Virus record (IMG/VR): IMGVR_UViG_2737471821_000008
DNA from: a virus
Lineage: Duplodnaviria > Heunggongvirae > Uroviricota > Caudoviricetes
Length of the DNA stretch: 16,452 bases
Reading direction: 5' to 3' (one strand)
The position numbers were made by a program, and so were the translations under genes. The notes under the pieces were generated by a model. The model did not search any database. It was not told the origin of the DNA and saw only the letters and a list, made by a program, of their open reading frames with translations. Within the stretch, counting starts at the first letter, position 1, and each line of letters begins with the position of its first letter. Shown piece after piece: positions 1 through 16,452 of this stretch.

Positions 1-405
1 ATGGATCAGGTCGTTGTTTTTCAAAAGATGTTTGAGCAAGTGAGAAAAGAGCAAAACTTCTCCTGGTTTTATTCAGAATTAAAACATCACCGTATTGCAC
101 ATTACATTTATTATCTGGCTACGGATAACATCAGAATTATTACTCACGATGATACGGTTTTGTTATTAAGAGGAACCAGGAACCTGTTAAAAGTTAGTAC
201 GACCAAGAACCCTGCTAAAATAAAAGAGGCCGCATTGCTTCATATTTGCGGAAAATCTACATTTCGGGAATACTGTTCAACACTGGCAGGCGCGGGCGTT
301 TTCCGGTGGGTTACTGATGTTAATCATAACAAACGCAGTTACTACGCCATTGATAATACGCTTTTATATATTGAAGATGTAGAAAATAATAAACCATTAA
401 TCTAG
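1..405 (+). CDS. ycgX: DUF1398-family protein YcgX (chromosomal flank outside the prophage)
   Basis: Complete 134-aa ORF with ATG at position 1. I recognise the sequence as YcgX, and it sits next to iraM as in E. coli K-12. AT-rich. Confidence 0.6.
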   Translation: MDQVVVFQKMFEQVRKEQNFSWFYSELKHHRIAHYIYYLATDNIRIITHDDTVLLLRGTRNLLKVSTTKNPAKIKEAALLHICGKSTFREYCSTLAGAGVFRWVTDVNHNKRSYYAIDNTLLYIEDVENNKPLI

Positions 406-616
406 CTAAAGTTGGATACTTAAGAAATGCTTCATAATTCAGTAAGGCATTAGCATAATGGAAATAAAAGTGCAGAGACTATCTCTATGGATGATTAATA
501 CTGTCTTTTTATTGTCACCCATAAATAATCACCAGACTAATACTATCAACTTGATATTTGAAATGTGATCACTTGACTTTTGATACGTTATTTTATAACG
601 GTTAACATATTTATAA

Positions 617-662
617 AAACAACGGCCGTGCCACACGTCCGTTTCAATACTTAACGCACATG
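617..662 (+). repeat. Direct repeat copy 1 of an icd 3'UTR/terminator-like ~45-bp sequence
   Basis: By hand alignment 38 of 45 positions match 1481..1525 (aaacaacggNcgtg...ccgtttcaataNttaacNcacatg). No icd coding sequence follows this copy. Confidence 0.6.
621..643. terminator. Imperfect hairpin within repeat copy 1 (possible ycgX terminator)
   Basis: Arms AACGG/CCGTT plus CGTG/CACG with one mismatch and a CCA loop, followed by TTTCAATA. Weaker than copy 2. Confidence 0.35.
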
Positions 663-1104
663 TATTTTGGTTTAGTCATCATCCGGTTATATGTATTTTA
701 GCCAGGAACAGGTTAAATCATTCCTATATAACTCAAAAATTGAAACCTTATTCTCATGTCATGCTTATATTCATTATTATCGTTATATAAAAAGGCAACC
801 ATAATGTTTAGCAAATTGGCACAAAGTAGCATAAAGGCTATGTTTTAATTACAGGATGTTCAGTCATTTGAATGTATAACATTATAGCTAAACAAATCTA
901 AAACGAAGTCAATAATTTATTGCTTTCACAAAATCTCATTTTGTTTAACATCCATTGAGATTCCTTGCTTTAAATTTTATTTTATATAAGCCATCATTTT
1001 AATTAATTTATTTTTTTGAGGGGGGGGTAATATACTCATATGCAAAATCAAGAAATAAACATCCTAATGAACCATATTAAATACCGTGGGATAAGACATA
1101 ACAA

Positions 1105-1428
1105 ATGAAGTGGATAGTAATTGACACGGTAATTCAACCTACATGTGGTATATCTTTTTCAGCCATATGGGGTAATATGAAAATGATCATCTGGTATCAA
1201 TCTACTATATTTCTCCCTCCTGGCAGTATATTTACACCGGTTAAGTCTGGTATTATCCTTAAGGATAAAGAATATCCTATTACTATTTATCACATCGCAC
1301 CATTCAACAAGGATTTATGGAGTTTACTCAAAAGCAGTCAAGAGTGTCCTCCAGGAGAAAGCAAAATAACAAATAAATGTTTACATAATAGTTGCATTAT
1401 AAAAATATGCCCATATGGGCTCAAGTAA
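1105..1428 (+). CDS. iraM: Anti-adaptor protein IraM (stabilises RpoS by inhibiting RssB)
   Basis: 107-aa ORF with ATG start, [22 protein letters not shown]..., recognised as IraM. Lies between ycgX and the icd fragment as in K-12. AT-rich, about 38% GC on a sampled line. Confidence 0.7.
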
Positions 1429-1480
1429 TGGGCTTCATATAAATATGCTCGATATGCTATTAATAATATCCACATAAATA

Positions 1481-1525
1481 AAACAACGGGCGTGTTATAC
1501 GCCCGTTTCAATATTTAACACATGG
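1481..1525 (+). repeat. Direct repeat copy 2 (authentic icd 3'UTR and terminator)
   Basis: Immediately 3' of the icd stop codon (1531..1533 on the - strand). Pairs with 617..662. Confidence 0.6.
1485..1507. terminator. Bidirectional rho-independent terminator (icd terminator; also downstream of iraM)
   Basis: Stem AACGGGCGT / ACGCCCGTT with loop GTTAT. On the - strand it is followed by GTTTTATTTAT (U-tract), on the + strand by TTCAATATTT. Confidence 0.6.
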
Positions 1526-1530
1526 AGAGA

Positions 1531-1695
1531 TTACATGTTTTCGATGATCGCTTCACCAAACTCTGAACATTTCAGCAGCTTAGCGCCTTCCATCAGACGT
1601 TCGAAGTCATAAGTTACGGTCTTGGCATTGATTGCGCCTTCCATACCTTTAACAATCAGGTCAGCCGCTTCAGTCCAACCCATATGGCGCAGCAT
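1531..1695 (-). pseudogene. icdC: Displaced 3' fragment of isocitrate dehydrogenase gene (icdC-type), prophage attachment junction
   Basis: The - strand translates to [54 protein letters not shown], the Icd C-terminus. icd similarity ends abruptly at about 1695. No start codon or upstream icd sequence. Confidence 0.85.
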
Positions 1696-1928
1696 TAGTT
1701 AGATGACTAAATCATAACTATTTGACATAGCAACATAATTTTACTAATTTGCATATAACTCATTAGCTCTTAGCATTTCTATAACTCATTGATTATAAAC
1801 ATGTGTTTTTGAGTTTTGATAACCATTTTTAGCATAAAAATAGCTGTTAACATTTGCAGAAATTAAGATCAGAGAAAATTTTTACCCTGTAGGGTATTAC
1901 GTCTTAAATGTGACTTTAATAAACAATT

Positions 1929-2762
1929 TTATTTCTGTAATCGGTTTATATTAACGTAAAGCATCTCGATTAGTTCTTTTGCATTTTTACTATAGTGTAA
2001 TTCTCTATGACAATTCGGACAAAGGGCAACACAGTTATCTGTTGTATCAGCACCACCTGAAGACAGGGGAATTACATGATGCACTTCCAAATATGGGTTT
2101 CCATCATTTAAATAAAACGGAGCATTTTTACCACAGTTTTCACATATACCTTTACTTTGCTGTAAAATCCAAGCTTTTACCATCGGGTCTCGAACATAAA
2201 CTTTTTGTAGTCTTTCTACCTCAACTGGTTTCCTGGAGCCCTCGGGTTGACTCAACGTTTTCTTAATTAATTTACTAACCCTCATATTCAGAAGCGATTC
2301 ATCATCTGTAGGCTGTGAAAGCTCTGATAGTTCTCCACGTATTATAGACGCCCAAAAACTGTCACTATAAATTCCTGGAACATTTATCAATATTCGTTTC
2401 GTTCTATTGCCGGAAGGAATTTCCTTTCTCCCCGTACGACTAAAATAAGCCTGATAACCACACATCTTCAAGCGTATATCGCGGGGGCTATTACCAATCA
2501 AAGTAAAATATTCACCAGGATGGATTTTTCTTTCATCCAAAGAATGCATATGTTTTCTGACTGATGATGACGCCAGATATACTACGACTTGGGATACACC
2601 AGAATCAACCAACCGTTCAATGATATAATCAAGAGCGATATTGTAATCTTTGTTTCTGTCACCCGGCCCCCACGACTCAAGGATTAGACCATAAACACCA
2701 TCCTCTTCACCTATCGAGCACTCAGCTTTCAGTTCAATTCCATTATTATCAAAAACATGCAT
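1929..2762 (-). CDS. mcrA: 5-methylcytosine-specific restriction endonuclease McrA (HNH family)
   Basis: 277-aa ORF with ATG start. C-terminal HNH motif ...CENCGKNAPFYLNDGNPYLEVHHVIPLSSGGADTTDNCVALCPNCHRELH. Recognised as McrA. GC about 45% on sampled lines. Confidence 0.9.
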   Translation of the reverse strand: MHVFDNNGIELKAECSIGEEDGVYGLILESWGPGDRNKDYNIALDYIIERLVDSGVSQVVVYLASSSVRKHMHSLDERKIHPGEYFTLIGNSPRDIRLKMCGYQAYFSRTGRKEIPSGNRTKRILINVPGIYSDSFWASIIRGELSELSQPTDDESLLNMRVSKLIKKTLSQPEGSRKPVEVERLQKVYVRDPMVKAWILQQSKGICENCGKNAPFYLNDGNPYLEVHHVIPLSSGGADTTDNCVALCPNCHRELHYSKNAKELIEMLYVNINRLQK

Positions 2763-2868
2763 AATATTAATCTTTAATCAATTTTTCACGACAATACTAC
2801 TTTTATTGATAAAATTGCAACAAGTTGCTGTTGTTTTACTTTCTTTTGTACACAAAGTGTCTTTAACT

Positions 2869-3423
2869 TTATTTATCCTCTGCAGGAAACCTCTTATACA
2901 AAGTTGACACACCAACATCATAGATAATCGCCACCTTCTGGCGAGGAACTCCTGATGCAATTAATCGTCCGGCCTGTGCCCATTGTTCTGGTGTAAGTTT
3001 GGGACGACGTCCACCAATTCGCCCCTGTGCGCGAGCAGCTTCCAGTCCAGCTTTTGTTCGTTCAACAATCAGTTCACGCTCCATTTCAGCCAGGGCACCC
3101 ATCACATGAAAGAAAAAGCGTCCCATTGGTGTGCTGGTATCAATTGAATCCGTCAGACTACGAAAGTTGATGCCTCGTTCGCGCAACTCCTCCACCAACA
3201 CGACAAGATGCCGCATACTACGCCCCAGCCGATCCAGCTTCCAGACAACCAGAGTGTCACCTGCCGATAATGTCCTGAGCAGTTTTTTCAGTCCCGGCCT
3301 TTCGGACTTTGTGCCGCTTATCTTGTCTTCAAAAATCAGCTCGCATCCTGCACAGTTCAGCGCATTACGTTGTAGATCTGTGTTCTGGTCATTTGTTGAT
3401 ACGCGTACATAGCCAATAAGCAT
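2869..3423 (-). CDS. pinE: Serine DNA invertase Pin (Gin/Hin/Cin family)
   Basis: Start placed at the internal ATG giving MLIGYVRVSTNDQNTDLQRNAL... (184 aa), the typical invertase N-terminus with catalytic Ser in RVST. The ORF track begins 12 codons upstream at 3459. Confidence 0.9.
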   Translation of the reverse strand: MLIGYVRVSTNDQNTDLQRNALNCAGCELIFEDKISGTKSERPGLKKLLRTLSAGDTLVVWKLDRLGRSMRHLVVLVEELRERGINFRSLTDSIDTSTPMGRFFFHVMGALAEMERELIVERTKAGLEAARAQGRIGGRRPKLTPEQWAQAGRLIASGVPRQKVAIIYDVGVSTLYKRFPAEDK

Positions 3424-3477
3424 GGTAGCTCCCCCTGACAAAAGCAGGAATGATGCCATTTGCTCGTTATTTCTGCA

Positions 3478-3503
3478 TTTTCATAAACGTTGGTTTGGGA
3501 GAA
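3478..3503. repeat. Pin recombination (crossover) site, pin-proximal copy
   Basis: TTTTCATAAACG-TT-GGTTTGGGAGAA resembles the 26-bp gix/hix architecture. The inner half-site GGTTTGGGAGAA is a perfect inverted repeat of 5362..5373. Confidence 0.7.
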
Positions 3504-4022
3504 GGTGCTCCAGCTATTGGCGTTCCGTTCTTCTGGCCGTCCGCCGCAATGCCAAATACTGTAATCGACAGTTGGTCCAGTATGGTGTTTTTGAAGTTCA
3601 ACGGCGCGAAATTCTCTGCCACTGATTACCCTGTGCTGGCGAAAGTGTTTCCGGCGCTAGCATTACCTGACGCACGGGGTGATTTCATTCGTATCTGGGA
3701 TGATGGGCGCGGGATTGATGTCGGACGTACCCTACTTTCAGGGCAATCACACACAATTATGGATCATGCACACAATATGGAATTGTGGACGGGGGACGGG
3801 CTTGCCGCAGGAAGTGCACGGGAAGGAGTAAACCCAGGAATACTGGCTACATACGGTGACGGGGGAATAGTTAAAACGGACGAACCCGGTCTTAAGGTGC
3901 CTTCCTCACTACGAGCTCTTAGCTCTCGTAGTGTTAAACGTTATGGTGAAATTAGTGGAAATGTAGATACAGAAACCCGTCCACGAAATATTGCATTCAA
4001 CTTTCTGGTGAGGGCTAAATAA
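3491..4022 (+). pseudogene. stfE: Silent alternative tail-fibre C-terminal cassette (StfE-type variable domain), in-phase with the stfP constant region after inversion
   Basis: ORF 3450..4022 runs through the crossover site (…VGLGEGAP…) and ends …ETRPRNIAFNFLVRAK, a typical fibre C-terminus. The ATG at 3450 lies outside the segment and is not a real start. The core TT occupies codon positions 2 and 3 in both cassettes. Confidence 0.65.
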
Positions 4023-4615
4023 TGATACCTGTTTTTGATGAAAATGGGCTGGCTACAGTGCCGGGCGATATGCGTTGTTTTTATTATAATGCAGTAACGT
4101 ATGAATATACCGGCTGGTCTGATGAATATATTAATACTGGCGTAAGTATACCCGCCTGTTCCACTGGTATTGACCCGGGCGAAAACATCCCGGGAAAAGT
4201 GGCAGTATTTACGGGTAAGGGATGGAGCCATGAAGAAGACCATCGCAATGAGACCGTTTACTCAACTGAAAATGGCGCAGCTGTTACAGTGGATTATATC
4301 GGTGCCATCAAAGACGGTTATGTCACGCTTTCACCGTTAACGCCATACGATAAATGGGATGGTGAGAAATGGGTGACGGATACCGAGGCACAGCATAGCG
4401 CCGCAGTAGAAGCGGCAGAAGCACAGCGCCAGTCGCTGATTGATGCTGCAATGGCTTCCATCAGTCTGATTCAACTGAAATTACAGGCTGGGCGGAAGCT
4501 GACGCAGCCAGAAAACACCCGACTTAACGCTGTGCTGGATTACATTGACGCGGTGACGGCAACAGATACCAGCACAGCGCCGGATGTCATCTGGCCTGAA
4601 CTGCCGGAGGCGTAG
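4022..4615 (+). CDS. tfaE: Tail fibre assembly protein (alternative cassette partner)
   Basis: 197-aa ORF, ATG overlapping the cassette stop (TAATG). Tfa-family conserved C-terminus …TSTAPDVIWPELPEA. Confidence 0.8.
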   Translation: MIPVFDENGLATVPGDMRCFYYNAVTYEYTGWSDEYINTGVSIPACSTGIDPGENIPGKVAVFTGKGWSHEEDHRNETVYSTENGAAVTVDYIGAIKDGYVTLSPLTPYDKWDGEKWVTDTEAQHSAAVEAAEAQRQSLIDAAMASISLIQLKLQAGRKLTQPENTRLNAVLDYIDAVTATDTSTAPDVIWPELPEA

Positions 4616-5024
4616 GCCATTCAATATCTGGCGCACCGGAAGTATCGATCAGCTCCAGTGCGTCCAGATAATCCAGCCACAAATTATATTGCGCCAGTTC
4701 ATCACCTTTCAGACGACCAATAGCGGCTTTACCGGGCCATTGCTTACTGTTCATGTATTCGTTGGCCTGATTAAGCAATAATTGCCTTTCTGATTCTGCC
4801 TGTTGAATAAGTTCTTCATGTGATGGTGGAGGTATTAGTGCCCATGTGGGTAATCCATTTTTTCCTGCAACACGAATTTTGTCATCTGGAGGCGTATTGA
4901 TTGCAAATTCATTATAAACATCATCACTGACAGCCAGAGCATCATCTGGCCATGAATTTGCATTAATGTAATCATCCTTAAGTGCAGGATTCACAAAAAT
5001 GTTTAAAGATGGACTATAAAACAT
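4587..5024 (-). CDS. tfaP: Tail fibre assembly protein (expressed orientation)
   Basis: 145-aa ORF immediately after stfP (TAATATG junction). C-terminus …TSGAPDIEWPTPP is similar to TfaE. Its 3' end overlaps tfaE convergently over 4587..4615. Confidence 0.8.
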   Translation of the reverse strand: MFYSPSLNIFVNPALKDDYINANSWPDDALAVSDDVYNEFAINTPPDDKIRVAGKNGLPTWALIPPPSHEELIQQAESERQLLLNQANEYMNSKQWPGKAAIGRLKGDELAQYNLWLDYLDALELIDTSGAPDIEWPTPPAVQAR

Positions 5025-5025
5025 A

Positions 5026-5664
5026 TTACACCCCTATAGCGATATAACGACCTAATACAGCGTTTGCAGCAGTCGCTATGCTTGAAAAACCGCGGAACTG
5101 ATTTGATGTAATTGCAGAAGCCGACAGGATTCCTGCGCCTGAAGGTGTATGCCCCACATGACTAACTATCATTCCATAACATGCTGACGGAAAGGCAAAA
5201 GGAAAATCGTTAAGATATCCGGCATCTTCACCACCAGACCCACCAAATCTCGCCTGCCCCCACTGAATAATCAGTGTTCTCCGGGAACCTGAAATAATTA
5301 ACGGGATCGTTACATACCCATTCAGGCCAATGACACCCGATGCAGTGCCAGCCAGAGATAATTCTCCCAAACCAAGGTTTTCGAGAGCCGTTTTCACCGT
5401 GCCATCCGATTTGATATCGCCAAACGGATTCTTGCGGCTTAACAGCAGCGCACGAAGCGCGGTAAGCAGCTGGTCGTGCCGCCCCTTCTCCAGGCTGGCA
5501 CCGGATGCCTCCACCACGCTGCAAAGCTCCTCCTGCAACATGTCAAAGTAGTCATCATCCAGATCGGTGGCAGGCGTGCCGGTCTGGGGGTTACCACGGG
5601 TAAAACCGTTCTTACCCGCGCCGAACTTATCCTTCTGCGCGGTTTTCGTGTCTATACGATGCAT
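5026..5664 (-). CDS. stfP: Side tail fibre protein (constant N-terminus outside, variable C-terminus inside the invertible segment)
   Basis: 212-aa ORF with ATG start. N-terminus …GNPQTGTPATDLDDDYFDMLQEELCSVVEASG… is typical of phage fibres. The crossover site lies at codons …LENLGLGE. Confidence 0.8.
   Translation of the reverse strand: MHRIDTKTAQKDKFGAGKNGFTRGNPQTGTPATDLDDDYFDMLQEELCSVVEASGASLEKGRHDQLLTALRALLLSRKNPFGDIKSDGTVKTALENLGLGELSLAGTASGVIGLNGYVTIPLIISGSRRTLIIQWGQARFGGSGGEDAGYLNDFPFAFPSACYGMIVSHVGHTPSGAGILSASAITSNQFRGFSSIATAANAVLGRYIAIGV
5362..5387. repeat. Pin recombination (crossover) site, distal copy inside stfP
   Basis: TTCTCCCAAACC-AA-GGTTTTCGAGAG. Its reverse complement matches the 3478..3503 site. 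Confidence 0.7.
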
Positions 5665-5667
5665 GGA

Positions 5668-6252
5668 TTACTCCGGATATTTAAAAATTACGTAGGTATG
5701 CGACGGGCAGAGTTTGTTAAGCACACATTCGACAACTGTGTCGCCCCAGATACGCAGTGCGGAATCACAGGGATCGCCACATGTCATCCAGGTGGTGTTG
5801 GTGGCGGCTGGCATGTTGACCTGCCAGTAATACCGCCATTCAGGCGCGTTCACAGCGTCAGTACAGGCCGATGAGCAGGTGAACGTGCTTTTGTCGTATC
5901 GCTTGATGGTGGCATCTGGTCTGCCCAGGGCAGCAAGCTGTGCAAGATAAAAATCCTCGTTGATGCCGCCCGCCAGGTTAACCTTCGCATCCAGCCGTTG
6001 CTGACGCTGGCGAAGGGTCTGTGTCCCTGCGGGAATACATTCATCCGGCAGACCGCACAGACGCTCCCAGCGGTTTATCAGTTCAGTGGTGGTGCGCGGA
6101 TCCAGCTCCCGCATCAGGGCATCCGCACGCTGATGAACGCGGGTTAATGACGGTGCCGCACCGGCAATCGCCGGATCGCTGGCTGACCACGCCGGACCGG
6201 GGGGCAACAGTGCTGACAACAGACGGATGTAATCATCGTTTGTCACGTCCAT
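5668..6252 (-). CDS. ymfQ: Phage tail/baseplate protein YmfQ (DUF2313, Mu gp48-like)
   Basis: 194-aa ORF with ATG start, directly upstream of the fibre gene and overlapping the baseplate-J gene end. Recognised as YmfQ. Confidence 0.7.
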
Positions 6253-7301
6253 GAAATCGTCCCCAGTACCGCCAGTTCATTTTTTGCAATGGAGATATTG
6301 TCTGCCGGTGCAAGCAACTGATGGCTGTATTCCCCGTTCGCACCGGAAATCGCCTCACTGATACGCGATACCTTCAGTTCTCCCTGCGGATAACCATCAC
6401 GCAGCAGGAACGAACGCAACTCCGCGGTGATGGCAGCCCGTATTTCCGGTGTGTCCGGCGTCACACGGATATGAAAATCCACCGTATGTGCCACCGGCCT
6501 GAACACATACAAATCAGAGCCTGCCACCGGGGCCAGTGGCTCGATATGTTGTCTTGCCGCCGTTTCCGTTGATTCTTCCGGAATGGGATTAATCAGGTCA
6601 CTGCTGGCAATCATCACACCGACAGTTCCCGTTCCCATCCAGTGACGGTATGTCCATGCGCGGGTAATGCCGGGCACTTCTTTAGCCCAGACAACATAGT
6701 CCCCGTCAGCCCCGCCCTGCGGCGTCCAGTAATACCGCTCAATGACGCGGGCGCGCCACGTTTCCAGCTCTTCAGTATCAAATCCGCCTGTCAGGGTGTC
6801 AGCCACACCGGAAGACGGCAGACCATTCACCGGCGTGACCAGGATTAATGCCGTACCGTCGTCAGCATTACCGACCGCACCTGCACTTGAGCAGGCGATC
6901 GGCACGCGCAGGACACCACCGGAGCTGGTTGCATCGTCAGTTGTCGTGTACTGCACCAGGTCATCGCGCTGAATAACACTCCCGGCGGTCACCTTCAGGC
7001 CATCGCTGACACCTTCCCAGCGCATATACCCACTGGCAACCGTGGCTCCCTTGCGCGGACACCGTTTCATCGCAGCATGTCGCGCCAGCCAGGACTCATC
7101 GCACAGGTCAGGCAGCATGTTCATTGCCAGATAATCGATGTAACCGTAAACCGTATGCAGCGCCGCCGCATACACCTTTGCCCGCACGTCTTCATCCATG
7201 CGCCGGAGCGTGTCGCTGACGTCCAGCCTGGCGAATAAATCGTTACGGAGCATACTGATATTTTCTGCCAGCGTCGGGCGCTGAAATTCACTGTCCGCCA
7301 T
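6243..7301 (-). CDS. jayE: Baseplate J-like protein (Mu gp47 / P2 gpJ family)
   Basis: 352-aa ORF with ATG start. Position and size fit the baseplate wedge protein that precedes gp48-like and fibre genes. The symbol follows e14 nomenclature from memory. Confidence 0.7.
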
Positions 7302-7602
7302 GCGTTATCGCACTCCACAGATCATCAAAAGAAATCATTACCGGTCCGTCACGACGCCAGAGGGTGATACTGTTACCCAGTTCATTAATCCCGGTGCGGC
7401 GGATATCCAGATCAATACGGGACACCACGCCGTCATCAATCATCCATTGCAGGCATTCGCGGATACCCGCCCCGGCAGCGCCCAGAGCAAGGCTGGAGAC
7501 TTCTTTCTGAAACCCCTTAAGCTGACGCTGCATACCTTTAAGCGGGCCGGACAGCCTGTCAACGGCGGTGATGATGGCTTTCAGCTGAAAATTATCAGCC
7601 AT
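7288..7602 (-). CDS. Short chimeric ORF: tape-measure-like N-terminus joined to an unrelated C-terminus (probable deletion product)
   Basis: Strong SD (GAGGAG, 7-nt spacer) and ATG. N-terminus MADNFQLKAIITAVDRLSGPLKG fits the usual tape-measure start, but the ORF is only 104 aa and its end overlaps the baseplate-J start. Confidence 0.4.
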   Translation of the reverse strand: MADNFQLKAIITAVDRLSGPLKGMQRQLKGFQKEVSSLALGAAGAGIRECLQWMIDDGVVSRIDLDIRRTGINELGNSITLWRRDGPVMISFDDLWSAITHGGQ

Positions 7603-8010
7603 GCTTCATCTCCTCATTTATACGGACGGCCTCTGCCTCCAGATCAGCAAAGTGGGAAATAGCCGTCCGGCGAAGTTCAAGGGGGTTTAATTTCCAGAAC
7701 CACGCGACATTGTAGAATCGCTTCCGGAGGTCTCTTCCGTCTCCAAGCCGGTAAAAAAACGCATTACAATCATGCCTGCCTTGAAAATATCCAGCTTCGT
7801 CATCTGCGCTGCAGACGAGCGCGGGATCCCGGCCAGAAGCGGGATATATTTCAGCGCTACCTGACTGTCCATTTTCATACCACCATCAGGTGAAACAGAG
7901 AAAGGGAACCCCAGCGCCTCAATCTCGTCATACGTAGGCTCACGTATTTCCAGCACATGCAGTGTTTCTTTGTGGGCGATGATCGGTTTTTTAAGTACAA
8001 GCTCAATCAC
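7595..8010 (-). CDS. Tail assembly chaperone, long form made by -1 programmed frameshift (G/GT or E/E' type)
   Basis: From the slippery site the -1 frame stays open for 52 codons (YRLGDGRDLRKRF…EEMKHG*) and stops at 7595..7597, just inside the next gene start. This is the standard chaperone to tape-measure layout. Confidence 0.45.
7687..8010 (-). CDS. Tail assembly chaperone, short form
   Basis: 107-aa ORF. Its first codon is GTG, overlapping the tube gene stop (GTGA). Sits between the tube and tape-measure positions. Confidence 0.5.
   Translation of the reverse strand: MIELVLKKPIIAHKETLHVLEIREPTYDEIEALGFPFSVSPDGGMKMDSQVALKYIPLLAGIPRSSAAQMTKLDIFKAGMIVMRFFTGLETEETSGSDSTMSRGSGN
7753..7759 (-). 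other. Slippery heptamer U-UUU-UUU for -1 ribosomal frameshifting
   Basis: Coding strand CGT TTT TTT ACC (R F F T) in the chaperone 0-frame, 22 codons before its stop. Confidence 0.45.
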
Positions 8011-8363
8011 TGGTAATCCCCTTCTTCACCGTGGAACTCAAGATCAACCGTGCCTTCTTCGGCATTATGGTTCGCTTCGCCGTGCAGCCAGGCAGACGAC
8101 AGTACATAGACCTGACCGTTCGCCAGCTCGGCAGTGATGGTCATCTCATCAGACGAGGTGATTTTGCTCACCGGAAAATTCTTCGGCACCTTGAAGGTCC
8201 CTTTGACATAGGGCGCACGGTGAGTTTCCTTGCGGTCCACTGAACCGTCCAGGCCGATGATGTCATCATTGACCGTCCTGTTCATGGGCACCTCAATGCC
8301 GCCGGTCAGCGATAGCTGCTGACCGTCAATTTTGAAATAACAGGTTCCCCCGATACGGGCCAT
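8007..8363 (-). CDS. Tail tube protein (Mu gpM-like)
   Basis: 118-aa ORF with ATG overlapping the sheath stop (TAATG). Size and position immediately after the sheath gene. Confidence 0.6.
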   Translation of the reverse strand: MARIGGTCYFKIDGQQLSLTGGIEVPMNRTVNDDIIGLDGSVDRKETHRAPYVKGTFKVPKNFPVSKITSSDEMTITAELANGQVYVLSSAWLHGEANHNAEEGTVDLEFHGEEGDYQ

Positions 8364-9859
8364 TATGCAGACTCCTCTGAATACTGAAGACGGAACTGGT
8401 TAACCACGGCAAAGACACGCAACTGGTTAACATAGTCAGGCGGGAACAGCGTGTTCAGGCGGTTCGGATCGCTGGCATCACGCTCCACAACCAGGTACTG
8501 CTTAAACAGTTCGTAGTTTTCCACGATCCCCGCACGCTCAAGCTGACGGTAGGTTGCCAGCAGTTCCCCTTTGATCACCGCCGGGGTGACAATCGCCTGA
8601 CCGGGACCAAAGCGGGTACCGTCACTGGCAAGCTTGTGACGCCCGTACTTACTGGTAATGACGGATTTCAGTTTGCGCAGTACATACGCGCTGGTATGCA
8701 GTGTCTCACTGTCGAGGTAGCTGTTATCCGCAACCCCGTAAGCGTTTTTCCTGTACGTGGTGACATCACGCTGAATGCGCAGTACCCCGCTTTCGACATA
8801 CGCCGTTGCCACGCCATGAGACAGCAGGGTCTGTTGTTCGGTCATCGTGAACCGTTTCCCCTTCGGCGCAGGCAGCATACCCACCATCTCACCGGTCTGC
8901 GTGGGACGTGCCGGATCGTTGCGGATAAACACCGCTGCGCGGGCGGTACGGCTGGCTGCCAGCTCGTCGGCAGGCGTCTGGGTCTCTTTTTCGTACCCCG
9001 CCAGGGTGATGTGCTGCTGGTTAAACTGGTCACCTGCGTTCACCAGTTCTGACAGTGTGCCGGCCTTTGCCGTATACACATGACCATACAGCTGACGCGC
9101 ATAGCTCCAGCGACCGCTGGTATCGTTCATCTCGGTCACCAGCGTGTTAACAGAGGCCGTGTCGTTGAACGGCAGACCGATATAATCAAACGGCTCATCC
9201 GCCATTGCAGCCACCGCGCCGGTGAGAACCGGAGCGCCCGTTCCGGCGGTCCCCGTCGCCACGGCAATCTGTACGCCCGCTGGCAGCACTTCGCCCCCAC
9301 CGAAGCCGTAGTAATTGAGGCTGACAGGAATTTCATTCCCGCAAAGCCCCTTATGGCGAGCGGTCAATGTAACCACACCAGCCGAAGATGAGGCCGTAAA
9401 CGGCAGGGCCGGAACGGCATTGATGGCATCTTTGATACTGCTGGCAATCGTCGCGACGTTATCGCCGTTGGTCACCGGTGCCTGCACGCGGGTACGTCCC
9501 ACATAAACATTCACCGTGCCGGTTTCGGTTGCTGCCCCGGTCACCGTCAGCGTAACTGTTGCCGCCGCGCCTGTGGATTCAGGAACGGCAATCACATACA
9601 GCTCGCCAAACGGGTCAGTCTGGCGATAAGCCTCGACCATACGCGCCAGCTGACTTCCCGCACCACAAATCTGGCGTGCATAGTCTGCCGACGGCATCAG
9701 TACCAGACTGTTGGCAACAATCTCTGCACCGTTATTGGCATGACCAATCAGCAGCGATGCTCCGCTGTCCTGTGCAGTATTCGCCGCCTGATTATCCATT
9801 TCCGCATAAAACAGCGGAACCAGCGTATTCGACGGAATGGTGTTAAAGCTTATCGTCAT
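8363..9859 (-). CDS. Contractile tail sheath protein (Mu gpL-like)
   Basis: 498-aa ORF with ATG start, MTISFNTIPSNTLVPLFYAEMDN…, of the size and character of Mu-type sheath proteins. Confidence 0.8.
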   Translation of the reverse strand: MTISFNTIPSNTLVPLFYAEMDNQAANTAQDSGASLLIGHANNGAEIVANSLVLMPSADYARQICGAGSQLARMVEAYRQTDPFGELYVIAVPESTGAAATVTLTVTGAATETGTVNVYVGRTRVQAPVTNGDNVATIASSIKDAINAVPALPFTASSSAGVVTLTARHKGLCGNEIPVSLNYYGFGGGEVLPAGVQIAVATGTAGTGAPVLTGAVAAMADEPFDYIGLPFNDTASVNTLVTEMNDTSGRWSYARQLYGHVYTAKAGTLSELVNAGDQFNQQHITLAGYEKETQTPADELAASRTARAAVFIRNDPARPTQTGEMVGMLPAPKGKRFTMTEQQTLLSHGVATAYVESGVLRIQRDVTTYRKNAYGVADNSYLDSETLHTSAYVLRKLKSVITSKYGRHKLASDGTRFGPGQAIVTPAVIKGELLATYRQLERAGIVENYELFKQYLVVERDASDPNRLNTLFPPDYVNQLRVFAVVNQFRLQYSEESA

Positions 9860-10013
9860 CGGTGTTCACCTTTTTATTCACGCGCCGGATATCACCCGCT
9901 ACTTCACGGCGCAGCCAGTAGTTGTTCTCGTCAACATTTCGCCCTTCGGCGGGCAAAAGGTCGCCGCGGGCAGGGTCAGGAACTGACCGCCCTTTAACAG
10001 GTTTGACAAACAT
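9843..10013 (-). CDS. Small conserved Mu-like tail-module protein (DUF2635-like); absent from the ORF track (under 60 aa)
   Basis: Hand translation gives 56 aa, MFVKPVKGRSVPDPARGDLLPAEGRNVDENNYWLRREVAGDIRRVNKKVNTDDDKL*. SD GAGGA sits 5 nt before the ATG. Overlaps the sheath start by 17 nt. Confidence 0.4.
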   Translation of the reverse strand: MFVKPVKGRSVPDPARGDLLPAEGRNVDENNYWLRREVAGDIRRVNKKVNTDDDKL

Positions 10014-10021
10014 GAGGATCC

Positions 10022-10582
10022 TCAGGAAGGAAGGGTTATTTCGGTGTGATGTTCGATATCGCCGTCAGGCCCGTTACCGGGCTCGAGATAATCAACATCA
10101 ATCGCCAGCGTTTGCAGTTCATCCAGACTGTTCAGATCATCCTGCTGGCGGGTATCGTCTTCAGTCAGCTCGCTGATGACCGAAAAATCGAACTGATAAA
10201 TCAGCTCATGACGATTCAGATCCAGCAGCGTGCCGCCGTCATAGGTAATCGGGTTACCGCACGCTTCCGGGTTCCAGCCCAGCAGGGCCTTAAAGAGCAT
10301 CTGCCGGACATCGTCCACCACATCATACGAGGCAAACTGACCGCGCTCATCACGCCCGTTACTCAGTATGACAACCACGGAGAAGCCCTCTTTCAGCTCC
10401 TGCCAGTAGTCGGTCTGGCTTTTGTTTTCTCCCGGAGAGTCATCACCCGGTACCACATACGCCGCCGGGAGTCTCAGCTTTCCGACCTCCGGCAGATTTT
10501 TGAACTGGGCCGCGCCTGCCACCCGGTTTTCAAAATACGGGCAGCGGGCACGCAGCGCAGCAATAACAGGCGTCAGTTTCAT
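10022..10582 (-). CDS. Virion morphogenesis / head-tail joining protein (Mu gp37-like)
   Basis: 186-aa ORF, MKLTPVIAALRARCPYFENRVAGAAQF…, with ATG overlapping the upstream remnant stop (ATGA). Position matches the gp36-gp37-gp38-sheath order. Confidence 0.5.
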   Translation of the reverse strand: MKLTPVIAALRARCPYFENRVAGAAQFKNLPEVGKLRLPAAYVVPGDDSPGENKSQTDYWQELKEGFSVVVILSNGRDERGQFASYDVVDDVRQMLFKALLGWNPEACGNPITYDGGTLLDLNRHELIYQFDFSVISELTEDDTRQQDDLNSLDELQTLAIDVDYLEPGNGPDGDIEHHTEITLPS

Positions 10583-10674
10583 CTGTGTCGTCGCTCCGGC
10601 TTCAGTGATTTACGCAATTCCCGCGCCAGAAAATAGCGTGTCCAGCTGCGGTTCTTTTCAAGAGTTTCCACCAT
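10579..10674 (-). pseudogene. C-terminal remnant of the gene preceding gp37-like (deletion scar)
   Basis: Only about 31 codons (…MVETLEKNRSWTRYFLARELRKSLKPERRHR*) are plausible protein. Upstream in the same frame the translation is low-complexity (GGAKRRRSHHRGASGGSG). Confidence 0.3.
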
Positions 10675-10789
10675 GAAGTTATTACGTGGAGCCAGTCGCC
10701 AGCCGCTGCCACCGGATGCACCACGATGATGACTACGACGACGTTTTGCTCCTCCCCGGACACCAAAAAACAGAAATGCCGGATAGAAG

Positions 10790-11110
10790 TCACCAGAGAT
10801 CATCCGGTTCGCGCAGACCGTCTTCACGGCCTTTACGCAGGAAGCCCACAAACGCCTCTTTATGCTCGGTGGCCAGTTTATTTTGCGCTCCACCAGCCGG
10901 ACGTTTCAGCTCAAGCAGCTCTTTTTCAAGGTCGCTTTTGAGATTTTCCAGCTCGCTGAGTTTCCCGTTCAGGGTTTCCACCTGCCCGGCAAGCTTGCCT
11001 TTTTCCTGCTCAATCGCATCCACGCGCTTGTCGTTCTTTGCTTTGAAGTCGTCAAACTTCTGCTGCAGCTCCTGCGCGACCTGTTCGACATCTTTAATAT
11101 CAACCGCCAT
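10790..11110 (-). pseudogene. Major capsid protein, N-terminal fragment only (HK97-type delta domain)
   Basis: Strong SD (AGGAGA) and ATG right after the protease gene. 106 aa of coiled coil (…VETLNGKLSELENLKSDLEKELLELK…EHKEAFVGFLRKG) then a premature stop. No capsid body is encoded downstream in any frame. Confidence 0.55.
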
Positions 11111-11124
11111 CGTATTTCTCCTGA

Positions 11125-11775
11125 TTAGAAGTTCAGATTTTTCAGTGCATTCAGTGCAGAGCCCACATCCTCAGCGTCGCGCAGGGACAGTGCGCCATAG
11201 CCCCCGGCCATGAATGCTTTGGCCTGGGTACGGGAGAGTCCGACATCACGCAGGACTCTTTCGATTTTTTTCTGTTCGGGGATTTCCCCGCGGGCCAGTG
11301 CGTTCTTGACGTCGCTGATCCGCGCCTCGTCGTTAGACGGGAACGTCACCAGGCTGACTTCCCAGAGGTCGATTTCTTTCAGCAGAAAGGCTTCTTTGCT
11401 CCGGTCGTATTCCCAGTCTTTCAGGACGTACCCAATAGAAAGGCCGGTTAACGAACCGGCCTTCATGTGTGCATGTGCGCGTTTTGCGAGGGGATCATCA
11501 TCAATAAGCAACCGTCCCCTGACGTAAAGCCCGACATCGTCTTCCTTCATTTCGGTGTAAACACCGATGGGTTCATCCATGCGGTGCTGCCAGAGCAGCG
11601 CAGGTAACGCTTTTCTGTCACTCCACGCCCGCAGGGAAGCAGCAAATGCCCCGGACATCACCACATCATCGTGGCTGTCCTTTACACCAAAGACGGAGCC
11701 ATACCCTTCAAACTCACCGGAGTCACTGACAGATTTCAGACTCAGCGGTACATCAAGACGTTGTTTCGTCTGCAT
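11125..11775 (-). CDS. Prohead protease (HK97 family)
   Basis: Start placed at MQTKQRLDVPL… because SD AAGGA precedes it. The track's start at 11811 has no SD and overlaps the portal by 59 nt. Confidence 0.7.
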   Translation of the reverse strand: MQTKQRLDVPLSLKSVSDSGEFEGYGSVFGVKDSHDDVVMSGAFAASLRAWSDRKALPALLWQHRMDEPIGVYTEMKEDDVGLYVRGRLLIDDDPLAKRAHAHMKAGSLTGLSIGYVLKDWEYDRSKEAFLLKEIDLWEVSLVTFPSNDEARISDVKNALARGEIPEQKKIERVLRDVGLSRTQAKAFMAGGYGALSLRDAEDVGSALNALKNLNF

Positions 11776-12994
11776 TGGCGTTATCCTTCTGCTTACCGGC
11801 TTTACTGCCATCGGAGGGTTTCGTGGTCATGTTCATCGGTGTGAGATAGACATCACCACCGGGACGCGGATTCATATCTTCCAGGTCGCGGCAGTCATTG
11901 GGAGAGTAAATTCCCCAGTTGATCCCGGTGGCGTAGGCTTCAAAACGGGACTTCATATCCCCGCGCAGTAACGCCCCGGCGTTAAATTTGGCGTAATAAA
12001 CGCCCTGCTTACTTTTTCGTACCAGTCCGGTGTTGATCCGCTGTTCGATGCGGGTCAGATACGGCACCAGTGAATAGTTGATAAATCCCAGCCCCAGCTC
12101 TTCGATATTGTTGAAGGTGGCGCGATCGGTGTTCTGCACCATGTGCAACGGCACCCGGAACAGACGACAGATTTCTTCAAGCTGAAACTTGCGGGTTTCC
12201 AGGAACTGGCTGTCCTCGGCGTTCAGCGCCATCGACTTCCAGTCCAGCCCCATCTCAAGGATCATCGGGCGGTGAGCATTGCCAAGCCCGGTGTGACGCT
12301 CCTCAAAATCTTTCTTCAGGCGCTCATAAGCCTGATCTGACAGCGTCTGCTCTGTACGCAACACACCCGACGTCACCGCGCCATTGCTGAACAGTCTGGC
12401 CCCGTGCTCTTCGGTCGCAGCTGCCAGCGATATTGCCTCGCGGGCATAGGCGATGGGATTCAGCCCCACCAGTCCGTCCAGCGTCAGCGTGCGCACATGC
12501 CAGATATCCTCCTGGCTCAGTACATCCGTGGAGCCATCCGGGAATGTGACCTGATAGATCGGCTCCCAGCTACTGTTAAGCTTCGGTACCACACAGCCGG
12601 GATCGACAGGCAGCAGTTCAGCCACTTCGCCAAATGCTTTCACTTTGTAGGCGTAAAAGTTTCCCCGCAGGCACAGACAGGTGACCACCAGCTCCCAGAA
12701 CTCCTGCGGCGTCATATAGCCATTGGGATGCGTGGAGATCAGTTTATGCAGACGTTCGCCGGTGGCTCTCTGCTTCAGGCTGCCGTTCAGGTGATACAGA
12801 TTGCAGGGCAACATCCCGACCGACTCTGCCAGCACTCTGACGCAGGAAAAAACCGCCGTCAGTCGCATGGCCCGCTGACTGCTGATCTGCTTTCCGGTAT
12901 AGGTGTCGTAGGACAACCCGATGGCATCCGCCAGCTCTGCTGGCGTGGTCACCGGTGCGTCACTTTTTCGTTGAAATAATCCCGAAAAGAACAC
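11753..12994 (-). CDS. Portal protein (HK97 family)
   Basis: 413-aa ORF with GTG start preceded by GGAGG (6-nt spacer), overlapping the stop of the upstream small gene. Portal-family conservation throughout (…PIAYAREAISLAAATEEHGARLFSNGA…). Confidence 0.85.
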   Translation of the reverse strand: MFFSGLFQRKSDAPVTTPAELADAIGLSYDTYTGKQISSQRAMRLTAVFSCVRVLAESVGMLPCNLYHLNGSLKQRATGERLHKLISTHPNGYMTPQEFWELVVTCLCLRGNFYAYKVKAFGEVAELLPVDPGCVVPKLNSSWEPIYQVTFPDGSTDVLSQEDIWHVRTLTLDGLVGLNPIAYAREAISLAAATEEHGARLFSNGAVTSGVLRTEQTLSDQAYERLKKDFEERHTGLGNAHRPMILEMGLDWKSMALNAEDSQFLETRKFQLEEICRLFRVPLHMVQNTDRATFNNIEELGLGFINYSLVPYLTRIEQRINTGLVRKSKQGVYYAKFNAGALLRGDMKSRFEAYATGINWGIYSPNDCRDLEDMNPRPGGDVYLTPMNMTTKPSDGSKAGKQKDNANADETTS

Positions 12995-13176
12995 TATTTA
13001 CCTCCACCAACAGACAGCTGTGTACGGTCGAGATATCGCGCTACCAGCCACGACCAGAACAGGCACAACGCCCCGGCAACAACAAACCCCGCCGGGGGAT
13101 AAATCAGCCAGGCACCATACGCCAGCAAAAGCGCCCCCAGCACGCCCACCAGAGGCGCGAGAATCAGCATGATCAT
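12994..13176 (-). CDS. ymfR: 60-aa predicted two-helix membrane protein between terminase and portal (YmfR-like)
   Basis: ATG with [67 protein letters not shown] has two hydrophobic stretches. Symbol from memory of e14 YmfR (60 aa). Confidence 0.5.
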
Positions 13177-13187
13177 AATTACCTCAG

Positions 13188-14921
13188 TTAAAGCGAGCGG
13201 ATCCCATAGGACTCAATGTGGTCAGACAGCGTGTCTTCTTTCTCGTACAGCATGGCTCTGCCAACCGCCATAATCAGCGCAACTGCACCGTCAATTTTGT
13301 TTTCCGCCTGCTCTTTGACGGGTTTCACCACATCATCGTTACCCGGAATGGTTTTGCCGACCACATTGCCGATACACCAGGTCATGATGGGATTGCCATC
13401 ATGATGAAAGCGCCCCGATTCAATTGCCGCTTCCAGCTCTTTCATCGGGTCGGACATGTTGGTGTAGTTCTGAATGATAGTGACGGGATTCAGGTCTTCA
13501 TCAGCAAGGTCATGTGACAACCCGGTCGCCCCGAAGGGGTCGATGGGTGACTCACTGACCGGGCTGATTTTGTTCGCCGCTTTGGCCTCCTCGAGGATGT
13601 AGCGATAATCCACCTCCGCACCATCGGTAACGGTCAGAACGCCCATTTCCACCCATTTCTGAAAGCGTTCGGCTGTCCGGCGATCTTCATTTTTCTCGAC
13701 GCTGTACACCGTGTCATACGGTACCCAGAAGCGCGGAGCCACACTGTAGTAATGCGTTTTACCGTCAATCTCGCGGGTATAAAGTCGCGCCATGCTGTTC
13801 ATATCCAGCTTACGCGCCAGGTCAAAGGCCAGAATGCACGGTTGCCCCTCGAACTGCTCAAGGGTCAGTGATTTATCCTCGCAGCTCTGCCAGCTCACCA
13901 GGTTGAAATACGCCGAACGCGCCGACACCCAGATATTGAGGTGTTTTGTTTTAAAGACGTTTGCCAGACGGGCGTTATTTTTCGCACGCTGCTGCTGACT
14001 TAACAAAAATTCGCGATAAACCGACACGCCAATATTCGGGTTAGCTTTTTCCAGCACCTGCGGGTCGGTCCAGTCATCGCCTTCGTCAACGGTATAGATG
14101 ATCCCGAACAGTTCATCGTTGGGTACCGAACCGTTGAGCATCTCGATAACTTCCCGCCGCTTGTCGTAGCACGGCCCCTCAATGTTGTACCCGGCGGTGG
14201 TGATGGCCCACATCAGTGGCTGACGTCGCGCGCCCATCCCGGTAAGCATCGTGGTATAAAGCGCATCGGTGGCGTGCTCGTGATATTCATCCACCACCGC
14301 ACAGTGGGGTGATGAACCATCACCGGGGTTACCGATCAGCGGTTCAAACCGCGCGCCATCCTCCGGACGGTTCATGTTTGAGGCGTTAACCTCAATCCCG
14401 AACGCTTCCGTCAGCATGGGTGTGCGTTTACACATCAGTCGCGCCGGGCGAAAGACTTCCCACGCCTGTTTCTCTGTCGTGGCACCGGAATACACTTCCG
14501 CGCCAAACTCGTTATCACAGGCAAAACAATACAGGGCAACACCGGCAGAGATTGCCGATTTGCCGTTCTTACGGGGGATTTCGGTATACACCTCCCTGAA
14601 GCGGCGCAGCCGGGAGCCTTTATTGACCCAGCCAAACGCACAGCAGATCACAAAGAGCTGCCACGGTTCCAGCGTGATGGGCATCCTCTTGAATGCCCAC
14701 TCCCCCTTGGTGTGTGGCAACAGCTGAATAAATTTCGCGGCCCGTTCAGCCAGGTCCTTGTCGAAGCGGTAACGAAACGACTTACTTTTTTCCGCCATCA
14801 GGTCATCAAGATGGCGCTGGCAGGCCTGAATCACAAACTGGCAGGCCACAATCTTTCCGCGCACGACATCACGGGCATACTGATTGGCAGCATTTACGTT
14901 GGGGTAAGATTTCCGGCTCAT
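13188..14921 (-). CDS. Terminase large subunit
   Basis: 577-aa ORF with ATG overlapping the TerS stop (ATGA). N-terminal ATPase region (…[18 protein letters not shown]…AVVDEYHEH…) and C-terminal nuclease domain. Confidence 0.9.
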
Positions 14922-15412
14922 GATTCGATGATTTTCAGAAACGGGTTAGTGGCTTTCTTCTGCCCCGCCAGGCCAATCAGACGCTGGCGGCTGCTGGGGT
15001 CGAGTCCGAGCATTGCCCCCGTGCTGCTCATCTCGGACTCCTGTTCTTTCTTGGCGGTCAGCTCCGGATTTTTGACCATGCCACCCATTGCACCGGTGAT
15101 GGTGTTGCCCTGTCTGGCAATATTTTTCACGGCACGCCGCCAGAACTCGTAGGCCACGCACCACCGCTCAAGCACCGCGAGGTCAGTCACGCACAGCAGG
15201 CCCTGACCGCAGAGTTCTTTGGTTGTCAGTTGCCACATGATCGTGGCGAGAGGGAGATCTTCTTCAGCGAACCACTCCGGTGGCTCAACACCTTTGATGG
15301 GCGTAAAAACAGGTTCATCTTTATTCAGGGCTCGCTTGCCGGGGTTTCCGGCCAGCGCCTTGCGCGCCGTTGGCTTGGGGCGACGCCCGGAACGCCCCGC
15401 CGTTCCAGCCAT
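14918..15412 (-). CDS. Terminase small subunit (P27 family)
   Basis: …[34 protein letters not shown]… is the P27-family signature. I chose the ATG at 15412 (SD AGGAG, 8-nt spacer) rather than the track's GTG at 15421. Confidence 0.7.
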
Positions 15413-15462
15413 ATGCGGCACTCCTGGTTAAATTTCATTTTTCGCGGGTATAAAAAAACGAT

Positions 15463-15511
15463 GGGGCGGGCAGTCCGGAAGACGTCAGGTCACAGGGATT
15501 TGACCCGCCCC
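15463..15511. other. GC-rich inverted repeat in the HNH-TerS intergenic region (candidate cos / packaging-initiation region)
   Basis: GGGGCGGG at 15463..15470 and CCCGCCCC at 15504..15511 flank a 33-bp spacer containing the palindrome GACGTC. A T7 run follows on the - strand. Confidence 0.3.
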
Positions 15512-15537
15512 TCCCCTCTGGCAGTGGGAACTGGTTC

Positions 15538-15888
15538 TTACTTAATCCGTTCACGGGCCGTCTTCGCCTTATGACACGGCCAGCACAGACTCTGCAGATT
15601 ACAGTCGGCATCAGTGCCGCCATGCGCTTTAGGGATGATGTGGTCAACAGTTTTCGCCTCACGCACCACACCAGCGCGCAGACATAACTGACATAAACCT
15701 TTGTCACGTTTCAGCACACGCGCGCGGATAACGTCCCACTTCGAACCGTAGCCGCGCTGATGACGGGATTGTCCTGGCTTGTATTGCTTCCAGCCTTCGC
15801 TTTTGTGGCTTTCGCAATAACCTGACGGGTCAGTGGTGGTACGGCGGCACCCGCGAACACGGCAGGCTTTTGGAGTTCGTGGTGGCAT
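15538..15888 (-). CDS. HNH endonuclease (packaging-associated)
   Basis: 116-aa ORF with ATG start, Cys-rich with the motif …DHIIPKAHGGTDADCNLQSLCWPCH…. Immediately upstream of TerS as in HK97-like packaging modules. Confidence 0.85.
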   Translation of the reverse strand: MPPRTPKACRVRGCRRTTTDPSGYCESHKSEGWKQYKPGQSRHQRGYGSKWDVIRARVLKRDKGLCQLCLRAGVVREAKTVDHIIPKAHGGTDADCNLQSLCWPCHKAKTARERIK

Positions 15889-15919
15889 TGAAGAAAACTC
15901 TTTGTAATAAGCATAAAAA

Positions 15920-15936
15920 CCCCATATTGAATGGGG
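15920..15936 (-). terminator. Rho-independent terminator downstream of the 168-aa gene
   Basis: On the - strand, stem ATGGGG/CCCCAT with a 5-nt loop followed by TTTTTAT, beginning 10 nt after the stop codon at 15946..15948. Confidence 0.5.
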
Positions 15937-15945
15937 CTTGATGAA

Positions 15946-16452
15946 TTACTGTCCTAAAGCACTTTTTGCCAATATTGAAGCAATTGAAGCAAACGTCGGA
16001 TTTTCCAATAGCTTTTGCCAAAGGCTTTTAACCTCTGGATCATTGCAATGCTCTATAGCATCATGTAGTTGTTGAATGGTTATATTCTTTGTGATCGAAT
16101 TGTCATTACCGGCTTGAAAATCACCACCAGCATTAATAGCACCGTTAAACGTCAAATGGGTCGTAATCTGCTTCGGCTTCTCTTTTACATCCAATGCCTT
16201 CACTATCAATACCGCCAAATGTGAGTAGCCAGGGCAACCAGCCTCGAGACTAATTTGTACCTCGTAATCAAGCACTTCAAATAGTCTTTCCCTGTCGACC
16301 ATTTTTTGCACAATGATATCGCCGATATTAAATGGACATAAGTCACTTTCAATAAGAATATACAATCGACCTTTAGATGAGTCACGTTGACCATAATAGG
16401 TGGATGAATTAAAGGTAAAAGTATCTGGATAGAAAAATTGATCTGGTCGCAT
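15946..16452 (-). CDS. Hypothetical 168-aa protein (AT-rich moron upstream of the packaging module)
   Basis: Complete ORF, ATG at the window edge. MRPDQFFYPDTFTFNSSTYYGQRDSSKGRLYILIESDLCPFNIGD… has no motif I recognise and no hydrophobic helices. GC about 35-38% on sampled lines. Confidence 0.55.
   Translation of the reverse strand: MRPDQFFYPDTFTFNSSTYYGQRDSSKGRLYILIESDLCPFNIGDIIVQKMVDRERLFEVLDYEVQISLEAGCPGYSHLAVLIVKALDVKEKPKQITTHLTFNGAINAGGDFQAGNDNSITKNITIQQLHDAIEHCNDPEVKSLWQKLLENPTFASIASILAKSALGQ

Follow-up and report, generated by a model that had tools for sequence, protein, structure and literature searches.

The window, 16,452 nucleotides of a caudoviricete record (IMGVR_UViG_2737471821_000008), begins in Escherichia coli chromosomal DNA and runs into a prophage. 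On the host side lie ycgX, ymgL, ymgK and iraM, followed on the opposite strand by the 3′ end of the isocitrate dehydrogenase gene (icd) with its terminator; on the phage side lie an AT-rich non-coding stretch, mcrA, pinE and tail-fibre genes (Table 1). Megablast of positions 1-4000 against 5426 complete E. coli genomes showed 99.1-99.2% identity with K-12 MG1655 over 1-3508 and 100% identity with strain PSS-08-2 over 1-3503. At both loci RefSeq gives the order ycgX, ymgL/ymgK, iraM, a partial dehydrogenase, mcrA, pinE and tail-fibre genes. An Rfam scan of the same 4000 positions gave no match.

Table 1. Features at the icd/prophage junction, in window coordinates
Feature	Position	Strand	Basis
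ycgX (DUF1398), host-side flank	1..405	+	RefSeq; Pfam DUF1398 E=1.2e-47
Second, diverged icd terminator copy; distal boundary of the 864-nt iraM indel	616..658	-	84% direct repeat of 1480-1522
iraM, host-side flank, convergent with the icd fragment	1105..1428	+	RefSeq; NCBIfam IraM E=2.5e-51
Homology block, host attB region against the phage-borne icd 3′ copy	1480..1695 (216 nt)	-	blastn against attL copies
Native icd intrinsic terminator hairpin	1485..1507	-	Terminator scan and fold; T run reaches about 1475
Displaced native icd 3′ end (icdC pseudogene of attR)	1531..1695	-	Codons 363-416 and stop; translation, tblastn, Pfam, RefSeq
Predicted crossover (core), ATGCTGCGCCA	1685..1695	-	Polymorphism pattern and K-12 excision data
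AT-rich non-coding right prophage end (P arm of attR)	1696..1928	-	25.8% GC; contiguous with mcrA; 97-100% identical in other e14-type lysogens
mcrA, 5-methylcytosine-specific HNH endonuclease, last prophage gene	1929..2762	-	RefSeq (99-100% identical loci); Pfam HNH E=3.5e-15
pinE, serine DNA invertase	2869..3423	-	RefSeq; Pfam Resolvase and HTH_7

The partial dehydrogenase is an open reading frame of 54 codons and a stop, whose translation matches residues 363-416 of the 416-aa K-12 Icd protein (tblastn, E=1e-29) and fills positions 301-348 of 348 in the Pfam Iso_dh model, that is, its last 48. D398E and D410E are the only residues at which it differs from K-12 Icd. RefSeq labels its equivalents in K-12 and PSS-08-2 as an "isocitrate/isopropylmalate family dehydrogenase" pseudogene, "incomplete, missing N-terminus", and the K-12 literature names the fragment icdC (PMC13626634). 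The initial annotation had read the minus strand as encoding exactly the final 54 icd codons, their stop and the terminator, and had seen no icd sequence upstream. Translation, tblastn, Pfam and the hairpin at 1507-1485 agree with the first statement, and the second stands at both the protein and the nucleotide level: searches with full-length Icd (tblastn) and with the whole icd gene (blastn) found no other icd-derived sequence in the 16.4-kb window. The fragment and its coordinates are thereby confirmed, far beyond what chance would produce. Because it has neither promoter-proximal icd sequence nor a Shine-Dalgarno motif, the stranded fragment is a silent pseudogene.

The similarity to icd, first placed as ending at about 1695, ends at exactly that nucleotide in four-way and five-way alignments, with identity starting at ATGCTGCGCCA. 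Here the GC content changes from 46.7% in the fragment to 25.8% over the 233 nt of 1696-1928, in keeping with the AT-rich phage DNA that had been described beyond this point; the host flank (1-1530) is AT-rich as well, at 26-40%. On the other side of the fragment, the terminator scan found a hairpin of nine pairs, six of them G-C, followed by a T run, with a folding energy of -20.7 kcal/mol (z=-4.9 against shuffled sequences).

At the far ends of the K-12 and PSS-08-2 prophages stands an intact 416-aa icd with a diverged 3′ end, followed by cargo genes and then by intE and xisE. These attL copies align with the window by blastn from exactly 1695, at 87.0% (K-12) and 88.5% (PSS-08-2) identity over 216-218 nt, and the homology extends beyond the stop codon and through the terminator, down to 1480. 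The alignments showed no homology between the copies 5′ of 1695, where the sequences are unrelated. In the terminator stem, the phage-supplied copies carry GGGAG/CTCCC in place of GGGCG/CGCCC, a compensatory change with which the hairpin still folds. The attP of phage 21 contains the same homology block.

To decide which of the two icd ends is native, we reconstructed attB by joining the 470 nt of K-12 icd directly 5′ of codon 363 to the reverse complement of window 1695-1226. At least 80% of this sequence is covered at one place in 3030 of the 5426 complete E. coli genomes, and in prophage-free genomes such as strain 720632 it occurs as a single piece at 100% identity, so that both flanks of the proposed insertion are contiguous there. 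The empty site of strain 720632 reads from icd directly into iraM, ymgK, ymgL and ycgX. Over the 165 nt of the fragment, no position (0/165) differs from the icd end of an empty-site genome, whereas the attL icd ends differ from the fragment by 12 nt and 2 aa in K-12 and by 11 nt and 1 aa in PSS-08-2, and from each other by 17 nt. It follows that the window holds the host's own icd end, displaced by the insertion. The attL copy is a diverged replacement that was brought by the phage and has stayed functional; its few amino acid changes and compensated terminator form the pattern expected of a phage copy selected to complete a working Icd.

The opposite assignment would make the window fragment the phage-borne copy and leave the native end on icd, and it would move the crossover to the 3′ limit of the homology, near 1480. 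Exchange is in principle possible anywhere in the 216 nt, and arm-type repeats do stand just past the 3′ edge of the block at attL. However, it is the window fragment that equals the empty-site icd end and stays collinear with it past the terminator and into iraM; the attL copies are 11-12 nt off that end, with the two e14-type lysogens disagreeing between themselves; and when e14 is excised in K-12, icd takes on icdC-type sequence starting at nt 12 of the block (PMC13626634). We consider this assignment very improbable and retain the fragment as the native end.

The native ends themselves vary among lysogens. Displaced icd fragments beside the same e14 arm are 92.4% identical to that of the window in Shigella flexneri (L010/L011, 3368-3591) and 87.7% in ECGI0523 (L014, 3364-3589). 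Different lysogens have displaced different icd 3′ alleles, as would be expected if one phage after another had exchanged the icd end.

The position of the exchange can be narrowed from the same polymorphisms. Alignment of the fragment with the icd 3′ end at the other junction, the check proposed with the original claim, shows that attL and attR first differ at nt 12 of the block (K-12) or nt 18 (PSS-08-2). A short attP/attB identity is thus found at the 5′ edge, 11 nt long in the K-12 type and 17 nt in the PSS-08-2 type. At all polymorphic sites the window fragment is of the host type, and therefore the exchange falls 5′ of nt 12, within ATGCTGCGCCA (window 1695-1685). Published data on K-12 point to the same interval. 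In re-analysed evolution experiments, loss of e14 was accompanied by changes in K-12 icd at H366 (CAC to CAT), T370, L375 and further sites (PMC13626634), and the H366 change is nt 12 of the homology block; after excision, the icd polymorphisms at and beyond H366 were found to be those of icdC (PMC13626634). The K-12 prophage coordinates given there, 1196209-1211412, start at the A of codon 363. From the polymorphism patterns and the excision data, both of which come from other strains (K-12 for excision), we infer that the exchange took place within the first 11 nt, 1685-1695. The initial annotation had confined the recombination core to 1531..1695; the core does appear to lie in that interval, but the bound that holds a priori is the whole 216-nt block, 1480-1695, and not its coding part alone.

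The boundary is exact and common to the population. With a 300-nt query centred on the junction and coverage of at least 80% counted as presence, the same junction was found in 352 of 5426 complete E. coli genomes. Among the matches listed, in genomes without the junction the match reaches query position 150 (window 1695) or ends slightly before it, and never goes beyond.

This uniformity bears on a second alternative, in which general RecA-dependent homologous recombination, and not a site-specific integrase, produced the junction. A block of 216 nt at 87-88% identity is a possible, though poor, substrate for such recombination, and deletion between the repeats has been discussed as one possible route (PMC13626634). 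RecA-dependent exchange would nevertheless scatter the crossovers along the block, whereas the attR ends of the window, K-12 and PSS-08-2 are all host-type from the first polymorphic site, and the 352 genomes share one boundary. Furthermore, the element encodes a lambda-type Int and Xis, as seen in the relative PSS-08-2, where genes outside the window's span specify IntE, with a lambda Int arm-binding domain (Pfam Arm-DNA-bind_1, E=4.8e-37) and a tyrosine recombinase catalytic domain (Phage_integrase, E=4.2e-18), and XisE of the excisionase family (Exc, E=1.1e-11). Phage 21, whose Int is 60% identical to IntE, has a matching boundary, its icd homology starting 1 nt inside that of e14. An origin by RecA is accordingly about as improbable as the converse assignment of the two ends. 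Least credible of all is a decayed remnant of a duplicated icd paralogue with no tie to prophage integration, for which the RefSeq label, merely "incomplete; missing N-terminus", would leave room: the window holds no more icd similarity in protein or DNA, which also excludes the complete paralogue that the initial annotation had named as the competing possibility, the similarity stops at a single nucleotide with phage DNA beyond, and the fragment, 100% identical to the native end, shows no decay.

We are therefore highly confident that 1480-1928 is the attR of an e14-type prophage integrated in E. coli icd, its anatomy being read from the window, the native identity of the fragment from comparison with empty-site genomes and the far end from relatives. 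A phage that integrates into the icd 3′ end and supplies its own replacement, as e14 does, had been suggested for this locus at the outset, and the e14 flanks, the reconstructed attB and the diverged attL ends in K-12 and PSS-08-2 bear it out. It has been reported that e14 integrates in icd and that its departure restores the gene, with changes of Asp to Glu (PMC6379469).

In the mechanism that we propose, the circular phage would carry a diverged copy of the last 54 icd codons and the terminator, placed beside the arm sites of the integrase. IntE, a lambda-type tyrosine integrase, would exchange strands with the chromosome at the 5′ edge of the homology, in ATGCTGCGCCA at codons 363-366. After integration the 5′ part of host icd would read into the phage 3′ end and terminator at attL, leaving the enzyme intact, and the native 3′ end and terminator would be stranded some 15-40 kb away, joined to the mcrA end of the prophage and contiguous on the other side with host iraM and ycgX. 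IntE and XisE together could reverse the reaction and restore the native icd end. The enzymology of these steps, together with SOS-induced excision, is deduced here or taken from the literature.

Candidate arm-type sites are present on both sides of the element. The GTTATCAAAA motif occurs in three tandem copies, (G)TTATCAAAA, directly beyond the attL terminator of K-12 (L004, 4304-4338), and one exact GTTATCAAAA lies in the phage arm of the window at 1814-1823, on the minus strand and in the same orientation as the attL repeats. When one mismatch was allowed, the window held three occurrences against 1.2 expected, which is no enrichment. We infer that the copy at 1814-1823 and the attL repeats are candidate arm-type sites of IntE.

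The junction is already known, and the biology of e14 gains nothing new from it. Its counterpart is the e14 attR of K-12, in which icdC lies between mcrA and iraM (Hill, Gray and Brody 1989, as cited in PMC6379469 and PMC13626634). The gene order is the same, the junction falls at the same nucleotide, the two fragments are identical (0/165 differences), and both show D398E and D410E relative to the K-12 icd end. Beyond 3508 the window differs in being a fuller relative of e14, with baseplate, sheath, tube, portal and terminase genes, and its internal deletions are unlike those of K-12 e14.

A second system with this arrangement is found among the lambdoid phages that target icd, in phage 21 (OL657228.1), which is described as sharing one attB with e14 (Wang et al. 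1997, as cited in PMC12803456 and PMC7192596). It carries, in this order, a 165-nt "ICDH-like" pseudogene, a terminator, three annotated arm sites and a tyrosine integrase gene. Its arm-type repeats, YYTTCCCCAAAA, occupy the position at which e14-type attL has (G)TTATCAAAA, and the remaining genome is unlike the e14-type prophage. Integration at the 3′ ends of tRNA and tmRNA genes follows the same logic (PMC7192596): because the incoming element brings a second copy of the target's 3′ portion, the gene keeps its function, and the fragment that was displaced is left as a mark at the opposite junction. In contrast to those targets, icd is protein-coding and its repeat block, at 216 nt, is unusually long; for targets like icd, the limit on the overlap was raised to 250 bp (PMC7192596). 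The junction is a textbook case of a temperate phage whose attachment site is a protein-coding gene that remains active after insertion. As a reliable landmark, it puts the edge of the prophage at 1695/1696, marks the element as e14-type and tells the host side from the phage side. The best match in the phage collection to the predicted e14 attP, vB_EcoM-689R6 (ON470584.1), was rejected as evidence for attP: it is a "partial genome" that includes host icd, rluE, nudJ, mnmA and hflD, and so is a prophage excerpt and no circularised phage. Phage 21 was taken as the genuine example of an attP in its place.

Comparison with the two relatives also brought out differences elsewhere in the element. 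Between the phage-supplied icd end and intE, PSS-08-2 carries genes for a hypothetical protein and a large AAA-family ATPase (L003, 11432-15270), and K-12 carries ymfD, ymfE and lit (L004, 4729-7449). With contents that differ between two e14-type prophages, this part of attL looks like a variable slot for accessory or defence genes. In the window, a 1.9-kb tail-fibre segment adjoining pinE (3485-5380) runs opposite to its counterpart in PSS-08-2, whose prophage is otherwise identical. Inverted repeats of 19 nt at 3485-3503 and 5362-5380 enclose it, and it is the Pin-invertible host-range segment in its other orientation. Relative to PSS-08-2, whose prophage looks intact, about 5.0 kb with baseplate, DNA circularisation and tape measure genes is missing at 7464/7465, and about 2.1 kb, from head closure to major capsid, is missing at about 10803-10810. 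None of the complete E. coli genomes searched shares the deletion junction at 7464/7465. With two internal deletions, the prophage of the window is therefore defective.

The host flank may have a history of its own. In empty-site genomes iraM lies directly downstream of intact icd, and in the window the segment that contains it (about 659-1479) lies between two copies of the icd terminator 864 nt apart, imperfect repeats of about 47 nt. The join predicted for a chromosome without this segment was found as one piece, over 600 of 600 nt and at 94.5-94.7% identity, in 158 of the 5426 complete genomes. There, icd and its terminator run straight into the flank that in the window lies distal to the second copy; in AR_0017 the genes that come directly next are ymgL and ycgX. 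Upstream of the second terminator copy we found no remnant of icd coding sequence (local alignment score 14, which about 90% or more of shuffled sequences reach). The flank distal of that copy resembles the P′ arm repeats of e14 weakly, with a score of 27 that 10 of 2000 shuffles reach, and it is not the best match in the window.

Homologues of iraM in E. albertii and a related genome are neither beside icd nor accompanied by terminator repeats, and one lies near a DNA methyltransferase gene, a placement that is at most suggestive of mobility. The GC content of the host flank with ycgX, ymgL, ymgK and iraM is low when set against the approximately 50-53% of the structural-gene part of the window. 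This low GC and the siting of iraM homologues elsewhere hint that the host flank was itself acquired horizontally.

It is conceivable, though we think it rather unlikely, that the flank was layered from earlier integrations at the icd 3′ end, with the iraM segment a relic of an element that used the terminator region as att homology. Alternatively, the 158 genomes without iraM may descend from a deletion between the two repeats, the repeats having another origin. If the layering by earlier integrations is true, iraM, a regulator of RpoS stability, would be domesticated cargo of an icd-targeting element, and what lies downstream of icd would amount to a fossil tandem array. The terminator-flanked iraM indel, which may be a new observation, could indicate that the AT-rich region beyond icd was assembled by elements that repeatedly came and went at this site.

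Follow-up and report, generated by a model that had tools for sequence, protein, structure and literature searches.

A 16,452-nucleotide stretch of viral DNA (hereafter, the window) contains a gene for a serine DNA invertase beside a segment in which two tail-fibre cassettes are arranged in opposite orientations between two inverted 26-bp sites. This arrangement raises the questions of whether the segment inverts, whether both orientations encode a continuous fibre and what inversion could serve in a prophage that is defective. The locus can be identified with high confidence as the P segment of an e14-family prophage, a site-specific inversion switch of the Gin/Hin/Cin/Pin type. The system itself is already known; descriptions of the e14 P segment date back to the 1980s, and its inversion has been seen in cultures (PMC4272514; PMC12529663).

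The e14 family context of the window

Membership of the e14 family was judged by integration in icd, duplication of the 3' end of this gene (icdC), and the presence of mcrA and pinE beside iraM at the right end. Window positions 1–3505 are 99.2% identical to, and collinear with, the ycgX-iraM-icdC-mcrA-pinE region of K-12. The McrA protein consists of 277 residues and contains an HNH domain.

Two deletions, affecting the tail genes and the head genes, respectively, are private to this prophage, which is devoid of tape-measure, baseplate-hub, capsid and head-completion genes. Neither deletion junction was found in any complete E. coli genome. Given these structural gene losses, the prophage does not produce virions, and a host-range role of the switch is moot here. 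The late-operon deletions are located upstream of the fibre gene and may affect its transcription. Despite the two deletions, the block consisting of stf, the P segment, pin and mcrA is intact. The same block is also intact in EC06, ARS-C301 and K-12, each of which has lost most or all of its structural genes.

Organization of the P segment

The constant N-terminal part of the fibre lies outside the segment, downstream of genes for YmfQ (Mu gp48-like) and Baseplate_J, and is identical to K-12 StfP at 100 of 101 residues (Table 1). Two in-phase C-terminal cassettes, each followed by its own chaperone gene, occupy the inside of the segment in opposite orientations. In the present state, the constant part is joined to the Gp53-like_C cassette and the 145-aa chaperone, the same orientation as in the K-12 MG1655 reference. 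The tfaP-type gene starts 1 nt past the fibre stop codon (TAATATG), and the tfaE-type start overlaps the stop codon of the pin-proximal cassette (TAATG). The two chaperone genes converge, and the 3' end of the tfaE-type gene overlaps the tfaP-type gene by 29 bp. The pin-proximal cassette has a weak match to the Pfam Collar family (0.0016), which is under the curated cut-off, and an NCBIfam search of the fibre and chaperone proteins returned no matches. The Gp53-like and collar-like cassettes are unrelated to each other and probably bind receptors. The gene names borrowed from K-12 mask a divergence, as the cassettes in the window are other alleles.

Table 1. Features of the invertible locus (window coordinates)
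Feature	Position	Strand	Description
pin (pinE), serine DNA invertase, 184 aa	2869–3423	-	Pfam Resolvase (1.5e-51) and HTH_7 (1.5e-13); transcribed away from the segment
Putative Fis-dependent recombinational enhancer	3339–3401	-	Inside the pin 5' end; two Fis-like 15-mers
Short leader ORF start in the pin-pixL spacer	3453–3491	+	Reads into whichever cassette is pin-proximal
pixL, left 26-bp crossover site	3478–3503	.	TTTTCATAAACG TT GGTTTGGGAGAA; core TT at 3490–3491
Invertible P segment between cores	3492–5373	.	1,882 bp; 1,886 bp including both cores
Pin-proximal alternative C-terminal cassette, collar-like	3492–4022	+	Unjoined to the fibre N-terminus in the present orientation
tfaE-type tail-fibre assembly chaperone, 197 aa	4022–4615	+	Pfam Caudo_TAP (1.2e-27); cognate to the pin-proximal cassette
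tfaP-type tail-fibre assembly chaperone, 145 aa	4587–5024	-	Pfam Caudo_TAP (1.2e-32); cognate to the fused cassette
Variable C-terminal cassette now fused	5026–5373	-	Gp53-like_C, Pfam PF21882 (4e-12); completes the 212-aa fibre
pixR, right 26-bp crossover site	5362–5387	.	TTCTCCCAAACC AA GGTTTTCGAGAG; core AA at 5374–5375
Fibre gene, constant N-terminal part	5376–5664	-	Codons 1–96 and first base of Leu97; outside the segment

Crossover sites

The pixL and pixR sites are imperfect palindromes in inverted orientation with matching 2-bp cores, and both are identical to the 26-bp sites of K-12 e14. The inner 12-mers are perfect reverse complements of each other, as the initial annotation had described together with the TT/AA core; the perfect match extends to 14 bp when the core is included. 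Over their full length, the two sites agree at 21 of 26 positions, and the pair was also recovered by an independent repeat search (19 nt, 95%).

A half-site consensus with 18 specified positions was built from the pix, gix and cix sites. Both pixL and pixR match it at 17 of the 18 positions, a score of at least 17/18 being expected by chance about 1e-5 times. No third position in the window reaches 13/18, and no site of at least 15/18 was obtained in 100 shuffles. A Min-like multi-site system with extra crossover sites was considered and rejected, given that the scan finds two sites only. An inverted repeat at 2740–2765 and 4022–4047 (26 nt, 81%), at the starts of mcrA and tfaE, looks like a hix half-site at first sight, but it does not pass the consensus scan and was treated as a chance occurrence.

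Reading phase at the crossover

The two core bases occupy codon positions 2 and 3 in both reading frames. In the expressed ORF (5664 to 5026, minus strand), the core falls within the CTT codon of Leu97, and in the frame from 3450 to 4022 on the plus strand, it falls within a GTT codon for valine. The translations at the crossover (...TALENLGLGELSLAG... in the expressed frame and ...INVGLGEGAPAIG... in the silent cassette) match those given in the initial annotation. Its assignment of the core to codon positions 2 and 3 was borne out, and the cassettes, re-inspected for a difference in phase, were found to be in phase. The point of exchange was misplaced, however. The boundary drawn after LGLGE is where the shared half-site ends, and the exchange occurs four codons earlier, at the L/V codon.

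The crossover lies within fibre codon 97, and its two sides share one reading phase. Whichever way the segment points, the constant N-terminus therefore continues into one of the two C-termini, with the chaperone gene of that cassette directly downstream. When the sequence between the cores was inverted in silico, residues 1–97 were placed in frame with the pin-proximal cassette to generate a 273-aa fibre, followed by the tfaE-type chaperone. The simulated 273-aa fibre is an exact annotated CDS in PSS-08-2, OkiPb01675 and CX05, in agreement with the proposal that inversion exchanges both the fibre C-terminus and tfaP for tfaE. The stfP/tfaP pair had also been described as the one currently expressed. 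The orientation holds, in that the cassette and the 145-aa chaperone are joined to the constant part, and expression is suggested by the gene layout.

Inversion in other genomes

The reverse complement of positions 3490–5375 is identical to the E. coli PSS-08-2 sequence at all 1,886 positions, and the 200-bp flanks are identical and collinear. Thus, the flip predicted from the window exists in another genome without a single base difference. Over a wider region, the window and PSS-08-2 differ at one of 3,503 bp on the left, at none in the flipped 1,886-bp segment and at two of 2,104 bp on the right. This near-identity around an inverted segment indicates that the flip is very recent. The same allele is flipped in OkiPb01675 and EC06, with 100% identity across both 501-bp junctions. 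The near-isogenic genomes CX04 and CX05 differ over 6.8 kb solely by an exact flip bounded by the TT and AA cores, and the CX15 assembly contains both orientations, one in the chromosome and the other in a leftover 18-kb contig.

The end-points of inversion coincide exactly with the TT/AA cores in three independent comparisons. The evidence that the segment inverts at the core is comparative; the window itself represents a single orientation. Among complete genomes, the junction counts were 239 and 24 for the parental junctions and 73 and 49 for the flipped junctions. The present orientation of this allele was not found at 100% identity in any complete E. coli genome (best match, 98.4%). NCBI PGAP annotation already covers both orientations.

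In K-12, both e14 orientations co-exist in MG1655-derived cultures (PMC4272514). PinE production raises the inversion of the K-12 segment, deletion of pinE fixes the segment in one orientation, and other Pin paralogues can invert the P segment in trans (PMC12529663).

Pin invertase and the putative enhancer

Pin is separated from pixL by 55 bp and displays the features of a small serine recombinase, with an N-terminal resolvase domain, a catalytic serine (Ser9, in YVRVSTNDQ) and a C-terminal HTH. Its sequence identity is 97.8% to K-12 PinE, 83% to Cin and 78% to Gin, and NCBIfam yielded sub-threshold matches to other serine recombinases only. In Hin, residues Q151, R154 and L155 and the basic residues at positions 47, 48 and 51 make Fis or enhancer contacts and are conserved only in invertases (PMC3798978). 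Pin carries all of the corresponding residues (Q150, R153, L154, K46, K47 and R50), with a numbering offset of -1 relative to Hin.

The 5' part of the invertase gene had been proposed to contain a Fis-dependent enhancer, and the sequence of pin fits this proposal. Two Fis-like 15-mers are located at pin nt 23–37 (3387–3401) and nt 71–85 (3339–3353), with scores of 6/7 and 7/7, respectively, against GNNYRNNWNNYRNNC. A distance of 48 bp separates their centres, the proximal one being ∼96 bp from the pixL centre. An enhancer with two Fis sites 48 bp apart was reportedly described by Johnson et al. in 1987. The 15-mers occupy equivalent positions in pin, gin and cin, a conservation for which coding constraint could account. 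The stretch from pin nt 19 to nt 90 aligns without gaps to cin nt 19–90, which the P1 record labels as the Cin enhancer (79% identity), and the distance from the site centre to nt 29 of the invertase gene is 95.5 bp in both pin and Mu. An excess of synonymous conservation in the enhancer stretch was not significant (identical codons at 7/19 versus 14/78, 37% versus 18%; Fisher p=0.12).

A promoter and terminator scan of positions 2700–5800 detected seven promoter-like sites compared with 4.7 expected. None of them is suitably located for driving pin or the leader ORF, and the scan yielded no convincing sigma-70 promoter for pin or the fibre operon. A terminator called at 5387–5364 is merely the palindromic crossover site.

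Proposed mechanism and role of the switch

The enhancer, the Fis dependence and the catalytic steps are inferred by homology with related invertases. Pin dimers would bind the two 26-bp pix sites, and the Pin-bound sites would assemble with the Fis-bound enhancer at the pin 5' end into an invertasome. Ser9 would then cleave the two sites at the TT/AA core, leaving a 2-bp stagger, and a single 180-degree subunit rotation followed by religation would invert the 1.9-kb segment. Given the non-palindromic core, religation would be expected only with the sites in the correct relative orientation. In tail-competent relatives, the switch would act as host-range bet-hedging. In this prophage, it would be a remnant that still works, and any benefit that it now has would fall to the host.

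A host benefit forms the core of an alternative view, in which the locus is a domesticated anti-phage toggle. Flipping would change the truncated product of the leader ORF (ATG at 3453) beside pin, and the product of the leader and the Gp53-like domain (128 aa) would mask outer-membrane receptors and thereby block the adsorption of lytic phages. This explanation is unlikely, and it concerns only the current benefit of the switch and is compatible with the inversion mechanism. It draws on a report that inversion of the P segment in K-12 gives rise to StfE2, a protein that blocks the adsorption of T2 (PMC12529663). The leader ORF at 3453 is analogous to that of K-12 StfE/StfE2, whose start is claimed to be used in K-12 (PMC12529663, 2025). 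The leader ORF is present in the window, and flipped genomes carry a 128-aa CDS, annotated by PGAP with this ATG as its start, that is the same as the simulated product. The retention of the stf-P segment-pin-mcrA block in EC06, ARS-C301, K-12 and the window despite structural gene loss points in the same direction. However, the Gp53-like cassette shares only 31 of 106 residues with its K-12 counterpart, so any specificity for a target would be different. Both differences from K-12 in the leader are non-synonymous (C to R and F to C), which gives no hint that the leader peptide is under constraint. The AGGA motif is poorly spaced, only 0–3 nt from the ATGs, and the scan gave no promoter-like site for the leader ORF. 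Furthermore, the support for StfE2 comes from a single study and consists mainly of plasmid overproduction and docking models (PMC12529663).

A broader version of this idea would explain why the switch survives in a twice-deleted prophage: the host would use the leader-fused products (start at 3453) as receptor masks against lytic phages, and the divergent cassette alleles of different E. coli lineages would be a population-level repertoire of such masks rather than leftovers of host-range variation. This version is quite improbable. The block outlives the rest of the prophage along several independent paths of decay, the pattern expected if the claimed anti-phage role beneficial to the host is true.

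It is very unlikely that the locus is a frozen relic that has kept recognizable sites and genes but lost the ability to invert, for example through a lack of pin expression. The prophage is defective, no promoter-like site was found upstream of pin, and one assembled sequence displays one orientation. These observations are outweighed by an intact pin ORF with all catalytic and Fis-contact residues, sites identical to those of K-12 e14, which inverts, and the very recent flip relative to PSS-08-2. Pin paralogues also act in trans in K-12 (PMC12529663).

The probability that the sites form an incidental inverted repeat at which homologous (RecA) recombination between short repeats inverts the segment is negligible: inverted repeats of 12–26 nt are common (20 pairs in 4 kb), but here perfect identity covers 14 bp only, far under efficient RecA substrates, both sites score 17/18 against the invertase consensus with nothing else comparable in the window, the end-points fall exactly at the cores in all three comparisons, and an intact invertase gene is located 55 bp away.

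Comparison with known inversion systems

A site-specific inversion switch operated by Pin thus remains the preferred reading, and its closest counterpart is the e14 P segment of K-12, which is said to have been reported by Plasterk and van de Putte in 1985, in EMBO J 4:237. The two loci have the same gene order, and the window has the orientation of the MG1655 reference. DNA homology to K-12 ends exactly at both crossover sites. The only match within the segment is at the convergent tfa 3' ends (90% over ∼400 bp). The variable part of the fibre shows 31 identities to StfP in 106 aligned residues, the pin-proximal collar-like cassette shows 77 identities to its K-12 equivalent in 150 residues, and the chaperones are ∼50% (TfaP) and ∼63% (TfaE) identical. 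The segment measures 1,886 bp in the window and 1,797 bp in K-12. The break in homology exactly at the crossover sites suggests that whole cassette sets have apparently been exchanged between lineages, with the sites and pin remaining constant. The prophage in the window is less decayed than K-12 e14 and retains the terminase, portal, protease, sheath, tube and baseplate J genes.

The Mu G segment and Gin share a common layout with the P segment, in which the baseplate gp47/gp48-like genes and the constant part of the fibre are followed by a site, the two opposed cassette pairs (Sv-U and U'-S'v) and the second site. The Mu invertase gene likewise reads away from the segment, and the 26-bp sites conform to the same consensus. 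The Mu core is TC/GA, whereas that of the P segment is TT/AA. In addition, the G segment spans ∼3 kb, its cassettes are longer and unrelated, and Mu is a complete phage.

The cixL site of P1 has the TT core in common with pixL and a near-identical inner half-site (GGTTTAAGAGAA in cixL versus GGTTTGGGAGAA in pixL). Unlike pin, cin is transcribed in the direction of the segment, and its 3' end overlaps cixL. The P1 C segment is ∼4.2 kb long. The Min system of p15B has six sites and multiple segments, whereas the consensus scan of the window finds two sites.

In the Hin system of Salmonella enterica, a Fis-bound enhancer lies within the 5' part of hin, at a distance of ∼100 bp from the closer of the two sites (PMC3798978). 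The H segment resembles the P segment in its 26-bp sites and in a recombinase of the same subfamily. What Hin flips is a promoter controlling flagellin genes rather than coding cassettes, and hin itself resides within the invertible segment.

Organization of the invertible fibre segment

The P segment is bounded by two 26-bp crossover sites, pixL and pixR, and lies beside the gene of the serine invertase Pin. The inner 12-mers of the two sites are perfect reverse complements, with 14 bp of identity including the core and 21 of 26 matching positions overall, in agreement with the initial annotation of inverted sites sharing a perfect 12-bp inner half-site. The same pair was recovered independently by a repeat finder (19 nt, 95%). 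An 18-position half-site consensus was built from these two sites, gix of Mu Gin and cix of P1 Cin. Each site scores 17/18 against it, a level at which ~1e-5 sites are expected by chance. No other position in the whole 16.4-kb window reaches at least 13/18, and none of the shuffled sequences gave a site of at least 15/18. Thus, there are exactly two sites, and the pair is not a chance repeat. Another inverted repeat (2740-2765 / 4022-4047; 26 nt, 81%), between the mcrA start region and the tfaE start, fails the 26-bp consensus (<13/18); it contains TTATCAAAAAC, which recalls a hix half-site, and is probably due to chance.

Features of the fibre locus and of the 5,041-bp deletion
Feature	Position	Strand	Description
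Left crossover site (pixL)	3478-3503		TTTTCATAAACG TT GGTTTGGGAGAA
Right crossover site (pixR)	5362-5387		TTCTCCCAAACC AA GGTTTTCGAGAG
Pin	2869-3423	minus	184 aa; Resolvase and HTH_7 domains
Fusion ORF at the 5,041-bp deletion	7288-7602	minus	104 aa; partial GP46 match

The current fibre ends in a Gp53-like_C domain, and for the pin-proximal cassette the match to Collar is weak and under the curated cut-off. Both small genes within the P segment encode Caudo_TAP tail-fibre chaperones; they are convergent, with 29 bp (4587-4615) shared by their 3′ ends, as in K-12. A Mu gp48-like gene (YmfQ) and a Baseplate_J gene lie upstream on the minus strand, and the gene of the HNH enzyme McrA lies downstream of pin. 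The 54-bp spacer between pin and pixL contains adjacent ATGs at 3450 and 3453, whose plus-strand frame (3450-3491) runs into whichever cassette is pin-proximal.

The two cassettes are in phase at the cores. In the minus-strand ORF 5664→5026 (212 aa), core bases 5375 and 5374 occupy codon positions 2 and 3 of Leu97 (CTT), and in the plus-strand frame 3450→4022, bases 3490 and 3491 occupy the same positions of a Val codon (GTT). In silico inversion of 3490-5375 generates an uninterrupted 273-aa ORF reading ...TALENLGLGEGAPAIG..., which ends in TAATG, its stop overlapping the start of the 197-aa chaperone gene that directly follows. The earlier claims on phase, with the core in codon positions 2 and 3 for both frames, and on a chaperone swap upon inversion are therefore correct; the bar placed after LGLGE shows where the shared half-site stops and is not the exchange point. 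As read from the sequence, the locus comprises two sites, an intact invertase and in-phase cassettes, each with its own chaperone.

Both orientations in public genomes

Both predicted post-inversion junctions were searched in 5,426 complete E. coli genomes. At coverage of at least 80%, the junction of the constant fibre part with the collar cassette is found in 73 genomes and that of pin with the Gp53 cassette in 49, and the parental junctions are found in 239 and 24. Three genomes (PSS-08-2, OkiPb01675 and EC06) contain both predicted junctions at 100%. PSS-08-2 matches the reverse complement of 3490-5375 at 1886/1886 bases, between 200-bp flanks that are identical and collinear with the window, and identity across the surrounding prophage is 99.9-100%. 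The 273-aa fusion obtained in silico is among the annotated proteins of PSS-08-2, OkiPb01675 and CX05.

Over 6.8 kb, the sole difference between the CX04 and CX05 chromosomes (4,949,012 and 4,949,001 bp) is an exact inversion, which extends at most to the TT and AA cores of this pair of sites. The CX15 assembly contains both orientations, one in the chromosome and the other on an 18-kb contig with the same flanking genes. This contig, "plasmid unnamed5" (NZ_CP081745.1, 18,368 bp, linear), has many frameshifts and duplicates the chromosomal prophage region in unpolished form; left over from assembly, it shows that the population was mixed. The pin/P module of the CX strains resides in a tail-complete prophage, beside a LEM-3-like GIY-YIG gene rather than mcrA. 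At the level of assembled genomes, clean inversion at the cores demonstrably occurs in nature. In K-12 e14, both orientations occur together in clonal cultures (PMC4272514), and inversion depends on PinE and its paralogues (PMC12529663).

A putative Fis-dependent enhancer within pin

Over the first 160 nt, the alignment of pin, gin and cin is gapless. In the P1 record, cin nt 19-90 are annotated as the Cin enhancer, and the corresponding pin stretch is 79% identical. The Fis consensus GNNYRNNWNNYRNNC has two matches at the same positions in all three genes, nt 23-37 (6/7) and 71-85 (7/7), with centres 48 bp apart, as for the Fis sites of the Hin and Gin enhancers. Invertase nt 29 lies 95.5 bp from the site centre here, as it does in Mu; for Hin the distance is about 100 bp (PMC3798978). 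Moreover, Pin retains Q150, R153, L154, K46, K47 and R50, residues whose conservation is reported to be limited to Fis-dependent invertases (PMC3798978). Circumstantially, these features argue strongly for a putative Fis-dependent enhancer inside pin. The excess of conservation at its synonymous sites falls short of significance (p=0.12), and coding constraint alone could account for its DNA conservation.

By analogy with the family, Pin dimers would occupy both sites with participation of the Fis-bound enhancer, and Ser9 would cleave with a 2-bp stagger. The subunits would then rotate by 180° before religation, which the non-palindromic core would permit only with the sites in correct alignment. 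Judging from the layout, the late operon ends with the fibre gene, and orientation would thus determine the C-terminus and the chaperone that are produced.

Prophage decay and a possible host role

Compared with the PSS-08-2 prophage, 5,041 bp are absent at 7464/7465, comprising the rest of gp46, baseplate V, a baseplate assembly protein, a DNA circularization protein and most of the tape measure. A second block, with most of the capsid gene, the head-tail connector and head closure, is absent at ~10803-10810, where the 3′ part of the gene downstream of head closure meets the major capsid gene start and the prohead protease. Neither junction occurs in any of the 5,426 complete E. coli genomes. 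With these tail and capsid/head genes deleted, the element is predicted to be unable to make particles, which renders host-range switching moot here, as the initial annotation had anticipated.

The P segment may instead benefit the host. In K-12, StfE2, generated by inversion, is claimed to block T2 adsorption (PMC12529663). Structural genes are largely or wholly gone in K-12, ARS-C301 and EC06 by different decay routes, and the fibre gene, P segment, pin and mcrA stay intact at the icdC end; this retention would fit an anti-phage role, as would the 3453 start, from which PGAP annotates a 128-aa CDS in flipped genomes. Such a role is nevertheless doubtful for this locus because its cassette allele is unlike that of K-12, both leader differences from K-12 (3450-3491) change the amino acid (C→R, F→C), and neither a promoter nor a ribosome-binding site at suitable spacing is apparent.

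Relationship to e14

Window 1-3505 corresponds collinearly, at 99.2% identity, to ycgX-iraM-icdC-mcrA-pinE of E. coli K-12, at the right end of cryptic prophage e14, and both 26-mers are identical in K-12. Against K-12 and ARS-C301, nucleotide homology breaks right at the crossover sites (3503/3504, 5361/5362). Inside the segment, DNA similarity to K-12 is confined to the convergent tfa 3′ ends (4343-4742, 90%). The constant fibre part matches K-12 at 100/101 residues, whereas the Gp53-like and collar-like parts share 31 of 106 and 77 of 150 aligned residues, and TfaP and TfaE are ~50% and ~63% identical to their counterparts. K-12 has flanks and sites in common with the window but not the cassettes. 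With ARS-C301, the window has in common the collar cassette, tfaE and part of tfaP, though not the Gp53-like cassette (4847-5361). This pattern suggests cassette-wise exchange among e14 relatives. The observation is confirmed and its interpretation supported; the system is already known and therefore of low interest. With its sites identical, its left flank collinear and its cassettes divergent, the locus is identified by sequence comparison as the e14 P segment carrying another cassette set in the orientation of the MG1655 reference.

Follow-up and report, generated by a model that had tools for sequence, protein, structure and literature searches.

The window, that is, the whole stretch of 16,452 nucleotides analysed here, carries all genes relevant to this study on the minus strand. 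From right to left, these comprise a 168-aa ORF, an HNH endonuclease gene, cos, the genes for the small and large terminase, ymfR, the portal and the prohead protease, followed by a 106-aa capsid stub, the tail terminator, DUF2635, sheath, tube and chaperone genes, and a 104-aa ORF. Further to the left lie the genes for baseplate J and YmfQ (Mu gp48-like), the invertible fibre and fibre-assembly genes, pin and mcrA, and finally the host genes icdC, iraM, and ycgX. The features are as follows:

1696..5664, right arm of the element, with the attR boundary at about 1696 adjoining the icd remnant (1531-1695)
1929..2762, mcrA (HNH McrA; Pfam)
2869..3459, pin (Resolvase and HTH_7; Pfam)
3485-5380, invertible fibre segment, with 19-nt inverted repeats at 3485-3503 and 5362-5380
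5668..6252, minus strand, YmfQ/Mu gp48-like gene, intact (PF10076)
6243..7301, minus strand, Baseplate_J/Mu gp47-like gene, 352 aa, intact (PF04865, 1e-52)
7288..7602, minus strand, chimeric ORF TMP(1-46)::gp46(84-141), 104 aa, with an ATG start, the scar of a 5,043-bp deletion
7288..7464, minus strand, remnant of the gp46-type baseplate wedge gene, codons 84-141 and stop (tblastn 7464..7291, 100%)
7464/7465, deletion junction 1, with a 2-nt TA microhomology; the fused plus strand reads GATACC (7462-7467)
7465..7602, minus strand, remnant of the tape-measure gene, codons 1-46 (tblastn 7602..7465, 100%)
7603..7686, minus strand, spacer between chaperone and tape measure, containing GAGGAG (7615-7610) and most of the -1 frame extension
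7687..8010, minus strand, tail assembly chaperone, 107 aa (PF10109, 1e-7)
8007..8363, minus strand, tail tube, intact (Pfam Tail_tube), 100% identical to the intact relative L002
8363..9859, minus strand, tail sheath, intact (Pfam Phage_sheath), 100% identical to L002
10022..10582, minus strand, tail terminator, intact (PF23840)
10790..11110, minus strand, truncated major capsid ORF, 106 aa, with 100 native and 6 out-of-frame codons (tblastn, capsid protein aa 1-101)
10809/10810, deletion junction 2, with 2,138 bp missing, out of frame, and a TC microhomology
11125..15888, minus strand, intact head and packaging genes: prohead protease, portal, ymfR, large and small terminase, HNH endonuclease (Pfam)
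15463-15472, cos 10-mer, located in the window with the sequence taken from PMC3636060
15538..15888, minus strand, HNH endonuclease gene, 116 aa

Judging from sequence comparison, the window covers the right two-fifths of an e14-type prophage that sits in the icd gene of an E. coli strain. Positions 1-3505 were 99.2% identical to the ycgX-iraM-icdC-mcrA-pinE region of K-12, and since these first 3.5 kb match the right end of the K-12 e14 prophage together with its flank, the element was assigned to the e14 type in icd. Insertion at the 3' end of icd is evident from the duplicated piece of that gene (icdC) at attR: positions 1531-1695 encode a 54-aa icd remnant, and sister contigs gave an Iso_dh match at the same place. 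The window also contains an invertible tail-fibre segment together with the Pin invertase, mcrA at the right end of the prophage, and HK97-type head and packaging genes that lead into a contractile tail module of Mu type; nucleotide identity to SfV and SfIV is high (97.1-97.9% to SfIV for the structural genes). Both orientations of the fibre segment occurred among contigs that were otherwise identical. The e14-type prophage combines early genes of lambdoid type with a head module like that of HK97 and a contractile tail module like that of Mu.

A relationship of e14 to the Shigella myoviruses SfV and SfI has already been described (PMC3636060). In the Shigella flexneri serotype-converting myoviruses SfIV, SfV, SfI, and SfII, the structural modules are 97-98% identical to the window and the order tape measure, DNA-circularisation, hub, V, gp46, J, gp48 is that of e14-type prophages. 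Unlike the element in the window, these phages are viable and plaque-forming, integrate at thrW, are free of the deletions and carry O-antigen modification genes in place of pin/mcrA. The gene order of the phage Mu tail and baseplate (gp41/42 chaperone, gp42 tape measure, gp43-gp48) also matches the module in the window, with the Pfam families Phage_TAC_7, GP46, Baseplate_J, and Phage_Mu_Gp48 in common, although this similarity is at the family level only and the head, packaging and early regions are not Mu-like. In E. coli PSS-08-2 (NZ_AP027679.1), an intact e14-type prophage occupies the 39.4 kb from icd to icdC; its locus and gene order are those of the window. It differs in having segments of 5,043 and 2,138 bp that the window lacks, and in the opposite orientation of its invertible fibre segment.

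On the 5' side of the 104-aa ORF, the chaperone gene contains a slippery heptamer, T_TTT_TTT, at 7759-7753. The -1 frame is open for 52 codons and ends with a TGA at 7597-7595, just inside the fused ORF, so that a -1 product of 138 aa is predicted. A chaperone gene with a slippery heptamer and a -1 ORF reaching the tape-measure start is the classical frameshift layout of chaperone and tape measure. The region was 100% identical to the intact relative and shows the sequence features of a programmed -1 frameshift chaperone of the lambda G/GT or P2 E/E+E' type. At the sequence level the frameshift arrangement is therefore intact, as the preliminary description had held.

That description had also reported a 104-aa ORF with a tape-measure-like start and a strong Shine-Dalgarno sequence that runs into the J gene and marks the place of missing genes. 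All these elements were found: GAGGAG lies at 7615-7610, 7 nt 5' of the ATG (7602-7600), and the last 14 nt of the ORF overlap the start of the J gene, an overlap that is native in L002. The suspected chimera proved to be an exact concatenation of tape-measure codons 1-46 and codons 84-141 of a Mu gp46-type baseplate gene. Its first 46 aa agree fully with the tape measure of L002 (635 aa), and its last 58 aa with the gp46 of L002 (141 aa). The C-terminal partner, which had not been named before, is thus a gp46-type baseplate wedge gene, indicating that this gene is broken too.

Alignment to the intact PSS-08-2 prophage at the same icd site placed the junction at 7464/7465 and confirmed the proposed internal deletion of several kilobases. 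Window positions 5362-7465 (99.9% identity) and 7464-10810 (100%) matched PSS-08-2 in two blocks that lie 5,043 bp apart in the intact copy; in L002, the left block ends at 3959 and the right block begins at 9001. The deletion was clean, with zero inserted bases. As 5,043 bp is a multiple of three (3 x 1,681), the ORF reads exactly from TMP(1-46) into gp46(84-141). Illegitimate recombination would have joined tape-measure codon 46 in frame to gp46 codon 84 across the 2-nt TA overlap, with the loss of tape-measure codons 47-635, the DNA-circularisation gene, the hub gene, spike gene V, and gp46 codons 1-83. Phage SfIV, which forms plaques, has the deleted segment at 98.3% identity.

The fusion ORF is a by-product without a complete domain of either parent. 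The tape measure is here a protein of ~635 aa with a PF10145 (PhageMin_Tail) domain, which spans aa 88-290 of the intact protein, and the fusion shares aa 1-46 only. Against the GP46 profile (PF07409), the fusion matched only positions 60-100 of 101, with 29.5 bits (cut-off 28.6), whereas intact gp46 scored 113 bits over positions 1-100, the full length for this family. The ORF is probably translated, because the ribosome-binding site and start of the tape-measure gene have been kept and so has the native gp46 stop overlapping the J start.

The capsid truncation noted earlier is also real. Alignment to the intact relative and tblastn revealed a second deletion, of 2,138 bp, which joins capsid codon ~100 to codon 93 of a 168-aa neck/tail-completion gene. 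It has taken away the greater part of the capsid gene (from codon 101 onwards), a gene of 66 aa, the genes for the head-tail connector and for head closure, and codons 1-92 of the neck/tail-completion gene. Like the first deletion, it would have arisen by illegitimate recombination, and the two together would have disabled the prophage.

To form a head, a phage needs its capsid protein and connectors, and assembly of a contractile sheath and tube requires the tape measure, hub, spike, and whole gp46. When the window was searched by tblastn with the five corresponding proteins of the intact relative (tape measure, DNA-circularisation, hub, spike, and gp46), only tape-measure aa 1-46 and gp46 aa 84-141 were recovered, and the tape measure, DNA-circularisation, hub, and spike genes were absent from the rest of the window, as had been claimed for the tape measure and hub. 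The gene set of a functional contractile tail or tailocin (tape measure, hub, spike, complete wedge, sheath, tube) is accordingly incomplete, and the intact tube and sheath genes have no tape measure or hub to assemble on. With the tape measure, hub, spike, whole gp46, capsid, and connectors missing, the element is a defective prophage that, we infer, would be unable to make heads or tails. The pin, fibre, mcrA, and packaging genes are all still present, in line with the preliminary description. The missing parts could be provided in trans by another SfV-like prophage located outside the window; E. coli genomes carrying such sequence had a median of 2 matching places.

The cryptic e14 of K-12 (ymfT, oweE/aaaE, ymfR, beeE, jayE, ymfQ, stfP, tfaP/tfaE, stfE, pinE, mcrA) shares with the window the icd site and host flank, with icdC, iraM, mcrA, and pinE in the 99.2% block, and its terminase, portal, J, and ymfQ genes are 97-98% identical to those of the window. 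Both are disabled by internal deletions that leave chimeric pseudogenes. However, K-12 e14 has a single 12.7-kb deletion from portal to J and a further deletion from a replication gene to the terminase, whereas the window retains the terminase, portal, protease, tail terminator, sheath, tube, chaperone, and full J genes. The two deletions in the window are smaller and lie elsewhere, which makes it a copy that was damaged independently and has decayed less. Though likewise defective, it is more complete than the K-12 element and stands between a viable SfV-like phage and K-12 e14.

Junction 1 was absent from 5,426 complete RefSeq E. coli genomes (megablast with 300 bp spanning the junction) and from the GTDB species representatives (exact 41-mer scan), indicating that the allele is rare. 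The allele came to light only through an exact-protein look-up. The exact 104-aa protein is recorded as an E. coli 'hypothetical protein', and three NCBI draft assemblies together with several assemblies of sequencing runs (SRA) gave at least 10 contigs with the ORF; GCA_003775145.1 and GCA_013074845.1 are among the carriers. Three carrier contigs were 100% identical to the window over 11,091 bp, both deletions included. Two further contigs, L003 and L008, share junction 1 and additionally lack window positions 7832-8469 and 9039-15749, which takes away the tube gene, part of the sheath gene and all packaging genes. The sequences thus suggest that the allele defines a small lineage in which decay is still going on, and the earlier view of a decaying prophage is borne out by these sister contigs. 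Their further deletions speak against maintenance of the leftover tail genes, and for decay rather than domestication. As the flanks match intact relatives at 100%, the intact state of the surviving genes is put down to the recent date of the deletions, and not necessarily to maintenance.

Two other readings of the fusion were weighed against an e14-type prophage in icd with two deletions, a by-product fusion ORF and a recurrent gp46 endpoint. It could be that nothing was deleted, and that the short ORF stems either from mis-assembly or from an architecture that is naturally short-tailed, its tape measure being encoded elsewhere. The bare ORF map, and nothing beyond it, would fit this reading, which is almost certainly wrong: the same protein and junction were recovered on at least 10 contigs from independent samples, with 100% identity over 11 kb in carriers and with both NCBI and SRA-run assemblies among them, which excludes an assembly artefact, and the 2 nt shared at the junction are too few for an assembler to be misled. 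The 5-kb segment is present in every intact relative, including the characterised phages SfIV, SfV, SfI, and SfII, and the missing genes were not found in the window by tblastn. The preliminary description had allowed that the 104-aa protein might be a conserved full-length member of a known family with the tape measure elsewhere in the element. Its GP46 match is partial, it is the sole member of its 90%-identity cluster, and a search of 5.8 billion sequences found zero other proteins spanning the whole 104-aa length.

Alternatively, the fusion or the whole truncated tail module may have been domesticated, for example as a decoy that poisons the tail assembly of superinfecting SfV-like phages, or to keep the J and fibre genes translated. 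The deletion is in frame, the strong start and the native stop/start overlap with J are retained, and the allele is present in several isolates, all of which would suit such a role. Yet one in three deletions is in frame by chance, the fusion has no complete domain, and other fusions at the same gp46 codon have unrelated or out-of-frame N-termini. Moreover, neighbouring tail genes are still being lost in the sister contigs, and the carriers are identical in sequence, so that they hold no information on selection and give no sign of it. Nothing favours domestication for the structural genes, and we consider this reading very unlikely. The explanation by two deletions in an e14-type prophage, with the fusion as a by-product and the gp46 endpoint as a recurrent one, is held with high confidence.

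A homologue search with the fusion returned ~26 distinct E. coli chimeras ending in the gp46 C-terminus and zero full-length relatives. The gp46 part started at codon 84 in 7 of the 26 distinct fusion proteins and at codon 50/51 in 5-7; with simulated random endpoints, the probability of seven endpoints at one codon was about 2e-5. At the DNA level, at least six different junctions fell within 1 nt at gp46 codon 83/84, always as ...TA|TCCGCGAATGCC, and the partners were tape-measure codon 46, the tape-measure 3' end, the sheath gene, a DUF2570 lysis gene, RusA, and ymfT. At codon 50/51, four partners were joined to ...TA|CCTGGCC. Reciprocal fusions, in which gp46 aa 1-83 were kept and the downstream side was lost, were found as well, indicating that the gp46 site is used in both directions. 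Other sites were also reused: the ymfT site CCGGATA| with three partners, and a site in a replication gene (O-like), CAGGGTA|, with five, including the oweE/aaaE scar of K-12. In the beeE/jayE scar of K-12, GGTA|CC is joined to GGGTA|TATGCGC, a site 11/12 identical to the gp46 codon-84 site. Both K-12 e14 scars therefore belong to the same set of break sites as the scar in the window. These results show that the gp46-side endpoint is one of a few sites where deletions of this prophage family repeatedly end.

How these endpoints arise is a separate matter, on which two readings were compared. The breaks may be made by an enzyme at short, roughly palindromic TA-centred (G-R-T-A-Y-C-like) sites whose ends are then joined across TA, the candidates being the prophage's own HNH endonuclease, working with the terminase when induction aborts, a type II topoisomerase (by the subunit-exchange model for gyrase, whose published motif is long and degenerate) or a recombinase. 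This would explain how deletion 1 was formed, complementing the two-deletion explanation rather than replacing it. It is favoured by an excess of TA, at which ~14 of the 21 junctions examined at the DNA level cross (TA makes up 4.6% of dinucleotides), and by the reuse of the ymfT and O-like sites with different partners. Of the 12 native TA break sites, 10 fitted GRTAYC with at most one mismatch, compared with 19.5% of TA-centred hexamers across the whole prophage, a post hoc statistic whose motif was derived from the very junctions tested and which is inflated by microhomology, as microhomology alone makes partner sites resemble hot spots. Two coincidences point to the packaging nuclease: the tape-measure endpoint in the window lies exactly at the end of GGGGCGGGTA, a 9/10 copy of the complement of the cos 10-mer, and a 12-mer at a distance of 10 nt from cos shows 11/12 identity to the gp46 site. 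Over 21 kb, the cohesive-end 10-mer has only two copies at the 9/10 level (cos from PMC3636060), and the cos-near 12-mer motif is over-represented, with 6 copies against 1.05 expected. HNH enzymes encoded beside terminase genes are site-specific nickases with 3-7-bp specificities, for example CG|GT (PMC3592412). Against an enzyme, the two hold-out junctions were split, with L026 fitting (GGTACT/TACT) and L025 only partly, and neither deletion 2 of the window nor the two extra L003 deletions cross at TA. The actual nick at cos falls in GGCA|GT, which has no TA at its centre, and the use of the gp46 site in both directions is a further difficulty. Nor, to our knowledge, does this HNH endonuclease have any known nicking specificity. 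Enzyme-made endpoints are hence possible, with the balance tilted against them. The wider claim that e14/SfV-type decay is non-random, a specific enzyme breaking the prophage at a few TA-centred GRTAYC-like sites, is on the doubtful side; if it holds, the phage HNH-terminase nuclease may be the most attractive candidate, acting during failed induction.

The other reading dispenses with a dedicated enzyme and has an about even chance of being correct. Stalled forks or breaks would be repaired by ordinary microhomology-mediated joins that favour fragile sequences (TA steps after G-runs), and only deletions retaining the arm from J to mcrA would be seen. In its favour, microhomology of 2-8 nt was present at all junctions, some family junctions are not at TA, and an internal 60-nt deletion lies between two ATATCCGC repeats (P0126). 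Both gp46 hot spots also follow runs of G5-G6, which are frameshift-prone as well (variants P0017-P0022). However, a 39-kb prophage contains thousands of microhomologies of 2-5 nt, which leaves the nucleotide-exact reuse of a few positions unexplained, and neither gp46 site has a significant hairpin (z = -1.3 and 0.0). On the whole, microhomology-mediated joining at fragile TA steps after G-runs is at least as likely as a packaging nuclease.

Several other candidates were tried and rejected. Self-targeting by type I-E CRISPR-Cas3, a version of the enzyme reading, found no matching spacer in the arrays of 5,426 genomes (repeat-spacer-repeat query), and its prediction of one-way deletions from a PAM failed, as reciprocal fusions keep gp46 aa 1-83. 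Hairpins or cruciforms at the hot spots were discarded because the DNA folds no better than its shuffles. By inspection, the native pix sites of Pin cross at AA in TTCTCCCAAACC-AA-GGTTT, unlike the hot spots, which removes Pin pseudo-sites; the e14 att core is unrelated to the hot spots. Chi-like octamers beside both hot spots lie, also by inspection, on the deleted side, the wrong one for RecBCD protection.

The scar itself is one more defective allele in a well-known cryptic prophage family and reflects ordinary prophage decay. More interesting, and separate from it, is the recurrence of breakpoints associated with a motif: independent deletions reuse a few nucleotide positions, both textbook e14 scars among them. 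If the enzyme reading is true, the scar in the window, both K-12 e14 scars and dozens of chimeric ORFs would be products of one mechanism, which would explain why a gp46 C-terminus is common to many unrelated-looking E. coli 'hypothetical proteins' and would provide a concrete, testable route by which prophages become cryptic.

Two positions in gp46, between codons 50 and 51 and between codons 83 and 84, were found to be recurrent deletion endpoints across independent E. coli prophages, the second being the gp46 side of the fusion with the tape-measure gene in the window. At least 10 different partners were joined at these sites, within 1-3 nt. Each hot spot is preceded by a run of five to six G residues (G5-G6), and the crossing takes place at TA.

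Deletion endpoints and associated sites (L002, intact e14-type prophage of E. coli PSS-08-2; other L-numbers, related E. coli contigs or loci)
Window 7464-7465; L002 3955-3966 and 4055-4066; loci L013-L023: recurrent endpoints in gp46
L002 4060-4110: gp46 frameshift stretch, database proteins P0017-P0022
L002 3950-3961, 12904, 15631, 16112, 17445 and 19116: copies of TATACCCGCGAA
L011 10402 and 12132-12139: further coordinates for partner-site reuse and the K-12 e14 scars

The partner sites were also used repeatedly. The ymfT site CCGGATA| was joined to three partners (L024 11546-11552) and the site CAGGGTA| in the O-like replication gene to five (L024 12736-12742), and both classical scars of the K-12 e14 element, oweE/aaaE and beeE/jayE, sit at sites of the GGTA/GRTAYC-like class. 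In one relative, the GCA_910664985.1 contig (L017), the O-like hot-spot site was fused, in inverted orientation, with the J gene; therefore, the same sites serve inversions as well as deletions.

The end of GGGGCGGGTA (window 7464-7473), an inverted-orientation 9/10 copy of the cos cohesive-end 10-mer (window 15463-15472), coincides exactly with the tape-measure-side breakpoint, and only two 9/10 copies of this 10-mer occur in a 21-kb stretch of the intact relative. The 12-mer TATACCCGCGAA (window 15441-15452) lies 10 nt away from cos. Allowing up to 2 mismatches, L002 contains six copies of this 12-mer versus an expectation of 1.05; most lie on the coding strand, and one of them is the codon-84 hot spot of gp46.

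Smaller changes were also observed within gp46. Several database variants (P0017-P0022) run out of frame between the GGCGGCGGGCGG stretch and the G6 run, after which the frame is restored, indicating indel-prone homopolymers or sequencing errors beside the codon-50 hot spot. P0126 has a 60-nt in-frame loss bounded by two ATATCCGC direct repeats (L002 3890-3960), the first of which is the codon-84 hot spot.

In the chaperone gene, a slippery T_TTT_TTT is located at window 7753-7759. The 52-codon -1 extension beyond it stops at window 7595-7597, 6 nt into the next ORF, and the predicted frameshift product is 138 aa.

The second deletion in the window (2,138 bp, out of frame) has TC/GA microhomology at window 10809-10810. 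It cuts the capsid gene (window 10790-11110) to 100 codons, and the genes for the connector and for head closure are lost along with the first part of the neck gene. L003 and L008, sister contigs that share the tape-measure/gp46 junction, carry two extra deletions corresponding to window 7832-8469 and 9039-15749, and in L003 another deletion runs between the O-like gene and DUF968. These contigs show that decay proceeded stepwise inside a single lineage carrying the junction. The 168-aa ORF is kept in all sister contigs and had no match among Pfam families, whereas PSS-08-2 has iss and lysis genes in its place.

Extra deletions and the 168-aa ORF
L003 9216-9222 and 9772-9783: extra deletions
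Window 15946-16452, reaching the window end: 168-aa ORF upstream of the HNH endonuclease gene

The fibre segment (window 3485-5380) is an invertible 1.9 kb unit with 19-nt inverted repeats. Its orientation in the window is opposite to that in L002 and in the otherwise 100% identical contigs L004-L006, and the fibre product is 212 aa in the window versus 273 aa in the other orientation. Although the element is defective, Pin still inverts this segment or did so until recently.

Follow-up and report, generated by a model that had tools for sequence, protein, structure and literature searches.

The analysed stretch of DNA, 16,452 nucleotides long and hereafter called the window, is best explained as the attR-side arm, bearing the late genes, of a lambdoid myovirus prophage of the e14/SfV family with icd as its integration site, and we put the probability of this explanation as a whole at about 0.9. 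The element appears to be a recently grounded prophage, predicted from its gene content to be unable to make virions. Its ancestor would have been a complete prophage of ~39.6 kb like that of E. coli PSS-08-2, which two illegitimate-recombination deletions at very short microhomologies would then have disabled. The element is a cousin of e14 of E. coli K-12, a cryptic prophage reportedly described as icd-integrated by Mehta, Casjens and Krishnaswamy in 2004, and it retains more genes than the K-12 copy. K-12 e14 would be a separate, more diverged member of the family, from which a 12.7-kb block over the same region was lost in one independent deletion. Prophages of this type are well known, and the element is an ordinary one of a kind already known.

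Integration site, cargo and invertible segment

By BLAST, positions 1-3505 match the K-12 region from ycgX to pinE, which includes icdC, at 99.2% identity; K-12 e14 occupies the same insertion site, with icd', mcrA, pinE and the invertible segment in the same run. At the prophage end the icd' fragment adjoins iraM, a hallmark of the e14 family, and positions 1480-1695 match the 3' end of icd proper at 87% identity (BLAST). The cargo and late end typical of the family, namely mcrA, pinE and the Pin-invertible fibre segment, are all present (Table 1). The phage genes beyond the cargo are likewise homologous to K-12 e14, at 97.7% over 5362-7030 (ymfQ and baseplate J) and 97.2% over 12587-14324 (portal, ymfR and the terminase large subunit, TerL), a divergence of ~2.5% overall. 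An Rfam scan of the whole window gave no match at the gathering threshold.

The invertible segment has imperfect 19-bp inverted repeats at its ends (3485-3503 and 5362-5380) and holds two alternative fibre C-termini, each with an assembly gene. Its orientation in the window is opposite to that in every relative fetched, the PSS-08-2 prophage included, and its content differs from that of the K-12 segment, which matches only window 4334-4742, at 89%.

Head and tail genes

The packaging and head genes are of HK97 type, comprising both terminase subunits (TerS and TerL), the portal, an S78 prohead protease and an HK97-fold capsid protein. The best solved relative of the portal is 8CEZ (E=1e-51), which we take to be the HK97 portal, and the family's full major capsid protein matches chains labelled 'HK97 family' (E=1e-75), although the window keeps only 100 of its 401 residues. 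The contractile tail is of Mu type, as judged from the sheath, tube, chaperone, GP46, baseplate J and Mu gp48 family members identified; 9KHY, the match of the sheath, is a phage Mu structure, and the 98%-identical phage vB_EcoM-720R4 has genes annotated as homologues of Mup38-48. The order expected from Mu gp37-48 is terminator, sheath, tube, chaperone, tape measure and gp43-48, from which the tape measure and gp43-45 have been deleted in the window. The earlier note had proposed an HK97-like head with a Mu-like tail, and the Pfam assignments, the two structural matches and the vB_EcoM-720R4 annotation agree with it. The genes that it had named in 7288-12994 (portal, prohead protease, capsid remnant, a gp37-like protein, sheath, tube and chaperone) are all found there on the minus strand, the gp37-like protein being the tail terminator, for which the match to the Gp37 family PF09646 (E=0.0014) lies under the family cut-off. 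The same interval also holds three items outside that list, namely the DUF2635 ORF, the C-terminal 76 residues of a Neck1 protein and a tape-measure::GP46 fusion ORF.

Table 1. Features of the window. Family assignments are from Pfam unless noted otherwise; full-length status is from comparison with the intact PSS-08-2 prophage.
Feature	Position	Strand	Basis or remark
ycgX	1-405		host gene outside the element
iraM	1105-1428		host gene outside the element
icd' (icdC), duplicated 3' icd fragment	1531-1695	-	marks attR prophage end; identity to K-12 flank
mcrA, 5-methylcytosine-specific restriction endonuclease	1929-2762	-	e14 cargo; annotated in collinear PSS-08-2 and K-12 stretches
pinE, serine invertase	2869-3423	-	annotation in relatives
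Pin-invertible tail-fibre segment	3485-5380	.	inverted repeats at both ends
Assembly gene of the 212-aa fibre	4587-5024		
Tail fibre gene as assembled in window orientation, 212 aa	5026-5664	-	
ymfQ, homologue of Mu gp48, full length	5668-6252	-	0 amino-acid differences from PSS-08-2 prophage
Baseplate J / Mu gp47 homologue, full length, 352 aa	6243-7301	-	
Deletion 1 scar, in-frame tape-measure::GP46 fusion ORF	7288-7602	-	junction 7464/7465
Tail assembly chaperone, PF10109	7687-8010	-	Pfam
Tail tube protein, PF10618	8007-8363	-	Pfam
Contractile tail sheath, phage Mu sheath homologue	8363-9859	-	chain 9KHY, E=5.9e-80
DUF2635 protein	9843-10013	-	Pfam; Mup38 homologue as annotated in vB_EcoM-720R4
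Tail terminator, PF23840	10022-10582	-	Pfam, E=2e-26
Deletion 2 scar	10579-11110	-	junction 10803-10810
Capsid remnant, residues 1-100 of 401-aa major capsid protein plus 6 out-of-frame residues	10790-11110	-	
Prohead protease, HK97-family, PF04586, 216 aa, full length	11125-11775	-	E=1e-31
Portal, PF04860, 413 aa, full length	11753-12994	-	E=6e-108
ymfR	12994-13176	-	
Terminase large subunit, full length, 577 aa	13188-14921	-	
Terminase small subunit, P27 family	14918-15412	-	
HNH endonuclease	15538-15888	-	adjoins terminase genes

This combination of an HK97-type head with a Mu-type tail is the published "SfV-like" type, a name that Bobay et al. use for lambdoid Myoviridae. The design is shared by SfV, SfI, SfII, SfIV and vB_EcoM-720R4, all of which have 97-98% nucleotide identity to the structural module of the window; these phages are complete and viable, whereas the window element is deleted, sits at icd and carries mcrA and pin. 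The Shigella members have tRNA-thrW as their integration site and bear genes for O-antigen modification (PMC3636060); the same paper, by Sun et al. 2013, includes a full-length 'e14' of E. coli S88 in a comparison with SfI and SfV.

Two deletions relative to an intact icd prophage

As the reference for an intact icd prophage we used that of E. coli PSS-08-2 (NZ_AP027679.1, 1771039-1810616, 39.6 kb), which is bounded by icd, intE and xisE on one side and by icd' on the other; at least 33 complete genomes of E. coli hold intact icd copies. The left arm of the window element, where int, xis, immunity, replication and lysis genes would lie, falls beyond the 16.4 kb covered. The window and this reference agree in gene order, cargo and site, and identity is 99.9-100% over the sequence retained from position 1 to 10810. 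Window 5362-7465 aligns with prophage 17362-19465 (99.9%), 7464-10810 with 24507-27853 (100.0%) and 10803-15888 with 29984-35069 (98.96%); past 15888, where the window has a 168-aa ORF, the sequences are not alike. Two blocks, of 5,041 bp and 2,130 bp, are missing from the window, and they carry genes essential for morphogenesis.

The first deletion (5,041 bp) has its endpoints inside GP46 and inside the tape measure; it took the N-terminal part of the former and most of the latter, and with them baseplate V, the baseplate assembly protein and the DNA circularization protein. The reading frame across its junction was verified, and the resulting ORF joins tape-measure residues 1-46 to the last 58 residues of GP46; annotators should treat it as a deletion scar and not as a gene. 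The second deletion (2,130 bp) reaches from inside the neck/tail-completion gene into the major capsid gene, of which it took three quarters, and it also removed head closure, the head-tail connector and a small ORF. It left the C-terminal 76 residues of the Neck1/tail-completion protein inside 10579-10893 (phrog_879) and, at 10790-11110, an ORF that should be annotated as a capsid stub. Exact microhomology at the junctions is only 2 bp, within 5-7 bp of imperfect homology.

The complete head, neck, tail and baseplate of a viable prophage are thus not found in the window: capsid and Neck1 are truncated, head closure and connector are absent along with most of the tape measure, and the other genes or gene parts taken by the first deletion are missing as well. 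The element is predicted to make no virions, for it is left with neither a capsid protein nor head-tail joining proteins, a tape measure or a baseplate hub. Apart from the ORFs at the scars, the retained genes are full length and free of frameshifts, with 0-2 amino-acid differences from PSS-08-2 and 7 in the HNH gene; that the remaining late genes are still intact would reflect too little time for point mutations rather than a need for their products.

Distribution of the junctions and fate of the retained genes

None of 5,426 complete E. coli genomes spans either junction (queries 7300-7630 and 10650-10960), and the deleted lineage to which the window belongs is known only from draft and SRA assemblies. 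Both junctions lie on identical 11.1-kb stretches (11,091 bp, 100%) in GCA_003775145.1, GCA_013074845.1 and two Logan SRA assemblies. Decay goes on in this lineage: GCA_012750075.1 and SRR1815630 carry junction 1 together with two additional deletions, corresponding to window 7832-8469 and 9039-15749. Genomes with deletion 2 and without deletion 1 were looked for, and none was found.

These sister assemblies bear on the improbable alternative that the remnant has been domesticated, with the HNH-TerS-TerL-portal-protease block or the sheath-tube-terminator block held under host selection, for instance for phage or satellite interference or for borrowing. Such selection could be read into the full-length, frameshift-free state of all retained genes and into the in-frame fusion ORF that deletion 1 produced, but an in-frame junction is expected by chance in one case out of three, and genes essentially identical to those of the intact phage have had too little time for intactness to signal selection. 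Moreover, GCA_012750075.1 and SRR1815630 are already without terminase, portal, protease, tube and most of the sheath, and we rejected selection for the retained blocks as the main reading since the sister assemblies have lost them.

Comparison with K-12 e14

K-12 matches the window at 5362-7030 and 12587-14324 with nothing between (BLAST), so that the equivalent of 7031-12586, ~5.6 kb, is missing from K-12, as is everything past 14324. The genes at these borders, all full length in the window, are cut in K-12: baseplate J is kept only up to the equivalent of window 7030, as jayE, the portal only from 12587 onward, as beeE, and TerL only up to 14324, as aaaE. In MG1655 the annotated order is aaaE, ymfR, beeE (portal fragment), jayE (baseplate J fragment) and ymfQ, which, together with the BLAST gap at 7030/12587, bears out the statement in the earlier note that K-12 e14 passes almost directly from a portal pseudogene to baseplate J and ymfQ. 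The alignments to K-12 e14 and to icd prophages also settle that homology extends past fibre, pin and mcrA, and that the gene content of K-12 is not the same. The description of the element as a less decayed relative of e14 accordingly holds for family, for site and for the additional ~5.6 kb, but the decay appears to have been a separate one, with endpoints at 7464/7465 and 10803-10810 in the window as against 7030/12587 in K-12. The K-12 junction occurs in 284 genomes, and the carriers listed are K-12 laboratory derivatives.

One could instead suppose, as the earlier note did, that the window captures a halfway point in the direct decay of a single lineage into K-12 e14. The two elements have integration site and cargo in common, and the K-12 deletion, equivalent to window 7031-12586, contains both window deletions, whereby junction geometry alone would allow a window-like precursor. 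Against this, the window differs from the intact prophage by 1 SNP in 1738 and 1 in 1669 positions of the shared segments but from K-12 e14 by 49 in 1738 and 39 in 1669, a branching order that could be distorted by recombination between prophages, the family being mosaic. The window neither shares the K-12 endpoints nor stands closer to K-12 than to intact prophages, and among the 5,426 complete genomes its junctions occur in no K-12-type genome. The prophage ancestral to both the window and the intact copy must still have been complete, and it is younger than the split from the K-12 copy; we therefore consider descent of K-12 e14 through such an intermediate very improbable. The SNP counts argue that the window deletions postdate the split from the intact phage, a split that itself came long after the one from the K-12 copy, and the near-identity to an intact prophage, combined with the different endpoints in K-12, points to independent decay of the two elements.

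That assembly errors produced both deletions from an element intact in reality has next to no probability, and an artificial or misassembled window was rejected: absence from all of the complete genomes would fit such an error, but exact-protein look-ups found the junctions in independent draft and SRA assemblies (at 100% over the 11,091 bp; at least three NCBI assemblies and several assemblies of SRA runs, all independent), the two sister assemblies combine junction 1 with further deletions, and the endpoints have no repeats that could collapse an assembly.

Implications

The earlier note expected the element to help in reconstructing the ancestral phage, but it is not needed for this: with intact copies in complete genomes and isolated phages at hand, the window is worse than existing data, and intact icd prophages, vB_EcoM-720R4 or SfI-type phages give a direct reading of the ancestral e14 phage. 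As a long shot, the lineage might serve as a natural time series in which decay can be followed against a nearly SNP-free background, leading from the intact, PSS-08-2-like state through the window type to the GCA_012750075.1/SRR1815630 type; it might then be used to study how fast and in what order deletions accumulate, or to explore whether an intact terminase-portal-protease block is transiently kept by selection, for example through exploitation by satellites or co-resident SfV-like prophages. The element is a textbook case of a prophage turning cryptic, in which point mutations follow only after a handful of microhomology-mediated deletions, and it places K-12 e14 among several copies, each decayed independently, of a phage whose intact form is still in circulation.

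Two deletions relative to an intact prophage

When the whole window was searched by megablast in 5,426 complete E. coli genomes, at least 33 of them had one locus accounting for 80% or more of it; among the matches listed, these loci span 23-25 kb versus the 16.4 kb of the window, and include tape-measure and DNA-circularization genes that are absent from it. The nearest copy is the complete prophage of about 39.6 kb in E. coli PSS-08-2 (L001), flanked by icd, intE and xisE at one end and by icd' at the other. The two are collinear, with 99.9-100% identity outside three differences: the Pin segment (1,896 bp) lies in the opposite orientation, and blocks of 5,041 bp (L001 19466-24506) and 2,130 bp (L001 27854-29983) are absent from the window. 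The first deletion, with endpoints inside GP46 and inside the tape-measure gene, removed the genes for the baseplate V, baseplate assembly and DNA circularization proteins and cut the tape measure down to 46 codons, leaving an in-frame fusion of tape-measure residues 1-46 to the last 58 residues of GP46. The second has its endpoints within the Neck1/tail-completion gene (phrog_879) and within the capsid gene. Head closure, head-tail connector and a small ORF went with it, and of the 401-aa major capsid protein residues 1-100 are left, with six out-of-frame residues after them. At both junctions exact microhomology amounts to 2 bp only, inside 5-7 bp of imperfect homology, a pattern typical of illegitimate recombination and unlike that of site-specific or repeat-mediated events. 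Elsewhere the late genes retain their full length and differ from the intact copy by 0-2 amino acids each, the HNH gene excepted.

Neither junction occurs in any of the 5,426 complete genomes. Exact matching of the fusion protein sequence located it in the NCBI drafts GCA_003775145.1, GCA_013074845.1 and GCA_012750075.1, and also in several assemblies from Logan SRA; at four of the loci the sequence matches window 5362-16452 at 100% identity across both junctions, and the capsid stub was found only alongside the first junction. Two loci, in GCA_012750075.1 (L003, 8520-10315) and SRR1815630 (L008), have the first junction in common with the window and have lost two more blocks (window 7832-8469 and 9039-15749), with new junctions identical in both, which removed the tube, most of the sheath, the terminator, protease, portal, terminase and HNH genes. 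Since the same junctions recur in independent assemblies and nested losses are seen in two, the element is natural and still decaying by nested deletions. The window, L003 and L008 together make up a series of nested decay steps in a background with hardly any SNPs.

The fusion ORF clears the Pfam GP46 gathering score (29.5 versus 28.6 bits) and public assemblies annotate it as a gene, which makes it a likely source of misannotation.

Relation to K-12 e14

The earlier note took this region for a less decayed relative of K-12 e14, caught at an intermediate stage of the same lineage's decay. Its statement that K-12 passes almost directly from a portal pseudogene to baseplate J and ymfQ agrees with the MG1655 annotation (ymfN(oweE/aaaE) - ymfR - beeE - jayE - ymfQ - ycfK - tfaP - tfaE - stfE - pinE - mcrA - icdC). 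By BLAST, K-12 matches window 1-3505 (99.2%), 5362-7030 (97.7%) and 12587-14324 (97.2%), with no match to 7031-12586 nor beyond 14324; homology in the latter two segments thus reaches beyond the fibre, pin and mcrA genes, and the gene content of K-12 differs. We counted SNPs in these two segments, which are common to the window, the PSS-08-2 prophage and K-12 e14. The window differs from the intact prophage at 1/1669 (5362-7030) and 1/1738 (12587-14324) positions, versus 39/1669 and 49/1738 from K-12. The intact prophage groups with the window, K-12 lies outside, and deletions are irreversible; the deletions in the window are therefore later than its split from the intact phage, and on these counts that split must itself be later than the split from K-12's copy. 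K-12 has one deletion, equivalent to L001 19031-31767 (~12.7 kb), whose endpoints are unlike those of the window; its junction is present in 284 complete genomes, and among the matches listed the carriers are K-12 laboratory derivatives. The window and K-12 e14 are thus cousins that decayed independently: kinship and lesser decay hold (97-99% identity in shared segments, 7031-12586 kept), but the SNP counts and differing endpoints contradict a stage on K-12's path.

Head, tail and fibre genes

All genes that had been named for 7288-12994 were identified by Pfam, and the capsid remnant by comparison with the 401-aa protein. Coiled-coil and scaffold-like Pfam noise in the remnant would fit an HK97-style N-terminal delta domain. 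The proposed combination of an HK97-like head with a Mu-like tail is borne out: the sheath is a match to 9KHY, the solved sheath of Mu (E=5.9e-80), the capsid protein of the family matches chains labelled "HK97 family", and the depositors of Escherichia phage vB_EcoM-720R4 labelled its tail genes Mup38-Mup48. The closest solved relative of the portal is 8CEZ, which we take to be the HK97 portal.

Features of the window
Feature	Position	Remark
ycgX	1-405	host gene
iraM	1105-1428	host gene
icd' fragment	1531-1695	prophage starts, after the host genes
mcrA	1929-2762	cargo, intact
pinE	2869-3423	cargo (pin), intact
Invertible tail-fibre segment	3485-5380	followed by fibre N-terminus
Imperfect 19-bp inverted repeats	3485-3503, 5362-5380	ends of Pin segment
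Fibre, window orientation	5026-5664	212 aa
ymfQ	5668-6252	
Baseplate J	6243-7301	
Fusion ORF	7288-7602 (-)	scar of first deletion
Tail assembly chaperone	7687-8010	PF10109
Tube	8007-8363	PF10618
Sheath	8363-9859	three sheath domains (Pfam)
DUF2635 protein	9843-10013	PF10948
Tail terminator	10022-10582	PF23840; Gp37 family match sub-threshold only
Capsid remnant	10790-11110	scar of second deletion
S78 prohead protease	11125-11775	PF04586
Portal	11753-12994	PF04860, E=6e-108
ymfR, then terminase large and small subunits	between 7288-12994 region and HNH gene	
HNH endonuclease	15538-15888	
168-aa ORF	15946-16452 (-)	function unassigned

The host/cargo end has a G+C content of ~31%, which rises to 52-59% across the phage structural genes. 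The Pin segment is flipped with respect to every relative fetched (PSS-08-2 and the draft loci L003-L006) and otherwise identical, the two apparent mismatches lying inside the inverted repeats; in this orientation the expressed fibre is paired with a 145-aa assembly protein. The flip suggests that Pin-mediated inversion is still active in the window's lineage.

At the right end, the 168-aa ORF, placed between lysis genes and the HNH gene, has no Pfam family and matches phrog_5789 (unknown function, E=1.5e-77). The window and PSS-08-2 diverge from 15889 onward, with iss at the matching place in the latter. The HNH product has 7 amino acid differences from PSS-08-2, more than its neighbours (0-2), which suggests a mosaic boundary nearby.

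Known relatives and fate of the element

Allison et al. in 2002 reportedly found the head genes of SfV HK97-like and its tail genes Mu-like, and Mehta et al. in 2004 are said to have analysed K-12 e14 as a deleted relative. Phage vB_EcoM-720R4 is 97-98% identical to window 5362-15888 at 100% query coverage, and the Shigella serotype-converting phages SfIV, SfII and SfI (coverage 91-94%) and SfV (68%) are similarly close. "SfV-like" phages have been defined as lambdoid Myoviridae (PMC3603311), and a gene-by-gene comparison of SfI and SfV with a full-length "e14" from E. coli S88 was published by Sun et al. in 2013 (PMC3636060). Given these matches and descriptions, neither the architecture nor the existence of intact e14 relatives is new. 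A locus in E. coli ST648 (L010, NZ_CP008697.1, 16848-35526) carries the same HNH-TerS-TerL-ymfR-portal-protease-capsid module with a lambda-like non-contractile tail (gpJ, tail proteins L/K/I, Lom) in place of the Mu-like one; head and tail modules of the e14/SfV family have therefore been exchanged by recombination. Part of its portal gene is 100% identical to part of K-12 beeE over 150 bp.

The element is without a complete capsid protein, neck proteins, tape measure and baseplate hub, each of which is essential in HK97-type heads or Mu/P2-type tails, and can therefore assemble no virion. Because there are almost no SNPs relative to the intact copy, and sister assemblies are already without most of them, the retained genes would be neutral passengers, intact only through the recency of the deletions.

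Follow-up and report, generated by a model that had tools for sequence, protein, structure and literature searches.

Inactivation of prophages by internal deletion is textbook knowledge, and the element e14 of Escherichia coli K-12 is its classic example. This cryptic prophage is integrated at icd and carries ymfR, beeE, jayE, stfE/pinE and mcrA. In the HK97 capsid protein gp5, the N-terminal delta domain is scaffold-like and is cleaved off by the prohead protease. Published work relates SfI, SfV and e14 to one another (PMC3636060). The temperate Shigella/Escherichia myoviruses SfI, SfII, SfIV and vB_EcoM-720R4, together with intact prophages at the e14 site in E. coli strains PSS-08-2 and D2, match the element analysed here with 99.4–99.8% DNA identity over the portal gene, the protease gene and the 5' end of the capsid gene, and they share the gene order terminase, portal, protease, capsid, connector, head closure, Neck1, tail terminator, sheath. 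Unlike our element, these phages and prophages encode a full capsid protein of 401 aa and all of the head-completion proteins, and the deletion that we describe below is found in none of them.

The element lies in a stretch of 16,452 nucleotides (IMG/VR record IMGVR_UViG_2737471821_000008), which was analysed as a whole and which we refer to as the window. At its left end are ycgX (1..405), iraM (1105..1428), a remnant of icdC, mcrA (1929..2762) and pinE (2869..3459), and positions 1-3503 are 99.97% identical to the corresponding flank in PSS-08-2 and 99.2% identical to that in K-12, both of which carry these same genes. Integration is at the 3' end of icd, with the icdC remnant left behind and iraM and ycgX beyond it, as in e14/SfI-SfV-like prophages. 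The element also has the syntenic HK97-type head module and Mu-like contractile tail module of such prophages, with 97–100% identity over all retained parts, and the retained genes stand in the order seen in the D2 and PSS-08-2 prophages, except for the inverted Pin segment. Given the ycgX, iraM and icdC flanks and the mcrA and pinE cargo, which are those of K-12 e14, we identify the element from its sequence as an e14-family prophage at icd in E. coli.

The inverted segment holds the tail-fibre and tail-fibre-assembly genes beside pinE (3485..5380) and has 19-nt inverted repeats at its ends (3485-3503 and 5362-5380). Its orientation is the reverse of that seen in the otherwise 99.9–100% identical copies in PSS-08-2, in GCA_012750075.1 and in two further loci, L002 and L007. 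Since the segment is reversed relative to near-identical copies, Pin-mediated inversion appears to be still active, or to have been active recently, in the defective element. Towards the other end of the window, homology to the PSS-08-2 prophage stops at 15888, a position that the comparison marks as a mosaic boundary upstream of the HNH and terminase genes. A 168-aa ORF at 15946..16452 has no Pfam family recorded for it, and is common only to Logan and NCBI contigs of this lineage.

The likeness to K-12 e14 extends beyond the site of integration. Both elements have icdC, iraM and ycgX as flanks, and mcrA, pinE and an invertible tail-fibre segment as cargo; their common parts are 97–99% identical in DNA, and both owe their defective state to internal deletion in the morphogenesis module. 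The deletions themselves differ, however. In K-12 e14 a single, larger deletion extends from about codon 136 of the portal gene to a point within baseplate gene J (window 12587 to 7033), so that the protease, capsid fragment, tail terminator, sheath and tube are all missing, whereas our element keeps all of these and has two smaller deletions with other junctions. The K-12 deletion spans both deletions of our element. Either separate events led to the decay of the two elements, or older scars were wiped out by the deletion in K-12.

The coding strand of all genes in the head and tail part of the window is the minus strand. Read along that strand, they are a large terminase (13188..14921, 577 aa), a YmfR-like small membrane protein (12994..13176, 60 aa), the portal (11753..12994, 413 aa), an intact HK97-family S78 prohead protease (11125..11811, 228 aa; PF04586 with E=1.2e-31, and annotated as such in relatives), a truncated major capsid ORF (10790..11110, 106 aa), the 3' remnant of a Neck1/tail-completion gene (10579..10809, including the stop codon), an intact tail terminator (10022..10582, 186 aa), a DUF2635 protein (9843..10013, 56 aa), the tail sheath (8363..9859, 498 aa) and the tail tube (8007..8363, 118 aa). 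Taken from its first ATG, the 228-aa protease ORF overlaps the portal gene by 59 nt (window 11753..11811); the start used by RefSeq and Logan gives a protein of 216 aa.

An initial annotation of the window, made from the letters alone, proposed that an internal deletion had removed the capsid body and the head-completion genes. Alignment to intact relatives, the check that it suggested, bears this out as a single clean loss of 2,138 bp with its breakpoint at 10809/10810. As the reference we used the intact prophage that occupies this icd site in PSS-08-2 (L004), with that of D2 (L001) as a second reference. By blastn, window 7464-10810 corresponds to L004 13007-16353 with 100% identity over 3,347 bp, and window 10803-15888 corresponds to L004 18484-23569 with 98.98% identity over 5,087 bp; such identity of the flanks is not due to chance. 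Missing from the window is L004 16354..18491, the length of which is not a multiple of three, and comparison with the D2 prophage gives the same outcome at 97% identity. Placed by blastn and by base-by-base comparison with L004, the junction has no inserted bases, and its exact microhomology is 2 nt (TC, plus strand) within an imperfect 8-mer (TCCGGTTC versus TCCAGATC), although the parental microhomology may differ from this by a base or two, given that the true progenitor is not among the sequences compared and that the nearest right flank is 99–99.8% identical. No long direct repeats bounding the deleted segment were found at the breakpoints in the intact relative. This anatomy points to a RecA-independent excision from the late operon, in which a single event of illegitimate, microhomology-level recombination, or of replication slippage, would have joined capsid codon 100/101 to Neck1 codon 92/93.

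The deletion took capsid residues 101-401, a 66-aa gene (phrog_1020, unknown function), a gp6-like head-tail connector (PF05135), a head-completion/head-closure protein (PF05521) and codons 1-92 of the 168-aa Neck1/tail-completion gene; on these identities the annotation in intact relatives, Pfam and PHROGs agree. A tblastn search with all of the deleted proteins found no second copy of any of them elsewhere in the window. This includes the capsid body, and it disposes of the possibility, allowed for in the initial annotation, that the element encodes an intact capsid protein at another position.

Two features of the junction might suggest an artefact of assembly or scaffolding, namely that its carriers are short-read contigs of 11-16 kb and that it is missing from complete genomes. 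When window 9800-12000 was compared by megablast with 5,426 complete E. coli genomes, 1,327 matched, with at most 54% of the query covered per match, and the homology always ended near window 10803. None of the 5,426 genomes has the head junction (0 of the 1,327 that match the head region); only intact versions occur. Megablast against 50,697 phage records likewise returned intact versions only, and an exact search for the 25-nt junction did not find it in the GTDB species representatives. Against an artefact, however, at least four assemblies, obtained independently through different runs and pipelines, share the junction at 100% identity (Logan SRR7257343 and SRR2239619; NCBI GCA_013074845.1 and GCA_054243855.1), and there is no repeat able to cause an assembly collapse. 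Given four assemblies with an identical junction, we consider mis-assembly excluded, and the probability that the junction is an artefact of either kind to be negligible.

The truncated capsid ORF begins 14 nt past the stop codon of the protease gene, and a Shine-Dalgarno sequence, AGGAG (11118..11122, minus strand), can be read 7 nt upstream of its ATG, so that the description of the ORF as well initiated was apt. Its first 100 residues are identical to the N-terminus of the 401-aa major capsid protein of D2 and PSS-08-2, tblastn placing capsid residues 1-101 at window 11110..10808. The final six residues, EPDDLW, are foreign and out of frame, and are followed by TGA, giving the end at 106 aa that the initial annotation had reported. 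The ORF matches PHROG 10, major head protein, with E=6.4e-6. In the intact capsid protein, the Pfam domain Phage_capsid (PF05065) extends across residues 115-398 (E=4e-79), while Pfam finds no match to PF05065 in the 106-aa ORF, and the fold that characterises the HK97 family is missing from it. Thus its sequence identifies the ORF as a fragment of an HK97-family capsid protein and not as a functional member of the family. Among solved structures, the nearest homologue of the intact protein of 401 aa is the capsid of RcGTA from Rhodobacter capsulatus (PDB 6tb9; E=9.6e-76 over residues 31-400), a structure that bears on the intact relative only, as nothing of the structured capsid fold is left in the 106-aa ORF.

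What remains resembles the delta domain of HK97 gp5, as the initial annotation had supposed. In both cases there are N-terminal ~100 residues with a long helix predicted ahead of Phage_capsid, and the domain is encoded right after, or adjacent to, an S78 prohead protease gene (here PF04586). Single-sequence AlphaFold (AF2) predicts a fragment that is nearly all helical, with helices at residues 5-69 and 77-96 and a block-mean pLDDT of 96-98 for residues 11-60, and the breakpoint lies near the expected boundary of the delta domain. Given the identity to capsid residues 1-100, the absence of a Phage_capsid match and the two predicted helices, we read the fragment as a scaffold-like N-terminal delta domain without any HK97 fold. 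The HK97 delta domain acts in cis, within a full capsid protein, whereas in our element a frameshifting deletion has parted the domain from the capsid body. As the strong ribosome-binding site is kept, the fragment could nevertheless be made as a stable helical product on induction. A scan of 10300-11400 for promoters and terminators found none on the coding strand, and no excess over shuffled sequences, so that the deletion does not seem to have created any new signal. Two antisense ORFs on the plus strand (10686..11213 and 10862..11128) overlie conserved coding sequence; their translations are rich in S, L and F, and we judged them to be spurious.

That the delta domain is retained essentially whole and helical, behind a preserved Shine-Dalgarno sequence and alongside an intact terminase, portal and protease, raises the question of whether the 106-aa protein works on its own as a scaffold, in an element that would be satellite-like and borrow its capsid and connector from a co-resident HK97-type helper. 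Stand-alone scaffold families do show weak resemblance, but below the Pfam cut-offs: Phage_scaffold (PF06810) and Phage_GPO (PF05929) score 16.6 and 16.7 bits against thresholds of 35 and 33.6, and generic coiled-coil families score about as high on the same ORF. Simple deletions are the sole difference between the element and intact phage at 99–100% identity, the frame breaks at the junction to add six junk residues, and the tail module is broken as well. The allele is limited to a handful of near-identical assemblies, the exact 106-aa protein being found on only 4 contigs in a collection of 15 billion proteins, which, with the head deletion in none of the matching complete genomes, also answers the suggestion that the protein might be a complete and conserved scaffold. 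Close relatives that have decayed further are without the whole region. We therefore consider a working scaffold, and with it a satellite-like element, to be extremely improbable.

Downstream of the junction, the initial annotation saw about 200 bp (10583..10790) with low-complexity translations in all frames, followed by a C-terminal remnant of 31 codons. Neither observation holds. Window 10582..10809 is one unbroken remnant of 76 codons, codons 93-168 of the Neck1 gene (NRMISGDFYPAF...RHR and then the stop codon), and is 100% identical to L004 at the DNA level. It was located by tblastn, and matches positions 93-168 of the 168 positions of phrog_879 (E=6.6e-38), whereas the 168-aa protein of the intact relative matches phrog_879, tail completion/Neck1, over positions 1-168 (E=3.4e-95). 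It was probably the basic, glycine-rich composition of the remnant that misled the first reading. Remnant and capsid fragment are in different frames, and an internal ATG of the remnant (10803..10801) lies 8 nt upstream of the stop codon of that fragment (10792..10790), such that translational re-initiation there is conceivable. The overlap on which the proposed translational coupling to a gp37-like gene would depend is real, the ATG of the next gene overlapping the TGA of the remnant as ATGA. That gene is an intact tail terminator (PF23840, E=2e-26, with a weak match to PF09646, Gp37) of the same length as in PSS-08-2 and D2.

The initial annotation had called the head deletion the second in the element, and a separate deletion of 5,041 bp is indeed present in the tail module. 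It corresponds to L004 7966..13006, with its junction at window 7464/7465 and a microhomology of 2 nt (TA), and with it went the bulk of the tape-measure gene, two baseplate genes, the DNA-circularization protein and the 5' portion of GP46. The scar is an ORF on the minus strand (7288..7602) that fuses tape-measure residues 1-46 in frame to GP46 residues 84-141, with a match to PF07409 in its C-terminal part; its product is listed in NCBI as 'hypothetical protein' (EFO3887989.1 and others). By megablast, this junction is also absent from the 5,426 complete E. coli genomes. It is shared, however, by the near-identical relatives GCA_012750075.1 and SRR1815630, which have further lost window 9038..15750 and 7831..8470. 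The larger of these losses covers the HNH endonuclease, the small and large terminases, ymfR, the portal, the protease, the capsid fragment and part of the sheath, and the smaller covers the tube, part of the sheath and the assembly chaperone. By their shared and additional junctions, the forms at the icd site make up an allelic series of progressive erosion. Both deletions in the window look recent, since all of its other structural ORFs have lengths equal to those of intact relatives.

A second functional reading must be weighed against this pattern of erosion, namely that the delta-domain fragment has been domesticated as a dominant-negative decoy. Superinfecting phages of the SfI/SfV/e14 type use capsid subunits that are almost the same in sequence, and the fragment would join these during assembly and so poison the making of heads. 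The fragment is a nearly complete scaffold-like domain, without the region where the capsid domain begins, and its translation signal is intact. Moreover, the same capsid protein has been truncated independently in Shigella flexneri SFJ17B, where EGM63536.1 follows the capsid sequence to residue 93 and continues for 15 unrelated residues to a total of 108 aa. This truncation is the only hint toward a retained function, and the sample is one of two, as other short members of the cluster are mostly labelled partial by their sources and probably represent contig ends inside the gene. Expression would require the late promoter of a repressed prophage; the late operon might be switched on by SOS induction, or in trans by the Q antiterminator of an incoming relative. 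There is no conservation signal, and related lineages have deleted the fragment entirely. We hold the decoy to be very unlikely, though if it were true, it would be a case of defence born directly from a deletion scar.

We are thus highly confident that what the region preserves is the scar of a deletion, in an e14/SfI-family prophage that is decaying at icd, and that its fragments would have no selected function. The frame-breaking junction, the near-identity to intact phage, the rarity of a clonal allele and the loss of the region in further-decayed relatives leave very little probability to any of the alternatives. Because the junction is out of frame, the capsid ORF reads six foreign codons and then stops, yielding the 106-aa helical fragment, and the best reading of both this ORF and the remnant of 76 codons is that they are fragments of pseudogenes. 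From the gene content, we infer that no capsid shells, heads or tails would be produced: heads could be neither built nor completed without the capsid body, connector and head-closure protein, and tails would be prevented by the loss of the tape-measure and baseplate hub genes in the second deletion. The element would be locked in as a cryptic prophage, its prohead protease left without a capsid substrate.

What we describe is prophage decay of the ordinary sort. The deletion allele is new, but defective prophages of this kind are well known, and the finding carries little weight alone. For annotation, it means that the 106-aa ORF is to be labelled as a pseudogene fragment of the capsid gene rather than as a scaffold protein. 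Beyond this, its modest value is that of a dated snapshot. The mcrA, pinE and tail-fibre genes are retained in every form examined, and an allelic series at one site, running from the intact prophage through that with capsid and tail deletions to the further-eroded forms, could be used to order the events of decay and to identify the genes that survive longest.

Follow-up and report, generated by a model that had tools for sequence, protein, structure and literature searches.

A small two-helix membrane protein is encoded immediately 5' of HK97-type portal genes in proteobacterial, firmicute, and actinobacterial phages, and sequence comparisons show the protein analyzed here, YmfR, to belong to this old family or superfamily. 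Its gene (12994..13176, minus strand; ATG start, 60 codons, and a TAG stop) lies in a 16,452-nucleotide stretch of caudoviricete DNA (IMG/VR record IMGVR_UViG_2737471821_000008), the whole of which is referred to here as the window. The open reading frame (ORF) list and a match to phrog_502, together with the comparisons described below, show this ORF to be ymfR, a genuine coding gene of an e14/SfI/ST64B-type prophage that is already catalogued and not new.

The window protein is identical at 59 of 60 residues to YmfR (b1150) of the e14 prophage of Escherichia coli K-12. An 801-nt query spanning the junction is 100% identical to RefSeq loci labeled "protein YmfR," and the same ymfR and portal gene boundaries are chosen in RefSeq. 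Residues 1 to 55 align with positions 3 to 57 of the 58-position phrog_502 profile ("membrane protein"; E = 1.5e-27), and the features of phrog_502 membership are all present, i.e., the profile match, the slot between the large terminase subunit (TerL) and an HK97-type portal, and two helices with a Y-P-P-A-G motif. The gene is also found in SfI, SfII, SfIV, ST64B, and phiP27 and is carried by about 1600 of 5426 complete E. coli genomes. A word-indexed search retrieved 167 homologues at E ≤ 0.01, with 58 to 100% identity among the matches listed, and an exhaustive profile search gave 387 clusters (50% identity) at E ≤ 1e-3. Scans of Pfam, NCBIfam, and PADLOC with YmfR and five other subtypes, carried to E = 10, returned noise only, except for DUF1056 with the Streptococcus member. 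In several GenBank records the homologue of ymfR bears the name "head-tail joining protein W." YmfR does resemble lambda gpW, the product of a small gene lying between A and B of lambda, in length and in relative position, but differs from it in being a hydrophobic membrane hairpin; since no gpW family is matched in Pfam or PHROGs, we rejected this identity and regard the "protein W" label as a positional misannotation.

The genes upstream of ymfR, all on the minus strand, encode TerL (13188..14921; 577 aa; phrog_9, E = 1.5e-197; PF03354 and PF20441), a P27-family small terminase subunit, TerS (14918..15421; 167 aa; PF05119 and phrog_83), and, in the same module upstream of TerS, an HNH endonuclease (15538..15888; 116 aa), which was assigned from its ORF and is annotated as such in a collinear RefSeq locus. 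Downstream on this strand follow an HK97-family portal protein (11753..12994; 413 aa; PF04860, E = 6e-108; phrog_12), with the same GTG start as in RefSeq, and an HK97-type prohead protease (11125..11811; 228 aa; PF04586 and phrog_80). These genes are intact and the capsid gene is truncated; the e14-type prophage of the window is defective. The K-12 e14 element belongs to the same prophage family and occupies the same icd/iraM chromosomal site, and there too ymfR is flanked by terminase (aaaE fragment) and portal (beeE fragment) sequences. In K-12, however, most of TerL and the portal has been lost, whereas both are intact in the window, and only this context separates the window ymfR from the K-12 copy.

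The translation signals of ymfR tie it closely to both neighbors. The TerL stop codon (TAA, 13190–13188) is followed after 2 nt by a GAGG Shine–Dalgarno (SD) sequence, read directly from the sequence (13182..13185, minus strand), and, after a 5-nt spacer, by the ymfR ATG at 13176, 11 nt past the stop. At the 3' end, the final codons (GGT GGA GGT AAA TAG) include the GGAGG SD sequence of the portal gene (13001..13005, minus strand, within codons 57 to 59), 6 nt ahead of the portal GTG (12994–12992), and the ymfR stop and portal start overlap by 1 nt, with the G in common. The SD just past the TerL stop and the stop/start overlap thus position ymfR to be translated together with the late packaging/head operon, in agreement with the initial annotation, which had deduced packaging-operon translation from the two SD sequences, and translation of ymfR is most likely coupled to that of the portal gene. 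A C-terminal Gly-Gly is conserved among ymfR homologues, which we ascribe to the presence of the portal SD in those codons.

Modeling and alignment show YmfR, as a predicted structure, to be a helical hairpin of two hydrophobic helices, a YPPAG turn, and a short basic tail. The AlphaFold2 (AF2) model has helices at residues 2 to 25 and 27 to 57 (mean pLDDT 75.7), and we combined it with an alignment of 22 homologues that are 58 to 90% identical to the window protein (alignment A1). Transmembrane (TM) helix 1 (residues 2–25; 13102..13173, minus strand) is assigned from the AF2 helix and invariant A1 columns; the tight turn Y-P-P-A-G, the family signature, from conserved columns (residues 26–30; 13087..13101); TM helix 2 from A1 and AF2 (residues 31–48; 13033..13086); and the variable basic C-terminal tail, predicted to be cytoplasmic, from variable columns (residues 49–60; 12997..13032). 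The 17 invariant columns of A1 include P8, G11, G14, L17, L18, G21, W23, and I25 in helix 1, Y26, P27, and G30 in the turn, where P28 and A29 are at least 90% conserved, and G35, C38, L39, W41, and S42 in helix 2. The residues that are conserved in YmfR are intramembrane Gly, Trp, and Pro, not those of the cytoplasmic tail. The Y-P-P-A-G turn is seen again in distant family members, with an N-R-P-T-G version in Lactobacillus phage A2. The charged residues R47, D50, R51, and K60 are all C-terminal, R47 lying in helix 2 just before the tail, and at least one Lys or Arg is found in the C-terminal tail of 67 of 67 surveyed family members (mean 2.5). By the positive-inside rule, YmfR should be located in the inner membrane with both termini cytoplasmic. 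Tandem-duplicated versions with four TM helices occur in four independent natural cases. A PDB sequence profile search with YmfR gave only an insignificant match to the glycophorin-A TM segment (E = 0.72), and Foldseek matched the AF2 model to uncharacterized hairpins only among viral structures, none at E ≤ 0.001, a comparison that is uninformative for a two-helix fold. The ORF, a GRAVY of 1.29 (calculated on the identical protein of another locus, L092), the AF2 helices, and the phrog_502 match all bear out the initial annotation of a real, small, two-helix hydrophobic protein at 12994–13176.

Selection acts on the peptide itself. The least-diverged informative pairs (dS 0.1–1.3) give dN/dS values of 0.10 to 0.19, and the median over all computable pairs is 0.32; by this measure, ymfR is under purifying selection. 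We also considered whether the T-rich coding strand is a DNA or RNA element and dropped this reading because conservation is at the amino acid level and synonymous sites are near saturation.

The initial annotation had regarded a hydrophobic protein as an odd occupant of the terminase–portal junction. This premise does not hold, since the gene is the catalogued ymfR and a two-TM miniprotein is usual at the junction in such head modules. An ORF of 50 to 75 residues with two TM helices lies in the TerL–portal gap in 57 of 77 prophages of distinct species, a sample drawn from a species-level genome scan that replaced a TerL scan of viral contigs yielding only near-identical E. coli prophages. Such an ORF likewise fills the gap in 12 of 20 sampled diverse phages with proteobacterial, firmicute, and actinobacterial hosts, including Lactobacillus A2 (phrog_502), Streptococcus thermophilus 7201 (DUF1056), and Clostridium, Enterococcus, and Gordonia phages. 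The arrangement around it is tight: the ATG of the small ORF and the TerL stop overlap by 4 nt in 35 of the 57 loci, and, relative to the stop of the small ORF, an SD-preceded portal start falls between −11 and +3 nt in 55 of 56 related loci. Small hydrophobic ORFs are ~50 times denser in the TerL–portal gap than in the rest of the same loci (4.8 versus 0.09 per kb). Among 80 viral contigs carrying distant family members, a portal gene starts <400 nt downstream in 76; three of the remaining four end too soon to tell, and one (L184) has room but no portal within 400 nt. TerL ends ≤400 nt upstream in 60 of these 80. Conservation at TerL–portal junctions, the lack of which the initial annotation had named as evidence against its reading, is thus strong. 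The homologous ORF is unannotated in Lactobacillus phage A2, as are the junction ORFs of Clostridium phiSM101 and Klebsiella ST846-OXA48phi9.1.

The small ORF is missing from 20 of the 77 related prophages, which couple TerL directly to the portal, and from 6 of the 20 sampled phages, the HK97-like mEpX2 among them. Pseudomonas gingeri L125 lacks it, yet its portal and that of the ORF-carrying L130 are 89% identical; as judged from such comparisons, the gene is dispensable in some lineages. Unrelated cargo occupies the junction in 2 of the 20 phages: Campylobacter CJIE4-3 has a MazF toxin gene there, and mycobacteriophage Phrux a hydrophilic 73-residue ORF. In six loci, TerL is 86 to 91% identical to that of the window, yet the portal is only 28% identical and the small ORF is of another subtype, phrog_7105. 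Small-ORF identity correlates about equally with that of the portal (rho 0.47) and of TerL (rho 0.42), and we therefore use only these qualitative mosaic loci as evidence of linkage. A hairpin fused to TerL or portal was sought in loci without the gene and among the best 150 profile matches and was not found.

Profile cross-matches join phrog_502, phrog_7105, phrog_4810, phrog_1142 (equivalent to Pfam DUF1056), and phrog_8943 into a wider grouping, with the proviso that cross-matches between short hydrophobic profiles are possibly in part compositional. The ORF of Lactobacillus phage A2 matches phrog_502 (E = 4e-17) and phrog_1142 (E = 0.003), the Ef5.4 ORF matches phrog_1142 (E = 8e-8) and phrog_502 (E = 0.001), and phrog_4810 is common to Gordonia Tayonia gp3 and the Pseudomonas type. 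DUF1056 (PF06341) proteins resemble YmfR in being two-TM hairpins of about 59 residues with a basic C-terminal end; they occur in Streptococcus, Clostridium, and Lactococcus-type phages and occupy the TerL/portal slot in S. thermophilus 7201 (ORF23) and, as an unannotated ORF, in Clostridium perfringens phiSM101. ORF23 matches PF06341 with 38.6 bits (cutoff 22.2), whereas YmfR falls short of the gathering threshold and gives no match even at E ≤ 10. YmfR is thus tied to DUF1056 indirectly, through the PHROG cross-matches, and the two may be related by homology, with convergence as the alternative.

Tentatively, we propose that YmfR could be a membrane-embedded, nonessential accessory of head morphogenesis or packaging, a reading that we hold to be possible and short of probable. 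It is suggested by the fixed portal-side position across phyla, the travel of the hairpin with the portal, the conserved intramembrane Gly, Trp, and Pro residues, and the tandem four-TM duplicates, which hint at oligomerization. YmfR would oligomerize within the membrane and give portal ring formation, prohead initiation, or a packaging step a membrane location, either acting directly or tethering the late mRNA cotranslationally, such that the coupled portal gene would be translated at the membrane; its role would be one of efficiency and nonessential. The conceptual model is T4, where a phage-encoded helper, gp40, assists the membrane-bound portal initiator gp20 at the inner membrane (PMC9958956). 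The parallel is conceptual, and no sequence relationship between gp40 and YmfR is expected. T4 gene 40, moreover, is not known to be adjacent to gene 20, and to our knowledge membrane-bound prohead initiation has so far been documented only for T4. A reconstituted HK97-type packaging system was built from terminase proteins, portal-containing procapsids, and cos DNA, and the abstract describing it lists no membrane component (PMC10359639). Also speaking against an accessory role are the cytoplasmic tail, the sole part of YmfR able to touch soluble portal or terminase, which is short and poorly conserved, and the loci noted above from which the gene is missing, together with the negative search for fusions; the hairpin might travel with the portal simply through adjacency and translational coupling. 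The broader proposition, that YmfR-type hairpins are an ancient membrane-embedded part of the HK97/P27-type head-packaging module across bacterial phyla, we advance with still more hesitation.

Literature mentions of ymfR were confined to lists of deletions, a table of one SOS transcriptome, and its use as a neutral integration site. SOS-inducing conditions raise its expression together with that of other e14 genes (PMC10012262). Searches on ymfR, phrog_502, DUF1056, and small membrane proteins at the terminase/portal found no functional study and no experiment on any family member, in line with the initial annotation, which could offer no function for the protein.

A different reading, which we consider unlikely, is that YmfR is a late-expressed host-membrane effector that binds or blocks an inner-membrane component to bring about superinfection exclusion or a block to DNA entry, with the junction merely a permissive insertion point. 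A small protein with two TM helices and intramembrane conservation is what one would expect of a binder of another membrane protein, the gene is dispensable, the junction can hold cargo as it does in CJIE4-3 and Phrux, and the PHROGs category of phrog_502 is "moron, auxiliary metabolic gene and host takeover." The marks of a moron are nevertheless missing. A crude scan for the sigma-70-type consensus, which covers that promoter type only, found no site upstream of ymfR, none above chance, and no promoter-like site next to or inside the gene on either strand; the nearest promoter-like matches (13582–13609, plus strand, and 13717–13689, minus strand) lie inside TerL, ~400 nt away. Terminator-like sites are at chance level (five found versus 4.1 expected), and the GC content across ymfR (0.54–0.58) does not deviate from that of TerL and portal (0.50–0.62). 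Given these features, its nonsporadic occurrence, and the rarity of unrelated cargo, we rejected the moron reading. Without its own promoter or terminator, ymfR is probably expressed only with the late genes, whereas expression of exclusion genes usually takes place in the lysogen or early. HK97 gp15 and T4 Imm, for example, are likewise small phage inner-membrane proteins, and gp15 lies among virion genes; these belong to the morons or early genes, are switched on in lysogens or early, and are confined to particular lineages, while YmfR-type genes have no promoter of their own and keep one position across phyla. That the same type of protein fills the same slot in Gram-negative, Gram-positive, and actinobacterial phages argues against a host- or receptor-specific function. 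No exclusion-annotated PHROG was matched, nor any PADLOC model at E ≤ 1, and deletion of ymfR in K-12 was reported to be without phenotype in a study whose tests did not extend to phage sensitivity (PMC9145139). The Listeria packaging inhibitor TerI was also considered and set aside: the available part of its description presents a lysogenic-state defense protein and states neither a membrane character nor a TerL–portal position.

It is more doubtful still that YmfR sets the timing of lysis, as a holin-, pinholin-, or antiholin-like hairpin modulating when the canonical holin fires. Class II holins and pinholins, such as S68 of phage 21, are late-expressed proteins of about 60 to 70 residues with two TM helices, a basic cytoplasmic C terminus, and helices rich in small residues. 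YmfR shares this build in its size, two TM helices, ends inside, basic C terminus, and Gly-rich helices, a likeness that is generic and not diagnostic; expression with the late genes also fits, and the tandem duplicates suggest oligomers. The gene lies, however, outside the lysis cassette, which in the intact relative L001 comprises a lambda-family holin, an endolysin, and a spanin-type lysis protein upstream of HNH–TerS, and it keeps its portal-side position while lysis cassettes are found elsewhere. No holin family in Pfam or PHROGs is matched at E ≤ 0.1, the best being Phage_holin_3_6 at E = 0.2 with a Burkholderia member only.

We regard it as very unlikely that YmfR is a virion or ejection component, present in a few copies at the portal vertex or in the head and inserting into the recipient membrane for DNA entry. 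The gene is linked and translationally coupled to the portal, and tail type is irrelevant to its occurrence, the relatives of the window being sheathed and other members being found in siphoviruses. A precedent exists in PRD1, where the very small membrane proteins P20 and P22 are tied to the DNA-packaging vertex and ATPase (PMC5850374); PRD1, however, has an internal membrane and another capsid and ATPase lineage, whereas the tailed phages that encode YmfR have no virion membrane. A hairpin of GRAVY 1.3 with almost no soluble part would be hard to fit into a membrane-less capsid, the gene is dispensable alongside an 89%-identical portal, and the literature yielded no virion-proteomics report of it.

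Least probable of all is that the peptide is itself unimportant, being a translational-coupling device that sets portal versus TerL translation or a peptide like type I toxin–antitoxin toxins: the near-universal overlap with the portal start, the SD in the last codons, and a Gly-Gly conservation explained by that SD and not by the protein would suit it, but conserved Gly, Pro, Trp, and Tyr residues and a dN/dS of 0.1 to 0.2 indicate selection on the peptide, a coupling spacer need not be a two-TM hairpin in three phyla, 20 of 77 loci couple TerL to portal with no small ORF, and, as to the toxin reading, the crude promoter scan shows no promoter-like site adjoining the gene on either strand and none above chance.

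The superinfection-exclusion, holin-like, and toxin-like roles put forward in the initial annotation have therefore gained no positive support, given the lack of matches to such families, the separate lysis cassette of a relative, and the missing moron signature, and they are less supported than an accessory role in head assembly or packaging. For the window the finding is of little significance, since the e14-type prophage is defective and its gene a near-identical copy of the catalogued ymfR. Of more consequence is the wider pattern: a two-helix membrane protein, its small gene often overlooked by annotators, is encoded just upstream of the portal in most phages with such a head module, from those of E. 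coli to those of Lactobacillus and Gordonia. Should YmfR link head assembly or packaging to the membrane, the standard cytoplasmic picture of HK97-type assembly would have to be revised, and if such hairpins are an ancient part of the head-packaging module, membrane association of portal ring formation, prohead initiation, or packaging would extend to a large share of temperate tailed phages. Should it instead serve lysis or exclusion, its fixed place would mark an unusual case in which cargo is locked to a portal gene.

The 60-codon ORF at 12994–13176 (minus strand), located by ORF calling and by direct reading of the sequence, lies between the gene for the terminase large subunit, TerL, upstream (13188–14921, minus strand; 577 aa; PF03354 and PF20441; phrog_9, E = 1.5e-197) and an HK97-family portal gene downstream (11753–12994, minus strand; 413 aa; PF04860, E = 6e-108). 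Read directly, the TerL stop codon TAA occupies 13190–13188 and is followed by a Shine–Dalgarno (SD) sequence, GAGG (13185–13182), five nucleotides and the ATG; the 3' codons, GGT GGA GGT AAA TAG, include a GGAGG placed 6 nt from the portal GTG, the first base of which is shared with the TAG stop. The NCBI pipeline picks the same gene boundaries in a locus 100% identical across an 801-nt junction query. An AlphaFold2 model based on a 22-sequence alignment contains helices at residues 2–25 and 27–57 (mean pLDDT 75.7), with the charged residues confined to the C-terminal tail. This tail is basic in 67 of 67 surveyed family members (mean of 2.5 Lys/Arg) and the N-terminal end is weakly charged, which together imply an N-in/C-in hairpin with a minimal predicted external loop. 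Since the ORF, SDs, boundaries and predicted helices all agree, the initial annotation, which described a 60-aa two-helix membrane protein with its own SD and with the portal SD in its 3' codons, is confirmed as an observation; its interpretation is partly supported. A GC-rich hairpin with a 12-bp stem, followed by TTTTG, lies within codons 7–16 (13131–13158, minus strand), in a region where terminator-like sites occur at chance level.

By sequence identity, the ORF is securely assigned as ymfR. Many Escherichia coli chromosomes contain the surrounding 801 nt at 100% identity, with the gene annotated "ymfR: protein YmfR," and this stretch has matches in 1597 of 5426 complete E. coli genomes; the protein shares 59 of 60 residues with b1150 from the cryptic e14 prophage of K-12 and matches phrog_502 ("membrane protein," E = 1.5e-27), and a Pfam scan returned no family for it. 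Phages SfI, SfII, ST64B, phiP27 and others have an annotated copy, in most cases called "membrane protein" or "putative integral membrane protein," and the copy in the SfIV records stands without annotation. In four records (ON470603, ON470584, ON470580 and PQ793804; phage hits H3, H9, H10 and H12) the homologue is labeled "head-tail joining protein W." The label seems to be a misannotation based on position, by analogy to lambda gpW; the family scans gave no gpW match for the protein, a hydrophobic hairpin.

The window itself is, from its matches, an e14-family prophage at the icd/iraM site and a less decayed relative of e14. Positions 1–7301 match the right end of K-12 e14 and its chromosomal flank, including ycgX, iraM, icdC, ymfQ and an intact jayE-type baseplate gene, with 99% identity to the K-12 ycgX-iraM-icdC-mcrA-pinE region; mcrA (1929–2762) and the pinE invertase gene (2869–3459) are followed by an invertible region (3450–5664) of tail-fibre and tail-fibre-assembly gene segments in opposite orientations. 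Coverage of the window stays at or below 90% in every complete E. coli genome of the collection. The major capsid gene is cut to its first 106 codons (10790–11110, minus strand), and at the junction (≈10801–10808) 8 bp stand in place of ≈2.1 kb found in intact relatives. In the intact collinear relative L001 this stretch (15693–17838) runs from the remaining capsid gene through a small ORF and the genes for the head-tail connector and head closure into the gene that follows, and the prophage is therefore almost certainly unable to make heads. A second deletion, predicted to be inactivating, removed ≈5.5 kb relative to L001, comprising tape measure, DNA circularisation and baseplate genes, and left a chimeric 104-aa ORF (7288–7602, minus strand; also 7466–7981) that joins the first ≈39 tape-measure codons to a baseplate (gp46-like) C terminus.

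On comparative grounds, ymfR is a genuine gene under selection. An alignment of 22 homologues with 58 to 90% identity to the window protein has 17 invariant columns (M1, P8, G11, G14, L17, L18, G21, W23, I25, Y26, P27, G30, G35, C38, L39, W41 and S42), all of which fall in the two helices or the YPPAG turn, and residues 50–57 vary freely. The conserved part is intramembrane and rich in small residues, Trp and Pro, with a variable cytoplasmic tail; the C-terminal Gly-Gly coincides with the portal SD (GGx GGA GGx), which accounts for its conservation better than the protein does. The least-diverged informative pairs (dS 0.1–1.3) give dN/dS of 0.10 to 0.19, and 387 clusters, nearly all of 45 to 110 aa, were retrieved at E ≤ 1e-3 when 1.84 billion representatives were searched exhaustively with a profile. 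Frameshifted or truncated variants occur among database clusters (P0136 and P0154), and in Shigella flexneri SFBU0723 (L099, 4246–4461) a frameshift past codon ≈27 gives a 71-aa aberrant product.

The initial annotation regarded such a protein as an odd occupant of the terminase–portal junction; three surveys instead reveal that it is usual there and conserved at this position. The first used a single genome for each species whose TerL is 62 to 100% identical to that of the window, and 57 of the 77 loci with both TerL and portal (74%) carry a hydrophobic ORF of 50 to 75 aa in a 130- to 230-nt gap, the other 20 having gaps of −9 to 78 nt, with no room for one. In 35 of these 57 there is a 4-nt overlap between the small-ORF ATG and the TerL stop, a portal start with a preceding SD lies −11 to +3 nt from the small-ORF stop in 55 of 56, and within the loci small hydrophobic ORFs are ≈50-fold denser in this gap than outside it. 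The second sampled 20 phages along TerL similarity from 100% down to 23% identity, 12 of which harbor a two-transmembrane mini-ORF at the junction: SfI, Burkholderia phi644-2 (gp3), Vibrio VaK and K231, Pseudomonas D14C, E. coli vB_EcoS-640R1, Streptococcus thermophilus 7201 (ORF23), Enterococcus Ef5.4, Gordonia Tayonia (gp3, "membrane protein") and, without annotation, Klebsiella ST846-OXA48phi9.1, Clostridium phiSM101 and Lactobacillus A2. The GenBank records of these last three present an "intergenic" gap of 190 to 230 nt, within which the family ORFs lie at L085 ≈4220–4399, L089 ≈4299–4478 and L174 ≈2311–2499, respectively. Six phages have no junction ORF (Staphylococcus phiSa2wa_st30, Paenibacillus HB10c2, Bacillus J5a, HK97-like mEpX2, Streptomyces Rowa and Streptococcus Javan499), and two carry other cargo, which in mycobacteriophage Phrux is a hydrophilic ORF and in Campylobacter CJIE4-3 a gene with a MazF toxin annotation (L180, 3039–3473); the junction can therefore accept unrelated genes too. 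The third search was seeded with distant family members (alignment A3) rather than TerL, and in 76 of the 80 viral contigs returned the portal begins less than 400 nt downstream; of the remaining four, three end too soon to show whether a portal follows, and L184 had room for one. TerL ends directly upstream in at least 57 of the 80.

These sequences distribute over phrog_502 (YmfR, Burkholderia and, at E = 4e-17, Lactobacillus A2), phrog_7105 (a 53-aa enterobacterial and Pasteurellaceae type), phrog_4810 (the Pseudomonas type and Tayonia gp3), phrog_1142, equivalent to Pfam DUF1056 (Streptococcus and Clostridium), and phrog_8943 (Enterococcus). Profiles cross-match between 7105 and 502 (8e-5), a Burkholderia member and 7105 (2e-7), the A2 ORF and 1142 (0.003), and Ef5.4 and both 1142 (8e-8) and 502 (0.001). 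All subtypes likely form one superfamily, unproven because short hydrophobic profiles can cross-match by composition; two single PHROGs each clearly take in phages of Gram-negative hosts together with phages of Gram-positive or actinobacterial ones.

Judged by its distribution, the gene is dispensable: a Pseudomonas gingeri locus (L125) lacks it and has a portal 89% identical to that of gene-bearing L130, and mEpX2 also lacks it. Deleting ymfR from K-12 reportedly has no phenotype (PMC9145139), and under conditions that induce the SOS response ymfR is upregulated along with other genes of e14 (PMC10012262). The ymfR region bears no moron signature, with promoter- and terminator-like sites at chance level and GC content equal to the flanks. 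In six loci (L094, L096–L098, L100 and L101) TerL is 86 to 91% identical to that of the window, the portal only ≈28%, and the small ORF is of the phrog_7105 subtype; the mosaic joint is sharp at the TerL 3' end, and recombination would therefore have occurred upstream of the small gene, which stays with the portal. Overall, small-ORF identity correlates with portal (0.47) and TerL (0.42) identity without separating the two. Finally, four independent clusters (P0153, P0165, P0174 and P0223) are tandem duplications of 102 to 122 aa with four predicted transmembrane helices, which suggests that the hairpins may work as oligomers.

We tentatively propose that YmfR-type proteins could be nonessential, membrane-embedded accessories of head morphogenesis or packaging. 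Such a protein would locate portal assembly or a packaging step at the inner membrane, either directly or by anchoring the late mRNA cotranslationally, which would bring translation of the coupled portal gene to the membrane. As a concept, this has precedents in T4, with its membrane-bound gp20 initiator and gp40 (PMC9958956), and in PRD1, with the small membrane proteins P20 and P22 at its packaging vertex (PMC5850374). The weaknesses are serious: the sole cytoplasmic part is short and variable, and HK97-type packaging, as outlined in PMC10359639, has been reconstituted with terminase proteins, portal-containing procapsids and cos DNA. Fusions lend no support, as no hairpin fused to TerL or portal was found in loci that lack the gene. 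The initial annotation had suggested a membrane-targeted accessory, perhaps for superinfection exclusion, holin-like or toxin-like; translation within the packaging operon holds, and the first two roles are argued against. A late membrane effector or exclusion factor is unlikely, since a fixed place beside the portal in three phyla, operon-internal expression and host-independent architecture speak against receptor- or host-specific roles. The same three features argue against random cargo. A lysis-timing factor is rather improbable, a primary lysis role being disfavored by a separate, complete lysis cassette and the absence of holin-family matches. A virion or ejection component is very improbable, and a mere coupling ORF or toxin marginally more so. 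The gene is already known (ymfR, phrog_502) and ordinary in the TerL–portal position; the remaining interest lies in the cross-phylum conservation of a mini-protein beside portal genes.

What the first reader, a model, noticed from the sequence alone, without database searches (positions are those of the whole stretch)
15915..16452. AT-rich 168-aa gene of unknown function with its own terminator, inserted just upstream of the HNH-TerS-TerL packaging genes
The ORF 15946..16452 (- strand) has about 35-38% GC on the 60-bp lines I counted, against roughly 50-58% in the adjacent packaging and tail genes. It ends in a GC hairpin plus T5 before the HNH gene begins. This is classic moron architecture at a known cargo hotspot (between the lysis/late-regulation region and terminase). 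The protein has no catalytic motif I can recognise, no transmembrane helix and no resemblance to structural proteins. Prophage morons at this position commonly encode defence, superinfection exclusion or lysogenic-conversion functions. Its promoter, and any partner gene, lie beyond the window edge.
Basis: partly seen in the sequence, partly recalled or inferred. Interest (0 to 1): 0.7.

Follow-up and report, generated by a model that had tools for sequence, protein, structure and literature searches.

The report
Prophage cargo gene with RHIM-like relatives
A small AT-rich gene slotted between the lysis and DNA-packaging genes of a decayed E. coli prophage is a genuine stand-alone cargo gene, and its wider, uncharacterised family carries a short motif resembling the amyloid "RHIM" switch of animal cell-death signalling, which suggests, without proving, a role in conflict between phages.

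Summary
A complete 168-aa ORF lies at 15946-16452 (-). It has 38.7% GC against 54-60% in the adjacent HNH/TerS/TerL genes, and a strong terminator hairpin follows it. The moron reading is supported. In E. coli e14/SfV-like prophages the Rz1-to-HNH gap is polymorphic: empty, or filled by at least five unrelated cassettes. This gene occupies it in 29 of 5,426 genomes, always intact. Relatives sit alone, often on the opposite strand, in other prophages and in the accessory slot of capsid-forming PICI satellites. The protein matches phrog_5789 (unknown function) and nothing in Pfam, NCBIfam or PADLOC. It has an N-terminal small beta-barrel, a segment that is highly conserved yet has no predicted structure, and three C-terminal helices. 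The C-terminal module recurs behind different N-terminal domains. Its core is phi-Q-phi-G-x-x-N. Pfam RHIM hits 11 of 61 relatives, one above threshold, and a motif profile finds only RIPK1 RHIM fibril peptides in the whole PDB. The window protein carries a derived FQAG variant that fails both tests on its own. My best guess is a single-protein, assembly-triggered anti-phage effector. No experiment supports this.

The parts
15946..16452 (-). Complete CDS of 168 aa (stop codon at 15946-15948), a member of phrog_5789. The ATG is the last codon of the window.
   Evidence: The gene is intact and 98.4-99.6% identical in 29 of 5,426 E. coli genomes. It is under purifying selection: against L005 there are 63 synonymous and 64 non-synonymous codon differences, over 107 synonymous and 397 non-synonymous sites.
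16192..16428 (-). N-terminal small beta-barrel domain, about aa 9-87 (six strands).
16078..16182 (-). Conserved segment with no predicted monomer structure, aa 91-125 (ITTHLTFNGAINAGGDFQAGNDNSITKNITI).
   Evidence: pLDDT is below 50 with no secondary structure, even with a 78-sequence alignment. Yet Q113, G115 and N118 are invariant in all 78 sequences.
16099..16119 (-). Motif core F112-Q-A-G-N-D-N118. This is a derived form of the family's phi-Q-phi-G-x-x-N (RHIM-like) core.
   Evidence: Tetrad counts in A6 are VQIG 37, FQAG 19 and VQVG 11. Pfam RHIM hits 11 of 61 relatives, and P0098 scores 24.9 bits against a cut-off of 20. The family motif profile A7 hits only RIPK1 RHIM peptides in the PDB (E 0.04). 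The window subfamily alone is negative in both tests.
15955..16077 (-). C-terminal three-helix module, aa 126-166 (helices 126-134, 139-149 and 152-166), ending in a helix rich in small residues.
   Evidence: AF2 pLDDT is 62-77. The module is shared with proteins that have unrelated N-terminal domains. In most relatives the last helix is hydrophobic (Kyte-Doolittle 1.5-2.1, e.g. TVASIIGAGASALLGLL). In the window protein it is only 0.83.
15912..15939 (-). Intrinsic terminator of the cassette: a 9-bp stem, a 5-nt loop and a T5 run.
   Evidence: dG -15.8 kcal/mol, z -5.2. It is identical in L001 and L002.
15889..15945 (-). Downstream edge of the variable cargo slot. Homology among prophages with different cargo resumes at the HNH ribosome-binding site and ATG (15888).
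   Evidence: Alignment A3 of occupied, differently occupied and empty sites. Megablast matches of SfV, SfII and ST64B phages stop at query position ~489-519, which is window ~15888-15918.
13188..15888 (-). Context genes: HNH endonuclease (15538-15888), P27-family TerS (14918-15421) and TerL (13188-14921).
   Evidence: Pfam and RefSeq annotation of L001.

Best explanation
The gene is an independently transcribed, horizontally mobile cargo gene (a moron). It sits in the variable slot between the spanin genes and the HNH-TerS-TerL packaging genes of an e14/SfV-like prophage. Its product is neither a lysis nor a packaging component. It belongs to an uncharacterised, modular protein superfamily found only as single-gene cargo in prophages, capsid-forming PICI satellites and small islands. 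The superfamily's architecture has three parts. The first is a variable N-terminal domain, here a small beta-barrel, which I infer to be the sensor or binding module. The second is an invariant phi-Q-phi-G-x-x-N segment that is unstructured in the monomer and resembles the RHIM amyloid core. The third is a short helical domain ending in a small-residue or hydrophobic helix. The most likely mode of action is a single-protein anti-phage or competition effector. A trigger bound by the N-domain would drive self-assembly through the RHIM-like segment. That would release the C-terminal helix to act on the membrane, giving abortive infection or exclusion. This parallels HET-S and Bab but with reversed domain order, and everything is on one polypeptide. 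What is shown: the cassette nature, the hotspot polymorphism, the architecture, the motif conservation and the RHIM-likeness of relatives. What is inferred: assembly, membrane action, the trigger and the defence phenotype. The window protein carries a derived FQAG core and a weaker terminal helix, so it may work differently from its canonical relatives.
For: Cassette and hotspot: the same slot is empty or holds unrelated alternative cargo. The gene has its own terminator. GC is 0.387 against about 0.55, and low GC is retained in Serratia. The gene lies on the opposite strand to its neighbours in a Serratia prophage, a podovirus-like contig and cf-PICI-like elements. It is intact in a prophage that has lost its capsid and tape-measure genes. 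It is under purifying selection. Architecture: two AF2 models agree. An exhaustive HMM search shows the C-terminal module behind unrelated N-domains such as a Zn ribbon, wHTH-like domains and a GNAT fusion. RHIM-likeness: Q113, G115 and N118 are invariant in 78 sequences. Pfam RHIM is the top family, hitting 11 of 61 members where about 0.02 would be expected by chance, and P0098 scores 24.9 bits against a cut-off of 20. In the reciprocal test, motif profile A7 retrieves only RIPK1 RHIM fibril chains 8ib0 and 9m6m out of 177,635 PDB sequences. Defence context: the Pseudomonas homologue sits in P2-like prophage cargo next to a HEPN-like gene. Precedent exists for amyloid-controlled abortive infection in E. 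coli prophage hotspots (Bab/Agp, bioRxiv 10.1101/2024.11.07.622273).
Against: There is no experimental or expression data. PADLOC has no match. The window protein itself has no Pfam RHIM hit even at E<=10. A motif profile built from its own subfamily does not find RIPK1. Its core is FQAG, with Ala where RHIM has I, V, L or C. Its terminal helix is only weakly hydrophobic. The RIPK1 hit is borderline (E 0.04). The profile of the whole C-terminal module finds no RHIM protein. The motif is internal and no neighbouring gene shares it, unlike every characterised amyloid-signalling pair. A conserved segment that looks disordered in a monomer model could equally be an obligate-oligomer element or a linear binding motif. 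Promoter scans upstream are no better than chance. The only candidate is an extended -10 (TGTGATAAT), read by eye in L001.
Confidence: 0.4

Rival explanations
1. The protein is an assembly poison or helper-interference factor. The N-terminal barrel, whose fold resembles phage neck/stopper (head-closure) proteins, would bind portal-connector complexes of competing phages, or of helper phages in the case of cf-PICI homologues, and block head-tail joining. The conserved segment would serve only for oligomerisation. This is still a competition function, but it involves no membrane action and no cell death.
Confidence: 0.15
2. The protein is a counter-defence decoy. Like herpesvirus RHIM proteins (M45, ICP6), the phage-borne FQAG variant would co-assemble with, and cap or divert, a canonical VQ(I/V)G protein encoded by a satellite or by the host, neutralising it.
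For: In the places sampled, all four FQAG contexts are full phages (window/e14-like, L005, L006, L003/L004). The canonical barrel-containing subfamily is mostly in cf-PICI-like satellites (L013-15, L018, L020-23, L026-29). The two subfamilies share the same N-domain (P0029, E 2.8e-23 over positions 4-167). The variant has a weaker core and a weaker terminal helix.
Against: The sample is very small, and one canonical member lies in a P2-like prophage. The gene is retained intact in a prophage that can no longer make particles, which fits a benefit to the host better than a counter-defence used during lytic growth. No RHIM-like host system is known in E. coli (Bab/Agp uses BASS11).
Confidence: 0.1
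3. The gene is a lysogenic-conversion or host-physiology factor unrelated to phage conflict. Examples would be a regulator or a stress factor, like the GrlR-like gene that occupies the same slot in other strains.
For: The same slot carries a GrlR-family gene in many genomes. Morons at this position include non-defence genes such as lambda bor (my own knowledge).
Against: The family is confined to phages, satellites and islands across Enterobacterales, Pseudomonas and Vibrio. It has no DNA-binding or enzymatic signature. Swapping of N-domains on a constant C-terminal module is typical of conflict systems (inference).
Confidence: 0.15
4. The protein is an accessory lysis or late-function protein, such as a lysis-timing or membrane factor. 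It would be expressed from the late operon, because in this prophage it lies directly after the spanins and is co-oriented with them.
For: The gene sits immediately downstream of the lysis cassettes in the window-type prophages and in L005. A Q-antiterminated late transcript would read through it (knowledge of lambdoid late transcription).
Against: It is absent from most related prophages that have the same lysis genes, including an empty junction. It is found far from lysis genes and on the opposite strand elsewhere. It has no transmembrane segment, signal peptide or lipobox.
Confidence: 0.07

Closest known systems
Classic prophage morons (e.g. lambda bor between Rz and cos; the HK97/HK022 morons of Juhala and Hendrix). 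This comparison rests on my own knowledge.
   Same: A single gene inserted between genes that are adjacent in related phages. It has deviating (AT-rich) composition, its own terminator, and the same genomic neighbourhood between the lysis genes and the packaging genes.
   Different: The promoter is not demonstrated. The product is unrelated to any characterised moron product.
Bab/Agp amyloid-signalling abortive-infection system of E. coli (BASS11; bioRxiv 10.1101/2024.11.07.622273)
   Same: It is encoded in E. coli prophage hotspots. It combines a short amyloid-type motif rich in N, Q and G with a small helical domain containing a Gly-bearing hydrophobic helix. Toxicity and defence there depend on beta-breaker-sensitive residues of the motif.
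   Different: Bab/Agp is a two-gene system whose motif is shared between the C-terminus of the effector and the N-terminus of a TPR-GreA/B-PIN sensor. Here there is one gene and the motif is internal. No neighbour carries the motif. The domain order is reversed, with the hydrophobic helix at the C-terminus. The motif type is RHIM-like, not BASS11.
BASS3 / Bell-NLR pairs (RHIM-like bacterial amyloid signalling; Dyrka et al., bioRxiv 10.1101/2020.01.06.895854)
   Same: It has a RHIM-like phi-Q-phi-G core in a prokaryotic protein, with Pfam RHIM hits in family members.
   Different: BASS motifs were reported as terminal motifs in Bell/NLR gene pairs of multicellular Actinobacteria and Cyanobacteria. 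This family is in mobile elements of Gammaproteobacteria, with no NLR partner and no Bell domain. G-phi-Q-phi-G is only sometimes present, and the window has D-F-Q-A-G.
Metazoan RHIM (RIPK1/RIPK3; Pfam PF12721) and viral RHIM decoys (M45, ICP6)
   Same: The pattern x-phi-Q-phi-G-N-x-N aligns with the RIPK1 fibril core NSSGIQIGNHNYMD. The segment is unstructured in the monomer.
   Different: The similarity is confined to about 14 residues and is borderline (E 0.04). The window protein itself fails the Pfam model. No kinase or death-fold context is present. Amyloid formation is untested.
HepS, a single-protein prophage-encoded abortive-infection system of Gifsy-1 (PMC13043305)
   Same: It is a prophage-borne single gene that would both sense and execute. 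It sets a precedent for sensing the structural proteins of competing phages.
   Different: HepS is a HEPN tRNA nuclease. The two proteins share no sequence or fold relationship.

Membership tests
Moron (autonomous prophage cargo cassette) | Inserted between two genes that are adjacent in related phages | tested here: met
   The empty junction in L008 has the lysC stop 26 bp from the HNH start. Alternative unrelated cargo occupies the slot in L009-L012. Homology resumes at the HNH ATG.
Moron (autonomous prophage cargo cassette) | Nucleotide composition differs from the flanking phage genes | tested here: met
   GC is 0.387 and GC3 0.337, against 0.54-0.60 and 0.55-0.68 for the neighbours. The homologue in Serratia is also AT-rich relative to its neighbours.
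Moron (autonomous prophage cargo cassette) | Own terminator | tested here: met
   The hairpin at 15939..15917 is followed by T5, with dG -15.8 and z -5.2. In L006 a GC-rich terminator sits directly after the stop codon.
Moron (autonomous prophage cargo cassette) | Own promoter, and expression from the repressed prophage | tested here: inconclusive
   Consensus scans are no better than shuffled sequence. The only candidate is an extended -10 (TGTGATAAT) in the 203-bp spacer of L001, which lies outside the window. Opposite-strand placement in other elements implies a promoter. Expression itself cannot be tested here.
PHROG phrog_5789 | Full-length HMM match | tested here: met
   E 1.5e-77, 260 bits, residues 1-168 against profile positions 1-167 of 168. 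The category is 'unknown function'.
RHIM (Pfam PF12721) | HMM score at or above the gathering threshold (20 bits) on the protein itself | tested here: not met
   The window protein has no hit even at E<=10. Among relatives, P0098 scores 24.9 bits, P0034 18.5, P0067 15.6 and P0056 14.1, and 11 of 61 have a hit.
RHIM (Pfam PF12721) | Core tetrad (I/V)-Q-(I/V/L/C)-G followed by x-x-N | tested here: not met
   The window has F-Q-A-G-N-D-N: Q, G and N are kept but both hydrophobic positions are atypical. Canonical VQIG, VQVG or VQLG is present in most relatives. The subfamily-only profile A8 does not retrieve RIPK1, whereas the broad-family profile A7 does.
RHIM (Pfam PF12721) | Forms cross-beta (amyloid) assemblies | not testable with these tools
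   The only evidence is indirect: the segment is invariant yet has pLDDT below 50 in monomer models.
Two-component amyloid signalling (Bell/BASS-NLR; Bab/Agp) | The same motif is present in the products of two adjacent genes | tested here: not met
   A six-frame motif scan of the window and all 19 loci held at that point (L001-L019) found the motif only in the family gene itself, always 56-58 aa from its C-terminus. No partner ORF or Rfam RNA lies in the upstream spacer.
Two-component amyloid signalling (Bell/BASS-NLR; Bab/Agp) | Bell/HeLo-type helical domain with an N-terminal hydrophobic helix and a C-terminal motif | tested here: not met
   The order is reversed: the motif comes first, then three helices with the hydrophobic helix last. 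No HeLo or Bell family appears among the Pfam hits listed.
Known anti-phage defence systems (PADLOC-DB v2.0.0) | HMM match to a catalogued defence protein | tested here: not met
   0 families at E<=10. The alternative cargo genes of the same slot are also negative.
Phage head-closure / stopper proteins (Phage_HCP, SPP1 gp16-like) | Sequence or profile homology, and a significant fold match | tested here: not met
Lysis cassette component (holin, endolysin, spanin) | Transmembrane, lipoprotein or muralytic signature, and conserved presence alongside the cassette | tested here: not met
   No transmembrane segment or enzymatic domain. The gene is absent from most prophages that carry the same spanin genes.

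The most novel reading that the evidence does not exclude
phrog_5789 and its larger sister group would be a previously unrecognised class of 'all-in-one' amyloid-switch immune or conflict proteins, carried by phages and capsid-forming PICI satellites of Gammaproteobacteria. Each would combine a swappable sensor domain, an internal RHIM-like nucleation motif and a C-terminal membrane-active helix. The FQAG variant on full phages, as in this window, could be a derived form that antagonises or evades the canonical VQ(I/V)G form carried by satellites. That would be a bacterial counterpart of the conflict between viral RHIM decoys and host RHIM signalling.
Probability: 0.2. Interest if true: 0.85.

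Novelty: new variant of a known kind. Interest (0 to 1): 0.6.

Why it matters
RHIM-type amyloid signalling is known in animals, in their viruses and, as BASS3, in multicellular bacteria. Amyloid-controlled abortive infection has only just been shown in E. coli, with a two-gene system and a different motif. A single-gene, RHIM-like family spread across prophages and cf-PICI satellites of enterobacteria, Pseudomonas and Vibrio would have three consequences. It would extend this signalling principle to mobile elements of unicellular bacteria. It would give a minimal, genetically tractable model of about 170 aa for how a sensor domain couples to an amyloid switch. It would also assign a function to the conserved accessory slot of cf-PICIs. 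Even if the mechanism is wrong, the work defines a polymorphic cargo slot between Rz1 and HNH in e14/SfV-like prophages, with at least six states, that can be mined for new conflict genes.

Tried and rejected
- Pfam, NCBIfam and PADLOC scans of the protein found nothing.
- PDB sequence searches with the full-family profile A1 and the C-module profile A5 gave only chance hits: designed helical repeats, CsrA and thymidine phosphorylase.
- Foldseek against BFVD and PDB found nothing significant. The afdb50 library was unavailable.
- The giant proteins P0026 and P0097 from the exhaustive search are cadherin-like repeat proteins matching 'DFFGTDTFxY'. I reject them as spurious.
- The unrelated 169-aa gene that occupies the same slot in strain 101EVA is not a homologue.
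- The word-indexed protein search with A5 returned mostly truncated fragments.
- A neighbouring partner gene or RNA was looked for and not found.
- Promoter consensus scans were uninformative.
- Literature searches for phrog_5789, for WP_001247186 and for 'RHIM-like' with 'prophage' returned nothing. A cf-PICI paper gives no function for this accessory gene.
- The window-subfamily motif profile A8 did not retrieve RHIM proteins. This is a genuine negative for direct membership.
Full report
**1. The observation**

The ORF at 15946..16452 on the minus strand is real and encodes 168 aa. It is complete. It matches phrog_5789 end to end (E 1.5e-77, profile positions 1-167 of 168), and the initiator Met is invariant among homologues. 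The window stops exactly at the ATG.

The gene has 38.7% GC (GC3 33.7%). The adjacent genes have 55.8% (HNH), 59.5% (TerS) and 54.3% (TerL). The left 2.8 kb of the window is also AT-rich (34%), so the contrast is with the phage structural and packaging block.

Seven bases after the stop codon lies a 9-bp hairpin plus T5 (15939..15917). It folds at -15.8 kcal/mol, z = -5.2, and 0 of 200 shuffles fold as well. Pfam confirms HNH, a P27-type TerS and TerL downstream.

**2. What lies beyond the window edge**

Near-identical prophages (98.6% over this region) are present in complete E. coli genomes. In strain SCU-482 (L001) the gene is preceded by 203 bp of AT-rich non-coding DNA. Upstream of that lie the Rz/Rz1 spanins, a GH19 endolysin, two holins and Q.

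The same cassette, identical from the spanin 3' end to HNH, occurs in the induced phage vB_EcoM-689R6. That phage has a different endolysin and holin set.

The spacer contains no credible ORF and no Rfam RNA, so there is no partner gene. Consensus promoter scans are uninformative. By eye the best candidate is an extended -10, TGTGATAAT, about 90 nt upstream of the ATG.

**3. The slot is a true cargo hotspot**

I searched 5,426 complete E. coli genomes with the Rz1-gene-HNH segment. Both flanks were found in about 1,230 genomes, but the gene in only 28-29. Other genomes have different contents between the same flanks:

- nothing, with the lysC stop 26 bp from the HNH ATG (L008);
- a 106-aa GrlR-family gene (L009);
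- a 145-aa unknown gene (L010);
- an unrelated 169-aa unknown gene (L012);
- a two-gene cassette on the opposite strand (L011).

In a multiple alignment, homology is lost at the Rz1 stop and regained exactly at the HNH ribosome-binding site and ATG. This is the defining test for a moron, and it is met.

**4. The gene moves as a single unit among unrelated elements**

Close family members (48-72% identity) occur in three other settings:

- alone on the opposite strand between tail/ejection genes and a primase in Serratia prophages (L003, L004);
- after a lysis cassette in a lambdoid contig (L005);
- on the opposite strand between TerL and portal in a podovirus-like contig, with a terminator right after the stop codon (L006).

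In Serratia the gene is again AT-rich relative to its neighbours.

A larger sister subfamily has the same barrel N-domain. It comprises 115 clusters across Enterobacterales, Pseudomonas, Halomonas and Vibrio, all annotated 'hypothetical' and none with a Pfam domain. In E. coli, Salmonella and Klebsiella it occupies one fixed position. That position is the single opposite-strand slot between the replication module (AlpA, Bro-N, DUF927 or D5_N primase, SSB) and the capsid module (MCP, protease, portal, HNH, TerS, TerL) of elements with capsid-forming-PICI architecture. In Pseudomonas it sits in the cargo region of a P2-like prophage next to a HEPN-like gene. In Photobacterium it lies in a small integrase/IS91 island.

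**5. The host prophage is defective but the gene is intact**

The window is an e14-family prophage at the icd/mcrA locus. Compared with an intact relative (L019), it has lost 2.1 kb containing most of the major capsid gene, the connector and the head-closure genes. It has also lost 5.5 kb containing the tape-measure, DNA-circularisation and baseplate genes.

The 168-aa gene nevertheless keeps every family-invariant residue. All 29 E. coli copies are full length and 98.4-99.6% identical. Against the 62%-identical L005 homologue there are 63 synonymous and 64 non-synonymous codon differences, over 107 synonymous and 397 non-synonymous sites. That crude ratio of about 0.27 indicates purifying selection.

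**6. The protein**

Pfam, NCBIfam and PADLOC find nothing. Two AlphaFold2 runs, with 20 and 78 sequences, agree:

- residues 9-87 form a confident six-stranded small barrel (pLDDT 85-92);
- residues 91-119 have pLDDT below 50 and no secondary structure;
- residues 126-166 form three helices (pLDDT 62-77).

**7. A modular superfamily with a RHIM-like core**

An exhaustive profile search of 1.84 billion representatives found only 79 proteins. Many of them match only profile positions ~90-167. They carry other N-terminal domains instead: a Zn ribbon, wHTH-like domains, extra extensions, and in one case a GNAT fusion. The shared module reads: FNIGSISGxQ-VQVG-NxNxQxxNITI-xELVEKVAKSxDPEAKSLLKKLLEN-STVASIIGAGASALLGLL.

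Four observations stand out.

- Q113, G115 and N118 (window numbering) are invariant in 78 aligned sequences from both barrel-containing subfamilies, although AF2 sees no structure there.
- Pfam RHIM (PF12721) is the family most often hit. It hits 11 of 61 members at the aligned position. P0098 scores 24.9 bits (E 1.4e-5), above the 20-bit gathering cut-off. For any one Pfam model, about 0.02 chance hits would be expected in 61 proteins.
- Reciprocally, a 26-column profile of the motif (A7) was searched against all 177,635 distinct PDB sequences. It returned exactly two hits at E<=10, both RIPK1 RHIM fibril peptides (8ib0, 9m6m; E 0.04). The alignment pairs sGgqVQVGNnNsQt with NSSGIQIGNHNYMD.
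- The last helix is hydrophobic and rich in Gly and Ala in most members (Kyte-Doolittle 1.5-2.1).

**8. Limits for the window protein itself**

Its subfamily has the core D-F-Q-A-G-(N/S)-x-N. It has no Pfam RHIM hit even at E<=10. A profile built only from its subfamily motif does not find RIPK1. Its terminal helix is only weakly hydrophobic (0.83; subfamily mean 0.91 against 1.54 for canonical members).

Its link to RHIM is therefore transitive, through clear homology to canonical relatives (for example P0052 and P0054, E ~1e-10 over positions 92-167). The profile of the whole C-terminal module does not retrieve RHIM proteins either. Motif resemblance is not evidence of amyloid formation.

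**9. Comparison with known systems**

BASS motifs, including the RHIM-like BASS3, were described as terminal motifs shared by adjacent Bell-effector and NLR genes in multicellular bacteria (bioRxiv 10.1101/2020.01.06.895854). Bab/Agp of E. coli is an amyloid-controlled abortive-infection system found in prophage hotspots. It has a helical effector whose N-terminal hydrophobic helix is cupped by four helices, and a C-terminal BASS11 motif (bioRxiv 10.1101/2024.11.07.622273).

The present family differs on every defining feature. It is one gene. No neighbour carries the motif. The motif is internal, always 56-58 aa from the C-terminus. The hydrophobic helix is last rather than first. So it may work like these systems, but it is not a member of them.

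**10. Mechanism and alternatives**

The best-supported statement is that this is autonomous cargo, not lysis or packaging machinery. I put confidence in that at about 0.85.

What it does is inferred. The inference rests on four things: N-domains that swap on a constant module; an invariant RHIM-like segment that is unstructured in the monomer; a terminal hydrophobic helix; and exclusive residence in the cargo slots of prophages and satellites. Together these suggest a single-protein, assembly-triggered effector in conflict between phages or between phage and satellite (composite confidence 0.4).

The rivals are:

- an assembly-interference factor acting through the neck-like barrel;
- a RHIM-type decoy, since the FQAG form is found on full phages and the canonical form mostly on cf-PICIs, though the sample is small;
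- a non-phage lysogenic-conversion factor;
- a late or lysis accessory protein.

An obligate-oligomer beta-structure rather than amyloid would equally explain the conserved but 'disordered' segment.

**11. Verdict**

The gene is a new, uncharacterised cargo family. Its relatives reveal an unreported RHIM-like, single-polypeptide architecture on enterobacterial phages and satellites. The idea is interesting and directly testable, but the function is unproven.

Noticed in passing
window 7465-7973 and 10794-10803: Relative to an intact e14-like prophage (L019), the window prophage has two internal deletions. About 5.5 kb is lost (gp46, baseplate V, baseplate assembly, DNA circularisation, tape measure, tail assembly) and replaced by about 500 bp. 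About 2.1 kb is also lost (most of the major capsid gene, head-tail connector, head closure). ORF 10790-11110 is only the N-terminal 106 aa of the capsid protein. The prophage is therefore defective.
   Followed up: partly
window 1-3459: The left end is the e14 attachment neighbourhood: ycgX (1-405), iraM (1105-1428), McrA, a 5-methylcytosine-specific HNH restriction endonuclease (1929-2762, -), and the PinE DNA invertase (2869-3459, -), followed by invertible tail-fibre segments. Two IS200C copies present in L019 are absent here.
   Followed up: partly
window ~15470-15480 (between TerS and HNH): The records of the SfV, SfI, SfII, SfIV and ST64B phage genomes end just past the stop codon of their HNH gene (which maps to window ~15480-15540) and restart with TerS. 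The cos or genome terminus of this phage family therefore maps to the HNH-TerS intergenic region. HNH and the cargo slot are then the extreme right end of the packaged genome.
   Followed up: no
L008-L012 (E. coli Rz1-HNH junction; equivalent to window 15889 onward): The same slot holds at least five other states: empty, a GrlR-family 106-aa gene (common), a 145-aa unknown, an unrelated 169-aa unknown, and a reverse-strand pair of 219 and 111 aa. None matches PADLOC, and only GrlR matches Pfam.
   Followed up: partly
L020-L023, L026-L029, L013-L015, L018: The canonical sister subfamily (VQ[IV]G core, about 170 aa) occupies one fixed opposite-strand accessory slot between SSB/primase and the major capsid gene. 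The host elements have capsid-forming-PICI architecture, in E. coli, Salmonella and Klebsiella. No function is given for it in the cf-PICI paper I searched.
   Followed up: partly
P0079, P0054, P0040, P0028 (relatives): There are domain-shuffled relatives. One has the barrel and a degenerate C-module fused to a GNAT acetyltransferase (P0079). One has a Zn-ribbon N-domain (P0054). Two have an extra wHTH-like or other N-terminal extension before the barrel (P0040, P0028).
   Followed up: no
P0056 residues 96-113: The 23-position Pfam model PF17108 ('HET-S', a fungal HET-related short motif) hits the same segment as RHIM in 3 of 61 family members (best E 0.009, below its cut-off).
   Followed up: no
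L024/L025 7320-7922: In Pseudomonas the homologue lies directly downstream of, and co-oriented with, a 200-aa protein with a weak HEPN_RiboL-PSP hit. Both sit in the cargo region of a P2-like prophage next to a Dam methyltransferase and an S8 peptidase, which may be a defence islet.
   Followed up: no
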